A DNA stretch of 64,000 nt from Mustelus asterias. Its lineage: Eukaryota. The notes under the pieces were generated by a model that worked only from the letters and a program-made list of their open reading frames with translations, had not been told where the DNA came from and made no database searches. Position numbers and translations under genes: made by a program. Shown here one piece after another: positions 1 to 64,000 of the stretch. The DNA is taken from contig NC_135809.1 in the NCBI RefSeq assembly GCF_964213995.1, positions 36,456,001 through 36,520,000 on the forward strand. Direction: 5' to 3'. Numbering within the stretch: the first letter of the stretch is position 1; each line of letters opens with the position of its first letter.

Positions 1-776
1 GCATTCTTGAACTTCATATTTGACATAGGTAAGACAAAATTTTCCCCTGGGAAAGCAATTGCCCTGCACAGGAAACCATCTGAAAATGTGACTTAAATTT
101 TAACCTTCAGGTGGTTCTGCCTGGGTTACACCAATAATTATCCAGAAAGAATTACAAGGATTAAAACCACTTCTAATTCTGGATAACTATAGTACAGACC
201 TAGACTGACCTCCAGGGGACACTCCCCAACACCCCTGACCTCCCACCTCTCCCCCCATCCACACAACCAACCCGCAGGTGTCACGTAATACCCTCTGACT
301 ATTCCACCTACAGGATTGCCTTCACTATCACCGGTGAGGTCTAGCCCTATTCTCCGACTCCCCAGCTATGGGATTACCCCCCACAGCTATTGTAATACAA
401 AGAGGAAGAGGCCTCCTTCACTTTGACTCTCCTGCTCTTTGCTGCTGGGCCCTGGGGACATGCTCTATTGCCGGGCTCTCACCCGGCCTGAGTTGGACAT
501 TTGGGCAAGATTGGATCGAAGGAAAATTGACAGAAATAACTGGGTATGGAGTTGCAATCTGACACTGATTGCCACTCCGAGGAAGTTCAGGTTTGCTGAA
601 AAATGCACTGTTAAAAATCCTCGGTTAGTTACAGTAAAGGTTGATCCAAAGTAATGGTCAGCAATGGTACCCTTGATTCGGCAAGGTTTTACAAAGATCT
701 TGCATTGTAGTTACAAGGAGATTCGAGTGACCCTAGTGGGAAATACTGGTACTGATACCAAAGTACTGAGACTCAC

Positions 777-877
777 CGATGTGAAAGAGCTGAAGAGGTA
801 GTAGAGAGCCCAGGCTATGATCACAATGTAGTAAGTGTTGAGCCAAAAGGACAAGATGACAGCAGCTAGCCCAACTC
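777..877 (-). CDS. SLC6A1-like: GABA transporter GAT-1-like (SLC6 family), coding exon 3 (101 nt); gene continues beyond left edge
   Basis: Minus strand reads tcttgacag|GAGTTGGGCTAGCTGCT...TTCACATCG|gtgagt, translating to (G)[33 protein letters not shown], which matches GAT-1 TM3. Canonical AG/GT sites; phase continues from the previous exon. Not shown in this frame by the ORF track. Confidence 0.93.
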
Positions 878-1329
878 CTGTCAAGAAAAAGTTTGCAGTT
901 TATTGTGAAAAATACATCTATTGACATACATGCCTCCTGGTTCATTAAAAATGTTGCAATCACAATTGCGATGATCATCATTCACTGTGGTTACGAAGAA
1001 ATAGAATGGAAGTGAATCATTCACTGGGGCATACAATTTACAAGGATTTTCCTAATGACGCAGTGGCTCCTCCAGACAGCAATCGAATTCTGATGGACCT
1101 TCTTCATGTAGCAACTAATAGGTCTTATGGCTTTCCAAGCACACAGCTCCACTTTGGAGGAGAACAACACGTTGTACATTACATGCCATTACGCTGCTGT
1201 CTTTATAAACACTGTATGAACAGTGCCTGTTCAAGATTCAGAAAGAGAATACCCTTTAAACTACCTGTGGATACAGATGCAATATTAAATTCAGTGGTTA
1301 AATTAAATGCTGGAAAGACAATAGTTAAT

Positions 1330-1415
1330 AAAAACAGAAAGAAATGAGTAGGTCAGGCAGCAGCTGTGGAGCGAGAAACAGACTAATGTTTTAGGTCAAA
1401 TGTCTTTCATCAAGT
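1330..1415 (-). mobile_element. Family P1 decayed half-element
   Basis: GGTCAGGCAGCAGCTGTGGAGCGAGAAACAGACTAATGTTTTAGGTC...TTTCATCA resembles 14545-14617. Confidence 0.55.
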
Positions 1416-1524
1416 TGGGAACAGTTACAAATGTTTAGTTTTTAAGCAAGTCAAAAGGAGAAGGGTGACACAAAAAACTAGAGGAAAGGTCTATGATAAT
1501 GTAATGGACAGAATTTATGTGCTC

Positions 1525-1800
1525 TCTCATTGCTCATCTTGAATGGGAGACTCCTTAATTTTAAACGGTGTCCCTAGTTCTGGTTTCTCCCACAAGGGGA
1601 AACATCCTTTCAGCACTCACCCATTCAAGACCCCTCAGGATCTTATTTGGTTCAATAAGATCACTTCTCAATCTTCTAAACTCCAATGGATACAGACCCA
1701 GCCTGTCCAACCTGTTCTTGTAAGATAACCCCCAGCTCCCCCAACCCTAGCCATCCCAGATACCAGTCAATCCTCTCTAAGTTGCTTCAATCGCATTTAA
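1525..1800 (-). mobile_element. CR1 3' fragment
   Basis: Similar to the other minus-strand CR1 3' regions (e.g. 10500-10720). Confidence 0.65.
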
Positions 1801-2821
1801 AACAATCATAATTCGTGGAAGCAGCTGCACATGTTGAAGTGTAACTGCCTTCAGTCTGATCTTATTTTCACAAGGAGGAAGTAGGAAATACAATTTGTAC
1901 ACACAAAACCTAGTAGAAGGTCTGAACTTACTGGACTTGTTTGGGGAGGTAGGGTACCCTTATGGAGAGGTAAGGTAAAATTTTACAATATGGTCCTGGG
2001 ATACCTTGGGGAGAGATCAGATGCCCTTTGGGAGATATAAACTGCCCTTTGGGACTGTTAAAAGTAAAAATGAATTGCATAAAAAGTAGATAAACTCATT
2101 GGAACTGCAAAGTGATTGGAAATGTAAAAGGGCACTGTCAAAGGGAGCTTTCAATTTGTCATGGAATTTAAATCTCCTGTCCTTTAAATATTTGAAAAAG
2201 AAATCTGTCTGCAATGTTGAAAAAAGTAAATGCTTGCAATTAAGCCTATTTTTTGACATAAACGTGTGGAGTACAATTATAGTGGTACCTGACTTATTTC
2301 ACAATCTATTATTATCACGGTGGGGTGCCTTCCATTCACAGTTTGATTGACAGCTCCAAGTTGGGGGCATTGGTAGACATGAGTTGGCACTAAGTTAGCA
2401 TGGGGGCTATAAATAGGGAGTGAGTGGAGGGACATAAGTTGATGTTTCAGGGTATGATGAGTCATGGGGGTGGATGGAGGGGCATTGGTTAGCATGGAGG
2501 GTCTGAAGGAATGGAAGGTCATGGGTCGGACGGGGGGGGGGGGGGGGGTGATGTTTGTTGTGTGTTGGGTAAGTGCTGGATGGCTGCTTCTTGTTTCATT
2601 TCTTTTTTCACAGTTGGAACAAGGTGATGATCTTTCACCTCTGTGACAGAGGCTGTCACCACAGCCCCTTTGGATGCCTACAAACTGTTTCTGGGGACAA
2701 TAGGAATATCTCCCATAAATTCTGGCTCATAAGAATGAAAATCTGAAGATCTCTATTTTTTATGAGACGGGTTCACAGAATCAAGAATTCTCCCTGCTCT
2801 AGGGAGCAAAAATTCAGGCCA

Positions 2822-3075
2822 GTGAATCAGGGTAAATGGGTCATTTTCAGGATGGAAAACTGTAACTAGTGGAATGCCACAGGGATCCATGCTGGAATTT
2901 CAACTATGTATGAGCTACATTCATAACTTAGATGAAGAGACTGACTATTGCAACCAATTTGCTGACAGTATGAAGATAGATAGGAAAGCAAGTTGTGAGG
3001 AGCATACAAAGAGTCTACAGATGGATATAAATAGGTTAAATCAGTAGCTTAAATTTGGCAGATGTCATATGTTGC
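2822..3075 (+). mobile_element. Decayed CR1 RT fragment
   Basis: Degenerate VTSG.PQGS.LG and FAD..K coding-like DNA. Confidence 0.65.
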
Positions 3076-3711
3076 ACTGATTAGACACAAAAGTAAATGT
3101 CCTTCGCAATGATCTGCCTATGTACAAAATCACCAATCTCAGAAGAACTCCTCTGCTGCTCCGGTATGACATTTCCATTTTTCAGAATCAGTTATCTATG
3201 TGTCCTGAGAGTGAGAAACTCTACCAAATTATTGTATTCCTCATTCTTGGTTCCAGCTGTCCCAAAGTCATTTTACATAATTGGCTAGATTTTGAGAAAC
3301 TTGCATGTGGTATACTGAGACTGCGGTGAGCTGGCAATTTTCCAAGTACATTTTTGTGTTAAAGTGCCTGACCATGTTTGAGGACTTGAACAACATTCGG
3401 TCATAAACTTACGGATTGTGGACAGAGGGTTCCATTGTATCAGTCCAAAATAAGCCTGATTTATGGACCTCAAAGGTGAAAGGACAGCATCTCAGCCAGA
3501 CCCTCCGCCTAACTTTCTGAGCATTGCTACAGTGTTCCTTCTAAACTTATTCCTTATTTCACTACATTACTAACGCTACCGATTTTATAACGCAACAAAA
3601 ATAACTCTAAAATAATTGTTCCAAACATTTGGAAGAAAATTACAATCCATGTGATAATTTTTGACCGATTTTTTAATGCAAGTTCAAAATTTCAGAGCCA
3701 AATATACAAAC

Positions 3712-3843
3712 CCTTAAACATAGGAGCTAGCTTCCATACACCAAGGCCTCCAATGGATGTGTACTGACCAAGGGCTGTTTCCAGGAGGAACAAAGGAATG
3801 CCAGCAAATACCAGTGTCAGAAAATATGGGATCAGGAAGGCAC
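3712..3843 (-). CDS. SLC6A1-like: GABA transporter GAT-1-like, coding exon 2 (132 nt)
   Basis: atttcag|GTGCCTTCC...ATGTTTAAGG|gtttgt translates to (G)[43 protein letters not shown](G). [20 protein letters not shown] is the GAT-1-type sequence. Confidence 0.95.
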
Positions 3844-4195
3844 CTGAAATATAACATATCGAAAGGTTACTCACAATAAAATAGGTACTGAATTTTAGAA
3901 ATATGTGTCTATCTATATAATAAAATTATTTGTATCTATATGAACATATGATTTGAGATAGTTAGATTCTAATTTGCTTTCCATCTAGTCAGCATCTGAT
4001 TGTAACATGGGTCACATGCTTAGCAGACAAAAATTACATTTGCAAGCCACATACACTTCCACACAAGCATAAAATATCATTAAATATGTTGAAGCAGTTG
4101 TAACTTTGAAATTTCAAGACCAAACCAAACTTTTGACTATATTCAAAAGTGGATTTCTCCATTAGCCCACGACTCAATTTATGAACAACCCAATT

Positions 4196-4365
4196 TGGTT
4201 TGATTTGATTTATTATTGTCACATGTATTAGTATACAGTGAAAAGTATTGTTTCTTGTGCTTATACAGGCAAAGCATACCATTCATAGAGAAGGAAACGA
4301 GAGAGTGCAGAATGTAGTGTTACTGTCATAGCTAGGGTGTAGAGAAAGATTAACTTAATGCAACT
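4196..4365 (-). mobile_element. Rex1/Babar-like LINE 3' tail
   Basis: Minus strand reads ...TTTTCACTGTATACTAATACATGTGACAATAATAAATCAAATCAAA with a short-repeat end. Confidence 0.6.
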
Positions 4366-4645
4366 CAATCCAGTTAGATGCATCAGCTGCTGAGGTTTTT
4401 AATAAACGTTTTGGCAAGAATTTTCCAGCTGTTCACACCCTGTCACCACTGCAAGCGAGGATGGATTTTTTGGCACTCAGCCAACTCTCAGTTCACTGCA
4501 GCAAGACCAGAGTACCCCCTAGGCATGAACTTTCACCCTTTATCTCTACGCCACTTTACAAGAAATTGTCTAGTTTATATTTATATACGAGTGGATAATG
4601 CTGTCTCACCATAAATCTATACATTAAAACTATTTGTTGCAGATA

Positions 4646-5934
4646 TGTCATGCTTTTACATTGTGTCACGTTGATGGAAAATGTGTCTGACTGAGAAATA
4701 CCGATAGTTTCAGCAGCTAGCCAGAAACATATCTGTTTAAAGAGAACGTTTTTTTCAAAAGAAGTACAACAACAGGCATGACTGAAGATGGCTACCACCA
4801 GTCGTCTGATGTCTGGTTCTTGTAAGTTGATAACTTTTCTGGAAAGTTAATTTATGGATTGCACTGTAGACCTTCCCTGACATGTTGTATGGAATCTCAT
4901 ACCTGAGAGATGTCAAAGTCCACTTCAAAACAGGGACTCTTGAAATGAGGGCATTAAAATGCAAAGTGCTTGACTTCCATCAACAATAATTCTGCCAAGA
5001 CATTGGGAACTGCTAACCAGCCAGACACACCCAAAACCCCCAGTGGAGGTTGAAATAACCGCATCTCCCAATTGTTTCTATTATCATGAAATGTGTCAAA
5101 AGTTTCTGAAATCAAAGATCAAAGATGTGATTATGTGTTCGACAACAGTGATTGCAAGGCATGTTAATCGAATTCCTTTATGGAGTACACAGACAGGATG
5201 ATTAGGAACTGTTTTTTCTAAACCAGATGCAGAGAGAAAACTCATTTGGAATCACTGCTGAAAGGAGCAGGAAGGAATCTCTCTCTCGCTGAAGCTAAGA
5301 TTGTCTGCAGAAAGGTGCAGTTACCTCAACTTAAATTCAACTCCAAGATTTTAAAGGAAGCCAGCTAATTTCAAACACCACAATGTTCAATAATCTATGC
5401 CTCAAGGATAAGAAAATGATATAATTTTTAACTTTTATTTGGACTCTACCTTTTCCTACTTCTGTGTATTGACTTTAATCAGGCAATTGAGGTTGGCCTG
5501 TTAGAATATGAGCTCCCTGATTAAGGGCCAAATTGATGGGTCAATCAGGGAGCCTCTTGCTTTGTACTTAACCAGCAGTGTCAGTTCCTCTGGGACTCCA
5601 AGTGTAAACTGCTAACTAAAAGCACTCTGTATGTAGTTGTCAGACTAATAAATTAATGGATTTTGGTGAAGGGACTTCTGCCTCCAAGGACTTATTACAT
5701 TCTGAAATTTGTGTGTATGTGCCATTGCATCTTTTATTATTTTTTCTCAGGTTGAAAAACTAATAAAATTGCTATTTTCTTTCACTCAAGAAAACTTGGT
5801 TTGATTGGACCCTTATTAAAAGGATTGGAAAGAGCATCTATGGGAAAAATGAATTTACAAAAACCTTTGTTGCAACCAACTAAGTGAGTTGAATAAAGGA
5901 GAGCCAGTTCACGCATCCTCACCCAGTCATAACA
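4646..5934 (+). mobile_element. Probable larger solo LTR hosting the 5465-5699 LTR
   Basis: TGTCATG...CATAACA ends and AATAAA near the 3' end. No TSD recognised; left boundary uncertain. Confidence 0.4.
5465..5699 (+). mobile_element. Solo LTR (235 bp) with 5-bp TSD
   Basis: TGTATT...ATTACA termini, internal AATAAA, flanked by TTCTG at 5460-5464 and 5700-5704. Confidence 0.75.
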
Positions 5935-6239
5935 ATTGGTTCAGATGTTAGTTATAATCAAATATAACTGGCTCAATCATACTGATACATTGATTTGCAC
6001 CAATCCCAAAGAAATCGGACTCTCTACTCTCAATCAATCTCATCAGTGATTTCTTTTGATAAAGTGGTTCTTCTAAACATTTTTATTTCTAACCAAAATG
6101 AATAGACTGGAGCCACATTTCCTGCCCTCCCATGGTCAGACAACACATTACACCCATCCAGATTCAGGTGTGCTTGAATTTTCTGTATCGTAGAGTCACG
6201 CTCCATGATTTCAGTGTGAGAGGGGAAGGACATCACCAC

Positions 6240-6900
6240 TGTGCTCTGAGGGAGAAGAGGAGGGAAAGTGCCAGCAAGTAAAGAGTGGCCATGGATAAGA
6301 ACACAAGCTTGAGGCGCTGGAGGAGAGGAAAGACGTATGTTGCATAAAGCGGCTAACTGAGGGGAAAGATGGGGTTAACTGCAGGAGCAGTTTAAATCTG
6401 TAGGTTTTGAGTGAGTTGAAATCTTGTCCCTGGTGTCTTCCATTGTGTCCTCATTTGGTCAATGCAGGAGTGAGAAGTGGAAGAAGAGTGAAGGTTGGCA
6501 GCATGATCTGAGGGAGGGGAGGTTGCATTGAGCCATTTGTAAACAAGGGGGAGGCCACTGCCAGTGTAAATGTTTGGGGGAGGTATTTTGCAATATCATT
6601 TCAGGGAGCAAGATAAGGAGTGCCTGCTTTAATTGAAGAGGGAAGGAGAAGGGGTCATGCACAAATTTAAGAGGCAGATTAATGTGAGGACAGGACTGGA
6701 GTATTTTAAATGAGGGATGGCATGAACTGAGGTGGGGTTGAAGGGACAAGAGTGCCCATGTGAAACAGGGTACTGAGGTGAACGTTTCCAGCAGTAATTG
6801 GATGAGAGGAGTGAGAATACCAGCATAGGAGTGGGTGAAAAATGTGAGCTTCAATGGGGGTGAGGGGCGAAGACTGAAAGGTCAGCTGGGTGGAGCTTTA
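6240..6900 (-). mobile_element. Decayed L2-clade LINE fragment
   Basis: Purine-rich plus strand typical of antisense L2 ORF2. Family assignment by eye. Confidence 0.55.
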
Positions 6901-7023
6901 TACGAATGACACTCCAACGGCACATTCTTCATGAATGTGCTCTCAAAATAACATTATAACATTTCATATGCATTGGTAATTGTCCTCCTTGAATGTGCAA
7001 TAATGTTCAGTAGTGTGTCCTAC

Positions 7024-7255
7024 CTCCACCATTTTTTCCACAGAGGTAAGGGAACCTCCAGACATTTCCAAGTCCAATGGCATATCCCACACAAGACAGC
7101 AAGAAGTCAAATTTTCCCTGCCAGTTTCCTCTGTTTGGTAAGGTTTCACTTTTACCAGCCTGACTCTCTGACGCCTCTACCATTTCTTCCGGCCGTGTCT
7201 CCCTCAGGTTCGGGGAAAAGTTGACCTCCAGCAAAGCTTGTTCTGTCTCCCCCAT
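7024..7255 (-). CDS. SLC6A1-like: GABA transporter GAT-1-like, first coding exon (exon probably extends 5' to acceptor at 7373)
   Basis: ATG at 7255; [11 protein letters not shown]...[36 protein letters not shown](G), the SLC6 TM1 signature with GAT-1-type LCGKNGGG. Donor G|gtagga at 7023. A polypyrimidine tract plus cag acceptor lies at 7374-7400. Confidence 0.93.
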
Positions 7256-8278
7256 CACTGCACGCTCACATCCACTTCACATGAAATAGTTTAAGGCTTA
7301 TGAACCCTCAGCACAACTTAATCACAGTTCTTGGTCAGAATCAAATGTTTGGTCCTGAAGATTTCACTTCACACTGCAAGTGCAAAACAAAGGAAAAAGT
7401 TTATACGAATGTTGTTTCAGCTTTGTTTACATTTAGTGGTGGGGGGGAGGGGGGGGGAGGGTGTGGTTAGCAGGGGCAAGGCAAGAAGAAACATTTTCTC
7501 AAATAAGCTAAGATATAAGATATATTGTTAACATTTCAGCCTCACAGCAGGATGGGTGAAACCCAATCTTGCCAGGTTCTAACAAATGCTTTCCTCAAAG
7601 GAAGTGTCAAAAAATAACTGGTCTGGAGGAAAACTGACACGAAGAGATTTCAAAGCTGGTGCAACAAGTCAGACAATTCAACAGCATTGGGACTTCTGCA
7701 CTACCACAGGCTTTAGTAAAACTTGACAACCTTAACGGTAGCGGAGATAGAAGTGATAGCATGAGGGAGCTGGATTAGCATCAGTAACAAATACAGTTGT
7801 TAATCCATGGAGTTGCTCAGGCTAACAGTGTGAGTAAGCTAGATCGGTAACCGACACAACATGAACCTCAGACCCGATTTTAACTTTGTGGGTTTTGAGT
7901 GAGTTGAGTCTTGTCCCCAGTGTCTTCCACTGTGCCCTCATTCAGTCAGTGTAAGTACTCCTTCCAGTCAGTTTAGAAAATACAAGCACCGACCTGTAAA
8001 AATGGCCTTACAACCTGTCCAGTTCAGTCTGTCAAACAAGTCCTCTTTTGAGATATGATCTGCATATTATTAATTTCTCCCCAGTCTCAAACCTGCTTGC
8101 CTCTGCTTCCTGTCTCATCCCCCACCATCAGCAATACTCTGAATAATAAAAAAAACAGAAACCGACATGAAAAACTGAAGGAACGAGTAATTAGCCAGAA
8201 TTTCTGATTTTATAATAGGTTCTCATATAAGATTCCTTGATATATGGTGGCATGCCTAAGGGGCTTGAGAATTTCTTT

Positions 8279-8540
8279 GTATTTATTTATCTATCTATTT
8301 ATTTATTGGTGCCACAAGTAGGCTTACATTAACACTGCAATGAAGCTACTGTGAAAAGCCCCCAGTTGTCACACTCCGGCGCCTGTTCGGCTACACTGAG
8401 GGAGAGTTTAGCATGGCCAATGCACCTAACCAACATGTCTTTCAAATTATGGGAGGAAACCGGAGCACCTGAAGAAAACCCATGCAGACACAGGGAAACA
8501 GTGACCAAAGTCGGGAATTGAACCCAGGTCCCTGGTGCTG
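8279..8540 (-). mobile_element. V-SINE with alternative tail (type B)
   Basis: V-domain followed by ...TTCACAGTAGCTTCATTGCAGTGTTAATGTAAGCCTACTTGTG...AATAAA. Confidence 0.82.
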
Positions 8541-9227
8541 TTTTATGGCTATATTGCCAGTTCATGCATCCAACTAGGGAATAGAGGACCTACAGAGCAG
8601 ACTGCTGGCTCCTGTAATGGAGGACAATTTTACTGAATTCCTTCAAGTCAGACTTGTTTCTGGAGAGATAGGTACTGCATAGAATTATCAGCACCAGAGT
8701 AATGTCCTGAACAGTTTTGATTGCTCAGGAAGTTAGAGAAGAATTTCCCACATGTTTATTCCCCCAAATTGGTTTTGCTTTATTTCTCATTGCCTTTCCC
8801 AGGATGGTTTTGGGTGGGGTGGAAAGTGTACATTAGTAATATATGAAGTATCAGAACACTGTGGGACATTTGGGTGGACCGGAGCATCTTTTCCTGTCTC
8901 TCATTGCTCGTATATCCGTACGTTCATAACTCACAGTTGGTGAATTCCTTTTGATCTTAAAGCAAATGTCACTGCCATCAGTCAACATAATTGTCATTCT
9001 CCCTTCTACTGAAATCCAGCATAACTGGGAAGACGCAAATAGTACTCAGATGTGTCTCATCCGCTGGCTTGCTATGATGCGCATTTGCTGCAGACTATCT
9101 TCAAAGGGTTTGCTTTTACATCAAAGGCAAATTTGCCATGAAATTCAAGGGCCACATTACAGTCTCATCTCACCTTAACAACTAATACGACAAATAGAAG
9201 CTCCATGAGTAATTGCTCCCACACTTG

Positions 9228-9550
9228 GAATCCCTACAGTACTGAAGGAGGCCATTCAGCCATTCGAGCCTGCGCTGACAACAATCGCACTCAGGCCCTT
9301 TTCCCGTAACCGTACATATTCACCCTGCTAATCCCCCTGACACGAAGGGGCAATTTATTTTAGCCTGGCCAATCCACCTAACCCGCACTTCTTTGGACTG
9401 TAGGAGGAAACCAGACCACCCAGAGGAAACCCACACAGACACGGAGAGAACATGCAAACTCCACACAGACAGTCGCCCAAGGACGGAATTGAACCTGGTT
9501 CCCTGTCACTGTGAGACAACAGTGCGAACCACTGTGACACCGTGCCACCC
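9228..9550 (-). mobile_element. HE1-type V-SINE, CR1-like tail (type A)
   Basis: tRNA-like head with A/B boxes, V-domain (GGGTTTCCTC.GGGTG.TC.GGTTTCCTCC) and CR1-like tail. Confidence 0.85.
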
Positions 9551-9630
9551 ATCTTATCACTTAAGATTAGTTTTGAGAGGTTTCTGAAAAGAAACAATCG
9601 GAACTTGTGAATTGATGTCATTAGTAACTT

Positions 9631-9840
9631 GGGTTGCAGTTTTCCAGACGTCCCTATCAGCATGATCGATCTTCTGGTCCTACCGACAGCAAGCCCTGCT
9701 GCACATTCCCCGGTGGCAAAGGGTGGAAACAATGGGAAAACCCCTTGACAGCTGCAGGACTGGAAGATCTCACTGCTGGCCAATGGCAGGCCACCTCTGC
9801 ACAACATGCCATGGGGTGGGGAGTGTGGGAAATCCTGCTC
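9631..9840. mobile_element. MITE-like element
   Basis: Imperfect terminal inverted ends and internal inverted GATCTTCTGGTCCT / AGGACTGGAAGATC. Confidence 0.45.
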
Positions 9841-9992
9841 TCGGTGTATCTTTATGCGTTGGTGTATTATTTAACATTCAAATAACTTCCAGTGATTTCA
9901 AAAACACAAGCGCACAAGAATTAGGAGAAGGAATAGGCCATTTGGCCCTCAAGTCTGATAAGATTGTGATCTATCTGATTCTGGCCTGAACT

Positions 9993-10330
9993 GGGGCGGC
10001 ACGGTAGCACAGTGGTTAGCACTGCTGCTCCACAGCTCCAGGGACCTGGGTTCGAATCCTGGCTCGGGTCACTGTCTGTGTGGGGTTTGCACATTCTCCC
10101 TGTGTCTGCGTGGGTTTCCTCCGGGTGCTCCGGTTTCCTCCCACAGTCCAAAGATGTGCGGGCTAGATTGATTGGCCATTCTAAATTGCCCCTTAGTGTC
10201 CCGGGATGCATAGGTTAGAGGGATTAGTGGGTAAATATGTAGGGTTATGGGGATAGGGCCTGGGTGAGATTGTGGTTGGTGCAGACTCGATGGGCCGAAT
10301 GGCCTCTTTCTGTGCTGTAGGATTCTATGA
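9993..10330 (+). mobile_element. HE1-type V-SINE type A, full length
   Basis: GGGGCGGCACGGTAGCACAGTGG...GGATTCTATGA; TSD TGAACT at 9987-9992 and 10328-10333. Confidence 0.92.
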
Positions 10331-10954
10331 ACTCCACTTTCTTGTCTGTTCCCATAACCCTTGAATCCCTCGCTGATCAAAAACTCTGTAACTCAGCCTT
10401 GAATATATTCAATGACTTTGCCTTCACTGCTCTCTGGGAAAGAGAATTCCACAGATTAACAATCCCCTGAGAGGAAAAGTCTCCTTATCTCAGTCTTAAA
10501 TGGGAGACAACTAAGTTTTAAACAGTGGGAAACATCCTCTCAGCATCTACCTTGTCAAGTCCCCTCAGGAACTTATATGTTTCAATAAGATCACATCTCA
10601 TTCTTCAAAACTTCAATGGGTATCGACCCAACCTTCTCAACCTTTCCTCATAAGATAAACCCTTCATCCCAGGAATCAGTCAAGTGAATCTTCTCTGAAC
10701 TGCTTGTAATGCAACTATATCCAGTCTTAAGTAAGGATACCAAAACTGTACATAGTACTCCAGATGTGGTCTAACCCACTGCAACACTTTTCCCTCCTTT
10801 TGCAGGAGAACGTGTAGGCAACAGTGATCATTGTATTATAATGTTTAAATTGACAGTGGAAAAGGACAAAGAACAATCTGGAATAAGAATATTTATCATC
10901 GAACCATTGAAAAGTTATAGTGCAGCGCCAGCTGAAAAAAGGCCAGCAGCCCAT

Positions 10955-11787
10955 TCTAACCCCACCTTTGAGCTTGCAGTCTGCAGTCTCACAGGTTACA
11001 ACACATCAAGTGAAGACTCAGATATCTTTTAAATGAGTTCAAGGTATCTGCCTCAATTACTAATCAGGCAGAAAATTCCAGGTAGCTATCATGCTCTGCA
11101 TGAAGAAATGTTTTCTAATAGTCCCTCTAATCCTTCTACGAATCACCTCAAAATTGTGCCCCCTTGTAATTGACCTCTCCACTAAGGGAAACAAATCTTT
11201 CCTGCCTACTCTACTACTCTATCTAGGGCCCTCATAATTTTGCACACCTCAATCCCGTCACCTCGCAGCCTCCTCTGTTCTAAGGAAAACAACGCTAGTC
11301 TATCCAATCTTCCCTCATACCTGCAATTTTCAAGTCCTGGCAACATTCCTGTAAATCTCTTCTACACTCACTGCAGAACAATTATGTCCTTCCTGTAATG
11401 TGGTGACCAGAACTGTACGCAAAACTCCAGCTGTGGCCTAACCAGTGTTTTATACAGTTCTATCATTACATCACCGCTTTGGTATTCTATACCTCGTCCA
11501 ATAAAGGAAAGCATTCCATATGCATTCTTTACCACCATATCCACCAGCCAGGGACCTGTGGACATGCATGCCAAGGTTTCTCACTTGCTTATTCCCTCTC
11601 AATATCACCCCTTTATTGAGCATCTCCTTGCTTTGTTTGTTCTCTCAAAATGCATAGCCTCACACTTCTCCAGGTTGAATTCCAAATACCACTTTTCCGC
11701 CCAAACTATTGATATAATTCTGGAATCCCCAGCTATCCTCTTCACTATCAATTGGCCAATTTTTGTGTCATCTGCAAATTTCCCAAT
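10955..11787 (-). mobile_element. CR1 3' fragment
   Basis: ORF 11368-11574 reads LYKTLVRPQLEFCVQFWSPHYRKD. Confidence 0.85.
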
Positions 11788-11789
11788 CT

Positions 11790-13545
11790 ATAGTAAAAAG
11801 GTAGGGGGAGGGGGGCAAAAAGATGAGCAGAGCAGATTAGGGACCAAAAGGCAGAATTTACGCATGAAGGCAAGGGGCAGAGCTGAGGCATTAAATTATT
11901 ACTTTCCATCTATCTTTACCACGGAAAGATATGCTATGTAGGCCATGGTGAAGAAGGAGGTGATTAATACACTAGAATGATTTAAAATTGATAGGCCGTG
12001 CTTAAAGTTAATAAAGCACCAAAGCCAGGTGAGATGCATCCAAGGATACTGAAGGAAGTAAGAATGGAAATTGTGGAGTTTTTGGACATCATTTTTCAGT
12101 CTTTCTTAGACTCTGGGGTGGTTCCAGAAGACTGGAGAATGGAAGGGGTTACACCCCTATTCAAAAAGGCTGTAAAGATACGCTGAGCAACTATAGGCCA
12201 GTCAATTTAACTTTTGGTGATGGAGAATCTTCTAGAAACAATAATTCAGGGCAAAATTAATAGCTATATGGACAAATGTGAGTTAATTAAGGAAAGCCAA
12301 CATGGATTTCTTAAGGGAAAAATCATGTTTAACTTGCTGGAGTTTTTAAAGAGGTAATAGAGAGGATGGATGAGTGCAATGCTGGTGGTGAGGTGTATAT
12401 GGACTTCCAAAAGACATTTGATACAGTGCCACTCGATTGTGAGCATAGTTATATTCATGGAATAAAAGGGACAGTAGCAACACGAACACAAAATTAGCTG
12501 AGTGACAGGAAACAGAGAGTAATGGTTAATGGATGTTCTTCAGGCTGGAGGAGGTTTTGCAGTGGAGTTCCCCGGGGTCAGTGTTGAGATCCTTGCTTTT
12601 CCTGATATATATTAATGTTCTACAGAGCACAATTTCAAAATTTGCAGATGTTTCAAAACTTGAAATCATTTTGAACTCTGAGGAGAGTGTAGAAATTCAA
12701 AAAGACATGGTGGTGGAATGGGCAGCCAGATGGCGGCTGAAGTTCAATGTGGAGAAATGTGAAGTGATTCATTTTGGTGAGAAGAATATGGAGACATGGT
12801 ATAAAATAAGGAACATCATTTTAAAGGGTGTGCAGGAGCAGAGGGACCTGAGTATACATGTGCATTGAAGGCAAGTTGAGAGCACAATTAATAAAACATA
12901 GAGCATCCTAGGCTTTATTAATAGGGGCAGAGAGTAGTACAAGAGCATGGAGGTTAGGTTAACTTGTGTAAGTCACTAGTTTGGCCTCGGGTGGAGTATT
13001 GCATCCAGTCCTGGGGCCATGCACTTTAGGAAAGGTATGAAGGCATTGGAGAGAGTGCAGAAAAGATTCATGAGAATGGTCTCAGGGATGAGAACCTGCA
13101 GTTATCAAGCTAGGTTGGAGAAATTGGTACTATTTTCCTTGGAGAAGAGAAGGCTGAGAGGAGATTTGATAGAGGTACTCAAAATCATGAGGGACCTGGA
13201 CAGAGTAGATAGCGAGACACTATTCCCCCACTCATGAAAGGATCAAGATTGAAAGGGCACAGATTTGGAGTAATTGGCAAAAGAATAAAAATGACATGAA
13301 AGTAAACTTTTTCATACAATGAATGGCTGGGGTCTGGAAAGCACTGCCTGAGAGTGCGGTGGAAGTGGAATCAATCAAAGCATTCAAAAGAGAATTAGAC
13401 TGTTATCTGAAAAGGAAGAATGTGCAGGGTTACAGGGAGAAGGTGTGGGAATAGCACTAGGTGAATTGTTAATTTAGACAGCCAATGTAGACATGATGGA
13501 CCAAATGGTCTCTTTCTGCACCATAACAATTCTGCGATACTGTGA
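11790..13545 (+). mobile_element. Decayed CR1 ORF2 + 3' tail
   Basis: GVVPEDWR, ISKFADVSK, FNVEKCEVIHFG and RLRGDLIEV fragments. Confidence 0.88.
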
Positions 13546-14492
13546 TACTTGCCAATATTCCATTTGCCTTCCTAATTACTTGCTGCAGTTGCATACCAAC
13601 TTCTTGTAGCTCGTGTACCAGGGAACCCAAATCTCTTTGTACAGAAGAGTTCTACAGTCTCTCTCCACTCAAACAATGTGCTGCTTTTTATTAGCATATT
13701 ATTTGCTAATAAATCATAGTTATTATTCTATTCTTCTTGCCAAACTGGACAACTTCACATTATACTCCATCTGCCAAGTCTTTGTCCACTCACTAAACCT
13801 TTTGAAATCCCTCTATGGAGTTTAAATGTTCTTTTTACAACTCTATTTCCTATCTACCTTTATGCCACCATATTAGGTCCCTTTATCCAACTCATTGACA
13901 GAAGTAGAAAATAGTAAATAAATGAGGCCCCAACACTGACCATTGTGACACTCAGCCTGTCAACCCCAAAATGACCCATTTATCCCTACTCTCTGCTCCC
14001 TGTGAGCTAACCAACCCTCTGTCCATGTTAATTTGTTATTCCCTTCACCATGAGTTCTGTAGTAATCTTTGATGTGGCACCTTGCCAAATGCCTTTTGGA
14101 AATCCAAGAATACCACATTTACATGTTCCTCTTTATCCTCCTTTCATGTTACTTCCTCTAATAATTTAGTTAACAACATTTACCTTTCACAAAACAAGGT
14201 TAACTCTGCCCGATTTAGAAAACCATTACAAAATATCCTGCTACTGCTTCCTTAATAGTGGATATGAGTATTTTCCCTCTGACAGATGTTAGACTAACAG
14301 GTCTGTAGGTTCCTGCTTTCCATCTCCCTCCTTTCCTGAATTGACATTAGCACTTTTCCAATCCACGAGAACCTTTCCAAAAATCAGTTTTAGCCTATAG
14401 TTTTAGTTTGATAACATGTTATTTTTTTACCTTCAAAAGTGATGCAAGAATTTGGTGGGTACCCCACACATTGACCACTGAATGATTGGAGG

Positions 14493-14723
14493 CAAAATAC
14501 TGCAGATGCTGGAATCTGAAACCAAAGCAGAAAATGCTGGAGAAACTCAGCAGGTCTGACAGCATCTGTGGAGAGAGAATAAAGACAATGTTTCGAGTCT
14601 GGATGAGTCTTCATCAGAGCGCTCTGAGGAAGGGTCATCCAGACATCGAAACATTAGCTCTATTCTCTCTCCACAGATGTTGTCAGACCTGCTGAGTTTC
14701 TCCAGCATTTTCCGTTTTTGTTG
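14493..14723. mobile_element. Penelope-like fold-back element (family P1) with two divergent hammerhead cores
   Basis: Inverted arms of about 100 bp centred at 14620/14621, one arm with an extra ~28-nt tail. TSD TGA(A/G)TGATTGGAGG at 14479-14492 and 14724-14737. Confidence 0.8.
14621..14660 (+). ncRNA. Hammerhead-like motif (right arm of palindrome; mirror copy on - strand 14586-14620)
   Basis: GCU CUGAGGA A GGGUC-AUCCA-GACAUC GAAA CA UU AGC. The mirror copy reads GCU CUGAUGA A GACUC-AUCCA-GACUC GAAA CA UU. Both are partly decayed. Confidence 0.62.
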
Positions 14724-14934
14724 TGAGTGATTGGAGGTTAACACTTAAACCTGGAAAATGCAACCCTTACACAACATGAAGAAGGATGCAAGAGCCAGTT
14801 CATAGTGGACTCAGATTGCTAAACAGAACTTACACTTAGCTCCCAATTCAAAGTCAAATATTGGAGAAAAACCCAGATTGTAAAGATGGCATACATTACT
14901 ATCAATAACTGTTAAGTTAGTGACATTTCAAACC

Positions 14935-15210
14935 AAAGTAAAGTTTATTTATTAGTCACAAGTAAGTCTTACATTAACACTGCAACGAAGTTACTGTGAA
15001 ATTCTCCTAGTCACCACAGCCCGGCGCCTGTTCAGGTCAATGCACCTAACCAACACGTCTTTCAGAATGTGGGAGGAAACCAGAGCACCCGGAGGAAACC
15101 CACGTAGACATGGGGAGAACATGCAAATTCCACACAGACAGTGACCCAAGCCAGGAATCGAACCTGGGTCCCTGGCGCTGTGAAGCAACAGTGCTAACCA
15201 CTGTGCCACA
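14935..15210 (-). mobile_element. V-SINE type B
   Basis: Same head and V-domain with the type B tail. Confidence 0.85.
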
Positions 15211-15636
15211 GTAGACAATTAAATCAAAACATACTGTAATAACAATTGTTCAACACCAGAGGCAAGAATTCCACAGATCGACATCCACGAGTACATTCAC
15301 TAGAAAGGATATAAGGATGATCACTATGGCCTCTCTTCTAAGGGAATTTAAACCATATTAACACAAATTTCTTTCTACATGCAATCCATGCTATACCTGA
15401 CCTAGAAGTGTATACTGTGATAGTATATAATGAGCTTTACTGTGCATCTAACTGTTGCTATACCTGAGCTGGGAGTATTCAATGTCGACACTGGATCCAG
15501 CAGTAAGTCTTCAGTGTGACTATCAATTTTGAGCACAAAACTTTCCAAAGTAAAGTTAACCCTTATATTAAAGCTCTAAACCACACTGTTTTCATACCTC
15601 TTCCAGGATTAATATCTCCCACTTTCTATGCCTTTT

Positions 15637-15735
15637 AGCTTTGACAAAGGGTCATATGAACTCGAAAAATCAGCTCCTGTCTCTCCTTACAGATGCTGCC
15701 AGACCTGCTGAGATTTTCCAGTGTTTTCTCTACTG
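15637..15735 (+). mobile_element. Family P1 decayed half-element
   Basis: AGCTTTGACAAAGGGTCAT...ACTCGAAAAATCAGCT...CAGATGCTGCCAGACCTGCTGAG; hammerhead core mutated. Confidence 0.65.
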
Positions 15736-16416
15736 ATTTCATATCATTCACATGGCTGTCGCCAGGCTTCTTTTTATTTCCTAAAAGTGCTATTATAAAA
15801 TGATAAAATCTTACCTTTTCTTAATCATTGATAACCTTTGCAAGAGAGATGCTGAAGTGATCTTGTATTCATAATGGATTGCCATGTAACAAGTTGATCA
15901 CAGAGTGAATGAATGAAAAAGTGAATGAAAAACCACCCTTTAATTGGGTGGTTTGTCCTCTTCTCTTGCTAATTTACTCCTTCCTCCTGACCCAATTCAT
16001 TCTATTTTGAGTTGCATTTAATGAGTTTTGATTTGTTTGTCTGATCAGATTAGTGAGTGCTCCTGGTTAGAATTCTGCATGATTTGAGAATCAATAACTT
16101 TTTTTCTCCATGTTGTTATGATAATGGTGTTTTAACTACAATCAATGTGACCACATGAAAGTGGGAATGAGCTAAAACAAAATGCATGAGATTTAAAGAG
16201 ATTATTCTTACCATGTTCCAAATCTAAACGGGGCACTCCCAGAACCCTGCCAAGCATTAATGTGAAGCATTATGCACAACCATTCCTTTTGCATATTCTT
16301 CTTCATTGTGTTCAAAACTACACATGTAAACATAGATCAGGAAAAAGATTCTGAGACACTCAGGACAACTCATTTCCCGACTGTTAGGGGATATCTCAGT
16401 GGGATCATAAGACCAT

Positions 16417-16608
16417 CAGTCCAAAGATGTGCGGGCTAGGTTGATTGGCCATTCTAAATTGCCCCTTAGTGTCCCAGGATGCATAGGTTAGAGGGGTTAG
16501 TGGGTAAATATGTAGGGATATGTGGATAGGGCCTGGGTGGGATTGTGGTTGGTGCAGACTCAATGGGCCGAATGGCCTCTTTCTGCACTGTAGGATTCTA
16601 TGATTCTA
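16417..16608 (+). mobile_element. V-SINE type A, 3' half
   Basis: Nearly identical to 10145-10330. Confidence 0.85.
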
Positions 16609-16995
16609 AGATATGAGAGCAGAATTAGGCCATTCGGCCCATTGAGTGTGTTCCACCATTCAATCTTGGCTGATACGTTTCTCAACGCCATTCTCCTGCT
16701 TTTCCCCCATAACCTTTGATCCCTTTACTAATCACGAATCTATCTATCTCTGTCTTAAGTACACTCAATGATTTGGCCTCCACAGCCTTCTGGAGCAATT
16801 AATTCCATAAATTCACCACCCTCTGGCTGAAGAAATTCCTCCTCAACTCAGTTCTAAAGGGTCGTCCCTTTACTCTGAGGCTGTGCCCTCAGATCTTAGT
16901 CTCTCCTACTAATGGAAACATGTTCCCAAGGTCCACTCTATTCAGGCCTTTCATTATTCTGTAAGTTTCAATGAGATCCCCCCTCATCCTTCTAC
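16608..16995 (-). mobile_element. CR1 3' end
   Basis: Matches the CR1 3' UTR/RT end seen at 41620-42030. Confidence 0.8.
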
Positions 16996-17235
16996 ACCAA
17001 GGAACTTTAATAAGGATGCTTCAATAACAAAACAACGCTGACAGCAAAACCTCAATTCTTTACCCCAAATTGCCTTTGGAGAATCAAGCACCCTGGTACG
17101 TTATTGGCTGCCTGTTGAGGCCAAACAAAGTCAGAGATTGTATTTCACTGGTTGTATGCTATAACAACATGCAATTATTAGTAGCTTAATGCAGCAAAAC
17201 TCACCAAGATTTATCACTTGGTGGGTATTAGGCAT

Positions 17236-17526
17236 AAGTTTAAAGTTTATTTATTTGTGTCACAAGTAGGCTTACATTAACATTGCAGTGAAGCTACTGT
17301 GAAAATCCCCTAGTTGCTACACCCCGGTGTCTGTTTGGGTACACTGAGGGAGAACTTAGCATGGCGAATGCACCTAACCACGTCTTTTGGACTGCGCGAG
17401 GAAACCCATGCAGACACGGGGACAACGTGCAGAATCTGCATAGACAGTGACCCAAGTCGGGAATCAAACCCGGGTCCCTGGTGCTGTGAGGCAGCAGTGC
17501 TAACCACTGTGCCATCGTGCTGCCCA
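17236..17526 (-). mobile_element. V-SINE type B
   Basis: Same head and V-domain with the type B tail. Confidence 0.85.
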
Positions 17527-17984
17527 CAAGTGGGGTAGTAGTTGAAGCTGTGATTGAGACATGCTCATTGCACTCTGGTGATACTCCTGCCTCTAACGTA
17601 GGAAGGTCACGATTCAGCTCTCCCATTTGAACACACCATCTATGCCAATACTTTAGTTCACTATTCATGGAATACTGCACTGTTGAAAACACTATCTTTC
17701 AGATTTAAAATCTAGGTTTGAGATGGAAATAAAATATCCTGTGATTCTATTTCAAAGGAAAGCTTGATATATTTTCTGTAGACACTAATTTTAATGCTTA
17801 TAAAGCCAAGGTCAATAGATTGAGTTAAAATATAGATCAGCCATGATCTAACTGAATGGCGGACTAAATTCAAGGAACTCAATGGACTCAATCTACACAG
17901 CAACCTGTCATTTTTCTAATTTCCATTTGTCGGACCTGATCGTGCCCCATCTGCATGTCTACATAACAATATTAACTTTGTAGT

Positions 17985-18410
17985 GTGGGAGGAAACTCGC
18001 ACAGACACGGGGAGAATGTGCAAATTCCACACAGTCACCCAAAGCCGGAATTGAACTCAGGTCCCTGGTGCAGTGAAGCACCACTGCGAGCACTGCTGCC
18101 TCACAGCACCAGGGACCCACGTTCGATTCTGGCTTTGGGTGACTGTCTATGTGGAATTTGTACGTTCTTCCCGTGTCTGCGTGGGTTTCCTCCGGGTGCT
18201 CCGGTTTCCTCCCACAGACCAATGATGCGCAGGTTAGGCAGATTGGCCATGCTAAATTGTCCCTTAGTGTCCCAAGATGTGCAGGTAAGGGGGATTAGTG
18301 GGATAAATTTGTGGGTTACCGAGAAAGGGCCTGTATGGGATGCTATGCCAGAGAGTCAGTGCAGACTCGACGGGCTGAATGGCCTCCTTCTGCACTGTAG
18401 GGATTCTGTG
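17985..18410. mobile_element. Head-to-head pair of V-SINE segments (- 17985-18085; + 18088-18410)
   Basis: Inverted copies of the head/V-domain fused at about 18086. Confidence 0.8.
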
Positions 18411-19541
18411 ACTTCACATCTAAAAATCATTGACTATAAAATGCTTTAAGACATCTTGAGGACATGAAAGATGCAAAATGAATGTATGTTCTGTCTTCTT
18501 CAACCTAACGTAAGTATGTCCTCATTGATAAATCAAAGAAGCTCGAACTTTTACAGTTGCTTGTCACTTGGCAATCCCATGCTGCTGATGTATTTTTCGA
18601 TTCATGCTGTTCTTCAGCACACTCTATTGAAATTGTTCTATCAGTCAATGTCACTTCTACTTACATGTCCAACTGAACAGGTCAAACACTGCCCTAGGAT
18701 ACAGGGGGGAAAAAAAATCAAGTAACAAAATAAAGTGCACAACGAAAACTGCTGAAGGCCCGGAGAACACACAGCAAAGAGCGCAAGGCACAGAGCATAT
18801 AGCCGAGAACATAAAATAAAAACCAAACTGCAAAGGGTGGAAGACACAAAGAGCATAACATAGAGGACCAAACACTCAGCAGGAGTAGCAGAGAAAGTAC
18901 ACAGCACATAGAAAAGAATGTATGATGCACAATGTGTGTCAGGGTAAAAAGTTCACCTGATCCCAAGAACTTGACTGGTCCAATGTGATAATCAAAGATT
19001 ACTGGGCTGTCAGCCAGGAACGCTGCTGCTGTCGCCAGTGCAAATATTAAGGAAGCAAATAGGCTCCATTTTAATCTTTAAAACAAGTATTAAAACATTT
19101 TTTCCATTTTAAATTCCTGTGCCCCACGTGTATAATCAAAAACGTCAGCTTGTCACATTGCTATTACAGGGATGCTGCTCAGTTTTGTATCTTGCAGTTC
19201 CTTCAATTTGTATTGCAGAAGAGCTTCCACTTCCCAACTAACCCTCCTCTACTTGCCAAATCCCACAAGTTTTGCCATTTCATGTAATGATACTTAATCA
19301 AATTATGATATTAATATAGAAACAGAATGTATAACTTTAAAATGGGGATTAAATTATGTTTGCAAGCCCAGATCGAATTTGCACCATCCCTGCCACTCCC
19401 TACACACACCCCACCCCAGTTTAACCCAACTTCACTTGAAGATTACCCCTTGGGTCTAGAAATTAAATTGCACTATGCCCATTTTTTGGGGCACAAAATA
19501 GGCCATGAATGATCCAGTATGGAATGGAGCATCGGCACACT

Positions 19542-19704
19542 GGGGCAAATTTTCCCGTTCCGCCCGCCACGGGAATTGTTGCGTGGGGTGGGGGGGGGGG
19601 GGGGTGGGGGGGGGTTGGGTGGAGAGCGGGGACCATGCAAAGGTCCATTGACCTCAGGCAGGATTTTCTGGTTTTGGGGTGAGTGCGGCCAGAAAATCCC
19701 ACCC
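19542..19704. mobile_element. MITE-like element with G-tract
   Basis: GGGGCAAATTTTCCC...GAAAATCCCACCC ends; internal GGATTTTCTGG / CCAGAAAATCC inverted repeat. Confidence 0.5.
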
Positions 19705-19942
19705 ATTCAGTCTGTCCAAATGTACACTGCAAGGTTCAGGGCATCGTAATATCTTGTACTTAGTTGAGCATGGAGGCAGGAGCAGCAGAAGCGATCCTCC
19801 TAGTTCTACATTAAAACTTATCCCTATGGTCTTTTTACAATCCTAGCCCTGTTATTTTGGAGCTACAGGATCAGATGTATCTCCTAATTAATTTCCCTCC
19901 AACTTCAGCCAGACGAAGCTGAACTCATGAGCTCATTTTTGG

Positions 19943-20281
19943 ATCATAGAATCCTACAGTGCAGAAAGAGGCCATTCGGCCCATCGAGTCTGCACCAACC
20001 ACAATCCCACCCAGGCCCTATCCACATATCCCTACACATTTACCCACTAACCCCTCTAACCTATGCATCCCGGGACACTAAGGGGCAATTTAGAATGGCC
20101 AATCAACCTAGCCCGCACATCTTTGGACTGTGGGAGGAAACCGGAGCACCTGGAGGAAACCCACGCAGACACGGGGAGAATGTGCAAACTCCACACAGAC
20201 AGCGACCCGAGCCGGGATTCGAACCCAAGTCCCTGGAGCTGTCAAGCAGCAGTGCTAACCACTGCGCTACCGTACCGCCCC
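19943..20281 (-). mobile_element. V-SINE type A, full length
   Basis: Reverse complement of the 9993-10330 type. Confidence 0.92.
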
Positions 20282-20656
20282 AGTGAATCTGACCTGCCGC
20301 TTAGCCAAAGGAAGGAACTTACTCAGGAGACTTACCTTCTTCCTTCTTTATTTTTGTGGGATTGTCATATTCCCAAATATTCAGGTTCAGTTAACTCCAC
20401 AGTAAATATTCCCCCTCCATTAACAAAATAGGAGTTGGGTTCACTGAGCCTTTGATATAGAAGTTTAGGTGAGACAATTTAAATTTTAAGAATACACACA
20501 AATTACTATAATAAGAAAGCATGCAATAAGGTGATTATACAAAGATAAAGAAATCTCAAAAGGAATATATAAGAGAATCCAGCAATTACTTTCCGTGGTT
20601 ACAAACGTAAGAATTCTAAGAGTAAGTATGCAAAGAAGCAATTAAGTCAGTAAGTA

Positions 20657-20944
20657 AAATTTAAAGTTTATTTTATTCATATCACAAGTAGGCTTACATT
20701 AACACTGCAATGAAGTTACTGTAAAAATCCCCTAGTCGCCACACTCCGGCGCCTGTTCGAGTACACTGAGGGAGAATTTAGTATGGCCAATGCACCCAAC
20801 CAGCACATCTTTCGGACTGTGGGAGGAAACGCAGACACAGGAAGAACATACAGATTCCACGCAGAGTCACCCAAGCCAGGAATCGAACCCAGGTTCCTGG
20901 CACTGTGAGACAGCAGTGCTAACCACTGTGCCACCATGTCACCC
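20657..20944 (-). mobile_element. V-SINE type B
   Basis: Same head and V-domain with the type B tail. Confidence 0.85.
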
Positions 20945-21599
20945 TAGTCAGGATATCCATCAACTATTGAAGGAATATTACCTTAATGCTTGAGTGAGAT
21001 TTGCTTGGTTCAGAATAGATGTGAAGTCAAACTAACAGTTCTTCTTAACAAATCTGAAGATTTAAATTTGAGTTGAGATATTTATAATGAATTTTGGGTT
21101 TGTACAATTAAGGAAAATGGAAACCATGGAAAATGTTAATTTGTCTGAACCATAGACCACCTTTAGTTAGTATCCTCTTTATAATAAGATGCCTGTGTAA
21201 TTTCTGGCAAACGTTACTGTGAATTTATTCCCGAAGCTGGATTTACATTACAGTCATGTTGATCAATGTTGCATAATCAAGATATTGAGTCCAGCAAGAT
21301 AATAAAACATGGGAGTGCAATTCTCCCCAAAAATTTCTATGTTTTGTCCCCAGCAGGAAAATGGGTGCAATTCCCGCCGGGTAGGTCAACATGATCCAGG
21401 TCACAATCTATCCACACTTAGGCAGTTTTTTGGAACTTGGAAAGTGCCAGGAAAGAGATATGTGGGACCTAAAGATGCCAGCACAGTCTGCTCCTCAGAG
21501 ATCAGGACACCCTTGTTAAAGGGCACCCCAATCTCCAGACAATCCTACAGACCTCTCCATGCTGTGCCAGAGGTCACAGTCAGGGCACTGCCCAACCAT

Positions 21600-21915
21600 G
21601 TCATAGAAGCTTAGAATCCCTACAGTGCAGAAGGAGGCCATTTGGCCCATCGAGTCTGCACCAACCACAATCCCATCAAGGTCTTATTCCCATAACCCCT
21701 CTTATTTACCCTGACACTAGGCTAGGGTTAATTTAGCATGGCCAATCAACCTAACCTGCACATTTTTGGACTGTGGGAGGAAACCAGAGCACCCGGAGGA
21801 AACCCACGCAGACACGGGGAGAGTGTGCAAACTTCATGCAGACAGTGACCCGAGGCCAGAATTGAACCCGGGTCCCTGGCGCTGTGAGGCAGAATGCTAA
21901 CCACTGTGCCACCCC
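21600..21915 (-). mobile_element. V-SINE type A inserted in an older repeat (~21309-22205)
   Basis: Same head, V-domain and tail; CCATGTC on both flanks. Confidence 0.85.
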
Positions 21916-23569
21916 ATGTCCTTGACCAGTTAGGGGCTCCAATGGCCTCTGAGCCCCCCTGGCATGGTTATCAAGTCTGATCTCTGTCTGTGGAGACCAG
22001 TAGTGATTTCTGCCAGCTTCACATTGTGTCAAAGGGCGGGAGAATTGAAAGGGGCCAGGTGAAATCATCTTAAAGCTGATTCTGCATATTTAAATTAGGA
22101 TCTAAATATGCTAATCTGCTTCCTGCCCATGCTGGATGTGAACCAGATTACGTCGCTGACGACACAAATCATGTTATGGCCCCTCTCGCAAGATTCTACA
22201 TCCATAATGTAATCTGCAGCTGTGCGCAGGGGCCAGGGAATCGCCCTTGGGGTCTTGTGTTTCATTGATCTGTTTTGTGGTTTACCTATTGGAGCTGTTT
22301 TGTGACTTATGTGCTGACTTCTTAGCAAAGACTATAGAATGCCATTCTTTGAGGTGTGTGTATATAATATCAGCAAATTCACATGTATTATGAAGGGAGT
22401 TAAGCCCATGCTGTGTTTACAAGCTATTAAAATATGTTTCGCTGTGAGTTTACTCTAGGTTACTTTTAAACTAATGTTCCTGTATTAATTCCATGTTATT
22501 TGACCTTTCCTTTGCACTCCAATGCCCTCTGCACTTCTCTCCAGATTGCCTCATTTCCCAAGGCTCAGCTACTGTCTTGGCTGGAATCCCAGTCTGACAA
22601 TCTTCTTCCCCATGAACAGGCGAGAGCTGCAACTGGGGCCATGACTGCTGCCCACAGCTTTTGATAATAAACACAAAGTTGGCTGGATGATTTGCTGTGG
22701 TCCAGCTCTCAAACTCTTTAAGCAGCAGATGTAACAGCTGAGGTGCTTGGTGCAAAAAGCATTCTGAAAGTGTGTGAGGTCAGAGTGCAGGTCTGAGGAA
22801 TATGATGCAATTTAAATAATACCAAAAATATTGGACTTGTTTTTAAACAGAAGCAAGTCCTTTTAACATTACTCACTACAGTTGCTGCACTTGTCCCAGA
22901 AATGGAGCCGATCCATCAAAGATCAGACCAGTTGTGCATAACGAAAAGCACAGATATTTGAAAAAGCTGGAAGTCAATGTCTAGTTCATCATTTTTCTGT
23001 ACTGTCAAAGCTGTTCAAATAGTTTGAAGTAGACATCAGACTCCCAGGACACATACAATGCAGGTTTGATGTAAAACAAAGCTCTCTGTATATCATTCAT
23101 GTCCAAGTAGTTTAGGCCGAGTGCCAGAAAGTAACAAAGCGTAACCTTGCCAGTCTGTTGCAGGCCACACACTCTTCAGTCACTGTCATTACACTCAGGA
23201 TTCATTCCAGGTTCGAGTTCTTATTTTTGCTCTGTGTCTGCCCACTACAATCCATCACTCCCTGCTCCTCATCCCAGGCAATTATGTTTGTTAAGCGTCT
23301 TGCAGTTACTCAAGGAATAACTCATTGAGGCCAGTTACAGGCAATGTCAGTGCTAATATTTACTACGTAAAAAATATGCTTTGAAAACCAGTGACAGACT
23401 GAAAGAACTAAAATGCAGCTTATATTAATGACAATTTGCTTTTTGCAAACATTAGATGCTACAGGGTTGGTCATAGCCCTGAGCCTGAGGTTCAGTCCCC
23501 ACCATCATCGATTTGTGGAATTGAACACAGTGGTCAAGAGATTCATTTGTGTGGCATCACTTTTAGTGA

Positions 23570-24236
23570 ATCATAGAATCCCTACAGTGAAGAAGGAGGC
23601 CATTCGGCCCATCGACCACAGTCCCACCCAGGCATCCCCATAACCCCATGCATTTCAGAGTCAGAGAATGTCAGAGAAACCCTACAGTACAGAAAGAGGC
23701 CATTCGGCCCATCGAGTCTGCACCGACCACAATCCCACCCAGGCCCTATCCCCATATCCCTACATATTTTACCCACTAATCCCTCTAACCTACGCATCTC
23801 AGGACACTAAGGGGCATTTTTTTTTTAGCATGGCCAATCAACCTAACCCGCACATCTTTGGACTGTGGGAGGAAACCGGAGCACCCGGAGGAAACCCACG
23901 CAGACACGAGGAGAATGTGCAAACTCCACACAGACAGTGACCCAAGCCGGGAATCGAACCCAGGTCCCTGGAACTGTGAGGCAGCAGTGCTAACCACTGT
24001 GCTACCGTGCCGCCCATTTACCCTAGCTAATCCCCCTAATATTAGGAGCAATTTAGCATGGCCAATCCACTTAACCCGCATATCTTTGGACTGTGGGAGG
24101 AAACCAGAGCTCCCGGAGGAAACCCACGCAGAAAGGGGGAGAATGTGCAGACTTCCACACAGACAGTGACCCAAGCTGGGAATCAAACCCGGGTCCCTGG
24201 TGCTGTGAGCAGCAGTGCTAACCACTGTACCACCCC
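23570..24236 (-). mobile_element. V-SINE type A (23570-23653 + 24015-24236) with a second type A copy (~23660-24014) nested inside
   Basis: The host rejoins across CATTT, which is present at both junctions. Confidence 0.82.
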
Positions 24237-24239
24237 ATA

Positions 24240-26400
24240 GTGGCACTATGCAGTCTCACTTTGCTTACCCTACCTGCATGTACTGCGTGACATTCATCAC
24301 TGATATAGGTGTACACATTTGCATCCCCTGTATGTATCCGAGCACATGCAAATAGCACTTTCCTAATGCAGTACCACCCAATCGGTTGATGTGACACACA
24401 GGATACCAAAACTGGACAACATGGCTCCAAGCAATGTGTTGTTCAGAAATGAAAAGAGAAGATGAAGCAGCAAAATGGACCAGGTATTCAAGGTAAGTAA
24501 AATTTATAGAACTTTCTCTACTGGAAAGTATCTGAAAGAGATCTCGTGTTTTTGGAAGTGTTTCTGGTGCACTTGACAGAGGGATGGCAGGGGAGTGGGT
24601 GACCCGCCCACACAAGGTTGCAAGCATGGGACCAGCAGTGACACTGCCATTGGCTCTGCAGCATAGCAGGAAGATGGAGCAGAGACTGCTGAGCTAGCGA
24701 TTTCTTCATCATGTCCTCTGCCTTAGTTAGAGCCAGAATCTGCCATGTCCCTTGACAGTAATTGTCTGGTAAGTCAGTCAATGCACCCAGTCTCTCGATA
24801 CGTTTGCTTATTCATCACTCTCCTGTATATGCCACCCCCCACCCACCTCCCACAATCCACCCCAATCAAGGTCCTTATCTGAGTCCTCTGTAGTGCTACA
24901 CAACTCAGTCTCTGGTGCCCTGCCAAATGAGCCAATCCTAATCTCTGACCTGCTTGCAGCCCATTCATACTCAGTGATTCACCATGTGTTGATGATCTTA
25001 GCTCTCTGCTTGCCTCCAAGGTAAATAGGTAAGTGCAGTGCCTGTATCTGAGCTGGTGGATGTCAGATCAAGTGTCATGGCCTCTTCTTCACTTGCTCTC
25101 TCCTTTTCTCCCGGAGTTGCTGTGTCTGGGCAGCTGGCTGTTCCTGGGTATCTGAAAGTAGAGATGCAGGATTGGAATGTTGGTTTGAGGGAAGGTTGGG
25201 CAAGGGGGGGGGGGGGGGGGGGGGGGGGGGGTGGGGGGGTGGGGGGAAGGTTTGTGGTGGATGTTGCGTGGAGTGTGGAAAGCAAGAAGGCCATCGTCAC
25301 ATCATCAACAGTTTGCTTGTCATTCCATACAGTAGAATGAGCGGGGAGTGGAGAACGGCCATAAGGCCAACATCCTCTATGTTCTCAGTGATATTGGATG
25401 GCATGGGCTCTGTTGTGTCTGACTCCATGATCCTGAGAGCTGCCTCAGTGTTATGGCTCAGGCGACGTAAGCAGCCTTGTCTGGCACCGGTTCTCTTCTG
25501 CTCCTTCTATTAGATGCCAACTTCCTCTGTAAGAGAGATTGCTGAATGCCAGTGTGTTTGGGGTGATGTGTCTGGGTGGCTAGGGGTTATATGAAAGCAG
25601 TGAGAGTTCGGTGTGAAGCAGAGAACATTGCTAGGTTTGTGAGGTTGAGCTAGTGTTTCTGGATATTAGGTATGAATCCTGAGTATCAGGCAATGCTGCA
25701 AAATAGCACGAGAGGTTGGGATTGGAATGGATCGGAGATGTCACCCCTGCAAGGTCATTAGACTTCTTGGCTAATGCATTGCTTCCAGGTCCTTGGAGTT
25801 AGACTCCAGGAGTTGACATTCTGAGGTAGTTGGGCACTGCCAGTTTACCAGAGCAGTGCCAAGAGGCTGGGGCCTGAGTGGGGATGGGGTCTGAGAGGAG
25901 GCTATGATGGGGGTGTTGTGCAGGAGAGGTAGTACAGGGGTGGAGCATGAAGTGGGGGGTCGTGAAGGGGGTGCAGCATGAAAGGGGACATGTTGGGGAC
26001 ATGAACGGAGGGCATGTTAGGAGTTATGAAGAGGGACCCATTGAGAGGACCCCAATGTCCCGATGCCAGTGGTCTGTGTTGGGGAGAGGGATGGGGAAAC
26101 TTGCTGCCAATGGGGTAGAGGGGTCCCAATCTCCATGGGAGGAGGGAGAGGGTCTCCCAGTGCACTGAGAGATCGGGGCACCCTTTTTAAAATGGCGCTC
26201 ACTTGCTTTGCAGCCGGGTTCACCGGCATGTTCAGGCCCCACCTCATCAGAATCGACACGGAACTCTCCCACCTCCAAATAAACAAGAGTGTGGAATGAT
26301 TGCAGTCCCAATCGCGCTGATTGCTCCAGATTTCTCACCATGATGACGCTGTTTTTTTGGGGGGGTAATTCACGGTCACAGTCTCCGCTACTGAACTCTG
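24240..26400 (-). mobile_element. Decayed DNA transposon with Myb/SANT-like gene remnants (PIF/Harbinger-like)
   Basis: Minus 25820-25745 reads NVNSWSLTPRTWKQC-(4-nt insertion)-AKKSNDL. Minus ~25527-25470 reads cag|..KLASNRR... Boundaries approximate. Confidence 0.5.
25204..25246 (+). repeat. Poly-G tract
   Basis: About 40 nt of nearly pure G. Shorter G runs occur at ~2532, ~19585 and ~37125. Confidence 0.9.
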
Positions 26401-26707
26401 CCTTCCAATAGTCATGTTGTAGCCATTGGGGTAGCACTGCACAGGAGCATTACGTTGTCAACGATTCATTTATTTAGAGGACCTTATGACTGTTTTAGGC
26501 AGCTGACAGAGATAATGCACCAAGCAGTTTGGGTTGAATGTTTTCAGGCATCCGCACCCATTTTCTGTCCGTAAATGAAGGTTTAATTTCTCCTACAAAC
26601 TAAAGCACAGGTTTTAGCTGCAATAATGGTGGATGGGAGTATAATTTAAATAGGATTAGGGGTCCTGGTACATGGTTATTAAAGGGTAGCTCACTCACGC
26701 AAAAGCG

Positions 26708-26835
26708 ATTGATGAAAAGTCATTCATCTGAAACACTGCCTCTTATGTCTCTCTCCATAAAGGCTGCTTGACCTACTGAGTATTTCCAGCATTTTTTCCT
26801 TGGATTTCCTGCATTAGCAGTGTTTTGCTGTTTTG
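26708..26835 (+). mobile_element. Family P1 decayed half-element
   Basis: TGATGAAAAGTCATTCATCTGAAAC...GCTGCTTGACCTACTGAGTATTTCCAGCATTTT. Confidence 0.55.
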
Positions 26836-26852
26836 AAATTCTGATCACAAGA

Positions 26853-27162
26853 TAAAGTTAAAATTTATTTATTAGTCACAAGTAGGCTTGCATTAACACT
26901 GCAATTAAGTTACTGTGAAAATCCTCTAGTCGCCACACTCTGGCGCCTGTTTGGGTACAACCGGGGGAGAATTTAGCATGGTCAATGCACCTAACCTGCA
27001 CACCGTTGGACTAGAGGAGGAAACCGGAGCACCCAGAGGAAACTCACACAGCACAGGGAAAACGTGTAGACTCCACACAGACAACGACCCAAGTTGGGAA
27101 TCGAACCCCGGTCCCTGGTGCTGTGAGGCAGCAATGCTAACCACTGCGCCACCATGCCACCC
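26853..27162 (-). mobile_element. V-SINE type B
   Basis: Same head and V-domain with the type B tail. Confidence 0.85.
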
Positions 27163-27199
27163 CACTAATTGCATACTGGGCTTCCTGATGAATTTTAGA

Positions 27200-27570
27200 A
27201 TAGAAAAGCAAGGAAGAAGTACTGTGATGAAACAATATTCTAGTCAGACTTCATATGGAATATTTGGCGTGGTTACGGGAACCCCATATTGGAGAGAATC
27301 CAGGGATGATTCGGCAGGACCTTACCTGGGATTGGATCTTGCTGAAAGACTGGAAAATTCTGGACTGTTTTCCTTGGAAACTAAAGGAGTAAACATTTTA
27401 AAATGAAACATTTAAAATAATGAAAGGAATTGGGGAATACCATGCTTTGGAGGAACACAGAATCAAGGGACATTACAGTGTCTAAGAATTCAAGCAAAAC
27501 TGATTAAAATTAAATTCAGGAAGTACTTCTTTACATCAAAGCTTATCAGAATATAGAACAAATTGGGGTA
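27200..27570 (+). mobile_element. Highly decayed CR1 3' fragment
   Basis: ERLENSGLFSLE-like remnant. Confidence 0.55.
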
Positions 27571-27954
27571 ATTCATTTTGTCTTATCATATGAGCAATAA
27601 ATCTGGAAATGCCATTGGTCTGCTTTTCACTTAATTGATTGCAGTGGACTAGAGTTGTAAAATGCGGACTGGTAAATTGAAAATAAGAGATGTTTCTTTT
27701 CCAATCGATCAAAAATATGGAAAAGCTTTTTGAAACTGGTTGTTAAAGCAACAATTATACTTTTCAGAAAATGACATTTTTACTTTACACCAAGTCTTGA
27801 ATACTGTCTGTTCTACATCACTCAGTCAGCATAGCTATGACAACTGCAATGATGTTGTGTGTTATAGTTAATAGTAATAAAATAGAAATATCCTTGATAC
27901 GTCCAACAGTATTTACACATTTAGCATCACTTTTGTTCAAGGTGATTTACACTA

Positions 27955-28272
27955 CCCTGCGCTGTACCTTCCAAACACGTGACCCCTACCTTGAAGGATG
28001 AGGGCAATAGATACATGGGAACACCAGCACCCACAAGTTTCCCCCCAAGCCACACACCATCCTGACTTGGAAATGTATCATCGTTCCTTTGCAGTCGCTG
28101 GGTCAAAATCCAGGGATTCTCCTCCTAGCAGCACTGTGGGTGTCCCTACACCACATGGATTACAGTGGTTAAAGAAGACAGCTCACCATTACCTTCTCAA
28201 GGCCAATTATGGATGGGCAATAAATGCCGGCCTAGCCAGTGATGCCATATCCTGTGAACCAAATTCAAAAAC
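27955..28272 (+). mobile_element. LINE 3' end (CR1/L2 group)
   Basis: FAVAGSKSRDSPPSSTVG...LKKTAHHYLLK is a LINE C-terminal remnant, followed by GGGCAATAAATGCCGGCC. Confidence 0.65.
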
Positions 28273-28307
28273 TCACTTATGCATTAGATATATTCCAACA
28301 TGAGGAA

Positions 28308-28646
28308 TTAGAATCATAGAATCATAAATTCCAACAGGGCTGAAGGAGGCCATTCAGTCCATCAAGTCTGCACCAACTCCTTAACCAGGCCCATCCTGCA
28401 CCCTATCCCTGTAACCCTACGCACTTTACCCCGCTAATCCCCTAATCTACACACTAAGGGGCAATTTAACATCAATCCACCTAACCTGCACGTCTTTGGA
28501 GTGTGGGAGGAAACCGGAGTACCCGAAGGAAACCCACGCAGACACGGGGAGAATGTGCAAACTCCACACAGGCAGTGACCCAAGACCGGAATCAAACCCG
28601 GGTGGGTCCCTTGCGCTGTGAGGCAGCAGTGCTAACCACTACGCCA
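28308..28646 (-). mobile_element. V-SINE type A
   Basis: Head, V-domain and (ATTCTATG)n tail. Confidence 0.87.
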
Positions 28647-29330
28647 TAAACGTTTGATTACTCAGAGGTGCGTTTTGTGGACCAGATACTCTTTCAGGAA
28701 CAATCCCCAGGCAAACTATGTCCCCTGAACTATGGCCACTATAAACAGAAGGTGATCTACTTTGGCAGAAAACCATCCCTGCAAAGAAGACAGAAAATTA
28801 ACCCATTGCGCCAGAAAACCATAGAAGCAAAGCAAATTGAAGTATGTAGAAGGCACAATTTTCCACTCAATCATTTAATTCAAATCATCAAATCACTGAA
28901 TCCATTAGCCAACTAAATTTCTATTGGCCTATGTTTAATAAAAGTTAGACAAATCGTTTGATTCACAAACCAACTGGATTGTCAGGGGTGACTTATTAGA
29001 TGTTTGCTGGGGAATTAGGGACCATGGAGAACAGACAAGCAATGCAAAGTAGTGATCCATAGTTGAAATTGCTTCAAACAGAGCAGGCAAAGCTTGACAA
29101 GCTTACTGATAAATCGCAAAATTAGCATTTCATATTCATCCCCGTAAAGGCAGTGGAAGTAAACCAAACCAACTAGAAAGTTCCTTACAATGTAATCCAT
29201 TTAAGGAAGGAAAAAGGTTCTGAGTTCGATAAAATAAACACTGTGGGTTCATCGAAATGAACACTGAGAATATACTGGTGAGTGCAAAATTGCCTGCTGT
29301 TCAACAACATCATGTGTGATGGCAGGAGCT

Positions 29331-29345
29331 GCTGCCCCCTGGTGG
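29331..29345 (-). promoter_or_regulatory. Candidate CTCF binding site
   Basis: Minus strand CCACCAGGGGGCAGC is a close match to the vertebrate CTCF core motif, in non-repeat sequence between STMP1 and the SLC6 gene. Motif evidence only. Confidence 0.5.
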
Positions 29346-29598
29346 TTAATTATATCTCACTGTTCTTACTGTCACTGTTCTTACAGATTAACAAACACCT
29401 TGCAGAAAAATATGGAAGTTGGCAATCATTGTTCATATTTTGCATTTATCTTTCACATTCAAAAGCAATTCACTTTTTGTCAACAAAAATCAATGAATTA
29501 CGATGCTAAACACTCAATGTCGTGATTTTGAATTTGTGCTTTTTTGTTAATCTTGGCAACTGCAGCGCCAGGCTTTTCTTACTCATTTAGGTTGACAA

Positions 29599-30163
29599 CA
29601 CGTATCCTTCTGTACGTGTTTCCATATAGTTACCCAATACCCTTTTAAAATTGTTAGCCTTTGCTAATTACACGTGGCATTTTTAAAAATGAAATTAAAG
29701 GGTATGGCAATTAAATATTTTGGCACCTGTAGGACTCCACAACTAGCCTTAGTACCCTCTGCCATGGAAGGAAAATTGGACATTTCTGTTCACGATTGAC
29801 GTCCTGATTAAAGTAAATGCGTTTGGATGTCTGGTGAGGAGAGGATAATGCTCAACGGTGATGTATTCAAGGTAGAACAGGCTGCTGAGATTCAGTTGCT
29901 AAATTCAGAGATGAAGAGTCATGCGGCTCACCTGCCAATTCGGAATCCTAACCCAACAGGATTGAAGATCTTCAGCGTGAGGATTGAATTATAGGATTTA
30001 CAGCATGAAAGGGGGGGGGGGATGATTCAGCCCATCATGTCAGTGCTGGCTCTTCAAATGGAGCTGACTACAACAATCTGCTGCCTTTTCCACGTATCCT
30101 TCTGTACGTGTTTCCATATAGTTACCCAATACCCTTTTTAAATTGTTAGCCTTTGCTAATTAC
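29599..30163 (+). repeat. 73-bp near-perfect direct repeat (29599-29671 and 30091-30163)
   Basis: CACGTATCCTTCTGTACGTG...TTTGCTAATTAC occurs twice, with one substitution seen. Confidence 0.9.
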
Positions 30164-30600
30164 TCACTGTGGTTGGTATTCTACTGTAGGTTCTTGTAGT
30201 CCTCTGTGGAAAAATATACTTCTAACTTCCTCCATCTTCTTATGATGATCTTGAATCTATGACTTAATTTGCTAATTGGTGGAAATATTCTTTACCCACC
30301 GAAAATCTTTTGTAATGTTCAAAAGCCTCTTACATTTCCCAATTACCCCCTCCTTTTCCAGTGGAGATAGCCACAGCTTTTCGACATCTTTCTTCTTAAC
30401 ACTCACCTCACATTCTATTAAATTTTGACTATATTCTTTCCCTGGTTCCAAGGTGTTTTCTATAAATACCAGAAGTCTATGTAATATAATTGTAGCATAA
30501 CTATTTAAGTTGTGCAAATTCAACATCACTTCCTAGTTTTTATATTCAGTGGCCAATGGAGAAATTCAGAATGCCACTTCAAACATTTTTCTACCTCCAC
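29990..30600 (-). mobile_element. Highly decayed CR1 3' fragment
   Basis: Degenerate CR1 tail and EKLWLSPLEK-like remnant. Confidence 0.5.
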
Positions 30601-30890
30601 TCTCACCATTAAAAGACTTATAGAGCTGACTTACAGTTGGAGGCTACACTGCAGCAAATTCAGGAGTACAACAGAACATTTCACAACGGAGGGATTTGCT
30701 GGAAATTTCCAGTCCTCTTATTCAGACAATAATTGCATAGAATTGATTGGCTTAGAAGCTAAGAGCATGGAGGGGAGTTGTATGTGTTGCTGCAGCTCCT
30801 TAAAGAGTAACCAACACTTCCTGTGGAGGAGAATTAAAACTGGTTTGTATTTGCATGTTTGGAACATGACCCAGGGAATTATAGGTACAT

Positions 30891-30924
30891 AGGGAGGAGG
30901 AGGAGGAGGAGGAGGGAGGGAGGG
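30891..30924 (+). repeat. (GGA)n / (GGGA)n microsatellite
   Basis: Directly visible. Confidence 0.85.
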
Positions 30925-32506
30925 CTCATTCTTGTGACAATATTGAAAGTAACACTGGAAGAGGTTGCAGAAATGAGAGTTGCCTTTTTATGGCTACAAA
31001 GAGGACCCTTCTGAAACAGCATCTGCCAAATTTGCAAAGGGAAAGGTGGCAGAGCAGTTATTGGAGGGTCTTCCTCTCAGATGATGAACAAGTCAAACTT
31101 AGAGCTTTACAAAGTTAAGTATGTGCTGTTGCGATCTATTTAGAATGTACTGATATGACATGGCGTAAGTACACACTTATTCTTCACAGATATGTTCATT
31201 GTCATTACGGTACAGGAGGCCACCATTTGGCTATCACAGGCTGTTTTTTTAGAAAAAAGTTATGCTAAATATTCTGCTTAAAAACAAAATAAGCAAGGTT
31301 ATGGTATAAAAAGTACACGCTGTAGGCACTTGTGGATAGTTCCTTAGATGATAGTGAATAAGAGGTCATTATCTCGTAATGAAAAGTATAAGAAAGAATT
31401 TTGATTCCATCTTGGAATAATGTCCCAACACTCAGCACTTTCCATATCCACGCAGAGATAGCTATGAGAGCCATGTGCTCATTAACACAGAGCACACAGA
31501 TTGCAGATATTACCATTAGAATTGTTTGTCTAAAGCACAGACACACTGGAAAGAAACATCAATCCCCTGCTGACATTAAAATGCTTACTGCTTTGTGAAA
31601 TTTGTTTTCCGAAGAAAATTCAGATAGCTAGGTTGGAGTTGATCCGGAGCTAGATGGTGGTGCACCGTTCACACATATACAAGTTCAAAGAATAACTGAA
31701 TCTTGTAACACACTCTCCTTTGAGATTGTATCCATTATGTATTTCAGGAAATAGGTGCGTTGATTTGGAAGACTAGCTCAAGATTCTAATGGGCTTACCA
31801 GTCTGTGTGTTAATGTAACTCATCCATTAGCTACAGCTCATCACCATTAATTAGTCTCTGAGGCAGTTTGAGCCTCAGTTTCATCTGTGGTTCTCTAAAA
31901 TAGACTTAGAAACCGAATAATGATTTGGTTCTGTCACGTTAAGTGTTTCCTGGGGGTACCTTAAGAAGCGCTGGATTATCCTTTACGTTTTGTTATAGTA
32001 CTTGGCTAAGTTGAATATTGTGTTTCCAGAACCACTGATGGAATTTTCCATTTATCTCATGCACAAACAGCCACTTGTTTATGTTGGGGAAAATAAAAAA
32101 AGACCAACACTAAGACACATTTTGTTACAATACCAGTGACTATATTTCATAATAGAAATTATAATGCACTGTTCTCATAATACAAAAAACAGCACATCAG
32201 AGTCAGCATAGATTTCATGTCATCATCACTGGCTTTTCAATAAACACGAACCAAAATTGACAATCCATTACATCAACACAAGCAGTATCAAATCCCAATT
32301 TAACTAAATGTGGTAAAGCAATAATATATCACAGGTGATATAAATACAGGTGACTCTGAACTAGTGAAGCTGACTGCTTAACAGGGGCTAAATAAATAGA
32401 ACTGAAATTGGACCAAAACAGTTTGATACTGAACGCATCCAGTCAATTTATGCTTGCAACTGAATGCTAACATCCCAATCTTATCCGTGGGCTTTCCACC
32501 TCAGGA

Positions 32507-32581
32507 TCAATTACTCGGTGGTTTTTTTCGGCCTTCTGCGTCCTTCTTGAATTCTTCAAACTTCTTATAGATATTTGGAAT
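32507..32581 (-). CDS. STMP1: Short transmembrane mitochondrial protein 1, last coding exon
   Basis: tcttttcag|ATT CCA AAT ATC TAT AAG AAG...CCA CCG AGT AAT TGA translates to [24 protein letters not shown], matching the STMP1/C7orf73 C-terminus ([23 protein letters not shown]). Confidence 0.92.
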   Translation of the reverse strand: [24 protein letters not shown]

Positions 32582-34607
32582 CTGAAAAGAGAATAAAAAT
32601 CTGAGGATAAACTTTCTGCTGTAAATGTACACATCAAAACCTGGCAATGAACCTTGATAAAACAAACTTCATTGGTTTGACCTATAGAGATTTCCTCTCA
32701 AGAGGTTAGATGGCAGATCCCAGTTTTACTGAGTTACGTGGAACCATCTTACCGCAGTAAAGCGTACTAGCCAATCATATTTGTGAGTTTTTAACCATGA
32801 AATATTAGTATCTAAATTACGGTAATGAAAATTTCTAAACCTGGTAAGTTGGGTGCAAAATTATTTCTGTTACAACCTTTCAACTCTGAGCATCTGATTG
32901 AGTTCATGAACTTTCCCACACGCGTGCCTGCACCTCACTGTTGGTGATGTGTTTTTAAACTATTTTCTTGGAAAAATCGCACTATTTGATGCATAAGCCT
33001 GTAGTAGAAAATGCAAAGCTCAAAACCTCATTTAGGTGAGCATCCATGTTGCGGAGAAGCAGTCGGTGGCAGGGACACAAGCATACATATTAGGAGCAGG
33101 AGGAGTAAGCCACTTTCACACAGTTTCAGAATCATGAGCTTAAGGTACTGGCCATTTTATCATTAACTTCAATGCTTTTGGGACAATTTCCAACACAGCA
33201 GGGCAATCCCATGGATCCTATCTATTCAGGTCACAATGAGTCCTGCATCCAGAATTCACAAAAATTATACTGCTGCTAACCTCATGTAAATTAATCCTGC
33301 ATCCCATTGAAAGGGTAGAGCATTTGCGTATGTGGCCTGAAGCAGACTATATACCCAGAACAGTTTGGATTCAGCTATCCACGAAAGGTGGATGGATCTG
33401 AGTGTCAAGGCTGGGCAGCTTTTTGTTGCAATTATCCCAAAACTCCCCAAGGATCTGCTGATCACTGTTGAAGCTTCCTTTGTTAGTAAACAATTGCAGC
33501 TTTCTAAGCTAATCAATGGAAGTTTATCATGAACAAGCACCTGTGAATGGTCTAGGTGCAGATGTTAGACGGATGGGGATAACGTTGCATCTTTACTTAA
33601 CTTCTTCCATATTAAAACTTAAGAGTACTTTTTGGACAACTCCTTTCCCTGATTAAAGATGCATCTTTGATTTGGGTAGTGTGAGTAAAACCACAAACGT
33701 CATCCTTCTCCGTACCACACCGGTCAACAGTTCCATTATTTAAGTAATAATAATTACATGTGGTTAACCTTGCCCCCACAAATCTAAGTTTTCAGTGAAT
33801 TTGGGAAGCAAGTTTCTTTGACAGTCTTTCAACTTGAGGCAGTCAATCACATTTCTTGAAATTAATTAATTACACTTCCTCCAAAGATTGAGAGGAATTT
33901 TTGAGATATGCCTACAGTTCTAACATGAAATTCTAATTTCGTAGCCTGGTATGCATGTGAATCAAGAAACGTGAGTTACAAGCTACCCACCTATATCAAA
34001 GGTGCAGACATTTGTAAATTTTGCAGCAGCATGAATAGGTTATCTACATAAGGAACAAAATTGCCCTGAAGGAATTAGGTGGTTTTTACCATGGCTTCAG
34101 TGATTTGGAACCACTTGTGGACAAACATAATCCTGGGTCATCAGCAATCTGCTGGGGAGAGGGGCTAGATTTGAACTCACGACCACAGCTAATCCACTGC
34201 TATAACCACTATATGTTATCTGTCACAGAAACGAGGCTTAAAAAAGCCCCTTGCAATTATATGTCGCGAGTCGTTCTGGTTAAAGGGGATAAAATCTGAG
34301 CCACATTAGACTTACCATTGGAGTTAAAAACTACCAGATCCACTCTTGTACAATTGAGTGGGAATGTGGGTTCACACTTCTCAGGTATTGCACTATGGAA
34401 TCAGCACACGATGGTTAAAACAGCTTTCAGTTCTGCTGAACAGGGGTATTTTGTGAAGGTTGGTCGACGAAAGAAAATGGGAAAGAACTGATCCATGTCT
34501 TAAAGATTTGGGACATGTGGTTTGATCACTGTTTATATTAATAAAGTCATCACAATGTTTGGCGGACCATACAACCATGATAATGGGATCATCAGGATTG
34601 TTGAACA

Positions 34608-34959
34608 TGAATCATAGAAGATCATAGAAACCCTACAGCACAGAAAGAGGCCATTCAGCCCATCGAGTCTGCACCGACCACAATCCCACCCAGGCCCTAC
34701 CCCTATATCCCTACATATTTACCCGCTAATCCCTCTAACCTACGCATCTCAGGATACTAAGGGCAATTTTAGCATGGCCAATCAACCTAACCTGCACATC
34801 TTTGGACTGTGGGAGGAAACCGGAGCACCCGGAGGAAACCCACGCAGACACGAGGAGAATGTGCAAACTCCACACAGACAGTGACCCAAGCCGGGAATCG
34901 AACCCAGGTCCCTGGAGCTGTGAAGCAGCAGTGCTAACCACTGTGCTAGCGTGCCGCCC
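34608..34959 (-). mobile_element. V-SINE type A, full length (STMP1 intron 2)
   Basis: Near-identical to 23670-24014. Confidence 0.92.
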
Positions 34960-35581
34960 TAGCAGTTGAGTTTCTCTTGGCTCCATATTATCTGAAATCA
35001 GTATTGTATGTCATTTAATGTATTGTAATTTAATGTTAGTCAGCGCGGAATATACAGATCAAAGGTAGAATTGGTACAAGTGTTTAGGGCTAATCAGTGT
35101 TTGCCATGGTCAGTCTGGAATGGTAACGCATGATATCCAAGTTGTTATATTGAATTGTGGACTCAAGGAATCATATAAACTAGATTCATGTTGTTTGATT
35201 TGACCAAGTACTCTTGTTGGATTGTGTAACATGAGCTCATCAAAGACAGGGACTTGATTGTGCAGTTGTAACAACTGATGTCTGTGTTTAAAGCAACAAA
35301 AAAGCACAAGAAAGCTGTCTTCCAAAGAGCACGTTATTCAAAGATAGTCAAGAGTATGTCACTGATTACTTTCCATGCCATGGAACACATTATGTATAAG
35401 GAAACAAAAAAAAAGAGAAATGAAAATAAAATAAACCAGTTCGATAACTTTGTAATGATGCTGGACTGAAAGATTATAGAAATACCAGAACCATAACACA
35501 TTAGCATTGCGCCCTTCGATTAATGTCTTGACTTAAACAAAATTATCCCTGAGGTGCAATAATTAATTTTCATAAACATAC

Positions 35582-35635
35582 CTGATAATTTTGAGCCAGA
35601 TACATTCCCACTAGGTTTCCAAAAGTAAATCCTAT
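35582..35635 (-). CDS. STMP1: STMP1 coding exon 2 (54 nt)
   Basis: ttcag|ATA GGA TTT ACT TTT GGA AAC CTA GTG GGA ATG TAT CTG GCT CAA AAT TAT CAG|gtatgt translates to [18 protein letters not shown] (human [18 protein letters not shown]). Confidence 0.94.
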
Positions 35636-35805
35636 CTGAAACAGAGCACACACAAAGTTATTAGGACAGGTGCCCACACATAACACTTTATATAGGAAAG
35701 AACATCATAAACATCTTTGAGCATGTGTACATATGACTAAATGTATACTCAAATCTGTCACATAAGGAATGTTAGGGTTGAAATCAATGGAAGTGCAGAT
35801 GATTA

Positions 35806-36112
35806 CGGAGGCACAGTGGTTAGCACTGCTGCCTCGCAGCACCAGGGACCCGGGTTCAATTCCCAGCTTTGGTCACCGTCTGGGCGGTGAGTCTGCACGT
35901 TCTCCCCACGTCTGCGTGGGTTTCCTCCGGGTGCTCCGGTTTCCTCCCACAGTCCGAAAGACGTGCTGGTTAGATGCATTGGCCATGCTAAATTCTCCCT
36001 CAGTGCACCTGAACAGGCGCTGGAGTGGGGCGATTAGGGGATTTTCACAGTAACTTCATTATAGTGTTAATGTAAGCCTTACTTGTGACACTAATAAACT
36101 TTAAAAACTTTT
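35806..36112 (+). mobile_element. V-SINE type B
   Basis: Head, V-domain and tail ending GTGACACTAATAAACTTTAAAAACTTT. Confidence 0.87.
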
Positions 36113-36429
36113 GACGGTCCTCTAAAAAGATATGCGAGGTGATAAAACTTGAGTTATGTGACTAGTAATGAAGTTTCAGTTGGTGCTTCCCTTGCCACAG
36201 TGTCTAATTATATTAAAGCAGCTCTGTGCACTTCAGTGCTCAGCAGCTGCTCCCATTCATTGCTGCCACGACGAAGACATTACGTCAGATTTTCTGCTCA
36301 CATACATCAATGGCAGAGCCGCTCCACTCACATTTGCAGCAACCGACTAGTAATGAATTTTCATAAGGTAGCAAAGCTGTTCAGCATCATTAGCCCGCAC
36401 AGAAACAAAGCAATACAAATATTAAAAGT

Positions 36430-39400
36430 AAGCTTAAGGAAGTGAAGTCAGAGATGGAATGGGTAATCACCAGTCAGAAAAAGTGGGGCAGGCAGGAAGT
36501 CAGTGAAGCCCCAGAAAGCATCTCACTCAAGAACCGTTTTTCTGTTGAGAAATGGAGATAGTGACAGTTCCTCTGGGGAGTGCAGCCAGAGCCAAGTTCA
36601 CGGCACTATGGGTGGCTCAGCTGCACAAGGGGAAGGAGTAAGAGTGGAAGAGCAATAGTGGTCAGAGATTCGATAGTGAAGAGTGCAAATAGGTGTCACT
36701 GCGACTGCAGAGGTCACTCCAGGATAGTGTGTTGCCTTCCTGGTGCCAGGGTCAAGGATGTCACTGAACAACTCCAAGACAACCTGAAGGAAGAGAGTGA
36801 ACACTCAGAGGTCGTGGTTCACATAGGTACCAACGACATAGGCAGAAAGAGGGAGGAGGTCCCACAGAAAGAATTTAGGGAGCTGGTTGATTGAAAAGCA
36901 GGACCTCAAAAGTTGTAATTTCTGGATTACTCCCGATGAATTCAGGAACAGAAGGATAGGGCAGGTGAATGTGTGGCTGAAGAGATGATGCAGGAGAGAA
37001 GGCTTTAGTTTTCCCGGATCACTGGATCCATGTCTGGGAAAGGTGGGAGCTGTACAAGTTGGACAGTTAGCTCTTGAACTGGAATGAGACCAACTTCCTT
37101 GTGGGGAGGTTTGCTAGTGCTGTTGGGGGGGGGGGGGGGGGTTTAAACTAATTTGGCAAGAGTTGGCTCACAGTTTGTAGGTATGATCAAATATAGAACA
37201 AAAACGGAGTCAGTCTGGAAGGCAGGGCAAAGAGATGCATGTTAAGGCACAAGGGAATATGGCACGGTTGAATGGCATTTATTTTAATGCAAGCAGTCTT
37301 ACAGGTAAGACTGAGGAACTGAGGGCTTTGATTAACACATGAGGGTATGATGTTATTGCTGTCACAGAGGTATGGTTGAAGGAGGGGCAGGATTGGCAGT
37401 TCAGTATTCTGGGGTACAGAATTTTCAGACGAGATGGAGGATATAAAAAAGGACTTGGTGTTGCAATACCAAGGTGTCAATTACTGCAGTGAGGAGGGAT
37501 GATATCTCCGCAAATATCATTTGATATATATCAAATATATATATCAAATGAGGGCAGATGGGTGGAAGTTAAAACAAAAAGGGGCAATCATGTGGCTGGA
37601 CATGTACCATAGGCCCCCAAACTGTCAGGGAGAGGTAGAAGAGTAAATACGTAGACAAATCTGAGAAGTGTTAAAATAATAGGCTAATAATAGTAGGGGA
37701 TTTCAACTTCCCCAATATTAATTGGATATTCAAAGTGTGAAAGGCTTTAGAGGGGGTGAAATTCTTAAACTGCATCCAGGTTTTTGAGCTTTTTGAGCCA
37801 GCACACAGAAAGTCCTGCAAGAGAGGAGACTTTTTAAGGAATGAAGCCGGGCAGGCGGTGGAGGTGTCAATGGGGTAGCATTTCGGGAATAGTGACCATA
37901 ACTCGGTAGGATTTAAGGTAGTTATAGAAAAGGACAAAGATGGACTGGAAATAAGGTTTCTGGGGGATGGCTGATTTTAAAAGGATAAGACAGGATTGAG
38001 CCAAAGCGAACTGGGAGTAACTACATGTCGGAAGATTCACATCAGAATGGTGGGAGTCATTCAAAGATGAAATACAGAATGTACAATGCTAACATGTTCA
38101 AATAAGGGTAAAGGGTGGAACCAAGTGCAGAGAACCATTGATGCTTTAGGAGTACAGAAAGCGCAAGGGGTACTTAAAAGGAAAGAAATTAGGAGTGCGG
38201 AGAGGGGTCACTGGTGGGCAAAATCAAGGAAAATCCTAAGGTGCTCTATAAGTCTATTAAGGGCAAAAGGATAACCAGGGAACGAGTAGGACCCATTAGC
38301 GACCAAAATAGCAACCTGTGTGTGAAGCCAAAAGATGTAGGTGAGGTATTAAACTAATATTTTGCATGTGTTCACGATAAAAAAGGATGACGTAGGTATA
38401 GAAAGCAGGGATGGGGACTGTGATATAATTGAACAGATTAGCATTGAGAGGGAGGAAGTGTTAGCTGTTTTAGCAGGTTTAAAAGTGGGTAAATCCCCGG
38501 GCCTAGATGAGATGTATCCTAGGCTGCTGTGTGAGGCAAGTGGGGTAGATTTCTGGGCTCTGATGCTAATTTTCAAATCCTCTCTGGCCACAGGAGAGGT
38601 AAGATGTCTAACAACATCAGGTTAAAGTCCAACAGGTTTATAAACCTGTTGGACTTTAACCTGGTGTTGTTAGACTTCTTACTGTGTTTACCCCAGTCCA
38701 ACGCCGACATCGCCACATCACAGGAGAGGTGCCAGAGGACTGGAGGACAGCTAATGTGGTACTATTGTTCAAGAGACGGAGTAGGGAAAAAGCAGGTAAT
38801 TACAGACCAGTGAACCTAACATCAATAGTAGGGAAATTATTGGAAATATTTTTGAGGGACAGAATTAATTTCCACTTGGAAAGGCAAGGATTAATCAAGG
38901 ATAGTAAGCATGGCTTTATCAGGGGGAGATCATGCCTAATACATTTAATTGAATTTTTCGAGGAGGTGACTAGGTGTGTAGATGAGGGCAGTGCAGTTGG
39001 TAGTTTGCACGGACTTCAGTAAGGCTTTTGACAAGGTCCCACACAGGAGACTGATCAAGATGGTACGAACCCATGGGGTCCAGGCCACTTTGGCAAATTG
39101 CATCCAAAATTGGTTTAGTGGCAAGAGGCAGAGGGTAATGGTTAAAGGTTGCTTTTGCGGCTGGAAGCCTGTGTACCACAGGGATCGGTGCTGGGTCTCT
39201 TGCTGTTTGTAGTGTACATTAATGATCTAGATATGCATGTGGGGGAGTATAATCAGTAAGTTTTCAGATGACACATGAATTGATGGTGTGGTAAATAGCA
39301 AGGAGGAGAGCCTTAGATTGCAGGATGATATACATGGGCTGGTCAGATGGGCAGAACAGTGGCAAAAGTGTGAGGTGATGCATTTTGGGACAAACAAGGC

Positions 39401-40062
39401 AAAACAATACCCAGTGAACGGTAGTATGCTAGGAAGTAGAGCACCAAAGTAGAGGATCTTGGAGTACATGTCCAAAGATCCCTGAAGACAGCAGGACAGG
39501 AGGATAAAGTGATTAAGAAGGATATGGCATACTTGCCTTTATTAGCCAAGGCATAGAATATAAGAGGAGGAGGTCATGATGGAGCTATATAAAACAGTCA
39601 TTAGGTCCGCAGCAAATTACTTGCGCAGTTCTGGTCACCATATTTGAATGCACTAGAAAGGGTGCAGAGGAGATTCAACAGGATGTTGTCTGGGTTGGAG
39701 CATTTCAGCTATGAAGAGAGGCTGGGGTTGTTTTCCTTAGCGCAGAAAAGAGGTGGATAGGAAGAAACTATTCCCCTTAGTAGAGGGGTCAATAACTTGG
39801 AAGCATAGGTTTACGGTACGGAGCAGGAAATCTAGAGGGGATCTGAGGAAAAAACAGAGGATGGTGGGAACCTGAAACACTCTGTCTGAAAGGGGTAAAG
39901 GCAGGAACCCTCAGAATATTTAAGACACATTTAGATGAATACTTGAAACACCATTGCACACAAGGCTTCAGACCAACTGCTGGAAAAATGGGATTAAAAT
40001 AGATTGGTGTTTGATGGTCAGTGCAGACACGGTGGGCCTTCTGTACTGTAGAGCTCTATGAC
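36430..40062 (+). mobile_element. Near full-length decayed CR1 LINE (ORF1 SGNH/esterase-like + ORF2 remnants)
   Basis: ORF1 motifs AIVVRDSIVK, CCLPGARVKDV and VVHIGTNDIG. Frameshifted endonuclease/RT ([21 protein letters not shown]). CR1 tail ...CTCTATGA. Confidence 0.9.
38601..38718. mobile_element. Penelope-like fold-back mini-element (family P2) inserted in CR1 ORF2
   Basis: Hairpin centred at 38640/38641 with a ~38-nt tail. TSD CACAGGAGAGGT at 38589-38600 and 38719-38730. Confidence 0.85.
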
Positions 40063-40179
40063 TAATGTCTTTGACTAAGTTATTGGTCATCTGACTTACG
40101 TGGCTCGGAGTCGGACTTTGTTTTATAATGTTCCTGTGAAGTGCCTTGCGACATTTTATTATGTTAAAGGCGCTAAGAA

Positions 40180-40675
40180 GCAATTCAGAGAAGGTTTACT
40201 GGACTGAAAATTGGAATGTGTGGGTTGTCTTATGAGGAAATATTGGAGAGGCTAGGCTTGTATGCACTGGAATTTAGAAGATAAGAGATAATTTGATTGA
40301 AACATACAAGATCCTGATGGGTCTTGACAGGGTGGATGTGGAGAGGATGTTTCCTCTTTTGGAGAATCTCGAACTAGGGGGCCACTGTTGAAAAATAAGG
40401 GGTTGTCCAGTTAAGACAGAGATGAGGAGAATTCCTTTCTCTCAGAGGGTTGAGAGTCTGCGGAAATCGCATCCTCAAAAGGTAATGAAAGCAGAGTCTT
40501 TGATTATTTTTAAGGCAGAGGTAGAAAGATTCTTGATAAGGGGGTGAAATGTTATTGGGGTTAGAGGGAATGTGGAGTTGAGGTTACAATCACATCAGTC
40601 ATGATCTTATTGAATGATGGAGCAGCCTCGAGGGGCTGAGTGGTCTACTCCTGCTTCTAATTCTATGTTCATAGA
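40180..40675 (+). mobile_element. CR1 3' fragment
   Basis: CR1 RT C-terminus and 3' UTR ending TTCTATGTTC. Confidence 0.82.
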
Positions 40676-40859
40676 TAAGTTGCTAGCCATCTATGACCAG
40701 ATCAGGTTGGACCATATCTAGTGTGACTAAGCCTCATTCTCCTCTGCCAATAACACCCACTTTTCCAGATTGATAGTGGCTTTGTTTCTCCATTGCAAAC
40801 TGTCTCCACAAAGCTCTCTCTCCTCCAAGTGCAAGGAGAACAAGGATTAACAGTAATGC

Positions 40860-41617
40860 ACGCTCATGTAGCATCTTTTAAAAACATCCCACGGTGCTGT
40901 GCAGGAGCATTTAAAACTAAAATATGACACTGAACTTCATAGTTATTAGGTTAGATGATCGAAGGATTGGTCCAAATTGTTGGTTTTAGAGAGGGTCTAA
41001 AAGGAAGAAAGTGAGATAACGAGGTGGAGAGCTTAGGGCCTAAGAAACTGAAGGCACGGCCACCAATGGTGCAGCAATTAAAACTGGGGATGTTCAAGGT
41101 GATGAAGGAGCAGCGCTCCGAAAGCTCGTGATTCCAAATAAACTTGTTGGACTTTAACCTGGTGTTGTGAGATGTCTTACTGTGCTCACCCCAGTCCAAT
41201 GCATCTGACCTATGTGGCTCGGAGTCAGACTTTGTTTTATAATGTTCCTGCGAAGTGCCTTGCGACATTTTATGTTAAAGGCGCTAATGTTTATTATGTT
41301 AAAGGCTTTATTATGTTAAAGGCATCTCCATATCAAAGGTAGAAATAGGCAGTCTTAGTGATGGTACAAATGAGGTCGGAAGTTCTTCTCGGGATCAAAT
41401 GTGACAGCGAGGTTGCAAACAGACTGACTTAATCTGTTGCCAGGGAGAGAGATGGAGTCAGTAGTTAGGGAATGGAGTTCAGAGCAGGGACAAAAAAAAG
41501 GCTTCAGTTCTCCTAGTATTAGAGGAAATTCTTGCACATCTAGTACGAGATACTGGAAATGCAGTCTGATCATTTCAAAATAGTGCAGGAGTCAAGAGAG
41601 GTAAAATTGAGACTAAT
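40860..41617 (-). mobile_element. L2-clade LINE 3' fragment (with nested Penelope-like piece)
   Basis: IGGRAFSFLGPKL and CNLAVTFDPE, which are L2 C-terminal motifs. Confidence 0.75.
41099..41335 (+). mobile_element. Family P2 fragment with hammerhead-like core, interrupted by an L2-tail copy
   Basis: TGATGAAGGAGCAGCGCTCCGAAAGCTC...CCCCAGTCCAATGCATCT[insert]GCATCTCCATATCA. Confidence 0.75.
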
Positions 41618-42790
41618 TCATAAGAACATAAGAACTGGGAGCAGGAGTAGGCCATCTGGTCCCTCAAGCCTGCTCCGCCATTCAATAAGATCATGGCTGA
41701 TCTTTTTGTGGACTCAGCTCCACTTACCCGCCCGCTCACCATAACCCTTAATTCCTTTACTGTTCAAAAATGTATCTATCCTTGCCTTAAAAACATTCAA
41801 TGAGGTAGCCTCAACTGCTTCACTGGGCAGGGAATTCCACAGATTCGCAACCCTTTGGGTGAAGAAGTTCCTCCTCAACTCAGTCCTAAATCTGCTTCCC
41901 CTTATTTTGAGGCTATGCCCCCTAGTTCTAGTTTCACCTGCCAGTGGAAACAACTTCCCTGCTTCTATCTTATCTATTCCCTTCATAATCTTATATGTTT
42001 CTATAAGATCTCCCCTCATTCCTCTGAATTCCAATGAGTATAGCCCCAGTCTACTCAGTCTCTCCTCATAAGTTAACCCTTTCAACTCCGGAATCAACCT
42101 AGTGAATCTCGTCTGCACCCCCTCCAGTGCCAGAATATCCTTTCTCAAGTAAGGAGACCAAAACTGTACACAGTACTCCAGGTGTGGCCTCACCAGCACC
42201 TTATACAGCTGCAACATAATCTCGCTGTTTTTAAACTCCATCCCTCTAGCAATGAAGGACAAAATTCCATTTGCCTTCTTAATTACCTGCTGCACCTGCA
42301 AACCAACTCCTTGAGATTCCTGCACAAGGACACCCAGGTCCCTCTGCACAGCAGCATGCTGCAATTTTTTACCATTTAAATGATAGTCCATTTTGCTGTT
42401 ATTCTTACCAAAATGGATGACCTCACATTTACCAACATTGTACTCCATCTGCCAGACCCTCGCCCACTCACTTAGATTATCTATATCCCTTTGCAGACTT
42501 TCAGCGTCCTCTGCACACTTTGCTCTTTCATCCATCTTAGTGTCATCTGCGAATTTTGACACACTACATACACTTGGTCCTCAACTCCAAATCATCCATG
42601 TAAATCGTAAACAACTGCAGTCCCAACACTGATCCAAGGCACACCACTAGTCACTGATCGCCAACCAGAAAAACACCCATTTATCCCCACTCTTTGCTTT
42701 CTGTTAGTTAACCAATCCTCTATCCATGCTAATACATTACCCGTAACACTGTGCCCTTTTATCTTATGTAGCAGTCTTTGGTGCGGTTGG
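41618..42790 (-). mobile_element. CR1 LINE 3' fragment (RT C-terminal, ORF 41714-42562)
   Basis: SKFADDTK...RPHLEYCVQFWSP...FFTQRVANLWNSLP, with a (TTCTTATG)n tail at the left end. Confidence 0.92.
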
Positions 42791-43219
42791 CTTATTGCTT
42801 CCACCCAATCATGATTTAAATGAATGGTGGAATAAACTTGTTCCCATGTTATATGTTCCACTCTTAGCTTGCCAATCATCGCCAGAGTATCTGCAGCAAT
42901 GGATTCTCTTTGTGACCTTTTCTCAAGATTTCGCCAATTCTTTACCAAACCACCAACCCTCTCTCCCTGCAACTGAAGGTGTATTTACCAATGGTGGAGT
43001 GATTAAAATCGGAGATGCTGAAGAGGCCAGAATTGGAGGAACAGTTGATTTGTACCGCAACTCCATTTACCCTTTTTGTTCCTTATCCTATGTACTCATT
43101 CCTCAAAAACTGAGAATATTGATTCAACTGAAAATATTTACACCAAGATCAATATCAGTGCAGACTTGATGGGCCAAAGGGCCTCCTCTGTATTGTATGA
43201 TTCTATGTACATACTTTTG

Positions 43220-45370
43220 TTGGCAAGAGTTTCAGATTTTGACTTATCTTGGAGGGTTGTGGAGCACAAAGAGATTACAAAGATAGGGAGAGGAGGCCAA
43301 GGAGGGATTTAAAACAAGTTTGAGAATTTTAAATCAAGATGTTGCTTGCATAGGAGCCAATGCAGATCAGCAAGCACAAGAGCACATCAACCTCTATGTC
43401 TCCATCATTTCCCTTGGGATGTTTTCACCACCTGTGTTGTCAGACTACTTGTCTGCTATTCACACTGGGTTAAGCTGCAAGTTCCTCCAGCTGAACACTG
43501 GGAAGATTGAGATCACTGTCTTTGGTCCCTGCCACAAACTTCATATCTTTGTCATTGATATTATCCCTCTCTCTGGTCCACCCAGCACCACTGCCCTTGC
43601 TGGCTTACATTGGTCCAAGGACCCATAACATCTCTAATTTTAAATTATCTTTATTTCCTTCTGGATCTCAGGCCATTGCAATGCTACAACCACCACCAAC
43701 CTTACAACTGCTTCCCAAAACTCTCCACTCCATCAACTCTGACCTCTTGTGCATCTCTTCCTTCCATTTTGACACCATTGGTAGCCCATGCCTTCAACAG
43801 TTTAGCCCTCATGCACTTGAATTCCCTGACTAAACTCCTCTGCACTTCCTCCTTCTCCTTCAAGAACCTCCTTGAAAGCAAATTCTTTGACTAAGATGTT
43901 AGTCACCAGGCTTAATCTTGTCTTTGGTTCGCCATCCATTTTTCGTTGATTACTTTTTCAACTTTACAGGTACTATCTAATAACAAGTTGCTGAATCTGT
44001 AAAGAGAAAACAGGTGCTTATCTTGATAATATATATCTAAAATGCTCACTTATCTTTTCCATCTATGGATACTAGCTGATCTGTGGCATATTTCTAGCAT
44101 TTACTGCAACAAAGCCTTTCTTACTGTTTTGATAGTTTTATTGTTATAATCTCCACATTTGAGATGAAACTTCGAATATGTATTAGCCATGAGAATTTTT
44201 AAGAATACAGCTAAATGTGAGGCCCTTCCAACTCACTGCAACTCTTTTCAGTCTCGCAATCCTCTGAGATCCCTGTGTTCCTCCATTTCCTTCCCTCCAC
44301 CACTGGTGGCTGTGCTTCAACTCTCCAGGTCCCAAGTTCTGGAATTCCCCTACTAAACCGCTCTGTCTGTCCACCCTCACTTCAGAAACAGCTTAAAACC
44401 TACCTCTTTAAATCAAACTTTTCATCAACCTACCTAATATCTTACGTGGCTTGGTATCAAATTTTGATTCTGAATTTTACATTGGGATATTTTACAATAT
44501 TAAATATGCTGCATAAATGCAAATTATTGTCAAAATAAAAGCATGCAGAGGTATGAAGAGAAATGTTTATTAAAAAATCTTTCTCCCAACAGCAGTTTTT
44601 AAGCAGTGAGTTCTTGGAACACTCCCATAATAAACACAGCTTGGCTGAGCCTCAGAGCTGAATGCTGAGTCACAGCTAAATTGGGTGGGTCACAAGCTGC
44701 ACTGGAAAATATTTCTTAAACTTTCAAGTCAGTCAGATGGCAAAGACCAACTTGTTCTTGTGGAAATTATGAACAGATGCAACAGAATCTGCATCTATTG
44801 TTTATGCATGAACATGATATAGCATAAAGTGGCTGTCTGAAGGGCAAATTTACTTCATCATTCCATATCCTGGCCCCTCTCTAAAATCTCGGGTTCACCG
44901 GATATGACAGACCAGGAGATCCACAATGACTTATTTTAATATACTAAAGTCCTCTGTCAAAGGCTGTCCACTTGCACGTCTAACATTGCCCGTCTTCACC
45001 CCATCATTCGTCCATTTATGTACATAATGGGTCCCTCCACGTTTAATTACTCTCTACTTCGGTCCTTGCTGACTTTTTGATGTTCCACTTTGTCCTAAAC
45101 TCGGCTGCTTGTATGGTAACCCATACCAAGATTTGTTCGTCCATCACCATAACCCTCAATGACCTATATAGAAACCAGTCCACCTCTATCCTGCCTCAAC
45201 TCTGCAAGCCCCCGCCCAAACTGTGTCTTCATCTAACTCCTGTCTCCTTTCTGTCTATCCTCTGTTCAGCCCCAACACTGAAACTAAAACTGTCAACCAA
45301 CTAACTCGCACTGATTTTCCTGAACTCTGTCTTTCCTCCTCCCATTTTCCTCTTAAGAACCTTCTATAAA
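43220..45370. mobile_element. Cluster of decayed L2 fragments (both orientations)
   Basis: FLQLNTGKIE and LAGLHW motifs, plus L2-type tails ending ...ATAAATGCAAATTATTG. Confidence 0.65.
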
Positions 45371-45379
45371 TCCACTACA

Positions 45380-47280
45380 TTTGAACAGGAGGAGGTCATT
45401 TAGCCTCTTGGACCTGTTCCACTACTTGAGATCATAGCTGATCCTAGATCTCACTCCCCGCCTTTGCCTCATATCTTTCAATACCTTTGGTAAATAAAAA
45501 TCCATCAATTTGGATTTAAAAGCAACAATTTATCTTGCATCAATTGCTGCTTGTGAAAAAGCATTCCAAAGTTCTACCAGCTTTTGTATGTAGATATGGT
45601 TTCTAATTTCACTCCTGAAAAGGTCATTCTCTCTCATTTTTAGACTATGCCACTAATTTAACTCTTGGGAGTACAGGTATCCTTCCTAAGGTGTGATGTC
45701 CAAAACTGCTCAGCAGTCTCTCAGGTGTGATTTAACCAGAACTTTTTAAAGCTAGAGTCTCTGGACTCTTTAGATTCTTGGATATAAAGGGCAGCGTTCT
45801 GTTAGTCTTTTTGATTATTTTCTGTACCTATTTGCAACATATTAATGATCTTATGCGCCTGGGCCACAAGTCTCTTTTGACTTCCACTGTTTCTAGCTTT
45901 TGCCTGTTCTAGACCAAAGTAGCTAACCTCACATTTACCTCCACTGAAATCAATTTGCCACAATTTTCACCATTCACTTAATGTCCATCCATGCTGTTTA
46001 TAATACCGGCTATTTTTGTGTTATTGGATAGAAGGCCACATATCCAAATTTGCCAATCTAAATCATTAATAAATATAGTGAATATGTGAGGTCTCAATGC
46101 AGATCCATGCAGGAAATCACTTCACATCCTGCCAGTTAGGGTACCTAATTATTATGTCCATTCTGTCTCATGCTGCCCAGCTAATTTCCTAACCAGGCAA
46201 ATAATTTGCCTTCAATCTCATGAACTTCAACTTTAGACTTTAACTAACATTCTCATGAGAGGGACCTTATTAAATGTCATCTAGAAATCCATAGACATCC
46301 CCATTACTTTCATCATTAGTTTTTTAAAAAATCAATCAGGTGTCACTGAGGCTTTATGAATCCATATTTGCTCCCTGATTAAGGTTTTCAGTCACTCTAT
46401 TCTTAATTATGGACTCTAGTAATCTCCAAACAACAGATGTTAGACTAACTGATCCATAATTCCCTGGATTCCCACTGTCAACTTTCTAAATAGCAGAATG
46501 ACATGCACAATTTTCCCAACCTCAAAGAACAAATCAAGAGAATTTTCCAATTTTATAGTTAAGAGTATCTCGAATGTTCTAACCTAATTTCTTCAAAACT
46601 CGGGAAATAAACCATCTTTCCCATAGTTATCCTATTTTTTTCCCCTTTTGAAAGCTACAATTGAAATTTCCTCCAGCACCCTTTCAGGCAGTGATTCCGA
46701 ATCCTAATCACTCTCTGGGTAAGAAAGTATTTCCTCACATATCAGTTTAAATCTGTGCCCTCTGGTTCTCGACCCCTCCACTAATGAGAACAATTTTGCT
46801 CTATCTACTCTGTCTAGACCGCTCATGATTTTGAACACCTCAATCAAATCTTCTCTCAAATTTCTCTTCCTCAAGGAGAACAACCTCAGTTTTTTTCCAA
46901 TCCATTGATGTAACTGAAGCCCTTAATCCCCGACATCATTCTCGTAAATCTTTTCTGCAACCTCGCTACAGCTTTCTTATTACTTCCTAAAGTGCAGTGC
47001 CTTAAACTGGACACAATACTCCAGTTGAAGTCAAACCAGTTTTATAAGGATTAATCATGACTTATTTGCTTTGTACTCTATGCCTTGATTTATAAAGCCC
47101 AAGATCATCTAAGCCTTTTTAATCACTTTCTTAATCTGCCATGTCATCTTCCCTTTGCTGTGCCTCTTCAAACTTGTACCCTCGAGTTTATACTGCTTCT
47201 CCTTGTTCTTCCTGCTAGCATGTAATATTTCCCTGCATTGAATTTCATCTGCCACCTGTATTCCCATTCCATCAGCCAGA
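45380..47280 (-). mobile_element. Two decayed CR1 fragments
   Basis: Minus-strand CR1 tail/RT-like DNA at ~45380-46620 and ~46620-47280. Confidence 0.7.
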
Positions 47281-47284
47281 TCAG

Positions 47285-47800
47285 ATATGGAGTATTGTGC
47301 AGTTTTGGTCTCCACATTTAGGAAAGGACATACTTGCACTGGAGATGGTCCAACAAAGGTGCACTAAATTGATCCATGGGATGAGGGGATTATCATATGG
47401 AGAGAAGCTGAGTAAATTGGGCTTATACTCTCTGGAGTTTAGAAGAATCAGAGGCAATCTCATTGAAACATACAAGATTCTGAAGGGGCTTGAAGTGGAC
47501 ACTGAGAAATTGTCTCTGTTGGTTCAAGGAGTATAATACAGGGACGTAGCCTCAGGATAAGGGACCAATTATTTAGAACTGAGATGAGGAGATATGACTT
47601 CCCTCAAAGGGTTATGAATGTTCCATCATTGAATCCATTTAAAGCTGAGATAGACAAATTTTTGGTGTCTCAGGGCATCGAAGAATATGAGAAACGGGCA
47701 AGAAAGTGGAGCCGAAACTGAAGAACAGCCATTATCGTACTGAATGGCAAAGCCAGCTCGATAGGCCATTTGATCTACTCTGGTTCCTGCTTCTTGTGTT
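47285..47800 (+). mobile_element. CR1 3' fragment
   Basis: QFWSPHLGKDILALE...RGNLIETYKILKG. Confidence 0.85.
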
Positions 47801-47922
47801 CTCACCTCATCTCCAGGGCCTTCACTCACAGTGGGAAAGGCAGGAAGCAAGAGGAAGGGACCACGACGGCCAGGAGAGTCCCAGAGTAGCAGAGGTTGTG
47901 AACTGGAGAGTCAGGGCAGAAT

Positions 47923-48025
47923 AGTTCTGAAGAAAGATCATGACATGAAACATTAACTGTTTCTCTCACTCCAGAGATGCTGCCAGACCTGTTATGTATT
48001 GCCAGCAATTTCTCTGCTTATTTTT
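47923..48025 (+). mobile_element. Family P1 half-element with hammerhead-like core (47923-47958)
   Basis: AGUU CUGAAGA A AGAUCAUGACAU GAAA CA UU AACU, followed by ...AGATGCTGCCAGACCTG.... Confidence 0.65.
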
Positions 48026-48494
48026 AATGTTCTGAATATATTGTCAGCTCTTGCTCAGTTGATAAGTTGGTAGCACTGTTGCCCAATTAAGAAAGTTTGA
48101 ATCACAGAAAGTCTACTTCACTCATCATGCACCAGCCAAAAAACAAGCCACTTAGCCCAATCCCACTTCCCAGCATTTGGTCCATAGCCAGGTTACAGCA
48201 CTTGAACTGCATATCTAGATAGCTTTCAAGTGAGTTGAGGGTTATTGTCTCTCGAGCAGTGAGTTCTAAACTCTACTACCCTTTGGGTGAAAATATTTTT
48301 CCCTCACTGCCTTCTAATCTTCTACTGATACCATATTGGGAGCTGGGATGTTAAACAGGGCAGAGTGTCACTTATGAGTGAGCTTGCGAATTGAACAAAT
48401 TGAACTCGTACATTTTAAAAGAGTGGCAAGAATCAAAACACCTCACTCTTTTGAACCAGAGTGATCAATGCTCTTATGAACATTACTGAGTTGG

Positions 48495-48890
48495 AGTAAA
48501 AAGTTGTGAACTCAAGTGCCACTCATTCACATGAGCACAAAAATCTTGGCTGACTTTGCAGTGAGATATTGAGGGAGTGCATTACTGTCAAAGGTGTTGG
48601 ATTTCAGGTAAAGACCTTAATACAAGGCCGGGTCTGAAGACATAAAAGAACACGTCCAGGTATTTCTGGTGTCCAGTTCAATTTTATCCATCAATTAACA
48701 CCACTGAAAATAGATTATCTTATCACATCATTGCTGTTTGTGGAAGTTTGCTGTGTGCAATTTATCTGCTGCGTATCCCCTATGTTCCAACAGTGATGGC
48801 ACTTTAAACAGACTTCATCGGCCGTATAACTCTTTCGGACATCTTGCGGCTGTGAAAGGTTTAATAGAAATGCAAGTCTTTCTTTTCATT
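48495..48890 (+). mobile_element. Deu-domain SINE (SacSINE1/AmnSINE1-like), decayed
   Basis: GGCTGAC...TTGAGGGAGTGC...ATTGCTGTTTGTGGAAGTTTGCTGTGTGCAA...GTGAAAGG...AAATGCAAGTCTTTCTTT. Family recalled from consensus, not searched. Confidence 0.7.
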
Positions 48891-49561
48891 AAAGAATACA
48901 TACGGAGCAAGCAGGTGTGTGAAGAAGCAGATTTTACGGGCCAAATGGGTATTGCTGTGTTATGACCGCTTCCCATTTCTGAAATATCTTCCAGAATTAC
49001 AACTTTACAGGATCTCTACTATCTTCCTAGTCTGGCCTTTTGTATATCCATCAGTTAGCTAGCTTCTAAGCTTTGGAATTAACTCTCTTGCTTCCTTTAA
49101 AAGCACTCCTTAAAACTTATCTATTTGACCAAGTTTTTGATCATCTGTCCTAGCATCCCACATAGCAGAGTGAAAATTTTGTTCCACATAGTTTTAAATT
49201 CCTTGAGACATTTAAGTAAATTATATATGCTTCATAAATGCAAGCTGTTATTGTTATTGGTAAGGAAATCAAGTGATATAAAGTTTAAAGTTTTATTATT
49301 TATTCGTGTCACAAGTAGGCTTACACTGCAATGAAGTTACTGTGAAAATCCCATATATTGAGTTACGGCAAGTAAATGGAGTTGATGTACAAATCACTCA
49401 TGTTCTGAATGAATAGCAGAGTGGGTCTGAGGGATTGAATGGCCTCCTCCTAGTCCTATGGTTGTAAGAATTACCAACCTTTGCAAAGCAGGTCAGAAAA
49501 AAGATGGCGTGGTTTTATCGAGGTGCACCCCTAACAGCTCCATAATGCTCTGTGGGTTGTT

Positions 49562-49697
49562 ATGATGTGGAGATGCCGGCGTTGTACTGGGGTAAACACA
49601 GTAAGAAGTTTAACAACACCAGGTTAAAGTCCAACAGGTTTATTTGGTAGCAAAAGCCACACTGTTGGACTTTAACCTGGTGTTGTTAAACTTCTTA
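49562..49697. mobile_element. Family P2 fold-back mini-element
   Basis: Inverted arms plus tail. TSD CTCTGTGGGTTGTT at 49548-49561 and 49698-49711. Confidence 0.85.
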
Positions 49698-50249
49698 CTC
49701 TGTGGGTTGTTCCCAGGGATGCAGAGATAAACATTAACTGCCAATGGAGGACCATCAACTCAAGGAAAGCATTTTTGGTCAGTCTGAAATGAATTTGTTG
49801 GTCCTCCAGTGCCAAGAGCTGTCAATGGCCCAAGGTTCAGGAATACATGCCAAGGAACACACTGCCACAAAAGGACATGAGGCTCTCTCACTATGGTCCA
49901 CCAGGGGTCTGAAAACTGTATAAAAACTCAAGCTATAATTTTGACATGCGACATTGTAATTAATTGGAAATGTAGTAACATACAGCAGTAAGAAACATTG
50001 TTTTGCACTTAATGTAATGTAAACGTTGAACTGTCATGTAATATTTGTATAATTTTATGAAGATATGGGGGGGGATAAAGTCCGAATGATTAAGCTCCAG
50101 ACACACTGGCTGGAGAGGCGACAGGGAGCTAACGCCCAGAGAGCAGGAGCCCGGTCGGTAAAGGAGGGAGACTCTGGGGGAAGTTGGTGCCCCGGTCACC
50201 CGCTCACAGCGGCTTCAGCGAAGGAAACACACCCTTACCCCTCACTTAC

Positions 50250-50264
50250 CAGGAACTGGAACAT
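50250..50264 (-). CDS. STMP1: STMP1 coding exon 1 (15 coding nt, MFQFL)
   Basis: agaATG TTC CAG TTC CTG|gtaagt inside the CpG island. Human STMP1 starts MLQFL. Phase 0 joins exon 2 to give a 47-aa product. Confidence 0.9.
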
Positions 50265-50618
50265 TCTGCTCTCTAGACCGAGGTGTACACCTGGGCCTCG
50301 CTCTCACTCCGCCTTCTCCACACCGCCCAGCGCAAGAGTGCGCAGGCGCGCCCTCACTCCGTGGCGGCGGGCCGATGGCACCACCATGTTGGGAAGGTCG
50401 TTGCGCCCCTCCCCCCGGGTCAACAACAGGAATCCGTCTCCTCTCAAAACTTCACGGGAAAGAGGAGGTCAATGCGTGACCTTCCCAAGATGGCGCTGCG
50501 CTGGTGCCGTTGGCCTGACGCCATGTCCGGCTGGCAGCTGCAGTTTCCGGTTGCTGTGCAGCCGGCTGGCGAGAGTCAGTGAGGAGTGCTATCCTGAGAG
50601 GGCCGGTTCCAGCTGGGG

Positions 50619-50868
50619 ATGACGGACCGCGCTCCACTGCTCGAATACGAGGAAGGTCCCTCTGTCACCTTCCCGTCCTGGGATGGCACCAGCCCGGCTG
50701 CCGGCAACGGAGCCGGATTAGCGCCCGGCGTGTCCGGCGGCGGAGCTGCCGAGAGCTGGAGCCCGGGGTCGGAGCGGGAGGCGGCCGCGACTCCGGGAGC
50801 TCAGCAGCAGGAGGAGGAAGAGGAGCAGGTGGTGGCGGTGTTTGTGGTGACTTTCGACACCAGAGCAG
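50619..50868 (+). CDS. DENND11: DENN domain-containing protein 11 (KIAA1147/LCHN), coding exon 1
   Basis: MTDRAPLLEYEEGPS...EEEQVVAVFVVTFDTRA(G), then donor G|gtgaga at 50869. Matches human APLL..EGP and EEDQVVAVFVVTFDPRSG. Confidence 0.92.
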
Positions 50869-51071
50869 GTGAGAGGCCGGGTTCTCAACAGCAGCATTCC
50901 CCCCATACAGAGTCCGCAATTAAAATGGCTGCAGAGTCAACGGGAAGATGGCGGGGTATCCGTGACAGCAGCAGGAGGAGGAGGAGGTATCCATGGGGAC
51001 AGGGAGGAGGAAGGGAGTATCTGTGGTACTCGAGGGGGGCAGGGGATGGGTTGTCTGTCCCCTACTTTGGT

Positions 51072-51179
51072 AAGAGTTTTAACAACACCAGGCTAAGGAT
51101 CTTTATCCTGGTGTCTTTAGCCTGGTGTTGTTAGAACTCTTACTGTGTTTACCCCAGTCCAACGCCGGCATCTCCACAT
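51072..51179. mobile_element. Family P2 fold-back mini-element
   Basis: Inverted arms plus tail. TSD CCCTACTTTGGT at 51060-51071 and 51180-51191. Confidence 0.85.
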
Positions 51180-52133
51180 CCCTACTTTGGTCACAGCTAA
51201 GTGATTTTAATCTGCAACAAAATGTAGGATTGATGCCTATGTCCCTTTCATGTTATCGAGATGTAAAAAGTTCACTGCAGACCCAGTTGCTCGGGCGTAA
51301 CTTAGTCACAGTAAGAGAGAGAATACAACAGGTGATTGAAATGTCATTGTTCCTTTCATTGGAAGCCAGTTGGATTTGACTTAGATTGACCTCTGCCATG
51401 TAGAATCTGCTTAGATAAATGAATTATCCTGGAGTTTGTGGTGGACGAGATGGGAAGGGCACAGTAAGTCCAATGCTAGCATCTCCACACAAAATGGGAA
51501 AGGGTTGCTGCCTGATTGCTACCTGCCATCCTGCAAGTTCTGTTGGATGGTTGTGGCATTGGTTGCTTTTGAATTTGCCAAGAGTTGTATCCAAGATCAT
51601 AGTGTGCCGGAGTGAAAATGATATGAAATAAAGTATTATCACGTATTTAACATTAGATTAAATGAACAAGTGGGTGTTGTAATGCATTGAGCAGAGGAAG
51701 CCCAATGCTCTATCTACTCTGTTCTTCCAAATATGCCGTGGGTTTCCTTACTGTGATTCAAGGGACAGTAATCTTGTATTGTGTCAGCTTTCCTTGTAGG
51801 AATTCAGTGAGCCTTTTTAAAACCTTACCGTGCTTTGCTCTTGACTACTAATAGTAATCTGTTCTGCAATTCTATCAGCATTACTTGCCTTTCTTCCCAG
51901 TCCAGTCATCTATATATTTTGTGTAATAAACTGAAGATTGCTAAGTCGAGGATACCTTTTGGAATTGTGAATCTGAAGTTTTGGATATGTTCTTAGGGAA
52001 AAGGGAGTTTTGGGCAAGATAAATTCCAGGCCCTAATTGTTGCTGTCTGTCCCTCAATTAGAGGATGACGTCTACTCAGGATCACAAGTTTCTTCCATGG
52101 GTCTTCATGTGACTGAATAGGCTGATTCTCTAT

Positions 52134-53790
52134 TTGCGTATACTCCCTCCGAGTGTCTCGGAGGGAGTTGTTGACCCGTTAGAGAAAATCTCCATTACAA
52201 GGGAGGAAGTGTTAGGTTTTTTAGGGAACATTAAAATTGACAAAGCCCCAGGGCCTGATGGCATCTATCCTAGACTGCTCAGGGAGACGAGAGATGAAAT
52301 TTATGGGCCTCTGACGGAAATCTTTGTTGCTTCTTTGGACATAGGTGAGGTCCCTGAGGATTGGAGGATAGCGAATGTGGTCCCGTTGTTTAAGAAGGGT
52401 AGCAGGGATAACCCGGGAAATTATAGGTCGGTGAGCTTGACGTCTGTGGTAGGGAAGTTGTTGGAGAGGATTCTTAGAGATAGGATGTACGTGCATTTAG
52501 AACGGAACAATCTCATTAGTGACAGACAGCATGGTTTTGTAAGAGGGAGGTCGTGCCGTACAAATTTGGTGGAGTTTTTTGAGGAAGTGATAAAAACGGT
52601 TGACGGAGGAAGGGCCGTGGATGTCGTCTATATGGATTTCAGTAAGGCATTTGACAAAGTCCCATATGGCAGGTTGGTTAAGAAGGTTAAGGCTCATGGG
52701 ATACAAGGAGAAGTGGCTAGATGGGCGGAGAACTGGCTTGGCCACAGGAGACAGAGGGTCGAAGGGTCTTTTTCCGGCTGGAGGTCTGTGACCAGTGGTG
52801 TTCCGCAGGGCTCTGTACTGGGACCTCTGCTATTTGTGATATATATAAATGATTTGGAAGAAGGTGTAACTGGTGTTATCAGCAAGTTTACGCATGACAT
52901 GAAGATGGCTGGACTTGCGGATAGCGATGAGCATTGTCGGGCAATACAGCAGGATATAGATAGGCTGGAAAATTGGGCAGAGAGCTGGCAGATGGAATTT
53001 AATCCAGATAAATGCGAAGTGATGCATTTTGGAAGAAATAATGTAGGGAGGAGTTATACAATAAATGGCAGAGCCATCAAGAGAATAGAAACACAGAGGG
53101 ACCTAGGTGTGCAAGTCCACAAATCCTTGAAGGTGGCAACGCAGGTGGAGAAGGTGGTGAAGAAGGCATATGGTATGCTTGCCTTTATAGGACGGGGTAT
53201 AGAGTATAAAAGCTGGAGTCTGATGATGCAGCTGTATAGAACGCTGGTTTGGCCACATTTGGAGTACTGCGTCCAGTTCTGGTTGCCACACTACCAGAAG
53301 GAAGTGGAGGCATTAGAGAGAGAGTGCAGAGAAGGTTTACCAGGATGTTGCCTGGTATGGAGGGTCTTAGCTATGAGGAGAGATTGGGTAAACTGGGGTT
53401 GTTCTCCCTGGAAAGATGGAGAATGAGGGGAGATCTAATAGAGGTGTACAAGATTATGAAGGGGATAGATAGGGTGAACGGTGGGAAGCTTTTTCCCAGA
53501 TCAGAAGTGACGATCACGAGGGGTCACGGGCTCAAGGTGAGAGGGGCGAAATATAACTCAGATATTAGAGGGATGTTTTTTACACAGAGGGTGGTGGGGG
53601 CCTGGAATGCGCTGCCAAGTAGGGGGTGGAGGCAGGCACGCTGACATCGTTTAAGACTTACCTGGATAGTCACATGAGCAGCCTGGGAATGGAGGGATAC
53701 AACTGATTGGTCTAGTTGGACGAAGGAGCAGCACAGGCTTGGAGGGCCGAAGGGCCTGTTTTCCTGTGCTGTACTGTTCTTTGTTCTTTT
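52134..53790 (+). mobile_element. CR1 LINE, 5'-truncated, one frameshift
   Basis: RT ORFs 52134-53426 and 53249-53644; tail TGTTCTTTGTTCTTT. Confidence 0.92.
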
Positions 53791-53830
53791 ATATCTGGGT
53801 GCACATTGATCAGGGCATCCCACATCGCCT

Positions 53831-54163
53831 CGGGGAGGTGATGGCCTAGTGGTATTATCGCTAGACTATTAATCCAGAAACTCAGCTAATGTTCTGGGGA
53901 CCCGGGTTCGAATCCTGCCACAATGGTGGAATTTGAAGTAAATTAAAAACATCTGGAATTAAGAATCAATTGACCATGAAACCATTGTTGATTATTGGAA
54001 AAACCCATCTGGTTCACTAATGTCCCTTTAGGAAAGGAAATCTGCCTAGTCTGGCCTACATGTGACTCCAGAGCCACAGCAATGTGGTTGACTCTCAACT
54101 GCCCTCGGGCAATGAATGCTGGCCAGCCAGCAAGGCCCATGTCCCATAAATGAATTTTTAAAA
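53831..54163 (+). mobile_element. tRNA-derived SINE (third family)
   Basis: A box TGGCCTAGTGG and B box GGTTCGAATCC. The 3' tail GGGCAATGAATGCTGGCC...CCCATAAATGAATTTTTAAAAA is shared with the LINE tail at ~28215-28270. Confidence 0.75.
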
Positions 54164-55345
54164 AGTAGTGGGGTCCGGAGTGCAGGGTTAACTCCCTTTT
54201 CTTTCCTTCTGTACCACTGCTCTGCCTCCTCATTAAGACGTTGTCTTAAAACACGATACAGCTTGATGGACAAGTTGTCACCATTCTGAAGGATAGTAGC
54301 AAGCTCTTCCCAATCATTAATGTCAATGCTACCACACTTCAAGGAGGGCTTTGGGTTGGCTTTGAAGTGTTTTCTTTGTGCTCCCTTGGAATATTGGTCA
54401 CTTGAGCGTTGAGAAAAGAGGACCTAGCAGGGGGGGATGATTTTCGGCCTTCCAGGCAGAATCCAGTTCATTGAAGTTGATTTTACCACAGTTTTCCATG
54501 AATGCTTGTGGAGCTGGCTTCGAGAAGGACATTAACATTTGTTCCACGGCCTTTCATTAAATTCACAGGATGTGACAGAGGTATTGCTGCTGTAATCTTT
54601 CGAGCACTCTTACATTTTGTTGATACACAGCCTAGGTCTCACTGCAGTACAGGAGTGTGATGGTGACTATTGCTCTGTACACTTGGACTTCTGTTGACTT
54701 GCAGAGGCCTTTGTTGTCAAACATGCTGCTGTAGTTTGTAGAAGGCTGTGCTGGCACAGTTAATCCAGTCTGAAATCACCTCATCAATGGTGACTGTTAG
54801 AGAGATGGCCGCCAAATATTCCAAAGTGTCTCCTTCAACATTTCTGGGAGGTGAGTATCTGGCTGACCAGGTGCAAGTTGACATGAGTTTTGTTTTGGCA
54901 ACATTCAAAGACATGCTGAATTTCCTCTGTGCAGAACTGAAAAGAGTTGCTTGCAAATCTGGTGCAGGGAATGCATAGGAATGGATAATGTAGAGGTACT
55001 TCGGTTAACTTTGAAAATGGATTGGATTTAAAATCCTTCCAGCCTGTCCAACCTTGTATCACTTCAACCACTGGTCCCCTGACTTTAGCCTCCTGTGCAT
55101 GCCAGTTCCCCACCCTCATTTCTCTACTGCATCTTTAGTGCGAGAGATTTCAGTCGTTTTTTGAAACTCCTTCCCAAACCTTTGCACTTCTAGCTTTCAC
55201 CTCTCTGTTATGTCTAGTAGCTCTTGTACAAAGGACGGAGTGTCTGCTCTCGGGCACTTTTAGGCATTTTACATTGAAAGCATTGAGGTATTAGTGAATG
55301 TGTGTACTATAGTGAATGACTATAATGACTGCTGTTCCAAGTAAT

Positions 55346-55475
55346 CACAATAAGAGTTTTAACAACACCAGGTTAAAGTCCAACAGGTTTATTTGGTAGC
55401 AAATGCCACTAGCTTTCGGAGCGCTGCTGCTTCGTCAGATGGAGTGGATATCTGCTCACAAATAAGGAATACCAA
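55346..55475 (-). mobile_element. Family P2 element retaining hammerhead core
   Basis: Same AACAACACCAGGTTAAAGTCCAACAGG core. Direct repeat GTTCCAAGTAAT at 55334-55345 and 55476-55487. Confidence 0.78.
55406..55442 (-). ncRNA. Minimal type-I hammerhead ribozyme motif
   Basis: CCAU CUGACGA A GCAGC-AGC-GCUCC GAAA GC UA GUGG. The core is complete, stem I is CCAU/GUGG, stem II has one mismatch, and palindromic AGCU replaces stem III. Confidence 0.7.
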
Positions 55476-55662
55476 GTTCCAAGTAATACCTTCTAAGCAA
55501 TGATGCTTGCAGATATAGATAGTGTCTGGAAACATGATACATGATCTGTAGAAAAAATGAATAATTGGCACTTTAGATGTAGGTCGTTTTAACAAAGTGT
55601 GCAAACTCAGCTTAATCCCTCTGTTCTGAATGCTTCCACGTTTTGTTGCTGATTCTGGAACA

Positions 55663-55835
55663 GACCAAAGATGTGCAGGTAGGTGAATTGGCCATACTAA
55701 ATTGCCCCTTGGGGGTGTAGGGGGATTACCAGGATAAACACGTGAGGTTACGGGGATAGGGCCTGGGTAGGATTGTTGTTGATGTAGGCTCAATGGGCCG
55801 AATGGCTTCCTTCTGCACTGTAGGGGTTCTATGAT
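55663..55835 (+). mobile_element. V-SINE type A, 3' half
   Basis: CCAAAGATGTGCAGG...GGTTCTATGAT. Confidence 0.8.
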
Positions 55836-56789
55836 TTGGCCCTTCATGCCTGTTCTGCCATTCATGGCTGATCTTCTACCTCAACTCCACACTCGTGCAT
55901 ATCCACATATTCCATAGTTCCCTGGGTATCCAAAAATCTGTTGGCCTCAGTCTTAAATATAATTCTGTCTGACGAAAAGAATTCCAATGATTCAGAATCC
56001 TTTGACTGAAGCATTTTCTGCTCATAAAAACATAGAAAACTACAGCACAAAACAGGCCCTTCGGCCCCACAAGTTGTGCCGAACATATCTCTACCTTTTA
56101 GGCCTACCTATAACCCTCCATCCTATTAAGTCCCATGTACTCATTCCGGAGTCTCTTAAAATACCCTATTGAGTTTGCCTCCACCACCACTGACGGCAGC
56201 CGATTCCACTCGCCCACCACCCTCTGTGTGGAAAACTTCCCCCTAACATTTCCCCTGTACCTACCCCCCAGCACCTTAAACCTGTGTCCTCTCGTAGCAG
56301 CCATTTCCACCCTGGGAAAAAGCCTCTGAGAGTCTACCCGATCTATGCCTCTCAACATCTTATATACCTCTATTAGGTCTCCTCTCATCCTACGTCTCTC
56401 CAAGGAGAAAAGACCGAGCTCCCTCAGTCTATCCTCATAAGGCATGCCACTCAATCCAGGCAACATCCTTGTAAATCTCTTCTGCACCCTTTCAATCTTT
56501 TCCACATCCTTCCTGTAATGAGGCGACCAGAACTGAGCACAGTACTCCAAGTGGGGTCTGACGAGGGTCTTATATAGCTGCATCATTATCCCCGGACTCC
56601 TAAACTCAATCCCTCGATTGATAAAGGCCAGCACACCATACGCCTTCTTAACCACCTCCTCCACCTGCGGGGCCGATTTTAGAGTCCTATGGACCCGGAC
56701 CCCAAGGTCCTTCTGATCCTCTACAGTACTGAGTCTTTCCCTTTATATTGTACCTGCCAAAATGGACCACTACACATTTATCTGGGTTG

Positions 56790-59700
56790 GACCATTGGGA
56801 CCTCTTTAGGGGCAGGGGTGATCTGTATACAAAAAACGGGTGGAACTTGAATCACACGGGGACCAATATCCTGGCCGGTAGGTTGGCTAAGGTTACTGGG
56901 GAGAATTTAAACTAGATAGGTTGGGGGGAGGGGAGCTAGAAGAGTTGACTAGGATCAAGGAACTAATTGATGGGGTGGAGGATGCAGGGGTAAGGGGAAT
57001 TACAAAATTAATGGTAGAGGAGAGGGTGCAAGTGAATGAAGGCGGTAATTTAGATAAGGGAGTAGAGGGAGAGGGTGTTCGTGACTCATCAAAGCGGGTC
57101 CAGATAAAAGCTGGAATAAGGACACTTTGCCTGAATGCACGAAGCATTCGGAACAAGGTAAATGAGTTGATGGTGCAAATCAGCACGAGTGGGTACGATC
57201 TAGTGGCCATTACAGAAACGTGGCTGAAAGGTGACCAGGACTGGGAGATGAATATCCAGGGGTATCAGGCGTTTAGGAAGAATAGACAGGAAGGAAAAGG
57301 TGGTGGGGTCGCGCTATTAATAAGAGATAATATCAGGGTAGTACTGAGGGATGACATAGGCTCTGAGGAACAAAACGTGGAATCATTATGGGTAGAGATG
57401 AGGAATAGTAGAGGGAGAAAGACACTAGTAGGTGTGGTATATAGGCCCCCAAATAATAATGTTGAGGTAGGGAGGGCTATAAACAAGCAGATAAGGGATG
57501 CGTGTAAAAACGGAACGGCAATAATCATGGGGGACTTCAACATGCACATTGACTGGCAGACTCAAGTCGGTAAGGGTGGAATGGAGGAAGAGTTCTTAGA
57601 ATGCTGTCGGGATAGTTTCCTTGAACAGCATGTTACGGAACCGACGAGGGAACGAGCTATTTTGGATCTGGTATTGTGTAACGAGGTAGGTAGAATTAAG
57701 GATCTTATTGTGAAGGACCCTCTTGGGTCTAGTGACCACAATATGGTCGAATTTCTGATTCAGATGGAAGAGGAGAAAGTTTGGTCCCAAACCAGTGTCC
57801 TCTGTTTGAACAGAGGGAAATATGATAGGATGAGGGATGAATTGGCTAAGGTAGACTGGGAGAGCAGGCTGGCAGGTAGGATAGCTGAGGAACAGTGGAG
57901 GATTTTTAAGGAGATCCTTTTCAGTTCTCAGCAAAAATATATTCCAGCAAAAAACAAGGATTGTAAGAAAAGGGAGAACCAGCCGTGGATAACGAAGGAA
58001 ATAAAGGAGAGTATTAAAATAAAAACAGCTGCGTACAGAGTGGCCAAAAATAGTGGAGAAACAAGTGATTGGGAAAAATTTAAGAAACAACAAAGAGAGA
58101 CTAAGAAAGCGATAAAGAAAGGAAGGATAGACTATGAAGCTAGGCTAGCAATTAATATAAAAAATGATAGTAAAAGTTTTTATAAATATATAAAAAGGAA
58201 TAGAGTGGCTAGAGTGAATGTTGGACCCTTGGAGGACGAGAGGGGGGAGTTAATAGTGGGAAATGAGGATATGGCTGAGTCTTTAAATAAGTTTTTTGTG
58301 TCGGTCTTCACGGTGGAGGACACAAATAGTTTGCCAAATATTAACGATAGAGGGTTGGCAGCAGGAGAAATACTTAATACAATTAATGTTACCAGAGAGG
58401 CAGTGCTGGGTAGACTAATGGGACTGAAGGTGGATAAGTCCCCTGGTCCGGATGGAATGCATCCCAGGGTATTGAAAGAAATGTCAGAGGTAATAGTGGA
58501 TGCGTTAGTGATTATTTATCAAAACTCGTTGCATTCTGGGGTAGTGCCGGTTGATTGGAAAACGGCTAATGTTACGCCGCTGTTTAAAAAAGGAAGGAGA
58601 CAAAAGGCGGGTAACTATAGGCCGGTCAGCTTAACGTCTGTAGTAGGGAAAATGCTGGAATCCATTATTAAAGAGGAGATAGCAGGGCATCTGGATAGAA
58701 ATGGTTCGATCAATCAGACGCAGCATGGATTCATGAGGGGAAAGTCGTGCTTGACGAACATGTTGGATTTTTATGAAGATGTGACTAGGGCGGTTGATGG
58801 AGGAGAACCGGTGGATGCGGTGTTTTTGGATTTCCAAAAGGCGTTTGATAAGGTGCCCCATAAAAGGCTGCTGAAGAAGATTAGGGCACACGGAGTTGGG
58901 GGTAGTGTGTTAAAGTGGATTGGGGACTGGCTATCCGACAGGAAGCAAAGAGTCGGAATAAATGGGTGTTTTTCCGGTTGGAGGAAGGTAACTAGTGGCG
59001 TGCCGCAGGGATCGGTACTCGGGCCGCAACTATTTACCATTTATATAGATGATCTGGAGGAGGGGACGGAGTGTAGGGTAACGAAGTTTGCAGACGACAC
59101 AAAGATAAGTGGAAAAGTGAATCGTGTGGAGGACGGAGAAGATCTGCAGAGAGATTTGGACAGGCTGAGTGAGTGGGCGAGGATATGGCAAATGGAGTAT
59201 AACGTTGAGAAATGCGAGGTTATACACTTTGGAGGAAATAATAACAAATGGGATTACTATCTCAATGGAAACAAATTAAAACATGCTACCGTGCAAAGGG
59301 ACCTGGGGGTCCTTGTGAATGAGACGCAAAAGCCCAGTCTGCAGGTACAACAGGTGATCAAGAAGGCAAATGGGATGTTGGCCTATATTGCGAAGGGGAT
59401 AGAATATAAAAGCAGGGATGTCTTGATGCACCTGTACAGGGCATTGGTGAGGCCGCAGCTGGAATACTGTGTGCAGTATTGGTCCCCTTATATGAGGAAG
59501 GATATATTGGCATTGGAGGGAGTGCAGAGAAGGTTCACCAGGTTGATACCTGAGATGAGGGGTTTGGATTATGAGGAGAGGCTGAGGAGATTGGGTTTGT
59601 ACTCGTTGGAGTTTAGAAGGATGAGGGGGGATCTTATGGAGACTTATAAGATAATGCGGGGGCTGGATAGGGTAGAAGTGGAGAGATTCTTTCCACTTAG

Positions 59701-60024
59701 TAAGGAAGTTAAAACTAGAGGACACAGCCTCAAAATAAAGGGGGGTCGGTTTAAGACAGAGTTGAGGAGGAACTTCTTCTCCCAGAGGGTGGTGAATCTC
59801 TGGAATTCTCTGCCCACTGAGGTGGTGGAGGCTACCTCGCTGAATATGTTTAAAGCGTGGATGGATGGATTCCTGATCGGTAAGGGAATTAAGGGTTATG
59901 GGGATCAGGCGGGTAAGTGGTACTGATCCACGTCAGATCAGCCATGATCTTATTGAATGGCGGGGCAGGCTCGAGGGGCTAGATGGCCTACTCCTGCTCC
60001 TATTTCTTATGTTCTTATGTTCTT
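56790..60024 (+). mobile_element. Young 5'-truncated CR1-clade LINE (ORF1 C-terminus + intact ORF2 + 3' tail)
   Basis: Begins in the ORF1 end (..GTNILAGRLAKVTGENLN*) and ends in a (TTCTTATG)n tail. It interrupts a minus-strand CR1 whose sequence rejoins across the insertion. Confidence 0.95.
56921..59926 (+). CDS. CR1 ORF2: APE endonuclease + reverse transcriptase, uninterrupted
   Basis: Endonuclease motifs CLNARSIRNK, AITETWL, IMGDFN, LDLVL and SDHN. RT motifs [33 protein letters not shown] and FADD. No stops over 1001 codons; the true initiation codon is uncertain. Confidence 0.93.
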   Translation: MGGGELEELTRIKELIDGVEDAGVRGITKLMVEERVQVNEGGNLDKGVEGEGVRDSSKRVQIKAGIRTLCLNARSIRNKVNELMVQISTSGYDLVAITETWLKGDQDWEMNIQGYQAFRKNRQEGKGGGVALLIRDNIRVVLRDDIGSEEQNVESLWVEMRNSRGRKTLVGVVYRPPNNNVEVGRAINKQIRDACKNGTAIIMGDFNMHIDWQTQVGKGGMEEEFLECCRDSFLEQHVTEPTRERAILDLVLCNEVGRIKDLIVKDPLGSSDHNMVEFLIQMEEEKVWSQTSVLCLNRGKYDRMRDELAKVDWESRLAGRIAEEQWRIFKEILFSSQQKYIPAKNKDCKKRENQPWITKEIKESIKIKTAAYRVAKNSGETSDWEKFKKQQRETKKAIKKGRIDYEARLAINIKNDSKSFYKYIKRNRVARVNVGPLEDERGELIVGNEDMAESLNKFFVSVFTVEDTNSLPNINDRGLAAGEILNTINVTREAVLGRLMGLKVDKSPGPDGMHPRVLKEMSEVIVDALVIIYQNSLHSGVVPVDWKTANVTPLFKKGRRQKAGNYRPVSLTSVVGKMLESIIKEEIAGHLDRNGSINQTQHGFMRGKSCLTNMLDFYEDVTRAVDGGEPVDAVFLDFQKAFDKVPHKRLLKKIRAHGVGGSVLKWIGDWLSDRKQRVGINGCFSGWRKVTSGVPQGSVLGPQLFTIYIDDLEEGTECRVTKFADDTKISGKVNRVEDGEDLQRDLDRLSEWARIWQMEYNVEKCEVIHFGGNNNKWDYYLNGNKLKHATVQRDLGVLVNETQKPSLQVQQVIKKANGMLAYIAKGIEYKSRDVLMHLYRALVRPQLEYCVQYWSPYMRKDILALEGVQRRFTRLIPEMRGLDYEERLRRLGLYSLEFRRMRGDLMETYKIMRGLDRVEVERFFPLSKEVKTRGHSLKIKGGRFKTELRRNFFSQRVVNLWNSLPTEVVEATSLNMFKAWMDGFLIGKGIKGYGDQAGKWY

Positions 60025-61565
60025 AAGTCCATCTGTCATTTCTCCGCCCAGTCTTGCATCCTATCTATGTCCCTCTGTAACTTCTGACATCCCTCCAGAC
60101 TATCCACAACCCCACGAACCTTCATGTCGTCGGCAAACTTACCAACCCATCCCTCCACTTCCTCATCCAGGTCATTTATGAAAATGACAAACAGCAAGGG
60201 TCCCAGAACAGATCCCTGGGGCACACCACTGGTGACCGACCTCCAATTAGAAAAAGACCCATCTATACACACTCTCTGCCTCCTTTGGGCAAGCCAGTTC
60301 TGGATCCACAGGGCAGCAGCCCCTTGGATCCCATGCCCTCTCACTTTTTCTAGAAGCCTTGCATGGGGGACCTTATCGAACGCCTTGCTAAAATCCATAT
60401 AAACCACATCTACCGCCTTCCCTTCGTCAATGTGTTTAGTCACATTTTCGAAGAAATCCACCAGGCTCGTAAGGCACGATCTGCCTTTGACAAAACCATG
60501 CTGAGTATTCTTGAGCATACTAAACCTCTCTAAATGCTCATAAATCTTGTCCCTCAGGATCTTCTCCATCAGCTTACCAACCACTGAGGTTAGACTCACC
60601 GGTCAGACCTGAGTACCAGGTCCAACCAATCGAGACCCTTGTGAATTTTATATTTCTCATTCTTCTAAATTCGAGGGAATTTTAGGCTGGGTTTAATTGA
60701 ATCTCCTCAGTGGACAGTCCTCTCATTCCAAACGTCAGTGCAGTGAAATTTGTTTGTAAATAAATGTTCAGAAACAAGATTCAAAGTTGTGAAGATAATG
60801 ATGGGCATTGATACTTGATAGAGTTTGTATTCTGTTCCTTTACAGTGAGCTGACTGGAAATGTCAGCATCCTGGCCAGTCCAGGTAACCGTTAGAAGTAA
60901 GAGTCCAAAATGAGCCTAACTACATTCATCTCACTACTTTTGCAATTCCACCCATCTGAAATATCTCAGCATTTTAATTCCCACAGGTCCTATAAGATCC
61001 TATAATGTTCTGGCCCCTCATGCTGCAGTGACTTTTCCACTTTATAGTATAATGTGTGCATCATTCCTGCATCATCAGAACAATATTTCAGTCCCTTTTG
61101 TCTCTGTCCACTCTCAATCCTGAGTTAGAAATTGCCAAATGTTACTGATAGTGTAGTAGTTTCTGGGCTGATGGGATTTACACCTGGAGGGAAGAATCAG
61201 TTTGCACAGGTGCATCTATTTGAACCAGAGCTGTCACTTTGAGTCAGGAGTCAAGTTCTGTCACTGATGTTTTCGTAGTTGACATCAGCCATGCGTTAGT
61301 CTGAGTACCAGAACCAAGACAGCTGGGGTCAGCTTCCTTTTCTTTTCTGGAGGCAGATCTACTTTGGGTACTGTGCATTATTATACACGATCATAGATAC
61401 TAATATGGTACTTAGCCCTTCTCTGCTCCTAGTTTTCTTCCTGCGTACAGATAGCGACCATTCCTAGAATACAGCACTTGCGATACTAGCATCAGAAATA
61501 TCTGATTTGGTGTTCTCAAATCTCATAATCCATTCCTCTTAACAAAATGTAAGTGTCAGCTTACG

Positions 61566-61727
61566 TCCAAAGCTGAAGAGCTGGTTTAGGTGTATTGGGC
61601 ATGCTAAATTCTCCCTCAGTGTACCCGAACAGGCGCCGGGTGTGGCGACTAGGGAATTTCACAGTAATTTCATTGCAGTGTTAATGTAAGCTTGCTTGTG
61701 ACACTTATAAATAAACTTTAAACTTAA
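61566..61727 (+). mobile_element. V-SINE type B, 3' part (tail-only copy also at 49281-49352, -)
   Basis: Type B tail ending ATAAATAAACTTTAAACTT. Confidence 0.8.
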
Positions 61728-61731
61728 AGCT

Positions 61732-62055
61732 AGGCTGAGTTGGCAGTACTTTTGCCTCTGACTCAGAAGGTCAAACTCTTTAGGTTATATGACTAGTGTT
61801 GATACTGTACAGAATGAGAGAATGCTGCTTTGATGGAAACACTATCTTTCAGATAAGATGTTTGTGGCACTGCTTCAGTGAGTTCTCCAACAATTATTTC
61901 TTGTTGACTGTTAGGATCTTGCTGTGTGCTAGTTGTCTGCAGCCCTTGCTAACAAATCGCTAGGGCTCCATTTTGAAAGCAATTCACTGACTGTGAAGCA
62001 TTCTAGTATGTTTTGAGAATATGAAAAATGTGTTCATAAAGCCAAATTTGTTCAT
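61732..62055 (+). mobile_element. Deu-domain SINE, heavily decayed
   Basis: Head GGCTGAGTTGGCAGTACTTTTGCCTCTGACTCAGAAGG; body collinear with 48495-48890. Confidence 0.55.
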
Positions 62056-62147
62056 TCTTAAGTCATAGGCTGTTTCTATTATCTGTTTCAGTTATTTTCT
62101 GCTGTGGGGCTGGAAGGAAGTGGTTCCTGCTTGTGAAATGATAGAAA

Positions 62148-62490
62148 GGGTGGCACGGTAACACAGTGGTTAGCACTGCTGCTTCACAGCTCCAGGGACC
62201 TGGGTTCGATTCCCGGCTTAGGTCACTGACTGTGTGGAGTTTGCACATTCTCCTTGTGTCTGCGTGGGTTTCCTCTGGGTGCTCCGGTTTCCTCCCACAG
62301 TCCAAAGATGTGCGGGTTAGGTCAATTGGCCATGCTAAAATTGTCCCTTAGTGTCCTGAGATGCATAGGTTAGAGGGATTAGCAGGTAAATATGTAGGGA
62401 TATGGGGGTAGGGTGGGATTATGGTCGGTGCAGACTCGATGGGCCCAATGGCCTCTTTCTGCACTGTAGGGTTTCTATGATTCTATGATT
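62148..62490 (+). mobile_element. V-SINE type A, full length
   Basis: GGGTGGCACGGTAACACAGTGG...TTCTATGATTCTATGATT. Confidence 0.92.
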
Positions 62491-62689
62491 GTTTGGTAAT
62501 AAATATTTTTACTTTTTATAGGTCCTTTTTTATTTAAAAGTTAATGTTCCATGAATAGATTTTCAAAAGAATTTTTAGCAAAGGTTAGTTCACAGAATCT
62601 TGCAATTTAATGGATTCTTCATTGCAGAAAATTGTTTGAATTGAGCACATCTGTTTTCAGCTGGGCTAACCATGGGAATATTACTTCAC

Positions 62690-63545
62690 TCCAGTTTGGT
62701 TTGAACCCCTGACACAGCATTGAAATGATCTTAAACTCCCAAATGACATTCTCTGCAACTCTGACCATGATGCACTATCTCTTCCCATCCTTCTCAGCCT
62801 GTTTGCAACCTTTTTCCATTCTTAACTATCCAGTGCTAGCCATCAAATCTTTTGCAATGGATTCTCTTCATCATCCTGTACCATTAATTCTGGAGCCCCA
62901 TGATTGCGGCTTGGTCCGTTCCTATTTTTCATCTGCATGTGGTCTCTTGGCAACATCAAAAATACAATATCAAATACCACGTGAACACTGATGGTACCTA
63001 AGTTTGCCGTGTTACACCTATCTCGGTCTCTCGACTGTGTTGTTGCTGCACTGTCTGTTATCGAATCTTGGATGAGACAAAGTTTTCTCCAATTGAACCT
63101 TGAGGCAGGAGTCTTGGTTCCAACCTTCAGTTTTGTTAAATTAAAAGCAAATAAAAGCAAAATATTGTGGATGTTGGAAAATCTGAAATAAAACAAAATG
63201 CTGGATAAACTTAGAAGGTCTGCCAGCATCTGTGGAGAGAAGCACGTGTTTTAAGTCATTCTACAGAATATCAAATTTGTTCCCCAGCCATTGATTTGGC
63301 CCTCCTCTTGGACCAATGTCTCAGGTTGAATCATATAGCTCACACTCTCAATCTGTGCTTCTGATGGTGATCCTTGCTATTACCAGTATCACCTATTTCC
63401 ATATCTGTAATATTGCCTGTTTCTACTCCTGCCTCAGTTCATCTGCTGCTGAAACCCACAACTATGCTTTTGTCACCAACCGACTTGACCATTCCAATGC
63501 TGCCCTAGCAGTGTTCTCATCTTCCATCCTCTAAACTTGGGCTCA
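62690..63545 (+). mobile_element. Decayed L2 RT fragment
   Basis: IESWMRQSFLQLN and AFVTNRLDHSNAAL. Confidence 0.75.
63145..63270 (-). mobile_element. Family P1 decayed half-element inside L2
   Basis: CAAAATATTGTGGATGTTGGAAAATCTGAAA...AATGCTGG...GGTCTGCCAGCATCTGTGGAGAGA. Confidence 0.6.
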
Positions 63546-63974
63546 TCAAAGTAAAAGTGCAAATGCAGCTCAAAACTAAGCTGAACTGCTGGCTAAATTC
63601 TAAATTTAAAGTCACACTTTCATCCTGGGACTTCAATTCTTCTGTGCTGCATAACTACAAGTGAGCAAAAGGGTGGAGATAGGGAGAAATGTTAATGTAT
63701 GATACAGCCCCCAACAGAGAAATTCTGACGTTTCTCACAGATTAGAATAGTCATCCAATGTGAAAACTGTTAATCAACAATCCGAGGATCTGAGTTAGAA
63801 ATCTTACATTTATTCAGATCCATTTGTAGGATTTTTAGGCGAAAAATAAATCTCTCTGAAATTGAGATGTGGCCGTTGTTAGCTTCAACCTGTGTTCAGT
63901 GAAGTGCTGTGAAACTGCAGTGTGAATTGACCAACATGCTCTGCTCTCATGATAATTGACATCCTTCTCCACAG

Positions 63975-64000
63975 GTAACATTGTTGAATGGTGTCTGCCA
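63975..64000 (+). CDS. DENND11: DENND11 coding exon 2 (5' part; runs off window)
   Basis: ccttctccacag|GT AAC ATT GTT GAA TGG TGT CTG CCA translates to (G)NIVEWCLP, continuing exon 1 in phase 1 (human GNMVEWCLP). Confidence 0.9.

Follow-up and report, generated by a model that had tools for sequence, protein, structure and literature searches.

The 231-bp insert at positions 14493-14723 of the stretch of Mustelus asterias DNA analysed here (64,000 nt of contig NC_135809.1; hereafter the window) is probably one old and dead insertion of a Penelope-like element (PLE), in which two 5'-truncated copies of the pLTR end were twin-primed and joined head to head. It most likely represents an already described landing pattern, found here in a further repeat family. 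The anatomy of the insert, a high-copy family of single arms, centres that vary among its relatives, the shared origin of its two arms and the presence of the insertion in a second organism were all observed directly. The palindrome itself is probably not a fixed mobile unit; in the main, it does not appear to be what spreads because the other copies are single and because the centres of peptide-derived copies and of copies of a second family (family B) vary.

The insert is flanked by a 14-bp target-site duplication (TSD), for which a match of this quality at one fixed offset would be expected by chance with a probability of about 4e-7. Its parts are as follows:

14479-14492, plus strand: left TSD copy, 14 bp, TGAATGATTGGAGG, 13/14 identical to 14724-14737
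14493-14519, minus strand: "tail", an extension on the long arm only, 26-27 nt
14493-14620, minus strand: long arm from hammerhead to tail end, 128 nt, a pLTR-like 3' end
14617-14624, unstranded: head-to-head junction GAGC/GCTC with the break in its middle, spacer-free
14621-14723, plus strand: short arm without tail, 103 nt
14724-14737, plus strand: right TSD copy, 14 bp, TGAGTGATTGGAGG, 13/14 identical to 14479-14492

Over 102 aligned columns, the two arms agree in 91; they contain a single 1-nt indel, have no spacer between them, and both begin at the same G, three bases 5' of CUGA. A preliminary description of this DNA had reported a 231-bp insertion with a one-mismatch 14-bp TSD and a fold-back of about 100-bp arms around GAGC/GCTC, both of which our analysis bears out; it had also given one arm "about 28" extra terminal nucleotides, and while the extension is indeed one-sided, its length is 26 nt by global alignment and 27 nt (14493-14519) by the gap-free arm. 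Judged from sequence comparison, the tail may be slightly clipped in this insert, as the copies at 26710 and 63158 run a few bases beyond it, and G14492 may be the end of the element rather than part of the TSD, as loose ends of the family cluster at 14492. The plus-strand fold of the insert reaches -160.4 kcal/mol (z = -22.9), a value equalled by 0 of 200 shuffles. Differences between the arms crowd into the hammerhead (14621-14660 against 14620-14581), which holds 6 substitutions and 1 indel over 40 columns, compared to a single difference over the 52 that follow; this clustering possibly reflects conversion within the long stem. The insert is situated some 7.2 kb upstream of a minus-strand exon (7010-7276) that encodes the start of an SNF, SLC6-type transporter domain; this SNF/SLC6-type neurotransmitter transporter gene (exons 714-899, 3695-3925 and 7010-7276, minus strand; Pfam PF00209) continues past the left end of the window.

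By analogy of anatomy, the insert most likely belongs to the PLEs. It shows a hammerhead motif in a pLTR, an inverted 5'-truncated copy joined head to head (with centres that vary among its relatives), a tail at one end (26-27 nt here, compared to about 38 nt in family B) as well as a minimal type-I hammerhead core of the form CUGANGA...GAAA...UH with helices I and II. Minimal hammerheads are described as marks of PLE pLTRs (PMC4209133, PMC6765202), and PLE insertions as frequently flanked by a 5'-truncated copy in inverted orientation, with a tail of 30-40 bp at one end (PMC8557442). No reverse transcriptase (RT) or GIY-YIG domain was found beside the window copies by motif scan or by Pfam (70 ORFs of at least 45 aa near the copies, chosen from 174), and truncated copies would not carry an RT + GIY-YIG ORF. 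The window contains no long copy in which the partial tandem arrangement of direct pLTRs, typical of full PLE copies, could be seen. We take the arm repeat to follow a GIY-YIG ORF in sharks. The earlier reading of the insert as a ribozyme-bearing Penelope derivative thus holds as regards the hammerhead consensus, the inverted arms, the one-sided extension and the TSD, but not as regards the palindrome as a propagating unit.

The arm is part of a repeat that is very abundant. It is matched at five further window loci (1340, 15638, 26710, 47926 and 63158), all five of them single and decayed, and the hammerhead motif, itself decayed, is recognisable in 4/5. Contigs aligned to 14330-14620 numbered 44,152 in the run of organism A, 40,039 in that of organism B, 42,896 in that of organism D and 43,199 in that of organism E, figures that are matches per run and not copy numbers, and in all four runs nearly all of the depth over this interval lies on the arm. 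In one organism-B contig, the flank, the TSD and the tail are all present and differ by 5 substitutions and 1 gap over 176 bases, and the insertion is therefore older than the split between organisms A and B; no empty site was seen among the matches listed, with runs X9 and X13 having no coverage of 14390-14469. Contigs from organism A and organism B both end where the palindrome begins, and because contigs break at this point, short-read contigs undercount fold-backs; a family of identical palindromes could be hidden by such breaks. Joints between opposite strands are scattered over varied positions; among the 15 listed, which leave 142 more, none is present in more than 5 contigs per run, and aligner breaks confound these counts. 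Loose ends at 14524-14531 partly run on in tail-like letters with no depth step at that place, and they give no clean mark of tail-less ends. Both arms share letters that are in the minority in the family, namely G at 14542 (about 90% of depth differs) and A at 14545 (about 69% differs), as is expected from one template or from later homogenisation. A 12-bp TSD candidate around the copy at 15638 was rejected, its right copy resembling the element's own end.

With a DNA pattern, there were 0 matches in viral contigs and 0 in metagenome contigs, and two bacterial matches, in which only 23-24 nt matched, were taken as chance; an alignment-based search for relatives confirmed 0 of 600 metagenome and 0 of 34 viral candidates. 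In the literature searched, we found no account of a family of this shark type or of zero-spacer double-hammerhead stumps; the family may already be catalogued in a repeat database such as Repbase or Dfam.

Further copies were found as peptides. A search of protein representatives with the 40-codon open frame of the long arm as query gave 12 matches, of which 10 were kept as family-derived and two (P0011 and P0013) were rejected as unrelated repetitive proteins; a Pfam scan of the 12 for RT or GIY-YIG domains returned no relevant family. The 40-codon frame, which has no Pfam match, was itself rejected as a protein, as its matches look like stray gene calls on short contigs. In four of the 10 family-derived peptides, the reading passes through a clear fold-back in which the antisense arm precedes the sense arm; the antisense arm stops at arm position ~65 (P0002), 40 or less (P0005), 26 (P0007) and 68 (P0010); none of these four turns at position 1, the centre of the insert. 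Two further peptides, P0003 and P0006, may also be fold-backs, on weak sequence evidence. Arm codons 1-2 are reached by 6/10 peptides, where they are preceded by mutually unrelated residues that in none of the six match the upstream reading of copy 15638; a seventh peptide, P0010, may extend upstream of the arm edge.

Family B, which also bears hammerheads, occupies five loci in the window, three as fold-backs and two as single arms:

38589-38730: family-B fold-back, exact 12-bp TSD
49548-49711: family-B fold-back, exact 14-bp TSD
51060-51191: family-B fold-back, exact 12-bp TSD
41100-41202, plus strand: family-B single arm, hammerhead-like core (GAAA-GC-U-H type)
55341-55450, minus strand: family-B single arm, hammerhead-like core (GAAA-GC-U-H type)

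In each fold-back, one arm is longer by about 38 nt; the three centres all differ, and none of them reaches the hammerhead. The centre at 38640/41 is symmetric and without spacer; those at 49658-49661 (24-nt spacer) and 51100-51113 are asymmetric, as are those of P0002 and P0010. The arm at 41100 is without the first C of CUGA, and the fold-back at 38589-38730 sits, by translation, within a LINE-like RT fragment.

The hammerhead motifs of the insert comprise the following:

14621-14658, plus strand: minimal type-I hammerhead motif, GCU-CUGAGGA-A-stem II-GAAA-CA-UU-AGC, with stem I GCU/AGC
14624-14630, plus strand: core CUGAGGA
14632-14647, plus strand: stem II
14648-14651, plus strand: GAAA
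14655, plus strand: predicted cut, after U14655, from hammerhead numbering
14620-14584, minus strand: damaged minimal type-I hammerhead motif, GCU-CUGAUGA-A-stem II-GAAA-CA-UU-GUC
14617-14611, minus strand: core CUGAUGA
14594-14591, minus strand: GAAA

On the plus arm, stem I (GCU/AGC) closes the motif with 3/3 pairs, as had been proposed, and helix II has 5 pairs with a 1-nt bulge, while the minus arm has one mismatch in each stem (2/3 pairs in helix I and 4/5 in helix II). The family majority differs from the minus arm at 14582 (G, 96%) and 14585 (C, 94%), and the majority C at 14585 would restore the middle pair of minus-arm stem I. ACAU stands at the place of helix III in both arms. A minimal-hammerhead descriptor, which was hand-made and composed after the motif had been seen, gave three matches in the window (the two arms and 55438-55410), compared to a mean of 0.03 and a maximum of 1 in 60 shuffled windows; it finds both of the hammerhead-like cores that were initially noticed opening each arm at the centre (CUGAGGA on the plus and CUGAUGA on the minus strand). 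No Rfam hammerhead family was present among the 14 matches at E<=10, the best of which were sub-threshold hairpin and miRNA models. In six decayed copies, the stems were 72% paired and 3/8 pairs had two-sided changes; the covariation score lay above all slid controls and did not exceed shuffles, 74/500 of which reached it. Downstream, the cut site is adjoined by a pyrimidine tract ending in CACAG and then ATG (14659-14676, plus strand, mirrored on the minus arm), which by its letters is a candidate splice acceptor and start codon.

The ribozymes of the insert at 14493-14723 are, in our fold models, damaged and hairpin-locked, and an active state is unlikely. With helices I and II forced, the ribozyme fold carried a penalty of 37.7 kcal/mol on the plus and 46.9 kcal/mol on the minus strand of the whole insert, compared to 6.8 (plus) and 11.2 (minus) kcal/mol in isolated single arms. 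Because the antisense arm is transcribed first on either strand, a hairpin of about 100 bp in the read-through RNA is predicted to mask the ribozymes; an RNA whose transcription began at the centre would avoid such masking. Dimer helix III requires palindromic positions 15.2-16.2, which neither arm has (ACAU), and the duplex energy is +2.8 kcal/mol for AACAUU vs -3.5 kcal/mol for AACGUU. The hairpin together with the broken dimer-helix word makes cleavage unlikely, and on both points the proposal of a working hammerhead whichever strand is transcribed lacks support. The related proposal that AACAUU is a CpG-decayed AACGUU survives in part: AACGUU is a real family state, with the ACGU letter at 14589 making up 49%, 50%, 51% and 24% of depth in the four runs, but ACAU-type letters make up roughly the remainder, and the mirror decay at 14590 reaches only 6-13% of depth in the same runs. 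The high share of ACAU set against this low mirror decay suggests that ACAU is probably in part a source variant that the copies inherited; some of the effect may also stem from bias in favour of the reference letter.

As an explanation for the palindrome, we propose that a PLE GIY-YIG/RT protein would have nicked both target strands about 14 nt apart, giving rise to the TSD, and that each nick would have primed cDNA synthesis on pLTR RNA. An outer RT start would yield the arm with the tail and an inner RT start the tail-less arm, and the two truncated cDNA ends would then be joined head to head. Both cDNAs would have halted at the same base, the 5' edge of hammerhead helix I, which would place two hammerhead motifs back to back; the arms would thus have been joined at landing, and the palindrome would not be a unit that spreads as such. 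The enzyme involved, the step of twin priming and the absence of activity are inferred, and the twin-priming route to a fold-back is our own extrapolation from the both-strand nicking described for the anole.

A symmetric, spacer-free centre fits polymerase turn-back equally as well as two independent stops. A course less likely than twin priming is that on the same PLE origin the second arm arose by turn-back, with the first cDNA or an antisense RNA folding on itself and being copied backwards; this would alter the junction step only and not the identity of the element. Zero-spacer symmetric centres here and at 38640/41 are consistent with such a step, as are the interpretation of junction palindromes as self-priming in PMC3846280 and the turn of P0007 at a self-complementary word next to GAAA. 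However, turn-back alone leaves unexplained that the second arm stops at the tail boundary, which matches a second RT start, and the centres listed above as asymmetric (49658-49661, 51100-51113, P0002 and P0010) argue against it.

With somewhat greater reserve, we also consider that the mobilised template could be a discrete non-autonomous RNA of about 130 nt that runs from the 5' edge of helix I to the tail, a SINE-like mini-pLTR with tens of thousands of copies. Twin-primed cDNAs would then either truncate or run off a fixed 5' end, and where both were complete, blunt joining would produce a perfect double-hammerhead palindrome. The start of both arms at the same base and the 6/10 peptides that reach arm codons 1-2 support such a template; the smallness of this peptide sample, which is skewed to open frames and full-length matches, and the steep fall in depth before the hammerhead are counterpoints, and an RT pause or strong stop at the hammerhead structure would give the same pile-up of 5' ends with no separate non-autonomous element. 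The common arm start and the peptide ends hint that the template RNA begins at helix I or that the RT is strongly halted there. With regard to the non-autonomous character that had been ascribed to the insert, it may still hold for the single ~130-nt arm. Also in favour of such a template, a U-rich, acceptor-like tract ending in TTTTAG lies directly before helix I in copy 15638 (window 15600-15640, plus strand); PLE hammerheads are described as carrying a U-rich 5' flank, and a D. virilis intron as ending at helix I (PMC4209133). If a fixed 5' end proved true, the start of the PLE template RNA would be located and the hammerhead or an intron boundary tied to transposition.

It is quite improbable that the insert is a fixed non-autonomous palindromic mini-element that is mobilised whole and cleaves itself on either strand. 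Its arms do start at the same base, each with the whole motif, P0003 may turn near the same point (by eye only), and since short-read assemblies break at palindromes, identical copies are under-seen. However, no second copy with a GAGC/GCTC centre was found in the window or among the four clear peptide fold-backs, and the loose-end consensus across the junction (place 14606) reads CAGAGCT vs CAGAGCGC in the insert. A folded hammerhead would have to overcome a masking of 38-47 kcal/mol, with helix III broken as well, and minimal hammerheads are described as weak even as dimers (PMC4209133) and as protein-assisted in the anole (PMC11167929). As 5/5 other window copies are single and 4/10 peptides are otherwise centred, the earlier notion of the palindrome as propagating unit finds no support.

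That two independent insertions landed next to each other in opposite orientation, or that one arm was later inverted and duplicated locally, is very unlikely. PLEs do tend to insert beside earlier copies (PMC6765202), and the clustering of arm-arm differences (6 substitutions and 1 indel per 40 columns vs 1 per 52) would fit such readings. However, a single TSD brackets both arms, both arms have family-minor letters in common, and the same bracketed anatomy recurs in 3/3 family-B fold-backs. A MITE, or a fold-back DNA transposon whose likeness to a hammerhead arose by chance, can be set aside as highly improbable, for while the insert is short and non-coding and has a long inverted repeat and a TSD, its ends are non-reciprocal (one side extends 26-27 nt beyond the inverted part), single arms prevail and centres differ, the motif agrees with the consensus of PLEs and seldom turns up in shuffles, and a 14-bp TSD exceeds the length usual for DDE transposons. 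MITE criteria call for reciprocal terminal inverted repeats and uniform copies (PMC8969392), and with non-reciprocal ends, single arms and varied centres, the MITE label would be a misannotation, as the preliminary description had warned.

Other features of the window include a 1011-codon open frame at 56891-59926 (plus strand) with AP-endonuclease and RT domains, apparently an intact LINE ORF2, which we take to be CR1-like. A GC-rich island at 50050-51130 contains a probable first coding exon (...QVVAVFVVTFDTRAG...); this fragment had no match in Pfam and presumably resembles DENND11/LCHN. Two SINE-like copies lie head to head with a 2-nt spacer at 17988-18193, and further inverted SINE-like pairs are found at 9359-10185 and 16550-16655.

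As a single locus, the insert carries little weight: the repeat is very abundant, this copy of it is decayed, and the pattern of its insertion has been described. Taken together, such stumps record PLE integration, which is poorly understood, in the length of the TSD, the side of the tail and the type of junction, and with so many copies in these genomes, a choice between twin priming and turn-back could be made from them. They are also easily mislabelled as MITEs or, given the sub-threshold Rfam miRNA matches, as microRNA hairpins.

Among known systems, EN+ PLE insertions (PMC3846280, PMC8557442, PMC2377424) are likewise described with a head-to-head inverted copy, a one-end extension and a short TSD, as well as with a junction palindrome and an inverted part of varying size. 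The size of PLE inverted repeats is reported to differ between copies (PMC2377424), and rotifer PLEs are reported to have 8-10-bp TSDs and palindromes at inverted junctions that are read as self-priming (PMC3846280). Unlike these insertions, the insert is without an ORF or a second direct pLTR and consists of two pLTR-end stumps, and its tail (26-27 nt vs 30-40 nt) and TSD (14 bp vs 8-10 bp in rotifers) differ in length. Its motifs resemble the metazoan PLE minimal hammerheads of PMC4209133, which are likewise type I, with a short helix I, CUGANGA-H, an extra nucleotide before stem II, GAAA-N-N-U-H without loop III and a cut triplet ending in UU. Unlike the consensus given there, positions 15.2/16.2 are C/A and hence non-palindromic in both arms of the insert, and the two motifs abut with zero spacer; dual minimal hammerheads on opposite strands in Schistosoma are described as lying 100-700 bp apart, one Latimeria row in Fig. 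S3 of that study also reads C A U C, and the part of its hammerhead supplement that was searched contained no shark row.

In the account given in PMC11167929, Poseidon of Anolis carolinensis (the anole) has two alternative 3' ends with a hammerhead some 100-130 nt upstream of them, as here; its protein can nick each of the two strands and extend it, and the tail is bounded by two RT starts. Such both-strand nicking would offer a route to an inverted structure, the likeness being one of arrangement. The anole PLE hammerhead is reported to need protein, and its cleavage to be dispensable for insertion in vitro (PMC11167929). Finally, non-LTR retrozymes, which are reported in one chondrichthyan genome, are likewise described as non-coding, hammerhead-bearing and pLTR-related, with dispersed monomers (bioRxiv 10.64898/2026.07.22.740005). 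A retrozyme origin was rejected, as the arms are inverted and the locus has no tandem copy: retrozymes are described as head-to-tail tandems in which two ribozymes pair on one RNA (bioRxiv 10.64898/2026.07.22.740005), whereas in the head-to-head insert one RNA bears one ribozyme and its antisense.

Follow-up and report, generated by a model that had tools for sequence, protein, structure and literature searches.

The window analyzed in this work, a stretch of 64,000 nucleotides from the genome of the shark Mustelus asterias, carries five mutually homologous insertions (E1 to E5), four of which are flanked by exact target site duplications (TSDs) of 12-14 bp, as stated in the original prediction. 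Three of them (E1, E3 and E4) are indeed hairpins made of two inverted arms, only one of which ends with a tail; positions such as -30 or +1 are given as distances from the predicted hammerhead cut. E1 (38589..38730) comprises a 12-bp TSD (38589-38600/38719-38730), a tail-less arm on the minus strand (38599-38641) and a tail arm on the plus strand (38640-38720, with its tail at 38683-38720); the arms stop at +18/+20 and share a palindromic overlap of 2 nt. In E3 (49548..49711; 14-bp TSD, 49548-49561/49698-49711), the 5′ end of the tail arm (49563-49662, minus strand) lies exactly at the predicted cut (+1) and the tail-less arm (49662-49698, plus strand) runs from +26, with a 1-nt microhomology at the arm junction. 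In E4 (51060..51191; 12-bp TSD, 51060-51071/51180-51191), an 18-nt filler (51097-51114) separates the tail-less arm (51070-51096, minus strand) from the tail arm (51115-51180, plus strand). The folding z-scores of E1, E3 and E4 are -12.7, -11.2 and -9.0, respectively, and none of 200 shuffles folded equally well. E1 interrupts a LINE-like RT remnant and its target is found once in six paralogous empty sites.

The two other insertions were initially thought to keep the hammerhead core, which holds for E5 but not for E2. E5 (55334..55487, minus strand; 12-bp TSD, 55334-55345/55476-55487) is a single tail-less arm (55346-55472) extending to about -63, and is the only one of the five to carry a complete ribozyme, a minimal type I hammerhead motif (55406..55442, minus strand; CUGACGA...GAAA GC UA, one mismatch in stem II) with a predicted cut between 55410 and 55409. 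E2 (41100..41335, plus strand) is a single tail-type arm from -28 whose 5′ end is U4 of the core, so that C3 is missing and stem I lacks its 5′ strand. Its tail is split at about 41202-41321 by another repeat (41202-41287 being 92% like 40088-40176), and no clear TSD, i.e., no flanking direct repeat of at least 7 bp, was found. A further element, P1 (14483..14737), has a 10-bp exact TSD (14483-14492/14728-14737), a tail arm (14493-14625, minus strand) and a tail-less arm (14616-14722, plus strand). It belongs, as proposed, to an independent family with the same architecture, a second and older Penelope-like element (PLE) family; a relative is located about 450 bp after a GIY-YIG remnant. In P1, the turn-back point lies upstream of the ribozyme, and a hammerhead core is present in both arms. 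No paralogous empty site was retrieved for E3, E4, E5 or P1, the flanks of which have no homolog in the genome sample. In an Rfam scan of the window, no hammerhead family matched at E ≤ 1; miRNA matches below threshold and further weak ones were all that was obtained, weak mir-3015 matches among them. The hammerhead assignment is therefore based on the motif together with PMC4209133.

A search of the window revealed no copy beyond E1 to E5. These five copies in 64 kb had been taken for a high local density, whereas they correspond to the genome background, about 68 copies per Mb in a genome sample of 1.77 Mb, i.e., a rough estimate of 250,000 copies when scaled to 3.68 Gb. The sampled insertions are mostly short (85 of 123 below 300 bp), but the same hairpin design is also found with arms longer than 1 kb. 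Therefore, the tiny hairpins do not form a separate family, as initially supposed, but represent the shortest members of a continuous range of 5′-truncated copies of an autonomous PLE. Their TSDs range from 10 to 16 bp (mode 12-13 bp), and a direct repeat of at least 9 bp flanks 37 of 46 head-to-head pairs, compared to four of 300 random positions in a similar search.

The Penelope-like, hammerhead-bearing identity originally put forward is corroborated by the autonomous RT/GIY-YIG partner that was sought: the arms continue into an ORF with matches to RVT_1 (E = 7.6e-6) and GIY-YIG (E = 0.0018 and 0.00015), each score being just below the curated Pfam cut-off for the fragments scored. The 150 scored RT matches include open frames of 878-927 aa, and homologs of 772-1048 aa carry PF00078. 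As in EN+ PLEs, this single ORF encodes an RT followed by a C-terminal GIY-YIG endonuclease. The translations, read by eye, contain a CCHH motif with two cysteines inside GIY-YIG (VYLIRCRKGCPEAWYIGE) and downstream histidines, as well as the linker PCHSNLCKTC that joins RT to EN. This linker fits the CX2-5CxxC pattern that is common to Neptune and Nematis and absent in Penelope/Poseidon (PMC8557442); the element thus appears to have a Neptune-type linker, of a kind also present in Nematis. In 15 of the 30 loci at the ORF start, the pLTR and tail directly precede the ATG, the tail ending on its A, and two loci (L229 and L236) are tandems, as expected for partial-tandem pLTRs. The minimal hammerhead of the pLTR has a conserved core, a palindromic GC stem III and a stem I that covaries among natural copies (CCAT/ATGG vs TCAC/GTGG). 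The genome also contains young elements that are apparently intact.

Among 190 arms, 90 have a tail-less 3′ end and 76 stop at the tail end. We identified 54 head-to-head pairs and scored 51 of them, three without a 3′ region being left out. The inverted 5′-truncated copy and one-sided tail of 30-40 bp known from PLEs were found in 49 pairs, which associate one tail and one tail-less end; two pairs have no tail and none has two. Furthermore, no partner of the 13 tail arms of a targeted set carries a tail, and no tail-to-tail pair occurs among 128 clusters. In the 49 pairs, the longer arm is the tail-less one in 21 cases (by more than 30 nt in six) and the tail one in 13; this excess is not significant (p = 0.23), and the larger one obtained earlier (18 vs 7), which stemmed from tail-less references, shrank after direct tail calls. 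The remaining 15 pairs have arms equal within 5 nt, compared to 4.3 expected and to a maximum of 13 in 20,000 shuffles (rho = 0.61). Such near-equal arms could also stem from a later central deletion of palindromes, a process that could leave either arm longer. Some pairs are very unequal (-12/-262, -469/-167) and one has arms that do not overlap (+68..+98 vs -37..+60). Hairpin centres are non-recurrent; at several junctions, the arms form a palindrome without a loop on an overlap of 2 nt, and others contain templated fillers. At 845 of 883 polymorphic sites, the two arms of a pair carry the same variant, compared to 59% for random pairs.

The 5′ ends of the insertions accumulate at -30..-50 (35 of 105 insertions vs 14 over 49 flanking nt; p = 3e-9, for an interval picked after inspection of the data). 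Their mode lies 31 nt after a TATA motif, and two long ORF-bearing copies begin at -32/-33. The motif is absent in 15 of 47 reference copies, the subfamilies of which still pile up near -42..-48. This pile-up likely corresponds to a transcription start, with a TATA/Inr near -36 to -45; as its cause, an intron whose end would lie near -43 or +74 was rejected, since some subfamilies do not have the AG near -43 and none of the splice joints listed fits such an intron. Only five of the 105 ends lie at +1/+2 (vs 19 in 47 flanking nt; p = 0.003, or 0.015 without one ambiguous case), a small count, and alignments could be clipped there where subfamilies differ next to the cut; 11 ends lie in +1..+10 vs one in -10..-1. 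Ribozyme-processed RNA, originally proposed as the general template, is therefore not supported as such, most of the clustered ends being upstream of the ribozyme, but the minority of copies that stop at the predicted cut is a hint that the ribozyme may be used in vivo.

The stubs probably are twin-primed, 5′-truncated insertions of the autonomous PLE made from two internal RT start sites, which best fits the data since nearly all pairs are one-tailed, either arm may be the longer and arm lengths are coupled. The element protein would nick the two strands of the target with a stagger of about 12-14 bp, and each free DNA end would prime reverse transcription, one at a start site about 60 nt downstream of the hammerhead cut and the other at the ATG, a further 38 nt away. 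One RNA was likely copied into both cDNAs; no RNase H is known in the RT of PLEs. The cDNAs would extend to the RNA 5′ end (likely the TATA/Inr start, replaced by the ribozyme cut in about 5-10% of cases) or would stall, and would then be joined head-to-head by microhomology-type end joining. Copies would be tiny because the start sites are only 100-140 nt from the transcript 5′ end, and for full-length copies, reverse transcription would have to start in the downstream repeat of a tandem transcript. As 62 of the 123 sampled insertions are single-armed, there is often no trace of the second primer. In PMC11167929, both strands are cut and extended in vitro, two internal RT starts delimit the tail and a dimer is predicted; the hammerhead was dispensable in vitro and no RNA read ended at the cut. 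We propose only tentatively, as somewhat short of an even chance, that two-start twin priming on one RNA is obligate, with the transcript leader alone as the default product and ribozyme-cleaved RNA giving rise to a distinct class.

The fold-back initially proposed as the mechanism, in which a tail-primed cDNA turns back and copying halts at a fixed point, 38 nt before the start, is unlikely. It would explain that both arms come from the same subfamily and that 5′ ends are near-equal in almost a third of the pairs, and junction palindromes were interpreted as self-priming in PMC3846280. However, it requires a tail arm reaching at least as far as its partner, which is contradicted by the 21 longer tail-less arms and by the non-overlapping pair; loop-less palindromes presumably cannot close within one strand, and a snap-back on stem I of the ribozyme was rejected because none of 38 pairs has its junction in the natural stem I register. 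Furthermore, the tail-less site is the end of 36 solo arms and therefore serves as a start on its own. A self-primed hairpin on an antisense template, with staggered endonuclease cuts leaving the one-sided tail (PMC3846280; PMC8557442), would account for the head-to-head orientation, the tail and the coupled arm lengths, but seems quite improbable: the limits of the tail are two RT starts on the sense RNA in PMC11167929, the pile-ups at the predicted sense start and sense-strand ribozyme cut point to a sense template, and the very unequal arms need extra steps.

Twin priming on two RNAs that a dimer brings together, the ends being similar because all transcripts share their 5′ end, could explain the 38 discordant polymorphic sites, found in 21 of 60 pairs and six of them in one pair; many of these may nevertheless result from CpG decay. 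Private variants shared within real pairs (n = 14) are about as frequent as those shared with the best other copy (n = 15); together with the discordances, they imply that concordance cannot distinguish a single RNA from two RNAs belonging to the same subfamily. Arm-versus-best-other identity was set aside, as it is biased by the best-of-N choice. Near-equal ends away from both hot spots (+12/+12, -13/-13, -83/-81 and -56/-57) argue against two templates, which we consider very improbable. As for a non-autonomous DNA transposon (MITE) with terminal inverted repeats, suggested by the small size and inverted ends, the linkage of these sequences to an RT/GIY-YIG ORF refutes it: the fixed short TSDs and symmetric ends of MITEs are replaced here by variable TSDs and asymmetric ends, and centres do not recur.

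The element class and architecture are not new, the association of an inverted arm, a one-sided tail (38 nt in the shark) and a TSD being already published for PLEs (PMC3846280; PMC8557442). In LINE-1 twin priming, both target ends prime cDNA and microhomology joining generates an inversion; the internal position at which the second primer starts varies, and the two arms share no overlap. By contrast, both starts of the shark PLE are fixed and its arms usually copy the same stretch, generating hairpins. Canonical EN+ PLEs (PMC3846280; PMC8557442) share the inverted 5′-truncated copy at the 5′ end, the one-ended tail of 30-40 bp, the TSD, partial tandems, a pLTR hammerhead and a single RT and GIY-YIG ORF, but the shark copies are mostly tiny, their tail stops at the ATG rather than being located within the ORF, and their TSDs are longer than the 8-10 bp of rotifer examples. 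PAc, a Poseidon element of Anolis (PMC11167929), likewise has two tail-bounding RT starts shortly downstream of the hammerhead and both strands cut and extended; it differs from the shark element by the Neptune-type linker of the latter, and the main text of that paper does not connect the two sites to head-to-head arms; no ends were found there at the ribozyme cut, where a minority of shark genomic copies end. Non-LTR retrozymes, a chondrichthyan being among their reported sources (bioRxiv 10.64898/2026.07.22.740005; PMC4209133), are also short hammerhead-bearing pLTR derivatives. However, they are head-to-tail tandems of units with complete hammerheads, thought to use circular RNA, whereas the shark stubs are dispersed, single or head-to-head, and many, such as E1 to E4, lack a whole ribozyme. 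Among the titles and abstract openings surveyed, mostly outside subscription papers and including those on recent structures, none states Penelope twin priming, shark palindromic PLE stubs or ends at the cleavage site.

The making of inverted one-tailed PLE insertions is called undefined in PMC8557442, and in vivo cutting by minimal PLE hammerheads is an open question (PMC4209133; PMC11167929). Given the estimated copy number and the apparently intact young elements, both questions are testable in this shark by end counts and by an intact-copy assay. Such hairpins can also be mis-annotated as MITEs or, as the weak mir-3015 matches illustrate, as miRNA precursors. If our interpretation is true, the stubs would record the PLE insertion cycle in about a quarter of a million genomic copies, and the ribozyme-cut class would be in vivo evidence that a minimal PLE hammerhead cuts.

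The five related insertions of the window (E1, 38589-38730; E2, 41100-41335; E3, 49548-49711; E4, 51060-51191; E5, 55334-55487) are present where they had been predicted and are homologous to each other. As also predicted, four of the five are flanked by exact direct repeats of 12-14 bp, E2 having no flanking repeat of at least 7 bp. E1, E3 and E4 are strong hairpins (folding z -9 to -13). E1 is inserted within a LINE-like reverse transcriptase (RT) remnant, six paralogs of which are empty sites carrying the target once; its repeat is therefore a true target site duplication (TSD). The stretch 50100-50870 is CpG-rich and holds a likely first coding exon, with its ATG at 50619 and a GT donor near 50870; a Pfam search of this exon gave nothing significant, and the end of its peptide may resemble DENND11/KIAA1147. 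E3 precedes this ATG by about 0.9 kb, and E4 lies about 0.2 kb inside the intron. Dense 200-340 bp SINE-like repeat families and LINE 3′ ends occupy 8300-36100 and 55700-62500, in both orientations.

A genome search with E5 gave 44 matches among the best 40 of 1986 candidates scored, and the longer copies run upstream into an ORF. Fragments of this ORF matched RVT_1 (E 7.6e-6) and GIY-YIG (E 0.0018 and 0.00015), each slightly under the Pfam cut-off, and the ORF includes the CX4CX2C linker described as a Neptune/Nematis trait (PMC8557442). The predicted link to Penelope-like elements (PLEs) is thus borne out by an RT and GIY-YIG ORF joined to the sequence of the insertions. Protein records of Chiloscyllium and Mustelus hold 79-85% identical pieces. 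Several of the 150 RT matches scored belong to open frames of 878-927 aa; together with copies 99.6-100% identical, this indicates that the family is young and, judging from these sequences, probably still has intact members. Loose ends at both of the 3′ positions described below were also seen in contigs of other organisms (runs X2 and X7); relatives therefore share the family along with its pair of ends. In the youngest subfamily (L141/L142, C10:30009820-30011675; L089, C4:80083916-80085806; L038), a common insert of about 60 nt with a flanking duplication lies just before the ORF end and the start of the pseudo-LTR, marking one recently active source.

The pseudo-LTR carries a minimal type I hammerhead motif with a palindromic GC stem III, of a kind described for metazoan PLEs (PMC4209133), and its predicted stem I shows a compensatory change between subfamilies. 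Among natural copies of different subfamilies, stem II and the cut triplet (UA, UU, UC) vary and the leader (+1 to +98, counted like all such positions from the predicted cut) is nearly constant.

The window corresponds to C9:36456001-36520000 of a 3.68 Gb genome. An unbiased sample of 1.77 Mb, drawn from 16 chromosome-scale contigs of this genome at round-number coordinates, yielded 123 insertions (85 of them <300 bp) and 190 arms, mapped to 47 natural reference copies with self matches excluded. Counting insertions with a 3′ end, the density was about 68 per Mb. These 3′ ends are bimodal: 90 arms are tail-less, ending near +60, 76 carry the 38-nt tail and end near +98, and 24 end elsewhere. 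The tail leads directly into the ORF, ending on the A of the ATG, in 15 of the 30 loci sampled at the ORF start; tail arms of two loci (L253 and L258) extend several bases beyond the ATG, so the downstream start site is imprecise. Inverted neighbours are without exception head-to-head. After leaving out three of the 54 head-to-head pairs, devoid of a 3′ region, 49 of 51 combine a tail end with a tail-less one and no pair carries tails on both arms; at 20 extra loci picked solely for a tail arm, none of the 13 visible partners has a tail. TSDs of 10-16 bp (mode 12-13) flank 37 of 46 pairs, compared to 4 of 300 controls. The same design occurs in kilobase-long insertions, and at C9:58876693-58879600 two long frames (837 and 886 aa) lie head-to-head, a near full-length version of this architecture. 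The available part of a retrozyme preprint (bioRxiv 10.64898/2026.07.22.740005) deals with tandem arrays and does not describe such head-to-head stubs.

The original prediction attributed the hairpins to fold-back. Starting from a cDNA primed at the tail, this would require the tail arm to be the longer one. Of 49 pairs, 21 have a longer tail-less arm and 13 a longer tail arm, the remaining 15 differing by no more than 5 nt. Moreover, the arms of one pair do not overlap, and fold-back is disfavoured. Tail-less ends also occur without a partner (36 solo arms). Junctions show 1-4 nt of microhomology, short templated fillers or loop-less palindromes, features reminiscent of microhomology-mediated end joining, and none among the pairs checked lies in the stem I register. 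At one locus (L200, C17/C22 block; B201 98511-98810 = L210:8511-8810), the arms are separated by a filler of 87 nt made of tail and ORF start, so the joint includes a copy of sequence lying downstream of the usual start sites. Arm lengths are coupled (15 near-equal pairs vs. 4.3 expected; rho 0.61) and 845 of 883 polymorphic sites are identical between paired arms, which suggests, without proving it, that both arms were copied from one RNA; shared private variants show no excess (14 between paired arms vs. 15 with the best other copy). Secondary loss of palindrome centres could account for part of the arm-length pattern.

For an anole PLE, the protein is reported to cut and extend both strands, and RT to start at two internal sites bounding the tail (PMC11167929). 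Joining these two properties, we infer twin priming, in which both cut target strands would prime RT, at the two internal start sites. Published alternatives are self-priming on an antisense template, the preferred explanation in PMC3846280, and endonuclease resolution, to which the tail is ascribed in PMC8557442.

The furthest 5′ end was taken once per insertion for 105 insertions (20 targeted and 85 random, the latter filtered for abutting arms or 95% identity). Thirty-five end at -30 to -50, a window chosen after seeing the data, with a per-base rate about 10 times that beyond -70. Where a subfamily has a TATA motif near -66, 5′ ends are most frequent 31 nt downstream of the motif (39 arms), the usual spacing between TATA and start; in TATA-less subfamilies, the pile-up is slightly further upstream. 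Two long ORF-bearing copies start at -32/-33. In Drosophila, Penelope transcription starts within the 5′ repeat region (PMC2377424). RT would thus often initiate from the start sites in the leader copy and run off the 5′ end of the transcript. A second, smaller edge coincides with the pre-specified cut, with five insertions at +1/+2 (p 0.003; 0.015 minus one ambiguous case) and 11 ends in +1 to +10 vs. one in -10 to -1; E3, whose 5′ end is exactly at the cut, is outside these counts. Ribozyme-processed RNA, as originally proposed, is therefore supported as template for a minority (5/105) but not as the general one, given the 35/105 at -30 to -50. The account of the anole PLE reports no RNA ends at the cut (PMC11167929), whereas here a minority of genomic copies end there.

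The claim that a second family shares this architecture was likewise upheld. Relatives of P1 (14483-14737; 85 hits) again fall into two classes by their 3′ ends and form head-to-head pairs built alike (nine listed). One of them is preceded, at a distance of about 450 bp, by a GIY-YIG remnant with 31% identity to that of the first family; visual inspection places a TATA motif before the ribozyme in several. P1 is an older, independent PLE family.

Overall, the insertions belong to a very abundant element of a known class, whose architecture is already published. What this work adds is quantitative: the near-obligate pairing of the two ends, the coupled arms, the likely start-site edge and the small ribozyme-cut edge.

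Follow-up and report, generated by a model that had tools for sequence, protein, structure and literature searches.

The locus and its host gene

The window, that is, the whole 64-kb stretch of DNA analysed here, carries part of the gene DENND11. The profile PF09804 (DENND11) matches three plus-strand exons, from window position 63968 onward, and exon 2 alone matches it with an E-value of 1.9e-8. Upstream lies a GC-rich candidate exon 1, with an ATG at 50619 and a GT donor at 50869, which is phase-compatible with the acceptor at 63975.

50619..50868, plus strand: candidate first coding exon of DENND11 (ATG, GT donor at 50869, phase 1 fit to the next exon)
63975..64000, plus strand: start of the next DENND11 coding exon (PF09804 match)

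Since candidate exon 1 on its own has no Pfam match, DENND11 included, the designation 'intron 1' for the 13 kb that follow it is likely, short of proven. A first-pass annotation had placed a hammerhead ribozyme motif antisense in DENND11 intron 1; its antisense position within the gene stands, given the PF09804 exons on the plus strand, while the intron number is only likely. The same intron contains, on the plus strand, a 1,011-aa stop-free frame at 56891-59926 whose endonuclease and RT domains (Pfam RVT_1, E = 3.8e-33, and Exo_endo_phos) mark it as the near-intact ORF of a LINE inserted in sense, as well as a 437-aa RT fragment of a different LINE at 52113-53426.

A minimal hammerhead core on the minus strand

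The motif under study occupies 37 nt and is read on the minus strand from 55442 to 55406, with the following features:

55406..55442, minus strand: minimal type I hammerhead motif, with a 4-bp stem I, core, extra A, C.C mismatch in stem II and AGCU palindrome
55409..55410, minus strand: predicted scissile bond after A17, in a CUA triplet, with G1.1 against the family-majority A
55429..55429, minus strand: stem II position 10.2, C for G, which breaks the second pair (28 of 11,604 genomic matches)

Read letter by letter, it has the architecture that had been described for it. Stem I is formed by CCAU (55442-55439) and GUGG (55409-55406), giving 4 bp including one U.G pair, and is followed by the core C3-U4-G5-A6-C7-G8-A9 (55438-55432) and an extra A between positions 9 and 10.1 (55431). 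Stem II consists of GCAGC (55430-55426), the loop AGC and GCUCC (55422-55418), in which the G10.1-C11.1 pair (G55430-C55418) is intact and the second pair is a C.C mismatch (55429:55419), the single mismatch noted at first pass. G12-A13-A14-A15.1 (55417-55414) leads into the palindrome AGCU (55414-55411), which stands in for stem III, and A17 (55410) precedes the predicted scissile bond 55410/55409, correctly placed in the earlier reading. All the catalytic core nucleotides claimed are thus present, and so is a second departure from the family that had gone unmentioned, namely G1.1 at 55409, where 33 of 34 pattern-picked copies have A.

Generic searches say little about this motif. A loose hammerhead descriptor has one match in the window, the 55442-55406 motif, and also matches 10 of 60 dinucleotide-shuffled windows, so that on its own it does not go beyond chance. 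The 37-mer folds no better than its shuffled versions (z = 0.23), the folding z-scores of five window stretches are all unremarkable, and a search of the whole window against Rfam at gathering score gave no match. It is because of the family evidence presented below, and not because of descriptor, folding score or Rfam, that the motif can be called a real hammerhead. Its letters spell out a minimal hammerhead core of type I, complete and of the stem-III-less, dimer-cleaving kind, as first proposed. Neither the window nor two neighbouring 10-kb stretches yielded a second core on the same strand.

A truncated Penelope-like insert with a target-site duplication

The motif lies within a short insert bounded by an exact direct repeat, the target-site duplication (TSD):

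55346..55475, minus strand: 130-bp insert, a 5′-truncated, ORF-less, tail-less 3′ pLTR stub of a Penelope-like element (PLE), with a family match from about 55472
55334..55345, strand not assigned: TSD copy at the 3′ end of the element, 12 bp, exact, from repeat comparison
55476..55487, strand not assigned: TSD copy at the 5′ end of the element, 12 bp, exact; in a relative's contig the flanks are present and the insert absent

The insert terminates at the tail-less 3′ end of its family, and its target begins with ATT, the preference of the anole PLE endonuclease according to the available part of PMC11167929. In run X3 (organism B), a contig without differences extends across the 3′ junction and on into the element. 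Run X7 (organism C) contains one contig, of 885 nt, that matches both flanks (54700-55345 and 55510-55709), with 26 letters between them where 22 would be expected with one TSD copy, and with 55 differing letters among 846 aligned, a flank divergence of about 6.5%. This empty site, seen in one contig of one run, implies that the insertion is younger than the split from organism C, which we regard as likely on that single contig.

The parent family

A 111-nt query from the insert has 1,279 candidates in the 3.68-Gb genome, 40 of which were scored and are 98-100% identical. At 30 such loci the similarity upstream is staggered, from less than 50 bases to 1.2 kb, and in 10 of the 30 (judged by eye) PLE RT or endonuclease-like frames lie upstream; a 347-aa piece of one locus, L003, matches 117 scored places at no less than 95-96% identity. 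Full-length relatives have frames of 873-944 aa. Among 12 fetched loci, chosen among those with the longest frames, four have a frame of 910-913 aa enclosed by direct pLTRs, 3.0-3.1 kb apart, with a hammerhead core in both, and in three of these four the pLTRs are 99.6-99.8% alike. Three further loci (L147, L154 and L156) have long frames that end in window-type pLTRs (87-90%). The four elements with a core in both pLTRs are the youngest and belong to a sister type of hammerhead, with 82-84% identity to the window insert. The young elements L149, L150, L151 and L152 (G000:C23, C6, C3023 and C10) have 913-aa frames and pLTRs 99.3-100% alike, which suggests recent activity of the sister subfamily.

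The parent frame matches Pfam RVT_1 (E = 4.3e-10) and GIY-YIG (E = 7e-4, under the curated cut-off), and its translation contains a DKG motif and, in L003 and L149, a CX4CX2C linker. Parent copies thus have the single ORF with RT and C-terminal GIY-YIG of an EN+ PLE, together with partial-tandem direct pLTRs, inverted 5′ copies and an optional 30-40-nt tail, while the window stub is ORF-less. The available part of Craig et al. 2021 (PMC8557442) describes the same arrangement for Neptune-clade EN+ PLEs, that is, a single ORF, DKG, RT, a CX4CX2C linker, a C-terminal GIY-YIG with internal cysteines and downstream histidines, tandem and inverted pLTRs and an optional tail of about 35 nt. The linker that joins RT to EN fits the Neptune form CX2-5CxxC; Nematis also has this motif and Poseidon, unlike the family here, is described in that part of the paper as being without a linker zinc finger, so that the linker motif, from which alone the clade is taken, would mark Neptune or Nematis rather than Poseidon.

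In a 600-kb sample (12 fixed positions), 36 PLE fragments were found, most of them short, ORF-less copies, which extrapolates to roughly 2 x 10^5 fragments genome-wide. Their 3′ ends fall into two clusters about 35 nt apart (17/36 and 13/36), a spacing that is the signature of the PLE tail (PMC11167929). At the junction between 5′ pLTR and ORF in L149 (G000:C23, minus strand), a 35-nt tail, ending at the second preferred 3′ end, finishes at the ORF ATG. The insert in the window is, in sum, a stub of the 3′ pLTR of a PLE whose longer copies carry RT and GIY-YIG frames, and this origin, absent from the first-pass annotation, explains the presence of the hammerhead motif.

Family-level evidence for the hammerhead

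A 35-nt degenerate pattern of the motif has 11,604 exact matches in the genome, as opposed to none for the reversed control, which, together with the variation between subfamilies, makes the motif non-chance. The variation was tallied in 218 motif instances from 217 loci, many of them pattern-picked and therefore biased, and a few perhaps counted twice. In these, pair 1 of stem I is U-A in 142 and C-G in 58, and pair 3 of stem II is A-U in 158, G-U in 31 and G-C in 26; N7 varies freely between C, A, U and G; position 17 is A, U or C, with G in three instances; and the extra A at 9/10.1 is present in 214. Variation is concentrated at N7, H17 and loop 2, a pattern that is what a hammerhead tolerates.

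Over 69 distinct rows, the paired fraction is 0.857 against a shuffled maximum of 0.839, and for the fixed-position sample alone 0.789 against 0.784; this covariation consists of a handful of subfamily-level changes, comes partly from pattern-picked loci and is compared with a shuffle that ignores relatedness. The MAFFT alignment A1 of 28 hand-picked variants, which misplaces the 3′ strand of stem I between subfamilies, was excluded from the pair counts. In the fixed-position sample, core and both stems are intact in 11 of 22 instances, and three of the 22 look spurious. For typical copies (55463-55390 on the minus strand and L007), folding also predicts a longer stem I, with a 7-bp helix past a 7 x 1 internal loop, which in these models could supply a loop 1 for tertiary contact.

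Predicted folding and activity of the window copy

The core nucleotides expected of PLE minimal hammerheads (C3 U4 G5 A6 N7 G8 A9, G12 A13 A14 A15.1 and U16.1 H17), the extra nucleotide at 9/10.1, the G10.1-C11.1 pair, a palindromic 15.2-16.2 without helix III and a location inside a PLE pLTR are all found in the window copy, in which helix I and helix II are predicted to be unstable. The stem II mismatch is shared by 28 of the 11,604 pattern matches, three of which also carry G1.1, the pair being kept in the other 11,576. A further short stretch becomes relevant here:

55443..55447, minus strand: CCACU, predicted partner of AGUGG (55410-55406), which buries A17; part of the minimum free energy fold in every context that includes CCACU

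The following energies come from nearest-neighbour models, which ignore Mg2+, tertiary contacts and help from protein. The stem II hairpin is predicted at +1.1 kcal/mol in the window copy as opposed to -5.8 without the mismatch, and A1.1>G is predicted to let CCACU (55447-55443) pair with AGUGG, burying A17 in an inactive register. In context, the pair probabilities of the hammerhead helices are about 0 for the window copy and 0.5-1.0 for the typical copy L007, and the hammerhead fold lies 9.8 kcal/mol above the ensemble in the former and 1.8 to 2.1 kcal/mol above it in the latter; with flanks, it is 4.1-4.6 kcal/mol uphill for L002, which has G1.1 only. As a double hammerhead, the window copy is predicted at +8 to +24 kcal/mol, versus +3.5 to +17 for copies with an intact stem II, and in this strand-swapped dimer form it is the worst, or within 0.1 kcal/mol of the worst, of seven in all four contexts. 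Since the youngest full-length subfamily also scores poorly (+3.9 to +6.1 kcal/mol in context and +8 to +17.5 as a dimer), these energies discriminate only roughly.

On these models the window copy is probably inactive as a hammerhead, although all catalytic nucleotides and the G10.1-C11.1 pair are intact. It had been put forward as the best candidate in the window for residual catalytic RNA; it is the sole complete core found there, but its promise for residual catalysis is not borne out, as this lone pLTR stub bears two rare, destabilising changes and no partner for it was found on the same strand. It is best described as a solo, antisense, lineage-specific and structurally damaged member of its family.

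Truncation points at the predicted cut site

With cleaved RNA as template, copies would be expected to start at the cut. The genome has 51,302 exact 3′ anchors; extended 4 nt across the cut they number 45,928, and 3 nt further 44,407. Hence 89.5% of the copies with the 3′ side (45,928/51,302) read through the predicted cut site, which implies that most templates were uncut at this point. Immediately 5′ of the cut, breaks are commoner than 6 nt upstream: at the cut there are 2,559 matches, of which a script scored 17 of the first 30 as breaks and inspection by eye about 66 of the first 100, while the control 6 nt upstream has 601 matches, about 58 of the first 100 being breaks (by eye), and the control 4 nt downstream has 1,608, nearly all of the first 100 being breaks (by eye), the denominators of both controls being estimated. 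A break is in many cases a fold-back junction, placed at a local near-palindrome, and in some cases repeats an event already seen from the opposite arm. A pile-up of breaks specific to the cut was accordingly considered and rejected, since the level 4 nt downstream is similar and largely made up of fold-backs. Genomic truncation points thus carry no footprint specific to the cut site, and a small cleaved share may exist. Genome-wide in G000, fold-back junctions are concentrated in a zone that coincides with a near-palindrome about 10 nt 3′ of the hammerhead cut; of the first 100 matches listed at the cut, about a quarter (by eye) share a single exact junction type.

Comparison with known systems

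Minimal hammerheads in the pLTRs of metazoan PLEs were described in 2014 by Cervera and De la Pena (PMC4209133). The family described here matches four hallmarks given in that paper, and the likeness covers a type I core with a 4-bp helix I, an unpaired nucleotide at 9/10.1 and G10.1-C11.1; a palindromic 15.2-16.2 without helix III, with the motif in both pLTRs of full elements; and an occurrence mostly as solo motifs in truncated copies, thousands per genome and in several subfamilies. Helix II, in contrast, has 5-6 bp here and 7-8 bp in the Schistosoma families, and is broken in the window copy, unlike in the minimal hammerheads of that paper; at least 11,604 copies match one pattern here, compared with 4,000-9,000 in coelacanth and Xenopus. 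In the main text and one supplement file of PMC4209133 we found no shark example, and none of the papers listed by our literature searches for shark PLE hammerheads describes them. A minimal hammerhead from S. mansoni showed no activity as a monomer and weak activity as a dimer or trimer (PMC4209133), and the available part of the review PMC6765202 credits dimer cleavage by minimal hammerheads to Lunse et al.

The anole Poseidon element PAc is described by Frangieh et al. 2024 (PMC11167929), and in the part of that paper available to us it shares with the present family two preferred 3′ ends, an ATT target, a hammerhead upstream of the priming sites and mostly uncleaved templates. The ORF of PAc begins inside the hammerhead, with priming 111-118 nt into the ORF, whereas the present family has its hammerhead about 130 nt upstream of the ATG, at which the tail ends. 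According to the same part of the paper, the anole hammerhead is cleaved only with the element's protein, is dispensable for insertion and left no ends in RNA-seq, and uncleaved RNA is the main template in vitro; that about nine in ten inserted copies here read through the cut is a small data point in agreement with this last result. Non-LTR retrozymes, as described in the available part of bioRxiv 10.64898/2026.07.22.740005, also carry a type I hammerhead in pLTR-derived sequence; they are tandem arrays of at least two units and have been reported in one chondrichthyan genome, and one of nine Xenopus dimers was cleaved. The window insert, in contrast, is a single TSD-flanked truncation, with a single same-strand core across the window and its two 10-kb neighbours.

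The kind of motif is therefore already known, and the window copy is one more, rather damaged member of a very large family. Being among the more damaged members, it matters little in itself; the family, which has young full-length frames and hammerhead subfamilies with compensatory changes, could serve to test PLE hammerhead cleavage in vivo.

Proposed origin and rival explanations

We are highly confident that the insert is a 130-bp stub of a PLE 3′ pLTR with a 12-bp TSD, whose hammerhead is likely an inert passenger. In our model, the element's GIY-YIG endonuclease would have nicked AT-rich DNA in the DENND11 intron, and reverse transcription would have begun at the more upstream of the two 3′ ends that the family prefers, passed through an uncleaved hammerhead and come to a halt once about 130 nt had been copied. 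Within the parent element, the motif is predicted to be half of a strand-swapped double hammerhead, in which the two AGCU palindromes form stem III and which is probably aided by the element's protein. G10.2>C and A1.1>G, both rare in the family, were likely gained at or after insertion, and are predicted to unfold stem II and to lock the cut site in a competing helix.

Weak residual activity is the alternative to which we give most weight, while judging it unlikely: an antisense intron transcript might be cut in trans with sibling pLTR RNA and PLE protein. The complete core of the window copy, tens of thousands of siblings with the same AGCU palindrome and the existence of intact full-length PLE frames would all favour such a reaction, as does the protein-assisted cleavage shown for the anole PLE in the available part of PMC11167929. 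Against this, stem II is intramolecular even in a dimer and remains predicted to be unstable, the competing helix is predicted to bury A17, the stub lacks the tail and ORF start, the region that the anole protein is thought to bind according to that same source, and no minus-strand promoter was identified. The more general idea that solo copies pair in trans with sibling RNAs and PLE protein, and so clip host intronic or antisense transcripts, seems to us decidedly improbable; if true, it would amount to a genome-wide, retroelement-derived RNA cleavage network.

That the insert is no truncated PLE but a monomer from an independent family of non-LTR retrozymes or SINEs is very improbable. The dominance of short, ORF-less copies in the fixed-position sample would fit such a family, and solo retrozyme monomers are described in the available part of bioRxiv 10.64898/2026.07.22.740005, but the 5′ ends are staggered, from tens of bases to more than 1.2 kb, and run straight into the PLE ORF, and the 13 same-strand core pairs in the examined loci include no tandem array of short, regular units. 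A ribozyme domesticated within the intron to regulate DENND11, comparable to the hammerheads conserved in amniote introns, might be suspected from the position in the first large intron of a conserved gene. We hold this to be more improbable still, as the motif is antisense to the pre-mRNA instead of in sense, the insert is absent at the orthologous site of organism C (one contig, at about 6.5% flank divergence) and so shows no orthologous conservation, and the changes break the structure rather than keep it. Chance resemblance to a hammerhead, finally, could be argued from the descriptor matches in shuffled windows, the lack of an Rfam match and the folding z near 0; the conserved position in both pLTRs of full-length PLEs, the compensatory stem changes and the confinement of most variation to tolerant sites (N7, H17, loop 2) make its probability next to negligible for this copy, and at family level it is largely refuted. 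The preferred reading thus remains that of a truncated PLE stub carrying its hammerhead as a passenger.

Other fragments of the family in the window

A second fragment, bearing part of a hammerhead and compared with the motif at first pass, lies about 14 kb away:

41100..41202, plus strand: sister-subfamily fragment (CUC triplet), which starts at U4 and has an incomplete core, from sequence comparison

This copy (position 41099) has a G in place of C3 and lacks the 5′ strand of stem I; being on the opposite strand, it is not a cis partner of the 55442-55406 motif. The same PLE group is represented by three more pLTR stubs of fold-back (inverted) form, none with a hammerhead core, at 38599-38719, 49566-49699 and 51071-51180, each flanked by a target-site duplication of 12-14 bp, so that three of the four other PLE fragments in the window have such duplications. 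In the 49566-49699 stub, the longer arm starts at or beside the predicted cut site of the sister subfamily.
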